From an uncultured Spirochaetales bacterium (GTDB lineage: Bacteria; Spirochaetota; Spirochaetia; Treponematales; Breznakiellaceae), in assembly GCA_964541755.1 (NCBI GenBank), contig CAZIRF010000048.1, forward strand, positions 1 through 19,587: a stretch of 19,587 nucleotides of DNA. Reading direction: 5' to 3'. The position numbers were made by a program, and so were the translations under genes. Shown piece after piece: positions 1-19,587 of the stretch. A model generated the notes under the pieces. The model did not search any database and was not told where the DNA came from. It saw only the letters and a program-made list of their open reading frames with translations. How positions within the stretch are numbered: position 1 is the first letter of the stretch; each line of letters opens with the position of its first letter.

Positions 1-152
1 TCGACTGACAGGGTCAGTTTCGACTGACAGGGTCAGTTTCGACTGACAGGGTCAGTTTCGACTGACAGGGTCAGTTTCGACTGACAGGGTCAGTTTCGAC
101 TGACAGGGTCAGTTTCGACTGACAGGGTCAGTTTCGACTGACAGGGTCAGAG
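1..152. repeat. Tandem array of 8 head-to-tail copies of a 19-bp unit TCGACTGACAGGGTCAGTT. Copy 8 diverges in its last 2 nt. Each unit contains the palindrome CTGAC-AGG-GTCAG. The array reaches the window edge and may continue upstream.
   Basis: Direct reading: identical 19-mers at 1-19, 20-38 and so on to 134-152. 19 is not a multiple of 3, so the array is non-coding. The internal inverted repeat is CTGAC/GTCAG with a 3-nt spacer. Confidence 0.9.
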
Positions 153-153
153 T

Positions 154-210
154 ACTGACGGCGTCAAGTAAGCTTGACGGCGTCAAGTAAGCTTGACGGC
201 GTCAGTCCGA
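154..210. repeat. Second tandem repeat family: about 3 copies of a 19-bp unit CTTGACGGCGTCAAGTAAG at 154-172, 173-191 and 192-210. The first copy is a hybrid and the last is degenerate. Core palindrome is TTGAC-GGC-GTCAA.
   Basis: Direct reading. It shares the TGAC-N3-GTCA core and the 19-bp periodicity with the first array. Confidence 0.85.
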
Positions 211-224
211 CACAGGAATAAACA

Positions 225-258
225 GGGGCCTCCCATGCCGGGAGGCCCTTCTTCATTT
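225..258. terminator. Bidirectional rho-independent terminator. Stem GGGCCTCCC, loop ATGCC, stem GGGAGGCCC. It is followed by TTCTTCATTT on the plus strand and CTGTTTATT on the minus strand.
   Basis: Perfect 9-bp GC-rich inverted repeat with T-rich tracts on both sides. It lies 50 bp downstream of the stop of the minus-strand yjbQ-like gene. Confidence 0.7.
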
Positions 259-306
259 AAAGCTCAATCAAGGCAATCTCAAAAACAACCGTTTTTTTAC
301 ATTCCC

Positions 307-723
307 TCATTCCCCGATAATTTTTACCAATACCCGCTTTCGTCTGCCGCCGTCGAATTCCCCGTAAAAGATTTGCTCCCAGGGGCCGAAGTGGAGTTCG
401 CCTTCGGTGATGGCAACCACGACTTCCCGCCCCATTATTTGCCGCTTCATGTGGGCGTCTGCGTTGTCCTCGCCTACATTGTGGCGATAAGAAGAGATCG
501 GCTCGTGCGGGGCGAGTTTCTCGAGCCAGAGATCGAAGTCGTGATGCAATCCGCCCTCGTCGTCGTTGATGAAGACGCTGGCCGTTATGTGCATTGCGTT
601 CACGAGGCAGAGCCCCTCTTGCACCCCCGATTCCCGCACGAGATCGGCCACGGTGGGGGTGATGTTGATGAATTCGCGTTTCTTGCGGGTGTTGAACCAG
701 AGTTCCTTCGTCAAATGCTTCAT
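307..723 (-). CDS. yjbQ: YjbQ/UPF0047 family protein (secondary thiamine-phosphate synthase-like), 138 aa starting at MKHLTKELW.
   Basis: The translation shows family-typical blocks (NITPTVADL..., [36 protein letters not shown]..., [47 protein letters not shown]). I chose the internal ATG at 723 because a GGAG Shine-Dalgarno sits right upstream. The track ORF begins 15 codons earlier with no SD. Confidence 0.75.
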
Positions 724-772
724 GGAGGCTCTCCTTTTATCCAAAAAAGTATAGCACAAAGGGTACACGGGC

Positions 773-800
773 TTGACTATCAGAAATAATGTATTATAGT
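773..800 (+). promoter_or_regulatory. Candidate sigma70-type promoter for the GntR operon: TTGACT (773-778), 16-nt spacer, TATAGT (795-800).
   Basis: Near-consensus hexamers in an AT-rich 182-bp divergent intergenic region, about 100 bp upstream of the GntR start. Confidence 0.45.
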
Positions 801-817
801 ACTATTGTATTAGTTGT

Positions 818-833
818 TTAGTACATTAGTACA
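818..833 (+). promoter_or_regulatory. Perfect tandem direct repeat TTAGTACA x2, with nearby GTATTA x2 at 791-796 and 807-812, between the putative -10 and the GntR start. Candidate operator.
   Basis: Direct reading. GTAC is self-complementary. The position fits an autoregulatory operator of the downstream GntR/YtrA-like repressor. Confidence 0.3.
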
Positions 834-905
834 GGGTGATACTGACGGCATGCGAAGGGCATCTTCTGCTGCCATGAAAATTGTTGAAAGGAGGAGCACG
901 GCAAG

Positions 906-1325
906 ATGGGCGAAATGAGTTTCGAGCTGGACGCCAAGAGCGGCGTGCCGTACTACAAACAGATAATCCTCCAGGTGGAGATGGCTATCGCCGACGGGCG
1001 CTTCCCCGCCGGGACCCAGCTGCCCACGGTGCGCAGTCTCGCCGTGTCGCTGCAGATTAACCCCAATACGGTGGCAAGGGCGTACAACGAACTGGAGATT
1101 CGGGGGATCGTGACGACCCAACAGGGATCGGGGACCTTCATAAGCGACAAAAAACCCACCTTGAACGAGGTCGAGCGGGAGGGCGTTCTCGAGACCATCG
1201 CGCGCCCCTTCCTTACGAAGGCCCTGGCCTACGGCTTTACCGCCGACGAAATCGTACACTTCATACGGGAGAACGCACAGCCCGCTTCGCCCCGGACCCC
1301 TGAATCCAAGGAGAGTGACCGATGA
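906..1325 (+). CDS. GntR-family transcriptional regulator, short YtrA/YhcF-like subfamily, 139 aa.
   Basis: N-terminal winged-HTH signature (LPTVRSLAVSLQINPNTVARAYNELEIRGIVTTQQGSGTFIS). Good SD AGGAGG 8 nt upstream of the ATG. The stop overlaps the start of the next gene (ATGA). Confidence 0.85.
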   Translation: MGEMSFELDAKSGVPYYKQIILQVEMAIADGRFPAGTQLPTVRSLAVSLQINPNTVARAYNELEIRGIVTTQQGSGTFISDKKPTLNEVEREGVLETIARPFLTKALAYGFTADEIVHFIRENAQPASPRTPESKESDR

Positions 1326-2515
1326 ATATCCTGAACCTCTTTCGCGCAGAGAGCCTGCCGCGCATCCGCAACCCGCATCGCAGCGCACAGCGTGCCGACT
1401 TCGGCTTCAACCTCTTTTCATTCCTCGTCATGTTCACCCTGTCGACGGTCCTGGCTCTCGTTTTCCAGTTCGCCGGCGGCGGCCTCGCCCCGGCCCTCTT
1501 TATACGCGGGACGGGGGCCGTCCTCGTCGCAGCATCGATTTATGCCATTTTCGGGTCCTGGACGGCCCTGCTCGCCGCCCTCATTACGGCCCTGGCCGTC
1601 ATCTTTGCGGCCACCGGCCTGCGTGGCGACTGGGCCATCCTGGCCTGGGAGATGCAGGGGAGCGCCATGCTCTACGTGAGCCTCCTCTTCTTCATCATAC
1701 TGATGGGCCCCTCCATACAGGTGGTCAACCACTGGGACAAGGCGGTCGTCCTGCGTTTCGGGCGCTTCCACCGCGTAAAGGGCCCCGGCCTCTTTTTCCT
1801 CCTGCCCATCGTGGACCGCATGGCCGCCGTCGTCGACACGCGCATACGCGTCACGGATTTTTCGGCCGAGAAGATCCTTACCCGCGACACGGTACCCGTC
1901 CACGTCGACGCCCTCGCCTTCTGGATGATCTGGGACGCACAGAAGGCCATCCTTGAAGTCGAAGATTTCCTCGAGGCGGTGACCCTCTCTGCCCAGACGG
2001 CCCTGCGTGATTCGGTGGGCAAGTACACCCTTACGACCCTGCTTTCCGAACGGGAGACCCTCTACCGCGAGATACAGACCATACTCGACGCCAAGACGAA
2101 CCCCTGGGGTATCACAATACTCAGCGTTGAATTCGTCGACATACAGCTGCCCAAGGACCTCGAAGACGTCATGAGCCGCACGGCACAGGCCGAACGCGAG
2201 AAGAGCGCCCGCCTTTTGCAGGGCGAGGCGGAGGCAGAGGTCGCCAAAAAGTATCTCGAGGCGGCGGCTGTGTACAAGGATAACCCGCAGGCCCTCAACC
2301 TGCGCTCCATGGCCATGGTCTACGACGCGATGAAGACGCGGGGGAGCATGGTGGTCCTGCCCTCGAGCGCCCTTGATGGCATGAACATGGGCACGCAGAT
2401 AGCCGCCGCACAGGCGGTCAAGGAAAGCATGACGACAACGGCTCCCGCTACGGGTGCCGACACTACCGAACGCAATGCAGGCAGCGATGGGCGCGCTGCC
2501 GGGGAGGCAGAATGA
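1322..2515 (+). CDS. SPFH/band-7 (stomatin/HflKC-like) domain protein, 397 aa. It has an unusually long hydrophobic N-terminal region of about 110 aa, probably 3-4 TM helices, and an Ala/Thr-rich C-terminal tail.
   Basis: Typical SPFH core (VVLRFGRFHRVKGPGLFFLLPIVDRMAAVVDTRIRVTDF...VDALAFWMIWDAQKAILEVEDFLEAVTLSAQTALRDSVG...ILSVEFVDIQLPKDLEDVMSRTAQAEREKSARLLQGEAEAEVAKKY). Start/stop overlap with the GntR gene (ATGA at 1322-1325). Confidence 0.8.
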   Translation: MNILNLFRAESLPRIRNPHRSAQRADFGFNLFSFLVMFTLSTVLALVFQFAGGGLAPALFIRGTGAVLVAASIYAIFGSWTALLAALITALAVIFAATGLRGDWAILAWEMQGSAMLYVSLLFFIILMGPSIQVVNHWDKAVVLRFGRFHRVKGPGLFFLLPIVDRMAAVVDTRIRVTDFSAEKILTRDTVPVHVDALAFWMIWDAQKAILEVEDFLEAVTLSAQTALRDSVGKYTLTTLLSERETLYREIQTILDAKTNPWGITILSVEFVDIQLPKDLEDVMSRTAQAEREKSARLLQGEAEAEVAKKYLEAAAVYKDNPQALNLRSMAMVYDAMKTRGSMVVLPSSALDGMNMGTQIAAAQAVKESMTTTAPATGADTTERNAGSDGRAAGEAE

Positions 2516-3249
2516 ACACACAGACAACGACCATACTCCAGCTTGAGGGCGTCAAGCGCACCTACACGAAGGGCGAAGGCGAAGTGCACGCACTGGCGGG
2601 CGTGGATCTTGCCATCAAAAAGGGCGAGTTTCTCGCCGTCGTGGGGCCCTCGGGATCGGGGAAGACGACCCTGCTCAACATCGTCGGTTGCCTGGACAGC
2701 CCCACCAGCGGCGCAGTGAGCTACCTGGGACGGCCCCTTGCGGCCATGAGCGAGAACGAGCTTTCCGACTACCGCAAGGAGCACATCAGCTTTATCTTCC
2801 AGTCCTACAACCTCATCCCCGTCCTTACCGTGCGGGAAAACGTGGAGCTCCCCCTGGTTATCGAAAAGAAACTGGACAAACAGGAAATCCGACAGAAGGC
2901 AGAGGCCATACTCGCCCAGGTGGGGCTCGAAGGACTTGGGGAGCGCTACCCCCGGGAGCTCTCCGGCGGGCAGGAACAGCGCGTCGCCATTGCGCGGGCC
3001 CTTATCAAGGACCCGGTGATTATCCTGGCCGATGAACCCACCGCAAACCTCGACTCGCACACGGCGAAGGACATCATCGACATCATGCGCCGCATCAACC
3101 ACGAGACAGAGGCGACCTTCATCTTTTCCACCCATGACCCCATGGTCAAGGAGCGGGCCGACCGCGTCATCACCATAAAGGACGGGGCCATTTCCAGCGA
3201 CGAGGTCAAGCCATCTGCCGGAACGGGCAAAGCAGGGGGGACGACATGA
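2512..3249 (+). CDS. ABC transporter ATP-binding protein, LolD/MacB-type, 245 aa.
   Basis: Walker A GPSGSGKTT, Q-loop, ABC signature LSGGQEQRVAIARAL, Walker B ILADEPT, H-loop STHD. ATGA overlap with the upstream stop; SD GGGGAGG. Confidence 0.9.
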   Translation: MNTQTTTILQLEGVKRTYTKGEGEVHALAGVDLAIKKGEFLAVVGPSGSGKTTLLNIVGCLDSPTSGAVSYLGRPLAAMSENELSDYRKEHISFIFQSYNLIPVLTVRENVELPLVIEKKLDKQEIRQKAEAILAQVGLEGLGERYPRELSGGQEQRVAIARALIKDPVIILADEPTANLDSHTAKDIIDIMRRINHETEATFIFSTHDPMVKERADRVITIKDGAISSDEVKPSAGTGKAGGTT

Positions 3250-4499
3250 GCACCCTCTTCAAGATCGCCTGGCGCAATGTATGGCGCCACGGCAAACGAA
3301 CAGCCCTTACCATTATCACCATGGCCTTTGGCTTGGGCATCTTCATGTGGATGGACTCGATCATGAAGGGCATGGACCGCATGGGCCTTGAGGCCATCGT
3401 CGAGTACACCGACTCCTCCCTGCGCCTTACAAGCCGCGAGTACGCAGATGAGCTGCGCGGCGCTCCCTTGGACTATGGTATCGAAGCGGAACTACCAGCC
3501 CTTCGCCGCTTTCTGGCCTCGTACAAGGGGGTCGAAGCCATTTCGGTTCGCACCCGCTTTACCGGCGAGCTCTCGAACGGCGTTGACGGCATACCGGTTT
3601 TGGCCATCGCTGTTGAACCGGCAGACGATGCAGCCGTTTTCGCGCTGGTGGATCACCTCGAGGGCACCTGGCTCGATGGCCGGGGGAATCGCAGCATTGT
3701 CATGGGGATAAAATTGGCACAGACCCTGGACCTTGCAATCGGCGACAGCATCACCCTTTCTGCCCGCGACCGCAACGAGGCCATGAATGCCGACGAATTC
3801 ACCATTATCGGCCTCTTGAACACCCCCTCGCCCGAGGTCAACAAGAGCGGTGTCTACCTCGCCTACGCCGACGCGGAAGAATTCCTGGCCCTCGAAGGCC
3901 TGCGCACCGAGCTCGCCCTGTCCATGACGCGCCGGGTAAACCTCAAGGACGGCATGGCAGACAGCGACCTCCTGGCCGCTGCCATTGAAGAGAAGTGGCC
4001 CCAGCTCGAAGCCCGCAGCTTTGGCGAAATTGGCCGCAGCTTCCTGCAGCTCTCGCAGACCAAGGGGAAGTCCGCCGGCATGATGATCGCCATCATCCTC
4101 CTTATCGCCGGGGTGGGCATCGCGAACACCATCCTCATGAGCGTCTACAGTCGCATCCGCGAGATTGGCGTCCTGCGCGCCTTCGGTCTCAAGCCCAAGG
4201 ACATCTCGCGCCTCTTCCTCATCGAGGGGGGGATTATCGGCTTCGTCGGGGCCCTCGCCGGCCTCGCCTTCGGTATCGCCCTCGTCGCAGCAAACGTCTA
4301 CCTGGGCTTCCCCATGGAAGAGCTCATGGGCAACAACGACATGGGCATGCCCATCATGGGCACGCTCTACGGCGAGTGGAACCCATCCACCATGGCCACC
4401 GCCGTCATTTTCGGCGTCATCGTCGCCTTGATAGCCGCGCGTTCGCCAGCCAAAAAGGCGTCCCGCATGGAGGTAACCAATGCCCTCAGATTCAATTGA
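3246..4499 (+). CDS. ABC transporter permease, FtsX/MacB-LolCE type. N-terminal TM, large periplasmic domain, three C-terminal TM helices. 417 aa.
   Basis: N-terminus IAWRNVWRHGKRTALTIITMAFGLGIF. C-terminal FtsX-like block (IAIILLIAGVGIANTILMSVYSRIREIGVLRAFGLKPKDISRLFLIEGGIIGFVGALAGLAFG). ATGA overlap with the ATPase stop. Confidence 0.85.
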   Translation: MSTLFKIAWRNVWRHGKRTALTIITMAFGLGIFMWMDSIMKGMDRMGLEAIVEYTDSSLRLTSREYADELRGAPLDYGIEAELPALRRFLASYKGVEAISVRTRFTGELSNGVDGIPVLAIAVEPADDAAVFALVDHLEGTWLDGRGNRSIVMGIKLAQTLDLAIGDSITLSARDRNEAMNADEFTIIGLLNTPSPEVNKSGVYLAYADAEEFLALEGLRTELALSMTRRVNLKDGMADSDLLAAAIEEKWPQLEARSFGEIGRSFLQLSQTKGKSAGMMIAIILLIAGVGIANTILMSVYSRIREIGVLRAFGLKPKDISRLFLIEGGIIGFVGALAGLAFGIALVAANVYLGFPMEELMGNNDMGMPIMGTLYGEWNPSTMATAVIFGVIVALIAARSPAKKASRMEVTNALRFN

Positions 4500-5820
4500 T
4501 ACCCGTCCCGCTGGGAAGGGAATGCGTGCTGCAGGGCTTTCCCCTGCACGGCACAGAATATCGTCGCACTGGATTCTCGACCTCGCCCTGCGTAACACCC
4601 GCCGCAACAAGAGGCGCACGGTTCTCGCCGTAAGCTCCATAGCCCTTTCGGTCATGCTTATCACCTTCCTGGGCGGCTTTGCAGGCGGCGTCCTCGACAA
4701 CATGGTGCGGAACATCACCAAGAACACGAGCGGCCACGTGCGCATCATCACCAAGGGCTTTGCAGAGCGCGAATCCTTCATGCCCTTGGACGAGCTCGTC
4801 GCCGACCCCGGGGCCGTCAAAGGGGCCATTATGGCCGACGAGCGCCTCTCGAAGGAGGTCACCGAGGTCGCCGAACGCATTACCTTTGGCACCCTCCTCT
4901 CCAACGGCCCGGCCACCAAGGCCGCGATGGGCTTTGCCGGCGAGCCCGCCATCGAGAAAGATCTTATCGGCCTCGACCGCTCCCTCGTCGCAGGACGCTC
5001 CATCGCCGGCCCCGGCGAAACCATTCTGGGCGAAACCCTCGCCGACGACCTGGGACTGGCCATCGGGGAGCGCATCAAGGTTGTCACCCAGGGGGCCGAC
5101 TACGGCCTGCGCCTCAAGACCTTCGAAATCGTCGGCCTTTTCAAGACCGGCCAGTACGCATTGGACAGCGCCCTCTTCCAGATTCCCATCGAAGACGCGA
5201 AGAGCTTTTTGCGCACCGGCGGGGCCGTCCAGCAGATACTCGTCATGCTCAAGAACTACGAGCGCGCAAACGCCGCCCGCGACCTAATCGATGCAGCACT
5301 CGCCCGATCCGGGCTCAACCCCAACGACGAAATCCTCGTCCAAAGCTGGAAGGACGTGGGCGACTACCCCGGCATGATCGAGTACATGGAGCAGATCTAC
5401 TTCTTCATCTACCTCATCGTCGCCTTTTTGGGGGCCTTCATCATCACCAATATACTTACGATGGTGGTCCTCGAACGCCGCCGGGAGATTGGCATCCTCA
5501 AGTCGATGGGCCTGCGCCGCCGCGAAATACTCGGCCTCTTCCTCGCCGAGGGCGGCATCATGGGCGTTATCGGCAGCGCCATCGGTTCCCTCCTGGGTAC
5601 CGGGCTCTGCATCAGCTTTTCGATCTTCGGCATCGACTTTTCCGACGCGATGGGAACCCTCACCATGCCCGTCGACCCCGTCTTCTACAGCCGGGTGGAC
5701 CCGCTGCAGATCATCACCCTCTTTATCCTGGGCGTGGCCGTCTCGCTCATCGTTTCGATCGGGCCCAGCCGCCGCGCGGCCCGCATGAATGCCGTCGACG
5801 CCATCAAGAGCGTCGCGTAA
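4480..5820 (+). CDS. Second, non-identical FtsX/MacB-LolCE-type ABC permease, 446 aa. Probable heterodimer partner of the previous permease.
   Basis: Same architecture (ALRNTRRNKRRTVLAVSSIALSVMLITF ... LIVAFLGAFIITNILTMVVLERRREIGILKSMGLRRREILGLFLAEGGIMGVIG). GGAGG lies 6 nt upstream of the ATG at 4480, with a 20-nt overlap with the preceding gene. An alternative start is the ATG at 4522. Confidence 0.8.
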   Translation: MPSDSIDTRPAGKGMRAAGLSPARHRISSHWILDLALRNTRRNKRRTVLAVSSIALSVMLITFLGGFAGGVLDNMVRNITKNTSGHVRIITKGFAERESFMPLDELVADPGAVKGAIMADERLSKEVTEVAERITFGTLLSNGPATKAAMGFAGEPAIEKDLIGLDRSLVAGRSIAGPGETILGETLADDLGLAIGERIKVVTQGADYGLRLKTFEIVGLFKTGQYALDSALFQIPIEDAKSFLRTGGAVQQILVMLKNYERANAARDLIDAALARSGLNPNDEILVQSWKDVGDYPGMIEYMEQIYFFIYLIVAFLGAFIITNILTMVVLERRREIGILKSMGLRRREILGLFLAEGGIMGVIGSAIGSLLGTGLCISFSIFGIDFSDAMGTLTMPVDPVFYSRVDPLQIITLFILGVAVSLIVSIGPSRRAARMNAVDAIKSVA

Positions 5821-5833
5821 ACCGGAGGACCCC

Positions 5834-6631
5834 ATGAACAGAAGATTCATACTGATACTGACGCTCGCTCTCGCCACCTTCGTCACGGCCGTCCCCTTCC
5901 TGGCCGCCCAGGAATCTGGTGCGGCCGCTGGCGCCGGGGCGGCCACCCCCACCGCCCAAGAGATCCTCGCCCGTATGGACGCGCAGAAGGTCTTCGGCAC
6001 CGCCAGCTACCGCGCCGTCATGGAAATAGACCTGGGGCGGCGCGTTCTTCGCAAGGAGATGCGGGCCTTCGCCGATGGCGAGACCAAGGCCTTCATCGAA
6101 TTCACCAACCCCGAAGACCGCGGGGTACGCTACCTCAAGATCGACGATGAACTGTGGATGTACTTCCCCGACGAGGCGGAGACCATCAAGATCTCCGGCC
6201 ACCTGCTCAAGGAAGGGATGATGGGTAGCGACCTCTCCTACGAGGACGCCCTCGAGACCGGGGCCCTCGCCGAAAAACACACCATCACCCTCGCCGGGAG
6301 CGAGGAGGTCGATGGCCGTAAGTCTTGGGTGCTGGAACTTGTGGCCAAGGTCAAGAAGGTCCCCTACGAGAAGCAGAAGATATGGATTGATGCAGAGCGC
6401 TATGTAAGCCTTAAAGGCGAGATGTACGCCCAAAGCGGCAAGCTCCTCAAGACGAGCCGGGCCCTGGCCGTCGAGCGCATCGGCGACCGCTGGTATGTGA
6501 CGAAGCTCCAGATGGAAGACAGCCTCAAGAAGGGCAGCGGCACCACCTTTACCATGGAGGAGATCGCCTTCGATGTCGAGCTCCCCGACAACCAGTTCAC
6601 GATACGCGCCCTTACGCGCAGGGGCCGCTGA
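5834..6631 (+). CDS. Periplasmic LolA-like protein (outer-membrane lipoprotein-sorting/carrier fold) with signal peptide, 265 aa.
   Basis: Signal peptide MNRRFILILTLALATFVTAVPFLAAQ. The size, signal peptide and position immediately downstream of a LolD/LolCE-type ABC transporter suggest a LolA-like carrier; I could not verify any family motif from sequence and the call is based on context (the blocks KEMRAFADGETKAFIEFTNPEDRGVRYLKIDDELWMYFPDEAETIKI and RWYVTKLQMED are quoted only as landmarks). GGAGG lies 8 nt upstream of the ATG at 5834. The track ORF starts 15 codons earlier with no RBS. Confidence 0.6.
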   Translation: MNRRFILILTLALATFVTAVPFLAAQESGAAAGAGAATPTAQEILARMDAQKVFGTASYRAVMEIDLGRRVLRKEMRAFADGETKAFIEFTNPEDRGVRYLKIDDELWMYFPDEAETIKISGHLLKEGMMGSDLSYEDALETGALAEKHTITLAGSEEVDGRKSWVLELVAKVKKVPYEKQKIWIDAERYVSLKGEMYAQSGKLLKTSRALAVERIGDRWYVTKLQMEDSLKKGSGTTFTMEEIAFDVELPDNQFTIRALTRRGR

Positions 6632-7713
6632 TGAAGGGAAAGACTCAGTCCCGGCCGTATCCGCAAGCCCCGGTGCAGCCGGTCCATTCAACAATTTTCA
6701 TGGCAGCACTCCTGGGCCTCGGGGCCCTCCTCGCCCCCGGCTCGCTGGCAGCCCCCCTCGCCGCCCAAGAGGACGAGCCCCGCGTACAGCTGGGCGGCTG
6801 GGTGCGCAGCGAGCTGGGCGCGGACTTCGTCAACGGGGCCGATCCCCTCCAGAGCGGCGCGACCGCCCTGCGCCTTGACCTGCGCGGCGGCGACCGGGAT
6901 GTCGGCAGTGCCGAGGCCTCGGCGCTGCTCTCGCTCGACTACAACAAGGCCGGCGCCCCCAGCGTCGACTACGACATCTACACCCTCGCCTTTACTGTTT
7001 ACGCAGGCGACGTGGACCTCTCGATGGGGCGCCTCATCGCCAACTACGGGACCGGAACCGTCTTCTCGCCCACAGACATCTTTAGCGATGTGAACCCGGT
7101 GGACTTCTCGCGTTCGGGCACCGAGCTCGCCCGCCTCATCTGGTACACGGGGGATTTTTCTGCCCTCGAAGCCGTAAGTACCCTCTCCAAGCCCTTTAAC
7201 GACGTCGACGCCCTCCTTCGCTACCGCGACCAATTCGCAGGCTGGGACTGGGGCGCCCAGGCGATATGGTTTGGCGGCACCCCGGACGGCGACGAGGACG
7301 CCGCCCTCGCCTTCGGCCTCGACACCAAGGGCGACCTCTTCTTTGGCATAAGCGCAGAGGCCCTTGCCCGCCTGCCCCTGTCCTGGCAGGGCTTCGACGG
7401 GGACGTGGAGTGGACACTCATGGGGGGGCTGGACTGGTCAATACGGGGCAAGCTGATGATTGACGCGGAGTATCAGTGGTCGAACCGCGGGGAGGCTCAC
7501 CAGCTCTTTTTCTCGCTTTCGAGCCCCATAAGCCTGACGCTCTCAATCTCCGCCCACGCCATCTTCATGCCTGCAAGCGAACAGTGTCTGGCCATAGGGG
7601 CTGCAAACTGGGACTTCGCCCGTGCGGCCCGCGCCGACCTGCGCTACAGCTACACGACGGGTCCGCTCCAGGAAGCCCATATAATTATGGCGGGCGTCCA
7701 ATACTCATTCTGA
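6631..7713 (+). CDS. Secreted protein, probable outer-membrane beta-barrel, with signal peptide and a C-terminal ...GVQYSF. 360 aa. Function unknown.
   Basis: Signal peptide (MAALLGLGALLAPGSLAAPLAAQ). Alternating hydrophobic beta-strand pattern, rich in D/G/Y/W/S. Terminal aromatic residue F, typical of OMPs. The start ATG overlaps the stop of the LolA-like gene (TGATG); an alternative start is the ATG at 6700. Confidence 0.55.
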   Translation: MKGKTQSRPYPQAPVQPVHSTIFMAALLGLGALLAPGSLAAPLAAQEDEPRVQLGGWVRSELGADFVNGADPLQSGATALRLDLRGGDRDVGSAEASALLSLDYNKAGAPSVDYDIYTLAFTVYAGDVDLSMGRLIANYGTGTVFSPTDIFSDVNPVDFSRSGTELARLIWYTGDFSALEAVSTLSKPFNDVDALLRYRDQFAGWDWGAQAIWFGGTPDGDEDAALAFGLDTKGDLFFGISAEALARLPLSWQGFDGDVEWTLMGGLDWSIRGKLMIDAEYQWSNRGEAHQLFFSLSSPISLTLSISAHAIFMPASEQCLAIGAANWDFARAARADLRYSYTTGPLQEAHIIMAGVQYSF

Positions 7714-7728
7714 CACAAAAAAAAAGAA

Positions 7729-7775
7729 GGCTGTCGCAAAAGTCACTCAAGACTTTTGCGACAGCCCCTTTTGTC
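7729..7775. terminator. Strong bidirectional rho-independent terminator. Perfect 16-bp stem GGCTGTCGCAAAAGTC / GACTTTTGCGACAGCC with loop ACTCAA. It is flanked by an A9 run upstream and CCTTTTGTC downstream.
   Basis: Direct reading. It lies between the convergent OMP gene (+) and the yjfB-like gene (-), and can terminate both. Confidence 0.85.
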
Positions 7776-7789
7776 ATGATTTACCGGTA

Positions 7790-7999
7790 CTACGCCTGCA
7801 GGTCAATGTTTTGACCGAGGGCGGGGTCCGCGAACGACTCTTGCATCATCCCGACCACAGCGGCGCCCTGATTTTCGGCGCTGTCCATGGCCATCTTCTG
7901 CACCTGCATGCCGGCGCTCTGGATGAGATCCATCCGGGAAAGGCTTGTCGAAAGCTGTGCGATATCCATGCCTCCAATATACGGCATCGAAACCGACAA
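7790..7999 (-). CDS. yjfB: YjfB-like putative motility protein, small (59-69 aa).
   Basis: The sequence MDIAQLSTSLSRMDLIQSAGMQVQKMAMDSAENQGAAVVGMMQESFADPALGQNIDL matches the YjfB-family pattern (MDIAaLSm.mSq...q....v.K.AmD...). The TTG at 7999 has an AGGGAGG SD 6 nt upstream and would add MSVSMPYIGG. The family-typical start is the ATG at 7969, whose GGAGG is only 1 nt away. The start is therefore ambiguous. Confidence 0.55.
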   Translation of the reverse strand: MSVSMPYIGGMDIAQLSTSLSRMDLIQSAGMQVQKMAMDSAENQGAAVVGMMQESFADPALGQNIDLQA

Positions 8000-8000
8000 A

Positions 8001-8861
8001 TCAATCCTCCCTCTGGCGTATCAGGCGAATCTTGTCCCACACAAAGAGGCCCAGTGCAGCAGTCGCGACCGCACAGAGCAAAACGACGGCAATGCCCAAT
8101 TCTGCAAGGAGGGCCATCCCCAGGGCGCCGAAGGCCGCCGCAAGTATTTCCAACGCGGCCGGGGGGAGTTGCTCGACCAATGAGAGCGATATGGTACAGA
8201 AGGAGTTCTGCTCGCTGTAATCGCCCAGAGAGACCCCCAAGTCCTGTATCTGCCCCTCGATTTCAAGGATCTTGGTCTCGAGGGCCACCAGATCCGACAG
8301 GTCTGCCCCGGCTGTGCGCAGGGATTTGAGGCCGTCGCGGGTCTTTTCAAGGGAAAGACGGCTCGCCTCCAGGGCGCGATATTCGGCAGTACGGTCGCTC
8401 TTTACGATTTCAATCCCGCGAAGACGTGCGATACCCGAAAAGGCTTCAACCGTGGCGTCAAAGGCCTCGGGGACCACCCCCAGCTTGAGCGAGAGGACCC
8501 GCGAGCCGGGAAGGCCGCTCACATTCTCGCTCTGTATGACGGCGTCCGCCTTGCGCGCGAGGGCTCGGATCTCCTCGTTGTCCTTCTCGAAATTTGGGCT
8601 CGAAAGACGCACGGAGGCAACCCGCTCGTACTTCTGGTCGACGACCTGGCTCCCGCCCCCTTGGGCAATGACGATTTTCTCGCTGGCGTAATTGGCCTTG
8701 CTCCGCGACGAGGGCATGCTGTTCTGCACCATGTTGTCAAACCCGAAAACATCCTGCGGTGAGCGAAAGACCGAGACGAGCTCCGCGACAAAAAAACCGG
8801 CAAAAAGGACAAGATAGACGAGAATGGCCGCCTGGATGGCGCGTTTCACGGATTTTTTCAC
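8001..8861 (-). CDS. DUF4349-like bitopic membrane protein. N-terminal TM/signal anchor, central coiled-coil region, C-terminal TM. 286 aa.
   Basis: N-terminal hydrophobic helix (AIQAAILVYLVLFAGFFVA). Heptad-like central region (LSDLVALETKILEIEGQIQDLGVSL). C-terminal TM (ILAAAFGALGMALLAELGIAVVLLCAVATAALGLFVW). The DUF4349 call is from memory. GTG start at 8861 with AGGAG 5 nt upstream. The stop lies 1 nt before the yjfB TTG. Confidence 0.5.
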   Translation of the reverse strand: MKKSVKRAIQAAILVYLVLFAGFFVAELVSVFRSPQDVFGFDNMVQNSMPSSRSKANYASEKIVIAQGGGSQVVDQKYERVASVRLSSPNFEKDNEEIRALARKADAVIQSENVSGLPGSRVLSLKLGVVPEAFDATVEAFSGIARLRGIEIVKSDRTAEYRALEASRLSLEKTRDGLKSLRTAGADLSDLVALETKILEIEGQIQDLGVSLGDYSEQNSFCTISLSLVEQLPPAALEILAAAFGALGMALLAELGIAVVLLCAVATAALGLFVWDKIRLIRQRED

Positions 8862-8963
8862 ACAGACTCCTTGTCGTGGGGGATGCGGATTTTCGGCCCC
8901 GGTACGGGGCCCGCGTGGTAAGGGTACGGGGCGGGCCGCGCAAGCGGCCCGCCTGGCCTGCCA

Positions 8964-9935
8964 TCAGCCGTGATCGTCCCCCTCTTCTTCCTCACCGGAG
9001 AGTATGCGGGTATCCACGAGGGCGGCACGATCCTTGAGGGAAGAGGAGAAACTGATACCGGGGGCGGCCGTCTCGCCCCGCGCGGGGATGAGTATGTCCT
9101 CGCCCGTGCGGGGGTTCTTGACGACGCGGGGCTTGCGCGGGGGTCGCAGCTTGAGCGAGAGGCGGCCGATGCGTCCCAAAGAGACCCGTTCGCCCAAGAG
9201 GAGCCCCGATTCCACGGTGGACAGGAAGTCCGCGACCAGCTGGCGGGTACGCGTAATGGTAAGGCCGTTCTTGCCGGCAATGTAGCGGGCCATGGCGTTG
9301 AGCGTGAACTGTTCGGTCCCGCCGGCGCCGTCCTGACGGGTCATGGTAAGGTCCCGGTTGAGTTTCATGAAGCCATTGGTGATGAAGATACCCGCCTCGC
9401 GTATGCGCTTTTCCTGTTCGCCGGCATCGAGGCGGGCGGGACAGACGGCGATGCGGTAGAGCTTCGAGGTGGACTGCAGGGGGCCGGCGCGGAAGAGGAG
9501 GGGCTTGTCGCGTGCAGGGGCTTCGGCGAGGACGGCTCCTTCGCCGGATACTATTGAAGGAACATCGCTGCGCAGCTTGATGGACGCATACTCGAGGCTG
9601 CGCCCGAAGCCTTCGCCGGGGGGGCCGCCTTCGGGCGCCGCCGCGGGCCCCAAGGTAACGAGGGAGCCGGAGTAGGTCAGGGCTATGAGGGCCCGGCCGT
9701 CGTCCGGGGGAAGGGAAGCGCAATCTTCCAGTTCAAGAAGGTGCGACTGGCTCTCCCATAGTTCGAATTTTGCGAGCCAGTTGGCCGCGAGCTGCTCGCG
9801 CAGAACATCGGCACCCGCTCCGTCGCCACTGGACAGGGCAGCGGCCAAGGCAGATGCAGTAGCGGTATCGGCCAGTAGCCCGTCAATTTGGGCTTGAATT
9901 TCTTCGGGGAGTGTCCCGAACACGTTTTTGGTCAT
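8964..9935 (-). CDS. Two-domain protein of 323 aa. An N-terminal domain of unknown function (about 200 aa) is fused to a C-terminal HU/IHF-type DNA-binding domain and an acidic tail (EEEEGDDHG).
   Basis: C-terminal HU fold: LTITRTRQLVADFLSTVESGLLLGERVSLGRIGRLSLKLRPPRKPRVVKNPRTGEDILIPARGETAAPGISFSSSLKD. Compare the HU consensus ...[28 protein letters not shown]...F..GK.LKD. The N-terminal domain is paralogous to CDS 10421..10948. ATG at 9935 with GGGGG 6 nt upstream. Confidence 0.75.
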   Translation of the reverse strand: MTKNVFGTLPEEIQAQIDGLLADTATASALAAALSSGDGAGADVLREQLAANWLAKFELWESQSHLLELEDCASLPPDDGRALIALTYSGSLVTLGPAAAPEGGPPGEGFGRSLEYASIKLRSDVPSIVSGEGAVLAEAPARDKPLLFRAGPLQSTSKLYRIAVCPARLDAGEQEKRIREAGIFITNGFMKLNRDLTMTRQDGAGGTEQFTLNAMARYIAGKNGLTITRTRQLVADFLSTVESGLLLGERVSLGRIGRLSLKLRPPRKPRVVKNPRTGEDILIPARGETAAPGISFSSSLKDRAALVDTRILSGEEEEGDDHG

Positions 9936-9950
9936 TGAAGACCCCCTTTT

Positions 9951-10298
9951 TTACTGCCCGGGGACAGCACTTATCTTGAGCTCGGTCTTCCCCACGAGGA
10001 CGGTGTCCCCGGCAGCGAGAAGCCGTTTTTCCATCTTTTGCAGGGGTTTGCCGTTGACGAAGGTCCCGTTGGTGCTGTTGAGGTCTTTGATGGTATACTC
10101 GCCCTGGGAAAACTCCACGAGGGCGTGGCGCCTGGAGACGAGGCTGTCGCCGGTGATGACAATGTCGCAGCCCTCCTCCCGACCAATGAGAAAGCGCTTG
10201 GGGATGAAGATCGATCGGTCACGGAAGCGCATGGAGAGGCTCTTTTCCTTGGTTTCGCGCGCCTTGGGGCTGCGCTTGTATACTGTCGAATCGTCCAT
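9951..10298 (-). CDS. Small soluble FHA-domain protein (about 115 aa; 93 aa if it starts at the ATG at 10232).
   Basis: Canonical FHA motifs: FLIGREEGCDIVITGDSLVSRRHALVEFSQGEYTIKDLNSTNGTFVNGKPL (G-R, SxxH, NG). The track ORF start at 10442 would run through the divergent promoter and the neighbouring gene's RBS. I prefer the ATG at 10298, which has a weak SD. The ATG at 10232 is the alternative. Confidence 0.7.
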   Translation of the reverse strand: MDDSTVYKRSPKARETKEKSLSMRFRDRSIFIPKRFLIGREEGCDIVITGDSLVSRRHALVEFSQGEYTIKDLNSTNGTFVNGKPLQKMEKRLLAAGDTVLVGKTELKISAVPGQ

Positions 10299-10374
10299 AT
10301 CTTCGATGATACGACGCTTTTTGCCAGTCGGCAATGTTCTTGTTGCCCAAATGCGTGCGTCGGGGGCAAGTGCT

Positions 10375-10384
10375 GTGTTATATT
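10375..10384 (+). promoter_or_regulatory. Candidate extended -10 promoter element TGtTATATT for the plus-strand gene at 10421. It lies in the divergent intergenic region.
   Basis: A TGn+TATATT match sits about 37 bp upstream of the ATG. No clear -35. The region also carries TTGCC/GGCAA half-sites (see findings). Confidence 0.3.
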
Positions 10385-10420
10385 GTGTGCAAGGCGTTTT
10401 GCCGAAAAAAGGAGAACAGC

Positions 10421-10948
10421 ATGGGAGAACGATTCGATTCACTGCCCCCGTACATCCAGGATCACATCCGCCAGCTCGTCAAACCCTCGGGCCTTCCCGA
10501 AGGCGACGAGAGTCTCGAGGCCCTTGCCGGTGCCTGGAACGAGAAACAGGAGCTGTTCGCACAAGAGGCGGCCACTCACGATATGGAGGAAGTCGACTTC
10601 TTTGCAAAGACGGAAGAGCGCGGCGCCCTGGCCATGACCTGGTCGGGATCCCTGGTAAACATCGGCCCGCTGGTCGACGGGAAGCGCGTCTGCGAGTACA
10701 GCTCCATCGGGCTGCGCAAGGATGTCCCCGACAGCGCCAAGGAAGAGGAGAGTGCCCTCGAAGCCGATCTCGAGAGCGATGCGGTCGCCGCCTTTGCCAA
10801 GGGTCCGGTGCGAAAGACGAGCCCCCTGCTCAAGATCGCCGTATTCAAGAAGGAAATGCCCCCCGCCGTCGAGGAGGAAGAACTCGCCGCCCTTACCCAG
10901 GTAATTGGCGACAGCTTCGTGGAAGTAAACAAGACCGTAATCCGCTAA
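10421..10948 (+). CDS. Acidic protein of unknown function, 175 aa. It is a stand-alone paralogue of the N-terminal domain of the HU-fusion protein at 8964..9935.
   Basis: Alignable blocks with the HU-fusion N-domain: F(D/G)(S/T)LP..IQ..I..L; LAGAWNEKQELFAQE vs LAANWLAKFELWESQ; ALAMTWSGSLVNIGP vs ALIALTYSGSLVTLGP; EYSSIGLRKDVP vs EYASIKLRSDVP; LLKIAVF vs LYRIAVC; IGDSFVEVNK vs IFITNGFMKLNR. Strong SD AAGGAG 6 nt upstream of the ATG at 10421. The track ORF starts at a TTG 29 codons earlier with no RBS. Confidence 0.7.
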   Translation: MGERFDSLPPYIQDHIRQLVKPSGLPEGDESLEALAGAWNEKQELFAQEAATHDMEEVDFFAKTEERGALAMTWSGSLVNIGPLVDGKRVCEYSSIGLRKDVPDSAKEEESALEADLESDAVAAFAKGPVRKTSPLLKIAVFKKEMPPAVEEEELAALTQVIGDSFVEVNKTVIR

Positions 10949-10967
10949 GGCGCAAGGGGACAGGTAC

Positions 10968-12869
10968 ATGGCAGAGGAACCCGTTTTCATAGGCAAGTAC
11001 CGCTTGCTCAATCTCGTGGCGAAAGGGGGGATGGGGGCCGTCTACAAGGCGGTCCACCCCACCCTCAAGCGCGAAGTCATACTCAAGAAGCTCACCGTAC
11101 GCAATGCCCAGTTCATCGAACGCTTCAAACGCGAAGCGGCCATCATGATGGACTTCAAGCACGACAACATCGTTGCGGTCTGGGACCACTTCAAGGAGGG
11201 TGCCTCGTACTATATCGCCCTCGAGTACGTCGACGGCTTTTCACTGGGAGATCTCGTCAAGAGGGAGCGGGCCCTCCCCTCATCCCTGGCCATGTACCTC
11301 TTCCTGCACGTTTGCCGCGCCCTCAAGTACGCCCACGACCGCGGCGTTATCCACCGCGACATCAAGCCCGCCAACGTCCTGCTCTCCCGCTCGGGAGAGA
11401 TCAAGCTCGCAGACTTTGGCATAGCCACCCGCGACAACGAGACCGATACGGGGCTCACCACCCAGGGCATGACCCTGGGGACCCCTTCCTACATGCCCCC
11501 CGAACAGTTCGAAAACTCCAAGAGTGTCGACAAGTGCGCCGATATCTACGCCATGGGGGTCATGCTCTACGAAATGGTCACCGGCAAGAAGCCCTTCCCC
11601 GGCAACTTCGCCCCGGACACCATCGCCAAGATCCAGAAGGGCCAGTACCTGCGGGTCCAGCGTATCAATCCCAAGGTGGATCGTACGGTGGTCCGCCTCT
11701 GCCAAAAGATGATACGCCCCAAGAAGGAGCAGCGCTACCAGGACCTCGCGCCGGTCATACGCATCCTCGAACGCCGCCTCAAACAGGAGGATTTCGCAGA
11801 GGAAAAGGACCGCCTCCACGCCCTCATGAACCGGCGCCCCTTTACCCCAAAGAGAAAGCCCCGAAAAATGCTGCGCCGCATACTCTCCATCGCCCTTCCA
11901 TCGGCGGCAATCCTCGCCATCGGCCTCTCGCTCATTGTCTCGAGCGGCATCTTCCGCGGCTGGTTTCAGGCACATGACTGGGGGCGCCTCCGCGTCGAAG
12001 TGGCCCGCCCCGCGAAACAGGAGGAAGCCCTCCCCGTTTCCATCAAACTCTACACCGAAAAGAACGGCGAGCTCTCCTATCTGCAAAACCTCGAGATTCC
12101 GGGCCCCTGGCAGCGCACAAAGAGCTCGCTCACAGCCCTCCTGCCCGAAAACCGCCAAACAAATACAGATCAACTCTCTACCGACAGCGTATATTTGCCT
12201 GCCGGCTGGTACCGGCTCAAGATACAGACGGGGAACAAAGTCCTGTGGGATTCGGTGTACCTTGAACCGCTCGTTGTTCAGCGTATGCAGGGCCGCGGAG
12301 CGGGCCTGATTCTCGACTACGAGCCGGGCGAGGCCATCCCCAAGCCGGTTACCTTCAGCTTCGCCATACGCGATGAACGCCTCAAATCGGACATCACCGC
12401 GCAGTGTGACATTCTCTTCCAGACAAAGGCGGGCGCATGGGTCCCCTTCGAGCGCTTCCCCGAATCCGAACGCCTCTCCGGGCGTGTCTTTCGCATACGC
12501 GTAGCCGCGAAGGGCTACGACAGCCGCGTATTCTCGCTCTTGGTGGAACCGGGGCAAACGGAGCTGGGCATACAGGCCTCCCTCGCCCCGCTTACCGCCA
12601 CCCTCGTCCTCAAGACCGGCCTTTCGCGCGTATCCTTTACCCTCAACGACCAGAAGGCCGTGCTTTCCGGTACACAGGAGCGCCGCCTCGTCCCCCTGCG
12701 CCTCTCGCGCGGCGAAGAACTCAAACTGGAACTGCCACCGGGCAGCTGGGCCATTGCCAGCGGCTCGGGTAGCGACGAAGAGCGCATGGAATTGCAGCTG
12801 GCCCCCGGGGAAACCCGCAGGGTGGAGTTTTACCGGGACGATGGCAGCCGCACCATACAGTTGCGTTGA
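10968..12869 (+). CDS. Hanks-type Ser/Thr protein kinase, 633 aa. Cytoplasmic kinase domain, one TM helix, and a roughly 300-aa extracytoplasmic beta-rich domain (possibly PEGA/Ig-like repeats, not PASTA).
   Basis: Gly-loop AKGGMGAVYKA, catalytic Lys in VILKKL, catalytic loop HRDIKPANVLL, DFG (LADFGIA), activation-segment GTPSYMPPEQ. TM LSIALPSAAILAIGLSLIVSSGIF. C-terminal motifs LPAGWYRLKI, AAKGYDSRVFSL and LPPGSWAIA are reminiscent of PEGA domains. Confidence 0.9.
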   Translation: MAEEPVFIGKYRLLNLVAKGGMGAVYKAVHPTLKREVILKKLTVRNAQFIERFKREAAIMMDFKHDNIVAVWDHFKEGASYYIALEYVDGFSLGDLVKRERALPSSLAMYLFLHVCRALKYAHDRGVIHRDIKPANVLLSRSGEIKLADFGIATRDNETDTGLTTQGMTLGTPSYMPPEQFENSKSVDKCADIYAMGVMLYEMVTGKKPFPGNFAPDTIAKIQKGQYLRVQRINPKVDRTVVRLCQKMIRPKKEQRYQDLAPVIRILERRLKQEDFAEEKDRLHALMNRRPFTPKRKPRKMLRRILSIALPSAAILAIGLSLIVSSGIFRGWFQAHDWGRLRVEVARPAKQEEALPVSIKLYTEKNGELSYLQNLEIPGPWQRTKSSLTALLPENRQTNTDQLSTDSVYLPAGWYRLKIQTGNKVLWDSVYLEPLVVQRMQGRGAGLILDYEPGEAIPKPVTFSFAIRDERLKSDITAQCDILFQTKAGAWVPFERFPESERLSGRVFRIRVAAKGYDSRVFSLLVEPGQTELGIQASLAPLTATLVLKTGLSRVSFTLNDQKAVLSGTQERRLVPLRLSRGEELKLELPPGSWAIASGSGSDEERMELQLAPGETRRVEFYRDDGSRTIQLR

Positions 12870-12896
12870 CGATCGAAACAAGGAGATCATACTGAT

Positions 12897-13802
12897 ATGA
12901 CCAACGCCATCCGCCGCCTCATCATCATTTGCATGGGGCTCGCCGCCGGGCTCTGCGCCTGGCCCCTCGTGGAACTCGTCCTCGCCTCGCAGGAGGCCTT
13001 TCCCTCATACTTCCTCTACTCAAGCGCCATCGGCAGCCTCGTGGGCGCAATCCTGGGGGCCTTCTTCGCCGCAGCCGGCGGACTCTGCGACCGCGCCCCC
13101 GGAAAGGCCCTCGACGGGGCCTGGAAGGGCGCCCTAGCCGGCCTCGCGGGGGGCGTCCTCTCGACCCTCGTCGCCCAAGGCTTGCTCTTTTACTTTGGCG
13201 ACCGTTTCCTCTACCGCCAGAGTCCCGACGGCTTTACCGAAGGCAACAGCAACACAGCGCTCCTCATCGCGCAAGCTGCCGGCTGGCTCGTCGTCGGGGC
13301 GGCCATCGGAATAGCGGAAGGGCTGCGGGCCAAATCGGCCCGCAAGGTCGCCCTGGGATTTATCGGCGGCATTGCGGGAGGGGGCCTCGGGGGGCTTCTC
13401 TTTACCTGGCTCACTATCAAGGCCCCCGACTTCAATCCGGGCCGCCTCCTGGCCCTTATGCTTATGGGGGGGCTTATCGCCGTTTTCTACGCCCTCTTGG
13501 AACGGCGTTTTGCGGTGGGAAGCCTCAAGGTATTGAACGGGCCCCTCAAGGGCAAGGAATTCCTTGTAAACCAGCGCCGCCTTCGGCTGGGAAGCGACAG
13601 TGCCTGCGACATAGTCCTTGCCGGGTATCGCGATGTGGCCGCCCACCATGGCGAGCTCATCGTCAAAAAAGGCGAGCTCGTCCTGCGCCGCGGGGAGCGG
13701 GTGGTCATCGTCAACGACCGCGAAACGGCCGGGCAAACGCTCAAGCTCGATGACGTCATCAAGCTGGGAAGCGCGACCTTCCTCTACGGCTACTTCGGCT
13801 AG
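12897..13802 (+). CDS. Polytopic membrane protein (about 5 Gly/Ala-rich TM helices) with a C-terminal cytoplasmic FHA-like domain. 301 aa.
   Basis: Hydrophobic Gly-rich segments through residue 200 or so. C-terminal KVLNGPLKGKEFLVNQRRLRLGSDSACDIVLAGYRDVAAHHGELIVKKGELVLRRGERVVIVNDRE is a divergent FHA (G..R..LGS...DIVL......HH.E). AAGGAG lies 11 nt upstream of the ATG. Confidence 0.65.
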   Translation: MTNAIRRLIIICMGLAAGLCAWPLVELVLASQEAFPSYFLYSSAIGSLVGAILGAFFAAAGGLCDRAPGKALDGAWKGALAGLAGGVLSTLVAQGLLFYFGDRFLYRQSPDGFTEGNSNTALLIAQAAGWLVVGAAIGIAEGLRAKSARKVALGFIGGIAGGGLGGLLFTWLTIKAPDFNPGRLLALMLMGGLIAVFYALLERRFAVGSLKVLNGPLKGKEFLVNQRRLRLGSDSACDIVLAGYRDVAAHHGELIVKKGELVLRRGERVVIVNDRETAGQTLKLDDVIKLGSATFLYGYFG

Positions 13803-13812
13803 GGAGCAGAAT

Positions 13813-15426
13813 ATGACACAGACGACAAAGAGAAGATCAATACTGATAGTCCTGGCGGCCCTTCTTGCGGCCGGCCCGATTTCTTCCCTGGCGGCAAACG
13901 GGACAGACAGCGCCACGGATGCGGGCAAGACGGCCGGCCGCAGTAACCCGCTTACGGTGGGCATTACCCAAATCGACACCTCGCGTCTCATGGCCTTCCA
14001 GCGCAACCGGCTCTACATACGGGCCTTGAGCCCCCGCGGCGAGGTCCTCGAGGCCCCGGACCTCCTGGGCTCGGAGCAAACTATCAGCCTTGATGTGCAT
14101 GAGTCCTCCGACGGCATTCACTTTGTTCGGGCAGGACGGGCTCAGGTTCAAAGGGCCCACCCCCGGGATGCGGGTATTTCCTTTCTGTTTCTCGTGGACA
14201 ACTCGCTGTCCATGTACAATCAAACCCTGGTCACCTCCGATGGCAGGGAAGGCGCGAGCAGGGCAGAAGCGGCAAATGAGGCCGCGAAGCGCTTTCTCCT
14301 GTCGATAAGCTCTGCCAGGGACAAGGTGGGGTTGGCAAGTTTCAACACCCGCTACGAGCTGGTCCTGTCTCCCACGGCAAATCTCGACGAGAGCGGTCCC
14401 GCCCTCGACCGCATTGTGGAACCCGGCCCGGATGACGGCTATACAGAGCTCTATGCGGGCCTCGTACTCGCTTCGCGCGATCTGGGAGAGGTCTCCGGGC
14501 GGCGAGCCCTCGTCGTCCTGTCCGATGGCGAGAATTTCCCCTGGCACGGCAAACGGGGGAGCCCCAGCCCGGTTTTCGGCGAAAAGGACTGGCGGGCCGA
14601 CGAGGCCCTCGAGGAGGCGGTACGGCAGGGGGTAACGGTCTTCGCCATCCACTTTGGCACCGAACGCGACGATCACTTGTCGCAGTTGGCCCGCGCCAGC
14701 GGGGGCCAGGTCTTCAATGCATCCAACGATGAAGAACTCGCCGGGGTCTACTCGACCATTCGCGACAACATTCGCCGCGAGCTCCTGCTTGAGTACCGCG
14801 CCCTCATGCTCGAAGGAGATCGGCGCTGGGTACGCCTCGTACCGGCTGCAGAGGGGCAGGAAATCGGAACCGCATCACCAGTGGCGCCGGGCGCGCGGGC
14901 GGGAGACCGCTACTACTATACAGGGACGGTCTTCGGAGCCGCAGGCACCGCGCTTTCGCCCTGGTTCTTGCTTCTTGTCCCGCTGGCCCTCCTCTTCCCC
15001 CTCGTCATGGCCCTCATTCCCTTCGAGAAGCCCAGCATGTCTGCCAATCTCTCGCTCCTCTACGCAACGGGGGCCGGACGCGGCACCAAGGTCTTCGCAG
15101 TGGGAGACCGTACCGTCATCGGGGCCGATGCCCGAGCCGATGTCACGATAGTGGGCAACACCCGTCTGGAGGAAAGCCCGGTAACCATCATTCGCGACGA
15201 GCGGACGGGCTCCTACACCATTAAAAGCAGCGAGGCGATAACGGTCAACAACCGGCAAGTGCGCGAAAAGACGCTCGTAAACGGGGATGTGATCAATGCC
15301 GATGGCACCCTGGTGGTCTTCGACGACAACGATGGAAGCGTCATTCAGGGGAAAGGGCTCCTCGCACGCATGAAACGCTTTTTGGCAGGCCAGGGTGGAA
15401 AACAAAAGGCCCGCAAGGGGAAATAA
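13813..15426 (+). CDS. Secreted von Willebrand factor type-A (vWA) domain, single TM helix, then a C-terminal cytoplasmic FHA-like domain. 537 aa.
   Basis: Signal peptide MTQTTKRRSILIVLAALLAAGPISSLAANG. vWA with MIDAS-like DxSxS (LFLVDNSLSM), then ...GYTELYAGLVLASRDL..., ALVVLSDGENF, VTVFAIHFGTERDDHLSQLARASGGQVFNASNDEEL. TM ALSPWFLLLVPLALLFPLVMALIPF. FHA-like KVFAVGDRTVIGADARADVTIVGNTRLEESPVTIIRDERTGSYTIKSSEAITVNNRQV. GGGAG lies 7 nt upstream of the ATG at 13813. The track ORF's upstream extension overlaps the previous gene and looks spurious. Confidence 0.8.
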   Translation: MTQTTKRRSILIVLAALLAAGPISSLAANGTDSATDAGKTAGRSNPLTVGITQIDTSRLMAFQRNRLYIRALSPRGEVLEAPDLLGSEQTISLDVHESSDGIHFVRAGRAQVQRAHPRDAGISFLFLVDNSLSMYNQTLVTSDGREGASRAEAANEAAKRFLLSISSARDKVGLASFNTRYELVLSPTANLDESGPALDRIVEPGPDDGYTELYAGLVLASRDLGEVSGRRALVVLSDGENFPWHGKRGSPSPVFGEKDWRADEALEEAVRQGVTVFAIHFGTERDDHLSQLARASGGQVFNASNDEELAGVYSTIRDNIRRELLLEYRALMLEGDRRWVRLVPAAEGQEIGTASPVAPGARAGDRYYYTGTVFGAAGTALSPWFLLLVPLALLFPLVMALIPFEKPSMSANLSLLYATGAGRGTKVFAVGDRTVIGADARADVTIVGNTRLEESPVTIIRDERTGSYTIKSSEAITVNNRQVREKTLVNGDVINADGTLVVFDDNDGSVIQGKGLLARMKRFLAGQGGKQKARKGK

Positions 15427-15431
15427 CAGAT

Positions 15432-16433
15432 TTAGCTGGCGGGCTCTCCCAGCGAGACAATCCCCGACCAGGGGTCGAAGGGCTGGCCCGGCAGAATGAA
15501 GGCGGCCTGCATGAGGGCTGCATTGTGGATCTGGATGAAGCGGCCATCCGCACGCAGGTAAAACCGCTCGCGTGAGGGGCGGTGCCCGCCTATCATGACG
15601 CCGGGCTTGACCGATTCGGAAAAGAAGGAGCGGAAGGTTTCCTCGACGGCGCCTTCCACCGCCTGCCCGATGTCCGTCCAGGTAAGTGCCTCGACAATAT
15701 CGCCATCGAGCCGCGCGTTTACCACTTCTTCGACCGAAAGCGGGAATGCGGGTTCTGCGTGGCAGGCCAAAAAGCCCCCGCCGCGGGCCATGAGGGGCAA
15801 GGTGTCTTCAAAGGCGGCATAGGTCTCGAAAAAATCGGCACCCAGGATGCGAAAGGTCCAATCGGCGGCCATCTCGCCTTCGGAGGCGAACTTCCCGTAG
15901 GGGTGGTCCCCCTCCCCTTCCCGATTGCGAATGTTGTCGTGATTCCCCTTAAGAAAGAAAAAGCGCCCCGGATACGCCGCGACAAGACGCGACACATGGG
16001 CCATGGCGGTAAAGGCCAGCGACATCTCCTCGCGCATGGCGGCGTCTGTTTTCCAGCCCTCTTGGTACTCGAGCCAGGCGGCGCGCCAGCGTTCCTTGCC
16101 GGCGAGGCCCTCGCTGTGCGGCCCGTCCCCCAACATGACGACTTGGATGCGACCTGCCTCGAGGGCATCACGCACGGTACGGGGCTCGCTTCCTGCCGTT
16201 TGCGGTGGTATCAGCCAGGACTCCAGGGCGTCCAGGACCGCTGGACGGGCGTGGAGATCCGGGAGAATCAGGCAGGGAAGCCCCGGGTCAAGCTCAATGA
16301 GCGCACCGGGTTCACCATCTCTTCGCACGGGGCGTATAGCTGCCGGCAGGCCAAGCAATGCCTCTCGGGCGGCGTCGAAAGCCCGTTGCCAATCCTTTCT
16401 TTTCGTTGGCAAATCATCACTTTTTTGTGGCAC
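15432..16433 (-). CDS. Calcineurin-like metallophosphoesterase (PPP-family-like phosphoprotein phosphatase), 333 aa.
   Basis: Metallophosphoesterase motif order: LILPDLHARP (a degenerate GDxHG), VVMLGDGPH, FFLKGNHDN (GNHD/E), further downstream His residues. GTG start at 16433 with AGGAG 5 nt upstream. Ser/Thr-phosphatase specificity is inferred from context (adjacent STK/FHA locus). Confidence 0.6.
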   Translation of the reverse strand: MPQKSDDLPTKRKDWQRAFDAAREALLGLPAAIRPVRRDGEPGALIELDPGLPCLILPDLHARPAVLDALESWLIPPQTAGSEPRTVRDALEAGRIQVVMLGDGPHSEGLAGKERWRAAWLEYQEGWKTDAAMREEMSLAFTAMAHVSRLVAAYPGRFFFLKGNHDNIRNREGEGDHPYGKFASEGEMAADWTFRILGADFFETYAAFEDTLPLMARGGGFLACHAEPAFPLSVEEVVNARLDGDIVEALTWTDIGQAVEGAVEETFRSFFSESVKPGVMIGGHRPSRERFYLRADGRFIQIHNAALMQAAFILPGQPFDPWSGIVSLGEPAS

Positions 16434-16495
16434 GAATGCTCCTCATGCCACCAGTATACCACCTTGTGTGCGCTACGCCAGAGTCTGATTGCGTT

Positions 16496-17434
16496 TCAAT
16501 TGAGGTCAAGGCTGATAGCGATGGCGGCGGGGCTCACCAAAAGGCGATAAGGGGGTTTTTGCCAGCCCTGCCCCGCTGCGACCGCCGTCCTGTCGGCAGA
16601 ATCCCGTCCGCTTCCCCGGACGCGGTGCAGCATGGGCACCAGGAAGCCTGCCGCCGATCCGACGAGTGCCCCAACGATGACGTCGCTGGCGAAGTGGCTG
16701 CCGCTGGCAACGCGCAAAATGGCGGTAGATAGTGCGAAGCCGTATGAACCGCCAATCACCACCCATCGCCAGGGCGAATCGGGGAAATACGCGGCAAAGC
16801 TGTAGCTGGCAAAACCCGCACCGGCAAAGGCCATGCTCGTATGGCCGGAGGGAAAGGAATCAAACCAATCCTCCCGGGTATCGCTGTCATCGGGGTATCC
16901 GTCTGCATAGAGGTAGGGACGCGCACGGGCGAAAAGGGTCTTGCCGGTCTCCTTGAGGCCCCAGGCCAAAAGGGCCGTCTCGAGGTACATCGCGCCGATG
17001 GTCACCCAGTCCCCGACCGGCGCTGCCGCGAGGGCTGCAGGGGCGAAGAAAGCCGCAAATTGGGTGATGTCGGAAATCGTATCGAGGGTGCCGTTATAGG
17101 CTGCCAGAAAGGCCCGGTCAAAACCCCATACCTCGGAAGGATCGAAGGGGGGAAGTGCGGCGGGCCCGGAAGCCCTGTCGACAACAAAGGGCACGAGATT
17201 GAGACCGATAACCGCCCCCGCGAATGACAGGTCCACCGCAGGGTTCAAGGCAAAGCAGGTACGCGAGCCCAAGAGCCAGTTGGCACCTGGCGCCGCCTCA
17301 AGCGTGGGCGCCCCCAAAGGGGCTGGTGCTGTGGTGGGTGCGGGCTCTATGGCGGGTGAAGACTCTGCGGCGGGCAGATTGACCAAAACGATGATTGCGA
17401 GGCAAACAATACAGAAAAATCGTTTCAATTGCAT
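16496..17434 (-). CDS. PAP2-superfamily (type 2 phosphatidic-acid/lipid phosphatase) secreted or membrane-associated protein, 313 aa, starting at MQLKRFFCIV.
   Basis: PAP2 motifs KxxxxxxRP (KETGKTLFARARP), PSGH (FPSGHTS) and SRxxxxxHxxxD-like (SGSHFASDV). N-terminal signal peptide followed by an Ala/Pro-rich linker. I chose the ATG at 17434. The track ORF extends 106 codons upstream through low-complexity GC-rich sequence. Confidence 0.75.
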   Translation of the reverse strand: MQLKRFFCIVCLAIIVLVNLPAAESSPAIEPAPTTAPAPLGAPTLEAAPGANWLLGSRTCFALNPAVDLSFAGAVIGLNLVPFVVDRASGPAALPPFDPSEVWGFDRAFLAAYNGTLDTISDITQFAAFFAPAALAAAPVGDWVTIGAMYLETALLAWGLKETGKTLFARARPYLYADGYPDDSDTREDWFDSFPSGHTSMAFAGAGFASYSFAAYFPDSPWRWVVIGGSYGFALSTAILRVASGSHFASDVIVGALVGSAAGFLVPMLHRVRGSGRDSADRTAVAAGQGWQKPPYRLLVSPAAIAISLDLN

Positions 17435-17844
17435 GTCCTTTTTTCTTTCATCACAAGCCGATACTGTGGATCGGGGTTTGAAAGCCTTAAAAACCCATAG
17501 GAAAAACTGTATAAAAATCTTCAAACGGTGACGAAATTTGTACGGTTTTCCTGATATCTTGGAACAAAATATCACACAGATCCGGAAATAACAGCTACAT
17601 CCAAGAGATTGCCCCGCTACGGGCCCCGAACATGCTCGTGTTGATAAGGCATGAAGGGGGCGCGGCGGCTTCCCCATGCCAGAAGCCCCCCTGCCCCAGA
17701 GAGCGAGCGGAACTGCTTTACGCAGTTCCGCCACGGTCAAGTCGCACAGCATCTTGACCCGGCCCCCCTGCGGTCGGGCCGCGCCCCGGCCGCTCCCGCG
17801 CCCGTGTCGGGTCCCGCCCTACCCCCGCGAGAGAAGGAGGGGTA

Positions 17845-19101
17845 TCAATCAAAATCCAGCTGTGCCCCAAATACCCAGCCTTCCCTCTTGTTGGGAAGAC
17901 GAATCTTGTACCAACAGTCCTCGACCCCATCTACATAATCCTTGAACTCGCTATGTTCGAGTACCGTACACTTTTGGCCCTGACGAAGCAGCTTGAGTGT
18001 CTTTCCATCAATGCTTCCATGGTCCCGAAGCACTGCCCCCTTAACGGTAATGGTTGCTTGATAGCTTATCTCGAAGACAAGCAATCCTCCAATGTCTTCA
18101 CCGGCCTCATTTTTGTACCCCCCATAGGCAATAACATGGCGACCGTTCGGGCTTACCGCGTAATCATCAACTATATAGCACCCCGTCTCGTGTACTCTAC
18201 CTTTGGTGTCCAGGATATCAAGACTCATGGAATCACTACTGGGGTAGGGACTGTAGGGCCCAATAAAATGTTCGGGGCTTAATATCTCCCACCTTATATA
18301 TCTTGTACCAATATTGTAGTAGCCAATTGACAGCCGATTCTTTGGATCCAATACTTCAACTTCACGACCTTCCCAGATTCCATCATGGTTTCGATGCCCA
18401 AAAAGAATCTTTGATTCTTTTTCATGAATAGAAAACCAAGTAAAGAGCTTGTCATTATATCCATAGAGAAATTCATAATTGACCGGTGATCCATCATTAA
18501 ATGTATAAAAGAGTTTCTCGAAGGTAGAGTATTCATGGAGCTTTTTGGGGTTGATATAACCAAGATTGAGCCCCTCGGGGACTGTTACTTCCTCTCCCCG
18601 TCGATATGCCACTCCAGCGCTTCCATGCAAATTGTAATAGTATCTATAATTCAATGGCCTCTTATTGCGAAGCGGAAACCCAGCATAAGAATAATCATCG
18701 AGATAAGGGCTCTCATCGTGAAGTTCGACAATTTCATCCAAATCTGGATCAAATATCGCTGGTTGTTTCCCGTTTACGAAGAAATACAATTTGTTGTTAT
18801 ATGTGGAAAAACCTTCTACACCCATTCTACCAACTGACTTCCCTCCTGGTGCGATATATCTATGAATACTTGAAGGATCTGAAAACTTTCGTATATAAAT
18901 ACCCTCTTTCATATCGCTTAGTTTATAGTAGACCATCTCTGCGAAGTAGTCATTGCCAATTGAGTATAGTTTATTAAGCCGTGAATAGGAGCCTCCACAA
19001 TAGACCAGCTTTGCCGATACTGGTGGGACTTCTTCCCTCGCACACCCCGATACTATCAGGGCAAGATAAATTGCTGTGCATACGGCGGCAATTTTTTCCA
19101 T
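17845..19101 (-). CDS. Lipoprotein, Tyr-rich and probably beta-rich (beta-propeller-like) N-terminal region, with a C-terminal SH3b-like (bacterial SH3) domain. 418 aa. Lies in an AT-richer segment.
   Basis: Lipobox LALIVSGC after an N-terminal signal peptide. Recurrent beta-strand-like motifs (NKLYFFVNG, DKLFTWFSI, SKILFGH, HVIAYGGYKN). C-terminus GKTLKLLRQGQKCTVLEHSEFKDYVDGVEDCWYKIRLPNKREGWVFGAQL resembles SH3_3/SH3b. The GC content is visibly lower than the rest of the window. Confidence 0.6.
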   Translation of the reverse strand: MEKIAAVCTAIYLALIVSGCAREEVPPVSAKLVYCGGSYSRLNKLYSIGNDYFAEMVYYKLSDMKEGIYIRKFSDPSSIHRYIAPGGKSVGRMGVEGFSTYNNKLYFFVNGKQPAIFDPDLDEIVELHDESPYLDDYSYAGFPLRNKRPLNYRYYYNLHGSAGVAYRRGEEVTVPEGLNLGYINPKKLHEYSTFEKLFYTFNDGSPVNYEFLYGYNDKLFTWFSIHEKESKILFGHRNHDGIWEGREVEVLDPKNRLSIGYYNIGTRYIRWEILSPEHFIGPYSPYPSSDSMSLDILDTKGRVHETGCYIVDDYAVSPNGRHVIAYGGYKNEAGEDIGGLLVFEISYQATITVKGAVLRDHGSIDGKTLKLLRQGQKCTVLEHSEFKDYVDGVEDCWYKIRLPNKREGWVFGAQLDFD

Positions 19102-19502
19102 TCTTCATATCCTCCCGGATTGCTTCTTCGAGCAATCTCCAACATTTTCTGCTTTTCTACCGGGCTGGCCTTCGGGTACCACTCCCGCAAATAGGGTAGC
19201 ACGGTATCCGCACCCATAGCCGCAAAACTGGCACTCTCGAATAGATTGTTCGCCCGCATCACTGTCAACATCTCGCTCGTAAAGCTCTGGCCTAAAGCCT
19301 CAATCGGCTGACCGAAAAACCTCTCCATGAAGGCTTCCGACTGCATGTAAGCCGCTCTGTTTTCCGGATTATTGCGACCTTTAAAAGTATGCCCCCCATA
19401 CACTTCAACTGCAGGCCCTGCGCTCGTAATGGTATAACCTGCCCCATCCAAGTAGTCGGTAGGATCCGTGTAGATACCTGTTTCTTCATCTTTTACCTCC
19501 AT
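19056..19502 (-). CDS. Hypothetical protein, 148 aa. Its 3' end overlaps the start of the lipoprotein gene by 46 nt. Same AT-richer segment.
   Basis: It is the longest ORF in this region. The amino-acid composition looks protein-like (MEVKDEETGIYTDPTDYLDGAGYTITSAGPAVEVYGGHTFKGRNNPENRAAYMQSEAFMERFFGQPIEALG...). I recognise no family. A second ATG 14 nt downstream in another frame has a better SD (GGAGG 6 nt upstream) but gives only 65 aa. Confidence 0.4.
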   Translation of the reverse strand: MEVKDEETGIYTDPTDYLDGAGYTITSAGPAVEVYGGHTFKGRNNPENRAAYMQSEAFMERFFGQPIEALGQSFTSEMLTVMRANNLFESASFAAMGADTVLPYLREWYPKASPVEKQKMLEIARRSNPGGYEEWKKLPPYAQQFILP

Positions 19503-19587
19503 GTGTAAGTGTGGGCCGGTTGTGTTCCCGGTTGTAGACTCTCACATTAAACCATCCTGAACCCGCAAGAAACTCTCACGATCAGTT

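Follow-up and report, generated by a model that had tools for sequence, protein, structure and literature searches.

A spirochaete operon that probably encodes a repressor-controlled, ABC-driven exporter line for lipid-like cargo

Within a 19,587-nucleotide stretch of an uncultured Spirochaetales genome (hereafter the window), seven linked genes encode a regulator, a stomatin-like membrane protein, an ABC transporter with two permeases, a periplasmic LolA-fold carrier and an outer-membrane (OM) β-barrel. We consider it probable that this operon is an accessory, repressor-controlled exporter line for hydrophobic or amphiphilic, lipid-like cargo, and the module is best read as an ABC-driven counterpart of the RND (HAE3/MMPL) + LolA-like + DUF1302 systems of the AmeABCD type. 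The carrier, barrel and transporter genes form a core that is conserved well beyond spirochaetes, and comparison of this core with known envelope-spanning systems, as set out below, argues for such a function over lipoprotein sorting, efflux of toxins or uptake of nutrients.

Results

Organisation and control of the operon

The seven genes run along the + strand from 906 to 7713, linked by ATGA, TGATG or short overlaps (Table 1). The GntR/SPFH, SPFH/ATPase and ATPase/permease A junctions are each a common ATGA, the two permease genes overlap by 20 nt (an alternative ATG for permease B lies further in), a 13-nt gap containing GGAGGA precedes the carrier gene, and the carrier and barrel genes meet at TGATG; these overlaps suggest that the seven genes are translationally coupled. 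The publicly available annotation of the metagenome contig has exactly these ORFs. The terminator hairpin, flanked by an A-run and a T-run, is common to the operon and a convergent minus-strand yjfB-DUF4349-HU-like operon. Every junction described in the first-pass annotation could be reproduced from ORF coordinates and sequence, and its bracketing of the genes by a promoter/operator region and a strong bidirectional terminator was borne out by a sigma-70-like promoter, a palindrome and an 18-bp hairpin. Pfam profile searches backed its domain identities (GntR, Band_7, ABC_tran, FtsX/MacB_PCD, LolA_like), with no match over threshold for the 360-aa barrel protein, and its parts list, one component for every envelope compartment, was correct.

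Table 1 Features of the operon and its borders in the window.
Feature	Position	Strand	Basis or remark
Sigma-70-like promoter, TTGACT-16 nt-TATAGT	773..800	+	Consensus scan, 10/12 matches
Predicted GntR operator, TGTATTA-N6-TAGTACA, 20-bp palindrome	806..825	.	Inverted repeats; just 3' of promoter
GntR-family regulator, YtrA type, short (139 aa)	906..1325	+	PF00392, 64.9 bits, residues 17-79
Polytopic stomatin-like (slipin) SPFH protein	1322..2515	+	Band_7 PF01145, 125 bits
ABC ATPase, LolD/MacB/DevA type	2512..3249	+	PF00005, 118 bits
Type VII ABC permease A, FtsX + MacB_PCD	3246..4499	+	Pfam; slightly nearer LolE
Type VII ABC permease B, FtsX + MacB_PCD	4480..5820 (or start 4522)	+	Pfam; slightly nearer LolC
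Soluble periplasmic LolA-fold carrier (TP_0789-like / 'LolA3')	5834..6631	+	PF17131, 184.7 bits
18-stranded OM β-barrel, 360 aa, signal peptide	6631..7713	+	AlphaFold2, pLDDT 90.5
Bidirectional intrinsic terminator	7727..7768	both	18-bp stem, 9 GC pairs, T-runs on either strand
Convergent yjfB gene	7790-7987	-	Beyond terminator

Control by a YtrA-like GntR protein, as had been proposed, agrees with the short YtrA-type regulator and its conserved operator. Only ~60 residues follow the winged helix-turn-helix (wHTH), and the best NCBIfam matches, both under cut-off, are the Rv1152-family and PmtR regulators. Shuffling of the window gave no chance match to the operator palindrome (0/200 shuffles), and further half-sites lie at 789-804 and 827-833. 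The motif TGTAYTA-N6-TAGTACA is kept in 11 loci, including every homologous locus with a GntR gene: it occurs exactly, once per locus and 5' of the GntR gene in L007, L009, L010, L014, L015, L040, L064, L079 and L087, and directly 5' of the ATPase gene in L005. In 10 homologous loci, the operator is accompanied by a -35 element, CTTGACA, in the equivalent position. We predict that GntR is an autoregulated repressor of the operon. In B. subtilis ytrABCDEF and S. aureus PmtR-pmtABCD, the first gene of an ABC exporter operon likewise encodes a minimal GntR whose C-terminal tail is short, and a palindromic operator overlaps the promoter, whereas the transporter controlled here is an envelope-spanning diderm system and the regulator gene is always accompanied by one for a stomatin-like membrane protein.

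This SPFH protein does have the atypical multi-TM N-terminus noticed at first: hydropathy reveals four hydrophobic segments (29-47, 59-77, 82-100 and 117-135) ahead of the Band_7 domain, which are kept in homologues, and by the positive-inside rule the SPFH domain is predicted to be cytoplasmic. Among solved structures it comes nearest to stomatin 16-mers, PH stomatin and QmcA. Slipin-seeded look-ups fell within the same seven-gene operon in 4/4 cases, and the GntR+SPFH pair is a spirochaete-specific addition to a five-gene core.

Transporter, carrier and barrel

The ATPase has intact Walker A, signature, Walker B and H-loop motifs (GPSGSGKT, LSGGQEQR, ILADEPT and STHD in translation) and scores 231 bits against the LolD model TIGR02211, whose cut-off is 308; all three ABC components fall far below the NCBIfam LolCDE equivalog cut-offs. 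Permeases A and B are distinct paralogues (28% identity) and A precedes B in 71/71 loci, which fits a LolC/LolE-style heterodimer and upholds the suggested pairing of a LolD-like ATPase with two different FtsX permeases. Among solved structures, both match LolF, LolE and LolC over their full length (66, 50.5 and 34.8 bits for permease A; 74.9, 53.3 and 61.8 for permease B) and MacB only in the transmembrane part. Together with the absence of a membrane-fusion protein from the module, this speaks against a MacB-clade pump working with such a protein.

The carrier was likewise supported as a periplasmic LolA-fold protein by its PF17131 match (alongside a weak Pfam match to DUF1329), by a type I signal peptide and by LolA-fold relatives in the PDB (4Z48, 3BUU, 9TP6 and 3BK5); its N-terminus, MNRRFILILTLALATFVTAVPFLAAQ, lacks Cys and thus a lipobox cysteine. 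The Bacteroidota LolA3 proteins (F. johnsoniae Fjoh_0605; P. gingivalis PGN0947, PDB 9TP6) are also soluble, periplasmic and LolA-folded, and 9TP6 matches the window carrier with E 5.8e-15 (profile E 1.2e-22). The available excerpts of the two LolA3 studies (PMC11885536, PMC13103446) treat it only as an orphan, with a link to an ABC transporter or barrel left undiscussed there.

The predicted structure of the last product is an 18-stranded barrel, in line with its initial assignment to the OM. It ends in a β-signal (...YSF), carries a highly conserved loop L3 (GR-x4-G-x-G-x3-SP-x-D-x-F, residues 133-151) and resembles channels of the OprD, AlgE, LamB-type and Wzi structural class. Remote homology in profile comparisons, below the Pfam threshold, points to a divergent member of the DUF1302 superfamily, whose barrels are partnered by LolA-like proteins in systems that handle hydrophobic compounds with an RND pump as motor. 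The idea that it serves as a dedicated OM acceptor in the position of LolB had to be abandoned, as the 18-stranded channel fold and the remote DUF1302 homology rule out a LolB analogue.

Conservation of the five-gene core

Among the best 80 of at least 594 carrier relatives, the core of ATPase, two permeases, carrier and barrel was found in 46 of the 49 loci having enough flank, so that its co-conservation holds for this subfamily and not for all PF17131 proteins. These loci come from at least five phyla (Spirochaetota, Fibrobacterota, Myxococcota, Bacteroidota and others), between which gene content is kept and order is permuted, with two permuted orders. Distribution of the module is patchy, and the core is preceded by local regulators of three families, GntR, TetR and HTH_34 (winged helix), a common arrangement for inducible exporters. 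In one related locus (L001), the module has a FAS II gene set next to it. LolA-like + DUF1302 pairs also lie beside MMPL/RND pumps in Prevotella and Haliovirga, and a distant single-permease variant is found on an E. coli plasmid within an acyl-lipid biosynthetic cluster (ACP, KS-like and FeeM-like N-acyl amino acid synthase).

Comparison with known systems

Like LolCDE-LolA(-LolB), the module combines one ATPase and two different FtsX/MacB_PCD permeases, structurally nearest to LolF, LolE and LolC, with a LolA-fold periplasmic partner encoded alongside. In contrast to that essential housekeeping system, it is repressor-controlled and patchy, its scores lie well below equivalog cut-offs, its carrier belongs to PF17131 and not to LolA PF03548, and its OM partner is an integral 18-stranded barrel where LolB is a lipoprotein. 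We therefore reject the suggestion that it could be the housekeeping Lol system; canonical LolA is, moreover, separately conserved across spirochaetes (PMC11326224).

AmeABCD-type systems share the pair of LolA-superfamily (DUF1329/PF17131) and DUF1302-superfamily proteins, tight operon linkage and an implication in the handling of hydrophobic compounds: AmeABCD itself, which is RND-based, makes cells tolerant of monoterpenes and able to expel Nile Red (PMC6394551), and in T. pallidum TP0789 adjoins the RND pump TP0790 (PMC8407342). They differ in having a proton-driven RND pump instead of an ATP-driven type VII ABC heterodimer, a BNR/AmeC-like fourth protein that is absent here, and barrels of 435-605 aa, longer than the 360-aa one in this module, which falls below the DUF1302 Pfam threshold.

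[quoted passage not shown] That locus, however, encodes a single permease, which forms a homodimer, together with two TPR proteins and an Omp85-type barrel, and it lacks GntR and SPFH; with the window carrier as query, a plasmid collection gave no Borrelia match at E <= 1e-3. MacAB-TolC shares the type VII ABC fold, the MacB_PCD periplasmic domain and the envelope-spanning layout, whereas the module here has a permease heterodimer with no fused NBD, no HlyD-family adaptor and no TolC-type duct.

Discussion

We posit that two copies of the ATPase would drive the permease A/B heterodimer as a type VII 'mechanotransmission' ABC transporter which, like LolCDE, would draw a greasy molecule from the periplasmic leaflet of the inner membrane with energy from ATP hydrolysed in the cytoplasm. 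The PF17131 protein would then receive this cargo and shield it across the periplasm before handing it to the DUF1302-like barrel, which would pass it through or into the OM, loop L3 probably forming a constriction or docking site. The YtrA-type GntR would bind TGTAYTA-N6-TAGTACA overlapping the promoter and hold the operon silent in the absence of a signal. The polytopic SPFH protein would probably form oligomers at the inner membrane, surrounding the transporter or lying next to it, and serve either as a scaffold or as a sensor of membrane state, a part missing from the effector-less repressor. We infer export solely from what type VII ABC transporters are known to do, and likewise infer the hand-off order, the SPFH role and the nature of the cargo, which may be either a lipid or glycolipid made by the cell itself or a toxic hydrophobic compound of external origin.

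Three other functions were weighed. Efflux of exogenous membrane-active toxins (antibiotics, antimicrobial peptides, bile, terpene-like compounds) in the manner of MacB, with the LolA-like protein as a static pump-barrel adaptor and not a shuttle, would suit the MacB_PCD-bearing type VII transporter, the YtrA-/TetR-type local repressors typical of drug- or envelope-stress-induced exporters, the Rv1152-family and PmtR matches of GntR and the monoterpene tolerance given by AmeABCD (PMC6394551); the TGATG overlap of carrier and barrel also suggests that the two proteins are made in a 1:1 ratio and may form a stable complex. We regard it as unlikely, since Pfam and the barrel model reveal neither an HlyD-type adaptor nor a TolC-like duct, the permeases are more Lol-like than MacB-like, and a 25-kDa LolA fold alone is too short for the periplasm. 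It has much in common with the reading we favour; what chiefly sets the two apart is where the cargo comes from and whether the carrier stays in place or moves. Less probable still is a second, dedicated lipoprotein-sorting route, in which the ABC heterodimer would extract some of the triacylated lipoproteins, with the LolA-like protein as their carrier and the barrel as OM insertase or surface translocon. Permeases nearest to LolF, LolE and LolC and a carrier with the LolA fold would be expected of such a route; spirochaetes are without LolB and the route of Borrelia surface lipoproteins is unidentified (PMC11326224), and the authors describing BBJ23-29 name lipoproteins as one possible cargo (PMC13078400). 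Yet the ABC scores are far under the LolCDE equivalog cut-offs, the carrier is not canonical LolA, and the module is patchy and under TetR, GntR or wHTH local repressors. LolA3 is, moreover, dispensable in F. johnsoniae, a single lolA3 deletion having no phenotype, and cells devoid of any LolA/LolB homologue, LolA3 included, still expose a reporter surface lipoprotein (PMC11885536); nor does LolA3 bind LolB (PMC13103446). The barrel's DUF1302 kin partner pumps for hydrophobic small molecules (PMC6394551), and the distant plasmid variant sits in a lipid biosynthetic cluster. In view of the sub-cut-off scores, the non-LolA carrier, the patchiness and the LolA3 data, lipoprotein is thus a possible cargo but not the one we favour; of the Lol-like lipid/lipoprotein extraction pathway first suggested, the parts list and the Lol-type permeases stand, and the LolB stand-in does not.

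Least probable in our view is uptake of hydrophobic nutrients (long-chain fatty acids, sterols, hydrocarbons), which the barrel would admit, the LolA-like protein ferry inward and the ABC transporter insert into the inner membrane. Many spirochaetes rely on external fatty acids, and AupA and AupB, which we take to be DUF1302 and DUF1329 members, offer a parallel. Alkane uptake by Marinobacter depends on these outer-/inner-membrane partner proteins (PMC5989066), and in P. putida DUF1302 and DUF1329 genes affect fitness on fatty esters (bioRxiv 10.1101/2020.07.04.188060). However, the sister systems work with RND pumps that are likewise exporters, the regulators resemble efflux-type repressors, and L001 has its FAS II gene set beside the module. 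We also know of no importing type VII ABC transporter.

Taken together, this analysis suggests an accessory export line for lipid-like cargo, built around a five-gene core that is conserved across several phyla and so far unstudied as a whole, and whose genomic context here offers candidate partners for LolA3-type carriers.

A seven-gene operon with a Lol-like transporter, a LolA-fold carrier and a predicted outer-membrane barrel

The seven plus-strand genes of the operon are chained by ATGA at three junctions, by an overlap of 20 nt at 4480 and by TGATG at 6631, as proposed in the first-pass annotation, and the 13-nt gap it placed ahead of 5834 was likewise recovered and contains GGAGGA. Gene calls on the public source contig (ENA ERZ27276804 k141_92728, a 228-kb metagenome contig) are identical to those of the window, and Pfam backs the domains originally assigned to all genes but the last, the barrel, for which it returned no matches. 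The operon is followed by a hairpin with an 18-bp stem and T-runs on both strands, which also serves a convergent minus-strand operon starting with a 65-aa YjfB-like gene. No RNA elements were found in the window using Rfam.

Features of the window and of the compared loci (homologous loci from other genomes carry L handles)
Feature	Position	Strand	Match or detail
Spurious ORF (probably), 198 aa	193-789	+	antisense to real yjbQ gene
Strong hairpin	224-250		within ORF 193-789
yjbQ/UPF0047	307-723	-	divergent from operon
Intergenic region	724-905		common to yjbQ and operon
Promoter-like site	773-800		TTGACT-16-TATAGT
Promoter-like site	820 to 793	-	overlaps operator half-sites
Predicted operator	806-825		TGTATTA-GTTGTT-TAGTACA
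GntR regulator	906-1325	+	PF00392
SPFH protein	1322-2515	+	PF01145
ABC ATPase	2512-3249	+	Pfam
Permease A	3246-4499	+	FtsX, MacB_PCD
Permease B	4480-5820	+	FtsX, MacB_PCD; alternative ATG at 4522
LolA-like carrier, 265 aa	5834-6631	+	PF17131
Barrel protein, 360 aa	6631-7713	+	no Pfam match
Hairpin	7727-7768		18-bp stem
YjfB-like, 65 aa	7790-7987	-
Convergent string	7790-10298	-	YjfB-like, DUF4349, 323-aa protein, small FHA protein
Kinase/FHA/VWA series	10968-15426	+	633, 301 and 602 aa
PAP2-domain protein, 418 aa	16496-17752		adjoins SH3_3 protein
Low-GC region	17500-19587		418-aa protein with C-terminal SH3_3
L003, polytopic + HTH_34 module	4509-5689
L013, polytopic + HTH_34 module	5610-6672
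L034, polytopic + HTH_34 module	5679-6742
L005, operator ahead of ATPase	6626-6705		TGTATTA-N6-TAGTACA
L094, Prevotella nigrescens trio	4404-8921		MMPL/RND, PF17131, DUF1302
L095, Haliovirga abyssi trio	2934-7594		MMPL/RND, PF17131, DUF1302
L089/L090, E. coli plasmid NZ_CP060058.1	11878-23074		single-permease version

The 323-aa protein of the convergent string has a C-terminal HU/IHF-like domain with a long N-terminal extension. The plus-strand series of a Ser/Thr protein kinase, an FHA/YscD-like protein and a VWA-domain protein is a eukaryote-like signalling cluster. Towards the end of the window GC falls from about 0.62 to 0.42-0.50 in a region that may be horizontally acquired and whose SH3_3 protein is otherwise devoid of annotation.

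The Walker A, signature, Walker B and H-loop motifs of the ATPase are all intact, and its best models are LolD, MacB-NBD and DevA, every score lying under the cut-off. Taking the NCBIfam equivalog cut-offs as the threshold for LolCDE membership, the ATPase reaches 231 bits against LolD (TIGR02211, cut-off 308) and the permeases 107 and 126 bits against LolC/E (TIGR02212, cut-off 362). The permeases share 28% identity and each carries both MacB_PCD and FtsX domains, confirming the earlier description of a separate ATPase with two distinct permeases of this type, a LolCDE trait. Compared with all PDB chains, both match LolF, LolE and LolC nearly full-length, permease A being nearer LolE and permease B nearer LolC. 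The A-type gene stands ahead of the B-type in 71 of 71 related two-permease loci, which marks the duplication as old and makes the pair a probable obligate heterodimer.

The carrier has a type I signal peptide lacking a lipobox cysteine, and matches PF17131 (TP_0789-like in newer Pfam naming) at 184.7 bits, with further Pfam matches to DUF1329 (weak) and MucB_RseB. Its best matches come from Treponemataceae and other Spirochaetota, and its solved relatives are 4Z48, 3BUU, 3BK5 and 9TP6. The last is P. gingivalis LolA3, which has a LolA-like sheet of 13 strands, possesses neither the arginine typical of LolA nor the leucine typical of LolB, and does not bind the cognate LolB (PMC13103446); deletion of F. 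johnsoniae LolA3 was without phenotype (PMC11885536). Canonical LolA of the BB0346 type is conserved separately across spirochaetes (PMC11326224). Whereas canonical LolA of the LolCDE pathway belongs to PF03548, the window carrier has no PF03548 match. Borrelia BBJ28 was also sought with the carrier in a plasmid collection, with no matches.

The barrel is a divergent relative of DUF1302 proteins

In the alignment-based AlphaFold2 model of the barrel, which has 18 strands and supersedes a single-sequence model with a pLDDT of 31, strand parity would make the sole long loop (residues 136-163) extracellular loop L3, the usual constriction loop. The L3-region motif starts at the end of strand 5 and is the family's most conserved stretch (G133, R134, G140, G142, S146, P147, D149, F151, R161, G163 and D165); the C-terminal F360 is near-invariant. 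The family was recovered by exhaustive HMMER search, as a word-indexed homologue search retrieved only the barrel itself.

The window barrel falls below the PF06980 gathering score, and weak DUF1302 matches are seen in 13 of 78 family members. Using hhalign, the family profile aligned with a P. nigrescens DUF1302 protein, itself scoring 51 bits on PF06980, at 97.2% probability (E 3e-11), and with a H. abyssi DUF1302 protein at 88.7% probability, with GRQI-x-x-[FW]G motifs lining up in both comparisons. From these matches, alignments and motifs, the barrel belongs, on profile comparison, to the DUF1302 superfamily, as a shorter branch that has diverged. The barrel gene adjoins a PF17131 gene in all cases, Prevotella and Haliovirga included.

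Five core genes are conserved across phyla

No stretch of the barrel alignment was conserved enough for a locus scan, so the carrier alignment was used instead against one genome per species, confirming at least 594 relatives among 600 candidate stretches listed. The best 80 of these at least 594 relatives, together with four loci fetched earlier, were analysed by calling ORFs stop-to-stop and searching them with a profile of each window protein. All five core genes (ATPase, permeases A and B, carrier and barrel) were present in 46 of the 49 loci having at least 5.3 kb upstream and at least 1.4 kb downstream of the carrier gene, bearing out the expectation that the downstream genes are co-conserved with the transporter. 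Among the loci analysed two orders prevail: ATPase-A-B-carrier-barrel (28 loci, from Spirochaetota, Fibrobacterota and Myxococcota) and barrel-ATPase-A-B-carrier (22 loci, from Bacteroidota, Marinimicrobia, Aminicenantes and others); one further locus has carrier-barrel-ATPase-A. That the set is kept despite rearrangement is good evidence for a functional unit.

The genes upstream of the core vary: nine spirochaete loci have GntR and the polytopic SPFH protein, 19 loci have an unannotated polytopic membrane protein of ~230 aa followed by a 125-aa HTH_34 winged-helix regulator, and Bacteroidota and Myxococcota loci have a TetR regulator instead. The ~230-aa protein has an N-terminal amphipathic helix. 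In a census of genes outside the module alternative regulators were the only finding, most other clusters being antisense shadow ORFs; no biosynthetic or catabolic gene recurred from which the cargo could be identified.

A predicted GntR operator and a polytopic stomatin-like protein

The palindrome lies just 3' of the promoter-like site, with more half-sites on both flanks, and TGTAYTA-N6-TAGTACA was matched in none of 200 shuffled versions of the window. The exact motif occurs once in each of nine other loci, upstream of the GntR homologue and a few bases 3' of a CTTGACA -35 element. This conserved footprint strongly supports regulation of the transporter operon by the short GntR protein through the predicted site. 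L005, a homologous locus, carries neither a GntR nor an SPFH gene in cis; its copy of the motif follows a -35-like CTTGAC and directly precedes the start codon of the ATPase gene, and the regulator must be encoded elsewhere or have been lost. As yjbQ has the same intergenic region as the operon, GntR control may extend to it too.

The regulator comprises a wHTH (residues 17-79 of 139) followed by a very short C-terminal region, its top NCBIfam matches being Rv1152-family and PmtR regulators. The winged helix with its short tail, the position as first gene of an ABC-transporter operon and the palindromic operator are those of the YtrA subfamily, an assignment made by domain layout, gene context and operator.

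The SPFH protein has a Band_7 domain at residues 134-305 (125 bits) and is closest to stomatin (E 1e-37), which has been solved as 16-mer cages, followed by PH stomatin and QmcA, with HflK/C far more distant (HflK, E 1e-11); NCBI names its homologues 'slipin family protein'. Whereas stomatins and slipins have a single N-terminal membrane hairpin or anchor, four hydrophobic segments precede Band_7 here, three or four of which homologues retain, and the NfeD partner typical of stomatin/slipin proteins is absent from the operon by Pfam. Positive charges flank the N-terminus and the region past the last segment, which would place both ends of the protein, the SPFH domain among them, in the cytoplasm. 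All four slipin-seeded look-ups (the complete genome of Salinispira pacifica, Marispirochaeta aestuarii and two others) fell in a complete seven-gene operon, tying this slipin subfamily to the transporter. Kinship of the SPFH N-terminus with the polytopic protein preceding the core elsewhere was rejected, nothing being significant by BLASTP (best E 0.66).

The GntR protein is effector-less, and two independent gene arrangements upstream of the core pair a minimal winged-helix regulator with a polytopic membrane protein; we therefore suspect, as speculation, that the membrane partner supplies the regulator's signal.

The carrier and barrel also occur with RND pumps

In P. nigrescens (L094) and H. 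abyssi (L095), an MMPL/RND transporter, a PF17131 LolA-like protein and a bona fide DUF1302 barrel lie side by side, suggesting that the carrier/barrel pair there combines with a different inner-membrane motor. As a lead only, AupA and AupB are presumably DUF1302 and DUF1329 proteins. T. pallidum TP0789 adjoins the RND pump TP0790 (PMC8407342). In Proteobacteria, AmeABCD is made up of a DUF1302 outer-membrane protein (AmeA), a DUF1329 LolA-superfamily protein (AmeB), AmeC and an HAE3 RND pump (AmeD); it provides tolerance to monoterpenes and takes part in the efflux of Nile Red (PMC6394551). On fatty esters, Pseudomonas genes for DUF1302 and DUF1329 proteins show co-fitness with BNR and RND genes (bioRxiv 10.1101/2020.07.04.188060). 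Systems of the AmeABCD type have an HAE3/MMPL RND pump and a BNR-like fourth protein, whereas the window operon has an ABC transporter and no RND or BNR domain by Pfam. As RND pumps use the same receiving pair, the locus reads as the ABC-driven form of such systems.

A distant version of the module is carried by an E. coli plasmid of the mobilizable IncK2/Z type (NZ_CP060058.1), from the gut of a healthy human, and consists of a small TPR protein, an ABC ATPase, a single FtsX permease, a LolA-like protein and a protein of 399 aa with a match to the barrel profile at E 2e-6. An acyl-lipid biosynthetic cluster (SDR, ACP, KS-like, PfkB kinase, FeeM-like N-acyl amino acid synthase and crotonase) surrounds it, a context that points to export of a lipid made by the neighbouring genes.

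A model for export of hydrophobic cargo

We propose that the Lol-like type VII ABC heterodimer would extract a hydrophobic molecule from the inner membrane, that the soluble LolA-fold carrier would ferry it over the periplasm, and that the DUF1302-like 18-stranded channel would take it at the outer membrane. The first-pass annotation had raised the possibility of a housekeeping Lol system, an idea disfavoured by the sub-cut-off Lol scores, the local repressors, the patchy distribution and a carrier outside PF03548. These repressors belong to three families; together with the patchy distribution and the low Lol scores they argue for an inducible accessory system rather than a housekeeping Lol.

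Three other explanations were weighed against this export model. A static MacB-like efflux bridge would account for the shared MacB_PCD domains; however, the match of the permeases to MacB is confined to the transmembrane region, and MacB has its NBD fused to the permease and forms a homodimer, whereas here the ATPase is separate and the permeases are two and different. MacAB-TolC further employs an HlyD-family adaptor and a TolC-type outer-membrane factor, in place of which the operon has an 18-stranded porin-like barrel; neither component was found in the operon by Pfam, nor among the tabulated genes or recurrent gene clusters of the related loci covered. We consider such a bridge unlikely. 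A specialised lipoprotein route would fit the resemblance to LolCDE, in which a hook and pad of LolC recruit the carrier and the substrate is a triacylated lipoprotein, but both the Ame system and the surroundings of the module on the E. coli plasmid favour small lipids or hydrophobic compounds over lipoproteins as cargo, and we rate this route as less likely again. Uptake instead of export, by the same components, appears the least probable of the three.

A broader reading, in three parts that are jointly possible but doubtful, is put forward tentatively. The PF17131/DUF1329 carrier and DUF1302-superfamily barrel would form an unrecognised, widespread 'receiving end' with interchangeable inner-membrane motors, namely a type VII ABC transporter in the window operon and, in other systems, an RND pump of the HAE3/MMPL type; it would supply spirochaetes and the FCB group with their missing route for glycolipids or lipoproteins of the cell surface; and the stomatin cage with the effector-less repressor would be a new membrane-state sensing switch.

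Apart from LPS and classical lipoproteins, the routes by which hydrophobic molecules traverse the periplasm and outer membrane are poorly understood, especially in spirochaetes and Bacteroidota, where some proteobacterial machinery is absent or diverged. Three orphan pieces now come together in one multi-phylum module of five genes: the 'LolA3'/TP_0789-like proteins, several of them structurally solved, whose tested LolA3 members showed neither a phenotype nor LolB binding; an unannotated barrel family; and a Lol-like permease pair. Proteins that are being studied already, P. gingivalis LolA3, F. johnsoniae Fjoh_0605 and T. pallidum TP0789 for example, thereby gain specific candidate partners and a transport model open to test, and the barrels make up a new family whose loop is strikingly conserved. 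The operator and its regulator are a precise predicted pair, usable for induction experiments, and the strict linkage of a stomatin-like protein to a transporter operon offers a rare chance to give a bacterial SPFH protein a specific client.

Follow-up and report, generated by a model that had tools for sequence, protein, structure and literature searches.

The window, the whole 19,587-nucleotide stretch of an uncultured Spirochaetales genome analysed here, carries two divergently oriented genes whose products share a previously undescribed, Spirochaetota-specific alpha/beta domain. In protein A this domain precedes an HU/IHF-type DNA-binding domain; in protein B it stands alone, is strongly acidic and is encoded by the first gene of an operon for a membrane Ser/Thr kinase. 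Because B is nearly always first in a conserved kinase operon, the A/B pair is probably this kinase's connection to the chromosome. Our literature searches turned up no account of this architecture.

An HU fusion and its acidic stand-alone paralogue

Protein A (323 aa; 8964..9935, minus strand) is a single open reading frame comprising the new N-terminal domain, a short linker, an HU domain and an acidic tail. Its C-terminal part, an HU/IHF-type DNA-binding domain at residues 208-313 (8997..9314, minus strand) with an intact beta-arm (..RKPRVVKNPRTGEDILIPA..), matches PF00216 over residues 214-302 (E 4.5e-11; 43.3 bits against the Pfam cut-off of 22.4). In an AF2 model of whole A (pLDDT 87.6, pTM 0.73), this part is predicted mostly at pLDDT above 90, with helices at 212-223 and 227-246, strands over 257-296 and a helix at 298-306, that is, the HU topology of a two-helix stalk, a sheet with an extended arm and a C-terminal helix. 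The A family comprises about 300 homologues with a typical length of 298 aa and within-family identity of 41-58%; all are from Spirochaetota, all are annotated only as 'HU family DNA-binding protein', and every listed homologue carries PF00216. Across 101 A-family sequences, K268 and R270 of the arm are invariant, and N274, P/L275, T277, G278, P284, A285 and P292 are conserved within the HU part. The arm tip of the window protein reads KNPRTGE (compare R-N-P-x-T-G). This conservation of the arm residues suggests that DNA binding by A is probably retained. A loose N-R-[TS]-L-[ST] pattern, with Ser and Thr mixed, is seen in the linker.

Protein B (175 aa; 10421..10948, plus strand), whose ATG follows an AGGAG ribosome-binding site by 7 nt, consists of the shared domain alone. 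BLASTP aligns residues 6-194 of A with residues 5-171 of B at 29% identity (E 1e-17), and the alignment covers the TYSGSLV..GP and EY(A/S)SI.LR.DVP blocks. In A, we place the shared domain at residues 1-198 (9342..9935, minus strand), based on this alignment and on a topology matching that of the B model (AF2 pLDDT 92.2, pTM 0.86). The two confident models are predicted to share the same arrangement, which in A consists of helices at 11-22, 24-34 and 42-66, about eight strands between 70 and 164, and a long helix at 171-197. The B family numbers 152 homologues of 174-176 aa, found in Spirochaetota only and all named 'hypothetical protein'. In B numbering, the 25 positions common to the A and B families are W39, K42, F46, T73, Y74, S75, G76, S77, L78, G82, P83, R89, Y93, S95, I96, R99, D101, V102, P103, F125, S134, I139, A140, F166 and N170. 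Judged from these alignments, A and B are true, ancient paralogues that belong to two old, separate families.

Among the matches listed, both families are confined to Spirochaetota genomes from metagenomes. Our large profile search covered 1.84 billion representatives with a profile of 296 positions that included the HU columns, so that the weak tail of its matches is ordinary HU; we kept about 160 matches at E <= 1e-10. Neither B nor residues 1-200 of A matched Pfam or NCBIfam at E <= 0.1, and no family recurred when 30 B-family members were compared with Pfam at E <= 10 (at most 3 of the 30 members, best E 0.0027). The shared domain likewise has neither a sequence nor a fold match in the PDB, and no match among viral structures. 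These results agree with an earlier note on this DNA, which had placed both open reading frames at these coordinates and strands, recognised the HU domain at the C-terminus of A, described the region before it as uncharacterised and proposed, from the same motif blocks, that B is a second copy of that region; the similarity holds in a real alignment.

The shared domain also occurs in a third architecture, joined to a helical domain without known identity. In the three contexts looked at, this architecture lies outside kinase clusters, indicating that the domain does not depend on the kinase. In one further protein (P0317), a vWA-TM protein is fused to the shared domain, which locates the domain to the cytoplasmic face of this membrane protein. 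Among the residues invariant across all three architectures, polar and aromatic ones predominate (W39, K42, S75-G-S77, R89, Y93, R99, D101, S134 and N170). With its three architectures, the domain constitutes a new family that deserves to be catalogued in databases and to have its structure determined.

The acidity of the stand-alone copy, also remarked on in the earlier note, proved to be a family-wide trait. B of the window has a pI of 4.54 and a net charge of -15 (34 D+E versus 19 K+R), and pI values in its family range from 4.1 to 5.1. The mean net charge of the B family is -16.3, as opposed to -2.4 for the same columns of A. Throughout the family, the roughly 14 additional negative charges relative to the A region fall in the N-helices, in the 100-124 loop and in the C-terminal helix, and position 168 is E in at least 85% of B sequences and K in 91% of A sequences. 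B shares its strong net negative charge with DNA-mimic proteins that block HU. Across 59 paired loci, the charge of B does not co-vary with that of the HU part of A (rho -0.10, p 0.44).

The membrane kinase operon and its conservation

The gene that starts 19 bp after B encodes a membrane Hanks-type Ser/Thr kinase (10968..12869, plus strand; PF00069, E 2e-52), with a kinase domain at residues 13-257, one TM segment near residue 310 and an outer domain of about 300 aa without assignment. It is followed by a polytopic membrane protein (12897..13802, plus strand) that ends in a YscD-type FHA-like domain (PF16697, E 8.8e-15), which scores 20.5 bits against the FHA family of Pfam, below the cut-off of 20.7. 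The next gene (13813..15426, plus strand) encodes a signal peptide, a vWA domain (VWA_2, E 1.3e-12), a TM segment and a weak cytoplasmic FHA-like domain (residues 485-564, weakly matching Yop-YscD_cpl at E 0.042), its Met66 start and TM segment being taken from the translation. The positions of the polytopic protein after the kinase and of the vWA gene as the last of the operon are both conserved. The earlier note had counted these two as further FHA proteins; FHA-like domains are present in both, but they are YscD-like and, on our reading of the residues, lack the canonical pThr-binding Arg/Ser/His. Genes of the operon are spaced by 10-27 bp in the window and overlap in relatives. On the opposite strand lies a calcineurin-like metallophosphoesterase (15432..16433, minus strand) with a weak PF00149 match, whose DxH, GD, GNH[ED], H and GH motifs are kept in at least 90% of 60 homologues. 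It is likely the partner phosphatase of the kinase; the cluster contains no PP2C-type phosphatase.

A small soluble FHA protein of about 115 aa, counted from Met49 of the listed open reading frame (9951..10298, minus strand; PF00498, E 5.9e-22), is encoded 15 bp upstream of A in the same orientation. With canonical GR...SRRH...STNGT motifs, it has the sole FHA-type domain here that carries pThr-binding residues. Its gene occupies the same position in loci L004, L005, L009, L063, L067, L072, L073 and L075. The proposal that the A/B pair flanks such a gene therefore describes the window and not a general rule, as the gene is adjacent in only 15 of 80 loci (the best 80 of 213 genome matches). Between the FHA-A unit and the B-kinase operon, the sequence shows a divergent control region (10299..10420) with one promoter-like site, TTGCCG-17-TATCAT at 10334-10306 on the minus strand. 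Upstream of B, TGTGTTATATT resembles the TGTGnTACAcTATAc element of related intergenic regions. We found no conserved operator in the A-B intergenic regions, in which promoter-like elements recur within clades only and no palindrome is phylum-wide. The window contains no Rfam families or tRNAs.

Gene order was counted in 80 species-level Spirochaetota loci, the best 80 of 213 genome matches; all 80 are metagenome-assembled, and none is from a cultured carrier. Within this set, 63 of 66 loci have the kinase downstream of B; in 54 of the 66 the phosphoesterase gene separates B from the kinase, and 4 further loci carry it at another position. The Ser/Thr kinase and FHA neighbourhood that had been noticed in the window is real, and the link to a kinase cluster is conserved across about 80 species-level genomes. 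In 48 of 72 loci A lies next to B in divergent orientation; 5 of the 72 have A at another place in the locus, and 19 have none within 10 kb. The A-B divergent intergenic region is compact in many lineages (61-63 bp); in others, A directly follows the vWA gene, and in chromosome OW818665.1 A lies about 460 kb from the B operon, with both retained. Relatives often show translational coupling of B with the phosphoesterase gene. Judged by these counts, the kinase operon is a much more constant companion of B than A is (63/66 versus 48/72).

Pairwise divergence of all cluster proteins, A included, is tightly correlated in a mirror-tree comparison (r 0.82-0.92), indicating vertical co-inheritance. 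The partial correlation between the divergence of the A domain and that of B is 0.39, no higher than for other cluster pairs, so the mirror-tree shows co-inheritance only.

Possible roles of the A/B pair

The reading we favour, to which we give somewhat less than an even chance, is that of a phylum-specific kinase cassette in which the HU fusion is the cytoplasmic output and B is a partner or competitor unable to bind DNA. The membrane Ser/Thr kinase with its own outer domain would form the core of the cassette, with the FHA-like polytopic protein and the periplasmic vWA protein with its cytoplasmic FHA-like tail as partners and the calcineurin-like phosphoesterase counteracting the kinase. 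The shared domain would be the module that joins A and B to the kinase machinery or to one another. Since A has this domain ahead of an intact HU domain, A would be the output component that binds DNA, namely a nucleoid-associated or architectural transcription protein whose activity is regulated and which acts on the divergent promoter region and probably on other sites too. B, co-produced with the kinase and without DNA binding, would take the same docking site as A or form mixed oligomers with A, and would thereby set the amount of active A. Homology, intact domains, conserved gene order and the family-wide difference in charge are observed; all physical interactions, the direction of regulation and phosphorylation as the signal are inferred. 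The reading draws on the conserved core and topology common to A and B, the kept HU arm, the gene order and the co-inheritance of the cluster. Weighing against it are the loci with no A nearby, the third architecture away from kinase clusters, the lack of a loop Thr common to both families, the unremarkable partial correlation of the A domain with B and the canonical FHA gene being adjacent in a minority of loci. A more specific version appears doubtful, namely that A and B are a new-fold regulator/anti-regulator pair in which the TM kinase complex, via the domain, directly turns the HU protein on and off and B is a built-in antagonist; if true, it would constitute a dedicated kinase-to-nucleoid pathway conserved over much of a bacterial phylum.

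A conserved Thr that could serve as an FHA ligand (pT-x-x-hydrophobic), which the earlier note had proposed looking for, did not emerge; no convincing site is present in the A and B families. T73, within TYSGS, is the only Thr conserved in both families, and its location in a predicted beta-strand with Gly at +3 makes it unlike an FHA ligand. T159, T163 and T172, all in the C-terminal helix, show a family bias, and flexible loops contain no Thr that is conserved across both families.

The shared domain could instead sense a small molecule, for example a nucleotide or metabolite and probably an anion, with A as a ligand-regulated HU protein and B as the ligand subunit of the kinase operon. The paralogues would then answer the same molecule, and contact between A and B would be unnecessary. 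The mostly polar or aromatic character of the cross-architecture invariants points more to a pocket for binding or catalysis than to a simple dimer interface, and the third architecture retains these residues away from any kinase. However, the domain resembles none of the known ligand-binding folds and the cluster lacks a conserved messenger-making or -breaking enzyme; we regard a ligand sensor as unlikely. Another reading holds that A and B are functionally unlinked, with B a structural or regulatory subunit of a kinase/phosphoesterase complex, A an independent nucleoid protein that uses the shared fold for self-association, and their adjacency a remnant of duplication. The closer association of B with the kinase than with A, its frequent translational coupling to the phosphoesterase gene, the distant A of the one complete chromosome and the unspecific mirror-tree signal would all be accommodated. 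We nevertheless think this improbable, as adjacency is kept in most lineages despite the divergence within the A family, and the compact intergenic region and the alternative post-vWA position of A exceed what would be expected of a relic.

The charge of B raises the question of whether it is a DNA-mimic-like acidic inhibitor that covers the basic HU surface of A or of ordinary HU, with the shared domain merely recruiting it. The extra negative charges of B are spread and family-wide, and acidic HU blockers are known, among them DMP12, DMP19 and phage Gp46 (PMC3643605, PMC5722371, PMC8892312). Nothing in our analysis shows DNA mimicry or a dominant-negative effect on A, two roles that the earlier note had raised for B. 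Several observations argue against the mimic role, which we consider very unlikely. The charge of B does not follow the HU charge of A, B (pI ~4.5, 175 aa) is milder than classic mimics, solved mimics have no fold match to B, and B keeps company with the kinase rather than with A.

Relation to known systems

Over its C-terminal 110 residues, A is an ordinary HU domain whose arm residues are conserved, as in classical HU/IHF proteins. Classical HU, however, is about 90 aa long with at most low-complexity tails, whereas A has a folded 200-aa domain before its HU part, and a stand-alone paralogue of this extra domain exists here. A 2017 survey of HU architectures describes other fusions (HU-CCDC81, HU-HIG), and kinases and FHA domains are both absent from its main text (PMC5499826). 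Phosphorylation of mycobacterial HupB by the Ser/Thr kinases PknE and PknF reduces its DNA binding (PMC4754617), and the kinase gene beside an HU protein in our window recalls this case.

Modules that combine FHA, vWA, kinase and phosphatase parts regulate gene expression in Sulfolobus (ArnA-ArnB with ArnC/D and PP2A) and form an operon in Deinococcus (DRA0331-0334); PpkA-PppA-Fha1 of the Pseudomonas type VI secretion system is a comparable cassette. The window has the same set of parts in one operon, and the output of the archaeal (Sulfolobus) module is gene expression. It differs from these cassettes in that the phosphatase is a divergent calcineurin-like metallophosphoesterase and not a PP2C, YscD-like domains without pThr-binding residues account for two of the three FHA-type domains, and the new domain is present twice, once on an HU protein.

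In SinI/SinR of Bacillus subtilis and Id/bHLH of eukaryotes, the antagonist shares with the DNA-binding regulator nothing but its oligomerisation domain. The likeness to SinI/SinR lies in a neighbouring gene whose product is paralogous to the part of A that does not bind DNA (E 1e-17; adjacent in 48 of 72 loci from the best 80 of 213 matches). Unlike SinI, B spans the whole shared domain and sits in a kinase operon; neither system is related to A or B in sequence or fold, and B is a candidate antagonist. Similarly, the HU-binding mimics DMP12, DMP19, HI1450 and phage Gp46 are acidic proteins that act on an HU protein or have their genes close to one, but B has no fold or sequence similarity to them. 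To our knowledge, no known DNA mimic is a paralogue of part of its own target, unlike B with its presumed target.

HU proteins are usually viewed as small, abundant and largely unregulated packers of the chromosome, with known regulation through scattered modifications. Here, a stand-alone paralogue of an HU-fused domain is fixed in a membrane kinase operon across about 200 Spirochaetota species. Should this link prove functional, it would provide a defined path connecting an external signal with a nucleoid protein, and a first handle on the targets of spirochaete kinase/FHA/vWA cassettes.

An HU fusion, its stand-alone paralogue and a third architecture

Two open reading frames bear out the earlier note's description of an HU fusion and a stand-alone paralogue: A (323 aa; 8964-9935, minus strand) and B (175 aa; 10421-10948, plus strand). 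Pfam places an HU domain at residues 214-302 of A (E 4.5e-11, over the curated cut-off), and BLASTP aligns A 6-194 with B 5-171 at 29% identity (E 1e-17), the aligned stretch containing the motif blocks that the note had named. B starts with an ATG at 10421, 7 nt after an AGGAG ribosome-binding site, and all B homologues share this start. Neither A 1-200 nor B matches a Pfam or NCBIfam family, in keeping with the view that the N-terminal region lies outside recognised domains.

The approximately 300 relatives of A (typically 298 aa) all carry PF00216; those that are named are annotated 'HU family DNA-binding protein' and come from Spirochaetota-labelled metagenome-assembled genomes (MAGs), except P0053, labelled Magnetospirillaceae. 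The 152 relatives of B (174-176 aa, Spirochaetota) are every one 'hypothetical protein'. Because identity to the window protein is 46-98% within the B family and 41-98% within the A family, against 26-40% between the families, the duplication is older than the spread of these lineages. At 25 positions conservation reaches at least 85% in both families (B numbering: W39, K42, F46, T73, Y74, S75, G76, S77, L78, G82, P83, R89, Y93, S95, I96, R99, D101, V102, P103, F125, S134, I139, A140, F166 and N170). Across 101 members of the A family, K268 and R270 of the HU part are invariant and N274, P/L275, T277, G278, P284, A285 and P292 are conserved; these residues (K268-P292) correspond to the R-N-P-x-T-G arm of HU/IHF. 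Judged by its sequence, the HU part of A looks functional. One MAG, Zod_Metabat.719, has two B-type genes (loci L019 and L076), one in a canonical kinase operon and the other without any cluster genes nearby.

The confident AlphaFold2 model of B, built from a 150-sequence alignment (pLDDT 92.2, pTM 0.86), has N-terminal helices at 10-23 and 29-52, eight strands within 55-142 and a long C-terminal helix at 148-174. The model of A (pLDDT 87.6) repeats a B-like arrangement and continues through a disordered linker (201-205) into a regular HU fold. Foldseek, which the earlier note had proposed for placing the shared domain, returned no significant relative in the PDB (best E 0.089, TM <0.3) or among viral models (best E 0.022), and a profile search of PDB sequences gave no match. 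As far as Pfam, NCBIfam, the PDB and viral models go, the domain thus forms a family that has neither a curated model nor a relative of solved structure.

Searching 1.84 billion representatives with a profile yielded about 160 strong matches, among which three further forms appear beyond the A and B types. In the third type (about 300 aa) the domain is followed by a helical C-terminal region of about 115 aa that has no Pfam match and carries the motif DLFxKWIILxWFRIGG...YKWxESEKKDFDIGLxKALEEIP; this type comprises P0298, P0306, P0309, P0314, P0316 and 33 relatives (loci L084-L087, Spirochaetota MAGs). P0280 (276 aa) combines the domain with DUF2442, and P0317 (701 aa), as a predicted gene, runs from a signal peptide through a vWA domain, a TM segment and the shared domain to a third-type C-terminus. 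This predicted fusion would link the domain with a vWA membrane protein, at its cytoplasmic face. The third type lies away from kinases in all three contexts examined, so the domain is portable and has no strict requirement for the kinase. In two of these contexts, chemoreceptor (MCP) genes are found immediately upstream of the third-type gene.

The kinase operon and its neighbourhood

B opens a plus-strand operon with gaps of 19, 27 and 10 bp. It is followed by genes for a membrane-bound Hanks kinase (10968-12869), a polytopic membrane protein carrying an FHA-like domain of YscD type (12897-13802) and a protein that combines a signal peptide, a vWA domain, a TM segment and a weak FHA-like domain (13813-15426). 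Facing this operon from the minus strand is the gene for a calcineurin-like phosphoesterase (15432-16433), and a small canonical FHA gene (9951-10298, minus strand) lies 15 bp upstream of A.

A species-level scan, with one genome each, found a B relative in 213 genomes, of which we analysed the best 80 loci. The Ser/Thr kinase beside the pair is not peculiar to the window, as it follows B in 63 of 66 loci; the phosphoesterase lies between them in 54 of 66, and elsewhere in the locus, as in the window, in 4 more. A is adjacent to and divergent from B in 48 of 72 loci, elsewhere in the locus in 5 (mostly right after the vWA gene), and absent within 10 kb in 19. On the chromosome OW818665.1 (3.25 Mb), which has no A within 10 kb, some 460 kb separate A from the B operon, and the two are retained though unlinked. 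The FHA gene flanked by the pair holds for the window and fails as a general trait, being adjacent in only 15 of the best 80 loci. No cultured host was identified among these 80 of the 213 genomes.

Among 60 homologues of the phosphoesterase, at least 90% keep the metal-binding motifs DxH, GD, GNH[ED], H and GH, and the enzyme is therefore probably active; we infer that its substrate is a phosphoprotein. Compared with L010-L082, this gene has moved in the window and in the loci closest to it (L004, L005, L009 and L016): there it lies past the vWA gene and is read from the other strand. Many lineages show a near-fixed A-B divergent intergenic length of 61-63 bp (L010, L012, L014, L015, L020-L023, L030, L036, L038, L041, L046 and L052), a stretch that contains the two ribosome-binding sites plus a TGTGnTACAcTATAc element similar to an extended -10 box; the element's window counterpart is TGTGTTATATT, at about 10370-10380.

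Elsewhere in the window, the DUF4349 gene next after A (8001-8861, minus strand) has just downstream of it a 69-aa frame (7790-7999, minus strand) matching YjfB_motility (E 1.1e-15). The plus-strand genes at 1322-7713 resemble an export unit for lipoproteins or lipids: they encode a Band 7/SPFH protein, an ABC ATPase, two FtsX/MacB-type permeases, a LolA-like protein and a secreted protein of 360 aa that matches no Pfam family. A predicted 418-aa lipoprotein (17845-19101, minus strand; lipobox LIVSGC, C-terminal SH3_3 domain) stands out by a GC content of 0.39-0.42, compared with about 0.62 elsewhere in the window, possibly a sign of horizontal acquisition; within the PAP2 gene, GC drops to 0.46-0.51 over a shorter stretch (17250-17700).

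Charge, phosphorylation and coupling of the pair

The strong acidity noted for the stand-alone copy holds across its family. Over the same 172 alignment columns, net charge is -16.3 +/- 4.6 in the B family and -2.4 +/- 3.7 in the A family, a real and specific divergence to which the N-helices, the 100-124 loop and the C-terminal helix (-5.3 in B, +0.9 in A) all contribute; at position 168, at least 85% of B members have E and 91% of A members have K. Such acidity would fit pairing with a basic surface. At 59 paired loci the charge of B is not correlated with that of the HU part of A (rho -0.10, p 0.44). By analogy with DMP12, DMP19 and Gp46, B might be a DNA-mimic-like HU inhibitor, which we consider improbable.

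Conserved Thr residues had been proposed as FHA ligands, an idea the alignments do not favour: only T73 is Thr in both families, and it sits in a strand with Gly at +3. Thr 159, 163 and 172 are family-biased and helical, and the A linker has a loose N-R-[TS]-L-[ST] pattern. Canonical phospho-Thr-binding residues occur only in the small FHA protein; both membrane FHA-like domains are of YscD type, at C-terminal ends, and lack the canonical Arg/Ser/His. The vWA protein is predicted to place vWA outside the cell and its FHA-like domain inside. The kinase itself is no less likely than A or B to be the site at which FHA domains dock.

Kinase/FHA/vWA/phosphatase cassettes are known from Sulfolobus ArnA/ArnB (PMC6509490), and mycobacterial HupB offers a precedent for kinase control of HU (PMC4754617). 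Deinococcus has such a cassette as well, and our leading, still tentative, reading makes the window locus a phylum-specific variant: the HU fusion A would be its output, the shared domain would link A and B to the kinase complex or to each other, and B, co-produced with the kinase, would serve as a non-DNA-binding partner or competitor. The polar invariant residues suggest instead a small-ligand sensor, to which we give rather less credence; about as doubtful is that A and B lack direct coupling. Mirror-tree analysis (r 0.82-0.92 across the cluster) shows co-inheritance of the cluster as a whole, with no signal particular to A and B.

We found no description of the A/B pair in the literature; both proteins are in databases, annotated only as 'HU family' and 'hypothetical', and the main text of a survey of HU architectures (PMC5499826) describes different fusions, without kinases or FHA domains. 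The finding is solid and conserved, and the mechanism is what we infer from it: the locus brings together a known type of signalling cassette and a DNA-binding domain that is likewise known, with a new domain family, present in three architectures, as the connection.

What the first reader, a model, noticed from the sequence alone, without database searches (positions are those of the whole stretch)
9951..17434. Ser/Thr phospho-signalling island: one Hanks kinase, three FHA proteins in three topologies, a PPP-type phosphatase and a PAP2 lipid phosphatase
Within 7.5 kb lie five signalling genes. There is a receptor-type STK with a roughly 300-aa beta-rich ectodomain (PEGA/Ig-like, not PASTA). 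There is a multi-TM protein ending in an FHA domain. There is a protein with a secreted vWA domain, one TM and a cytoplasmic FHA, which is an outside-in adaptor architecture. There is a small soluble canonical FHA protein. Convergent on the end of the cluster is a calcineurin-like metallophosphoesterase, followed by a PAP2 phosphatase. The combination kinase + vWA + FHA + phosphatase recalls the PpkA(vWA)-Fha1-PppA threonine-phosphorylation checkpoint of type VI secretion. Here, however, the vWA is on the FHA protein rather than the kinase, and the phosphatase is PPP-like rather than PP2C. No T6SS structural genes are present. Instead the locus is wired to an HU-domain protein pair, a DUF4349 membrane protein and a YjfB-like motility protein. 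This may be a self-contained, undescribed envelope-to-nucleoid or envelope-to-motility signalling module. Both divergent FHA domains lack the fully canonical NG/SxxH motifs, so they may be pseudo-FHA or have altered specificity.
Basis: partly seen in the sequence, partly recalled or inferred. Interest (0 to 1): 0.7.

Follow-up and report, generated by a model that had tools for sequence, protein, structure and literature searches.

The report
Spirochaete membrane kinase–phosphatase signalling module
The cluster is a real gene module conserved across spirochaetes: a membrane Ser/Thr kinase, a PP1-like phosphatase, two membrane scaffold proteins and an unknown 175-residue protein whose sister copy is fused to a DNA-binding HU domain.

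Summary

Comparison of 12 loci with usable flanks, from several spirochaete lineages, redraws the unit:
- **Invariant core (12/12):** hyp175 (unknown 175-aa protein) → Hanks kinase → 6TM-FHA-like protein → periplasmic vWA-TM-FHA-like protein.
- **Metallophosphoesterase (9/12):** it sits inside the operon in six loci. Its profile and its AlphaFold model match only PP1/PP2A/PP5-type protein phosphatases.
- **HU-fusion (7/12):** a protein of hyp175-like domain plus HU domain lies divergently upstream.
- **Small canonical FHA protein (4/12).**
- **PAP2, DUF4349 and YjfB:** found only in this window, so they are accidental neighbours.

The two membrane FHA domains lack the Arg, Ser and Asn-Gly residues that bind phosphothreonine. 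They are fused into one polypeptide in three relatives, so they probably work as one scaffold.

The hyp175 domain has no Pfam family and no clear structural neighbour in the PDB. Only 197 sequence clusters carry it among 1.84 billion representatives.

No type VI secretion genes occur in or beside any locus.

Best reading: a self-contained envelope-sensing phospho-relay whose likely output is the hyp175/HU pair. It is a new variant of the known kinase + FHA + vWA + phosphatase theme. The output step is inference.

The parts
8964..9935 (-). HU-fusion protein (323 aa): an N-terminal hyp175-like domain plus a C-terminal HU/IHF DNA-binding domain. Proposed output element.
   Evidence: Bac_DNA_binding E 4.5e-11 at residues 214-302. 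The N-terminal domain is 30% identical to hyp175, E 4e-15. It lies divergently upstream of the core in 7 of 12 loci. 17 of 32 long-form family members carry PF00216. The RNPxTG arm motif is readable in the sequence.
9951..10298 (-). Small soluble canonical FHA protein (115 aa). Accessory phosphothreonine reader.
   Evidence: PF00498 E 2.9e-22. The GR, SRRH and STNGT motifs are intact. Adjacent to the core in 4 of 12 loci, and the first gene of the six-gene operon in L019.
10299..10420 (.). 122-bp divergent intergenic region between the sFHA/HU-fusion unit and the hyp175-kinase operon. Presumed shared promoter region.
   Evidence: Gene coordinates. One sigma-70-like match on the minus strand at 10334-10306. 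This is consensus-level evidence only.
10421..10948 (+). hyp175: a 175-aa cytoplasmic protein of an undescribed domain family. First gene of the core operon.
10968..12869 (+). Receptor-type Hanks Ser/Thr kinase (633 aa): kinase domain, one TM segment, and a periplasmic beta-rich domain of about 300 aa.
   Evidence: Pkinase E 2e-52. The VILK Lys, HRDIKPAN, DFG and PPE motifs can be read directly. TM segment at about residues 302-320. No Pfam hit on the ectodomain. 12 of 12 loci.
12897..13802 (+). Six-TM, glycine-rich membrane protein (301 aa) with a cytoplasmic FHA-like domain that lacks the phosphothreonine-binding residues.
   Evidence: Yop-YscD_cpl E 8.8e-15. Six hydrophobic segments. Motif loss shown. 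Fused to the next gene in L008, L009 and P0076. 12 of 12 loci.
13813..15426 (+). Signal peptide, periplasmic vWA domain with a complete MIDAS site, one TM segment, and a cytoplasmic FHA-like domain (537 aa).
   Evidence: VWA_2 E 1.3e-12. Invariant D129-x-S131-x-S133 and D238, with T211 nearly invariant. Hydrophobic segments at residues 10-28 and about 373-410. The C-terminal profile hits FHA structures. 12 of 12 loci.
15432..16433 (-). Divergent PPP-like (PP1/PP2A-fold) metallophosphatase (333 aa). The module's phosphatase, here relocated to a convergent position.
   Evidence: The family profile hits almost only PPP phosphatases. AF2 pLDDT 91.5. The Foldseek top 50 are all PP1/PP2A/PP5/PPZ1, E about 1e-9. 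Invariant D59, H61, D103, N164, H165, H225; H284 nearly invariant. Adjacent in 9 of 12 loci and in-operon in six.

Best explanation
This is a spirochaete-specific, self-contained transmembrane Ser/Thr phospho-signalling module.

**Shown**
- The invariant core is one operon: hyp175 -> receptor Hanks kinase -> 6TM-FHA-like protein -> periplasmic vWA-TM-FHA-like protein.
- It is usually accompanied by a divergent PP1-fold phosphatase.
- It is often accompanied by a divergently transcribed protein that fuses a hyp175-like domain to an HU DNA-binding domain.
- It is sometimes accompanied by a small canonical FHA protein.

**Inferred mechanism**
1. The kinase ectodomain and the MIDAS-competent vWA domain both face the periplasm and together sense an envelope or periplasmic ligand.
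2. The two membrane proteins form one complex. Their FHA-like domains have lost the phosphothreonine-contacting residues, so they act as phospho-independent scaffolds of the YscD type, holding the kinase and its cytoplasmic partners at the membrane.
3. The active kinase autophosphorylates and phosphorylates cytoplasmic targets. The PPP-like phosphatase resets the state.
4. Where present, the small canonical FHA protein reads the phosphothreonine marks.

**Most speculative step**
The output is the hyp175 / HU-fusion pair. The two paralogous domains associate, and phosphorylation or membrane sequestration of hyp175 changes how the HU-fusion binds DNA. That would couple envelope state to nucleoid or gene expression.
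For: **Co-conservation**
- The core order is present in 12 of 12 loci with flanks. These include a Spirochaetota MAG, Alkalispirochaeta, Spirochaetaceae and Leptonemataceae genomes, plus metagenome contigs.
- The phosphatase is adjacent in 9 of 12 loci and lies between hyp175 and the kinase in six. The HU-fusion is divergent upstream in 7 of 12.

**Physical coupling of the two membrane proteins**
- They form a single ORF in L008 and L009, and in the 777-aa protein P0076.
- In these fusions the vWA signal sequence becomes a seventh TM segment. This keeps both FHA-like domains cytoplasmic and the vWA domain periplasmic.

**Component competence**
- Kinase catalytic motifs are intact.
- The vWA MIDAS residues are invariant or nearly so.
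- The phosphatase metal ligands and catalytic His are invariant or nearly so. Both its sequence profile and its fold point to PPP phosphatases.
- The membrane FHA-like domains lack the Arg of GR, the Ser of SxxH and the NG loop, whereas the small FHA keeps all three.

**Output link**
- hyp175 and the HU-fusion N-terminal domain are paralogues.
- The family is tiny and recurs as a fusion to HU.

**Exclusions**
- There are no defence-system hits apart from generic kinase models.
- No T6SS genes occur in the window, its left flank or any locus whose genes were read.
Against: - No experimental data exist for any member. All homologues found are unnamed, 'hypothetical', or carry only generic domain or family labels.
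- The output step has no direct evidence. The HU-fusion is adjacent in only 7 of 12 loci, and nothing shows that hyp175 is a kinase substrate or binds the HU-fusion.
- The small FHA is adjacent in only 4 of 12 loci, and the phosphatase is missing from the neighbourhood in 3 of 12. Neither may be obligatory, or they may be encoded elsewhere in those genomes.
- The kinase ectodomain is not conserved throughout. The Leptonemataceae kinase ends just after its TM segment (371-aa ORF), which weakens a universal ectodomain-sensing model.
- Topologies rest on a hydropathy script, not on a dedicated predictor.
- The phosphatase's substrate class cannot be settled in silico. TM-scores to PP1 are moderate (0.5-0.65), and the Pfam Metallophos score is below its cutoff.
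Confidence: 0.6

Rival explanations
1. It is a threonine-phosphorylation checkpoint for a secretion or envelope machine, like PpkA-PppA-Fha1 of type VI secretion or the FHA-like SctD/YscD and EssC scaffolds. The machine itself would be encoded elsewhere in the genome.
For: The membrane FHA-like domains score best against the T3SS YscD cytoplasmic-domain model. The small FHA gives a sub-cutoff hit to the T6SS TagH model TIGR03354 (60.7 bits against a 120.25 cutoff). The kinase + vWA + FHA + phosphatase content recalls the H1-T6SS regulators (PMC3224232).
Against: No secretion-system gene was seen in the window, in the flanks read around it, or in the related loci whose genes were read. In this module the vWA domain is not on the kinase, and the phosphatase is PPP-like rather than PP2C. 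The only recurrent extra partner is an HU-domain protein, not a structural machine component. From general knowledge, T6SS has not been described in Spirochaetota.
Confidence: 0.1
2. The six-TM glycine-rich protein is a channel or transporter, and the module regulates transport. The kinase, phosphatase and FHA-like domains would gate it, as PknF gates the FHA-bearing ABC exporter Rv1747. hyp175 and the HU-fusion would be bystanders or a separate regulator.
For: There are six hydrophobic, Gly-rich segments with no recognisable family. The protein is strictly coupled to a periplasmic ligand-binding vWA domain, to the point of gene fusion. A precedent for FHA-regulated transporters exists (PMC3138270).
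Against: The six-TM region matches no transporter or channel family at any threshold. hyp175 is the most conserved gene and the first gene of the core operon in 12 of 12 loci, which is hard to reconcile with a bystander role.
Confidence: 0.15
3. It is an anti-phage or conflict system built from a kinase, a phosphatase and a vWA protein.
For: The kinase domain matches PADLOC PD-T4-6 and mad6 models and NCBIfam MADS6. vWA proteins are common in conflict systems (PMC7159879).
Against: Those hits cover only the generic Hanks catalytic domain, and no other module protein matches PADLOC. The conflict systems in PMC7159879 are built around MoxR-vWA-VMAP, and neither MoxR nor VMAP is present. The gene order is stable and identity is 30-60% across distant spirochaete lineages, in varied housekeeping neighbourhoods. 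No effector domains or mobile-element contexts recur across loci.
Confidence: 0.05
4. The adjacency is accidental: unrelated signalling genes that happen to lie together in this genome.
For: PAP2, DUF4349 and YjfB occur beside the module only in this window.
Against: The four-gene core recurs in 12 of 12 loci. The phosphatase (9/12) and the HU-fusion (7/12) recur, and gene fusions link two members.
Confidence: 0.02

Closest known systems
Sulfolobus archaellum regulatory network: ArnA (FHA) / ArnB (vWA) with kinases ArnC/ArnD and the PPP-type phosphatase PP2A (PMC6509490, PMC7472852)
   Same: It combines an FHA protein, a vWA protein, a Hanks-type kinase and a PPP-family (not PP2C) phosphatase. 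The FHA and vWA partners form a complex whose state is set by phosphorylation and dephosphorylation, and the output is gene expression.
   Different: ArnA and ArnB are soluble cytoplasmic proteins, and ArnA's FHA is a functional phospho-binder. Here the vWA domain is periplasmic, and FHA and vWA lie on one membrane-spanning polypeptide. The membrane FHA domains lack the phospho-binding residues. The module also has a 6TM partner, the hyp175 domain and an HU-fusion. The phosphatase is a distinct, highly divergent family.
Pseudomonas aeruginosa H1-T6SS threonine phosphorylation pathway: PpkA-PppA-Fha1 (PMC3224232; the details of PpkA's periplasmic vWA domain are from general knowledge)
   Same: A transmembrane Hanks kinase, a periplasmic vWA domain, an FHA protein and an antagonistic phosphatase are encoded together.
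   Different: In that system the vWA domain is on the kinase itself, the phosphatase is PP2C, and the genes sit inside a T6SS cluster. None of these holds here.
Deinococcus radiodurans DRA0331-DRA0334 operon: vWA, transmembrane STPK, FHA, PP2C (bioRxiv 10.64898/2026.01.23.701218)
   Same: It is a single operon that combines a vWA protein, a membrane kinase, a stand-alone canonical FHA protein and a phosphatase acting antagonistically.
   Different: That phosphatase is PP2C with its own KI-FHA domain. The operon has no 6TM-FHA protein, no vWA-TM-FHA architecture, no hyp175 domain and no HU-fusion. No sequence relationship to it was tested here.
Eukaryotic-type PPP phosphatases (PP1/PP2A/PP5), as the fold and active-site relatives of the 333-aa protein
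   Same: The fold matches: the Foldseek top 50 are all PPP. Metal-ligand and catalytic positions are conserved.
   Different: The motifs are variants: PDLHAR instead of GDxHG, GDxxHxE instead of GDxVDRG, and GNH[DE]N. Identity is only 12-17%. The single sequence has no PDB hit, and the Pfam score is below its cutoff.
T3SS SctD/YscD cytoplasmic FHA-like domain (Pfam PF16697)
   Same: It is a membrane-anchored FHA fold that has lost the phosphothreonine-binding residues, and it is the best-scoring Pfam model for both membrane FHA domains.
   Different: There are no T3SS genes here, the membrane topologies and partner domains differ, and NCBIfam SctD scores 25.9 bits against an 86 cutoff.

Membership tests
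T6SS threonine phosphorylation pathway (PpkA/PppA/Fha1) | Encoded within or next to T6SS core genes (Hcp, VgrG, TssA-M, ClpV) | tested here: not met
   No such Pfam families appear among the called genes of the window, its left flank, or the eight related loci for which gene calls with Pfam families were returned.
T6SS threonine phosphorylation pathway (PpkA/PppA/Fha1) | The kinase itself carries the periplasmic vWA domain | tested here: not met
   The kinase ectodomain has no vWA hit. The vWA domain is on a separate FHA-bearing protein.
T6SS threonine phosphorylation pathway (PpkA/PppA/Fha1) | PP2C-type phosphatase | tested here: not met
   The phosphatase has a metallophosphoesterase/PPP fold. 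The window has no PP2C gene.
T6SS threonine phosphorylation pathway (PpkA/PppA/Fha1) | TagH/Fha1-type FHA protein | tested here: not met
   TIGR03354 scores 60.7 bits against a 120.25 cutoff, and only over the FHA core.
PPP-family Ser/Thr protein phosphatase | Binuclear metal centre ligands and catalytic His (PP1 D64, H66, D92, N124, H125, H173, H248) | tested here: met
   D59, H61, D103, N164, H165 and H225 are invariant and H284 is nearly invariant in 25 homologues. The alignments to PP1 place PDLH on GDIH, GNHD on GNHE and GHR on RAH.
PPP-family Ser/Thr protein phosphatase | Canonical signature motifs GDxHG / GDxVDRG / GNHE and a significant match to the family model | tested here: inconclusive
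   The motifs are variants. Pfam Metallophos scores 20.1 bits, below the 21.5 cutoff. Profile-to-PDB E-values are only about 2e-3.
PPP-family Ser/Thr protein phosphatase | PPP fold rather than another metallophosphoesterase fold | tested here: met
   The AF2 model has pLDDT 91.5. The Foldseek PDB top 50 are all PP1/PP2A/PP5/PPZ1, E about 1e-9, TM 0.5-0.65.
PPP-family Ser/Thr protein phosphatase | Phosphoprotein phosphatase activity | not testable with these tools
   This needs an enzyme assay. An in-operon position next to the kinase in six loci is the only indirect support.
Canonical (phosphothreonine-binding) FHA domain | Conserved Gly-Arg, Ser-x-x-His and Asn-Gly loop residues | tested here: met
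   This row is for the small FHA (9951-10298): IGR, SRRH and STNGT are present, and PF00498 scores E 2.9e-22.
Canonical (phosphothreonine-binding) FHA domain | Conserved Gly-Arg, Ser-x-x-His and Asn-Gly loop residues (6TM-FHA and vWA-TM-FHA proteins) | tested here: not met
   The Arg is absent in nearly all family members, and the Ser and the NG loop are absent. In the window's vWA protein the His is also replaced. The fold assignment still holds.
vWA domain with a functional MIDAS site | DxSxS ... T ... D metal-ion-dependent adhesion site | tested here: met
   D129, S131, S133 and D238 are invariant and T211 is nearly invariant in 20 homologues.
Hanks-type Ser/Thr kinase (active) | Catalytic Lys, HRD, DFG and an APE-like motif | tested here: met
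   VILK, HRDIKPAN, DFG and PPE can be read in the translation. Pkinase scores E 2e-52.
PknB/Stk1-type cell-wall kinase module (FhaA/FhaB-PstP-RodA-PbpA-PknB) | PASTA repeats on the kinase, a PP2C phosphatase, and adjacent RodA/PBP genes | tested here: not met
   The PknB_PASTA_kin model matches only the catalytic domain (257.9 bits against a 450 cutoff). There are no PASTA, PP2C, FtsW/RodA or transpeptidase hits in the window or the loci.
HU/IHF DNA-binding protein | A match to Bac_DNA_binding above its cutoff, with the beta-arm motif | tested here: met
   43.3 bits against a 22.4 cutoff. 'KNPRTGEDILIPA' is present. DNA binding itself was not tested.
MoxR-vWA ternary conflict systems (PMC7159879) | An AAA+ MoxR gene and a VMAP or iSTAND third component next to the vWA gene | tested here: not met
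   No AAA+/MoxR gene occurs in the window or in any related locus. The system definition was read.

The most novel reading that the evidence does not exclude
The hyp175 domain is a new protein fold that works as the phospho-regulated switch of a spirochaete-wide pathway. An envelope-facing kinase/vWA complex would control a nucleoid-associated HU-family protein, by phosphorylating or sequestering the free hyp175 paralogue that pairs with the HU-fusion's N-terminal domain. That would be a direct Ser/Thr-kinase-to-HU 'envelope-to-nucleoid' route, with no described counterpart in the literature library searched here.
Probability: 0.3. Interest if true: 0.75.

Novelty: new variant of a known kind. 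Interest (0 to 1): 0.58.

Why it matters
Signalling by Ser/Thr kinases in spirochaetes, a phylum that includes major pathogens and gut symbionts, appears to be little studied; four literature searches here found nothing on this module.

This module is a defined, phylum-wide and compact system of six to seven genes, in which every catalytic part looks active. It contains three things that could be studied directly:
- a bacterial PP1-fold phosphatase family that annotation pipelines mostly leave unnamed or label hypothetical;
- a pair of FHA domains that have given up phosphothreonine binding and behave as one membrane scaffold;
- a small domain with no recognisable fold that is repeatedly fused to HU.

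If the proposed output is right, it would show how envelope state reaches the nucleoid without a two-component system.

The comparison also has a practical use. It corrects the gene list, so that experiments are not wasted on PAP2, DUF4349 and YjfB.

Tried and rejected
- **MoxR-vWA ternary systems.** I recalled the 'ternary systems' of PMC7159879 as vWA + kinase + PP2C. Reading the paper showed they are MoxR-vWA-VMAP, so this comparison was dropped.
- **Kinase ectodomain.** Pfam on the window ectodomain found nothing even at E 10. Five homologous ectodomains gave only one sub-threshold CarboxypepD_reg/PEGA hit. The PEGA label stays unverified.
- **Single-sequence searches with the phosphatase.** The PDB search gave only a spurious beta-glucosidase hit, and NCBIfam gave nothing. 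Only the 25-sequence profile and the AF2 model were informative.
- **Genome-collection scan.** The remaining loci came from exact-protein look-ups.
- **PADLOC.** Only generic kinase hits.
- **Rfam and tRNA scans.** Nothing found in the window.
- **Organism name.** Cluster look-up gave no name for the window proteins.
- **Literature.** Four searches found no paper on this spirochaete module. The HU-superfamily survey does not contain the words kinase, phosphatase or vWA in its main text.

Full report
**1. What is in the window**

The window is high-GC (about 0.60-0.64 over most of its length), so it contains many spurious overlapping ORFs. Gene calls on identical public contigs resolve these. 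The same sequence forms the end of a 228-kb metagenome contig. Its neighbours carry Treponema-named Pfam families (TP_0789-like, TP_0700).

The genes in the reported interval are:

| Window coordinates | Product | Main evidence |
|---|---|---|
| 9951-10298(-) | small FHA protein, 115 aa | PF00498 E 2.9e-22 |
| 10421-10948(+) | unannotated protein ('hyp175'), 175 aa | no family hit |
| 10968-12869(+) | Hanks kinase, 633 aa | Pkinase E 2e-52 |
| 12897-13802(+) | membrane protein with FHA-like C-terminus, 301 aa | Yop-YscD_cpl E 8.8e-15 |
| 13813-15426(+) | vWA protein, 537 aa | VWA_2 E 1.3e-12 |
| 15432-16433(-) | metallophosphoesterase, 333 aa | Metallophos E 1e-3, below cutoff |
| 16496-17434(-) | PAP2 protein | E 1.6e-20 |

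Immediately upstream on the minus strand lie three further genes:
- a 323-aa protein with a C-terminal HU domain (8964-9935);
- a DUF4349 protein (8001-8861);
- a 65-aa YjfB_motility protein (7790-7987).

**2. Topology and competence of the parts**

A hydropathy scan gives these membrane features:
- one TM segment in the kinase, at about residues 302-320;
- six hydrophobic, glycine-rich segments in the 301-aa protein;
- an N-terminal signal-like segment plus one later TM segment in the vWA protein.

This places the kinase ectodomain and the vWA domain outside the cytoplasmic membrane, and both FHA-like domains inside.

The catalytic and binding sites look intact:
- The kinase keeps the catalytic Lys (VILK), HRDIKPAN, DFG and a PPE motif.
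- In an alignment of 20 vWA-protein homologues, the MIDAS residues D129-x-S131-x-S133 and D238 are invariant, and T211 is nearly so.

The C-terminal FHA of the vWA protein is weak in the window sequence (E 3e-3). It is clear at family level, for two reasons:
- Many homologues carry precomputed PF00498/PF16697 hits.
- The family profile's best PDB hits are the FHA domains of M. tuberculosis Rv0020c (E 5e-3) and of CHFR (E 1e-2).

Alignments of the three FHA types show a sharp contrast. The small protein has the canonical GR, SRRH and STNGT motifs. Both membrane-anchored domains lack three things: the Arg (in nearly all family members), the Ser, and the Asn-Gly loop. Their conserved 'VNN'/'VND' corresponds to the canonical 'VNG' strand, not to the NG loop. 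They are FHA folds that probably cannot bind phosphothreonine in the usual way. This fits their better score against the YscD-type model.

**3. The unit, defined by comparison**

Related loci came from two sources. One was a scan of one genome per species. The other was exact look-ups of homologues on long contigs. I searched all of them with the window proteins.

Twelve loci, counting the window, have usable flanks. They include a Spirochaetota MAG, Alkalispirochaeta, Spirochaetaceae and Leptonemataceae genomes, plus several metagenome contigs.

| Component | Loci where adjacent | Notes |
|---|---|---|
| hyp175 → kinase → 6TM-FHA → vWA-TM-FHA | 12/12 | same order in every locus |
| Metallophosphoesterase | 9/12 | between hyp175 and the kinase in six loci; convergent downstream in the window and two relatives (L021, L025) |
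| HU-fusion | 7/12 | divergent upstream |
| Small FHA | 4/12 | first gene of a six-gene co-directional operon in L019 |
| PAP2, DUF4349, YjfB | 1/12 | this window only |

The closest relative with flanks (L025, about 60% identity) has the arrangement HU-fusion ← sFHA <> hyp175 → kinase → 6TM-FHA → vWA-FHA ← phosphatase. It has none of PAP2, DUF4349 or YjfB.

Identical 'longest contig' lengths across the three homologue tables point, indirectly, to about ten further contigs that carry two or three of the families together.

Two members of the module are fused in some lineages. The 6TM-FHA and vWA-TM-FHA genes form one uninterrupted ORF in L008 and L009, and in the 777-aa protein P0076. In the fusion, the vWA signal sequence becomes a seventh TM segment. 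This is exactly what the inferred topology requires.

**4. The phosphatase**

On its own the sequence is nearly unrecognisable. It has no PDB hit and no NCBIfam hit, and its Pfam score is below the cutoff. Its 87 homologues are almost all unnamed or 'hypothetical'.

A 25-sequence alignment shows invariant D59, H61, R63, G102, D103, E108, N164, H165, H225 and E227, and nearly invariant H106, H284, R285 and H303.

Three lines of evidence then point to the PPP family:
- The profile of this alignment hits almost only PPP Ser/Thr phosphatases in the PDB (PP1, PP5, BSU1), apart from one weak reductase match. E is about 2e-3, and the best match lies over the helix that leads into GNHE.
- The AlphaFold model is confident (pLDDT 91.5).
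- The 50 best Foldseek matches are all PP1, PP2A, PP5 or PPZ1, with E about 1e-9 and TM 0.5-0.65.

Together with its in-operon position next to the kinase, this supports a protein-phosphatase role. Enzymatic proof is still missing.

**5. The unknown domain and the HU link**

hyp175 is the best-conserved gene of the module. It has 152 homologues of uniform length (about 175 aa) at about 50% identity between distant lineages, all unnamed. Invariant residues include a T-Y-S-G-S hairpin.

The domain is rare and has few architectures:
- An exhaustive HMMER search of 1.84 billion representative proteins finds only 197 clusters.
- Most are the stand-alone form. The other common form is 260-335 aa long.
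- Among 32 of these long forms, 17 carry a Bac_DNA_binding (HU) domain.
- Others carry an unassigned helical C-terminus, as in P0380.
- One 701-aa protein joins a vWA-TM module directly to the hyp175 domain.

The window's HU-fusion N-terminal domain is 30% identical to hyp175 (E 4e-15). Its HU part keeps the RNPxTG arm motif.

**6. How it most likely works**

The following points are shown:
- The gene set is conserved.
- The kinase is competent.
- The vWA domain is MIDAS-competent and predicted to be periplasmic.
- The phosphatase has a PPP fold with an intact metal site.
- The two membrane FHA-like domains lack phospho-binding residues, and their genes fuse in some lineages.
- The hyp175 domain is paralogous to the N-terminal half of an HU protein.

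The following steps are inferred:
1. The kinase ectodomain and the vWA domain sense a periplasmic or envelope ligand.
2. The 6TM and vWA proteins form one scaffold that organises the kinase at the membrane.
3. The kinase and the PPP-like phosphatase set the phosphorylation state.
4. The small FHA protein, where present, reads phosphothreonine.
5. The signal leaves through the hyp175 / HU-fusion pair to DNA.

The last step is the weakest. It rests only on gene order, paralogy and recurrent fusion.

In this window a strong bidirectional hairpin terminator at 7727-7768 follows yjfB. Here, therefore, sFHA, HU-fusion, DUF4349 and yjfB may be co-transcribed. This arrangement is not conserved in other loci.

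**7. Rivals**

- **Secretion-checkpoint reading (T6SS-like).** It fails on context. No secretion genes occur in the window, its left flank, or the related loci whose genes were read. Three of the pathway's defining features are also not met.
- **Transport-gating role for the 6TM protein.** This cannot be excluded, but no family match supports it.
- **Defence system.** This is unlikely. Only the generic kinase domain matches PADLOC. The order is stable across distant lineages in varied housekeeping contexts.
- **Chance adjacency.** This is refuted for the core, and confirmed for PAP2, DUF4349 and YjfB.

**8. Comparison with known systems and novelty**

The theme 'Hanks kinase + FHA + vWA + phosphatase' is known in three settings:
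- the P. aeruginosa T6SS pathway (PMC3224232);
- the Sulfolobus ArnA/ArnB-ArnC/D-PP2A network, which also uses a PPP phosphatase (PMC6509490, PMC7472852);
- a Deinococcus operon (bioRxiv 10.64898/2026.01.23.701218).

The spirochaete module differs from all three in several ways:
- the vWA-TM-FHA architecture;
- the 6TM-FHA partner;
- the loss of phospho-binding residues in both membrane FHA domains;
- a very divergent bacterial PP1-fold phosphatase;
- the hyp175 domain and its fusion to HU.

Four literature searches and the HU-superfamily survey gave no description of it.

I rate it a new variant of a known kind, of moderate-to-good interest. The open questions are concrete and testable.

Noticed in passing
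window 17845-19502: GC content drops to 0.416 over 18001-19000, against about 0.60-0.64 over most of the window. The segment encodes a 418-aa putative lipoprotein with a weak C-terminal SH3_3 hit and an overlapping 148-aa ORF with no family. It may be horizontally acquired. It also lies next to the module on other contigs of the same population (L003, L005).
   Followed up: partly
window 7727-7768: A strong bidirectional hairpin terminator (16-18 bp stem, T-runs on both strands) lies between the convergent genes hyp360 (+) and yjfB (-). It would end a minus-strand unit of sFHA, HU-fusion, DUF4349 and YjfB in this organism.
   Followed up: partly
window 906-7713: A separate envelope cluster: GntR regulator, Band_7/SPFH protein, ABC ATPase, two MacB/FtsX-type permeases, a TP_0789-like (LolA-like) protein and a 360-aa signal-peptide protein with no family. 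It looks like a Lol/MacB-type lipoprotein or efflux system. It is not co-conserved with the kinase module.
   Followed up: partly
P0387 (701 aa, found): One representative protein joins a signal peptide, vWA domain and TM segment directly to a hyp175-like domain and a further helical domain, with no FHA domain between them. If it is not a gene-call merge, it is a Rosetta-stone link between the vWA membrane protein and the hyp175 domain.
   Followed up: partly
P0380, P0426 and about a dozen other long forms: A third architecture of the hyp175 domain has a C-terminal helical region of about 125 aa with no Pfam family, in place of HU. One member carries DUF2442 instead. The genomic context of these forms was not examined.
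   Followed up: no
L013 7834-8949 (Leptonemataceae): The module's kinase ORF here is only 371 codons and ends just after its TM segment, so it has no ectodomain. In L008, L009 and L012 the ORF ends earlier than in the window protein. The sensing part of the kinase is evidently the most variable piece of the module.
   Followed up: partly
L016 10001-12800 (Gammaproteobacteria bacterium 53_120_T64): A distant vWA protein (23% identity) lies about 1.4 kb upstream of a Hanks kinase. This may be an unrelated or very distant version of the vWA-kinase pairing outside the spirochaetes.
   Followed up: no
window 16433-16496: PAP2 and the phosphatase gene are co-directional, with only a 62-nt gap, so they may be co-transcribed in this organism even though PAP2 is not conserved next to the module elsewhere.
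   Followed up: no
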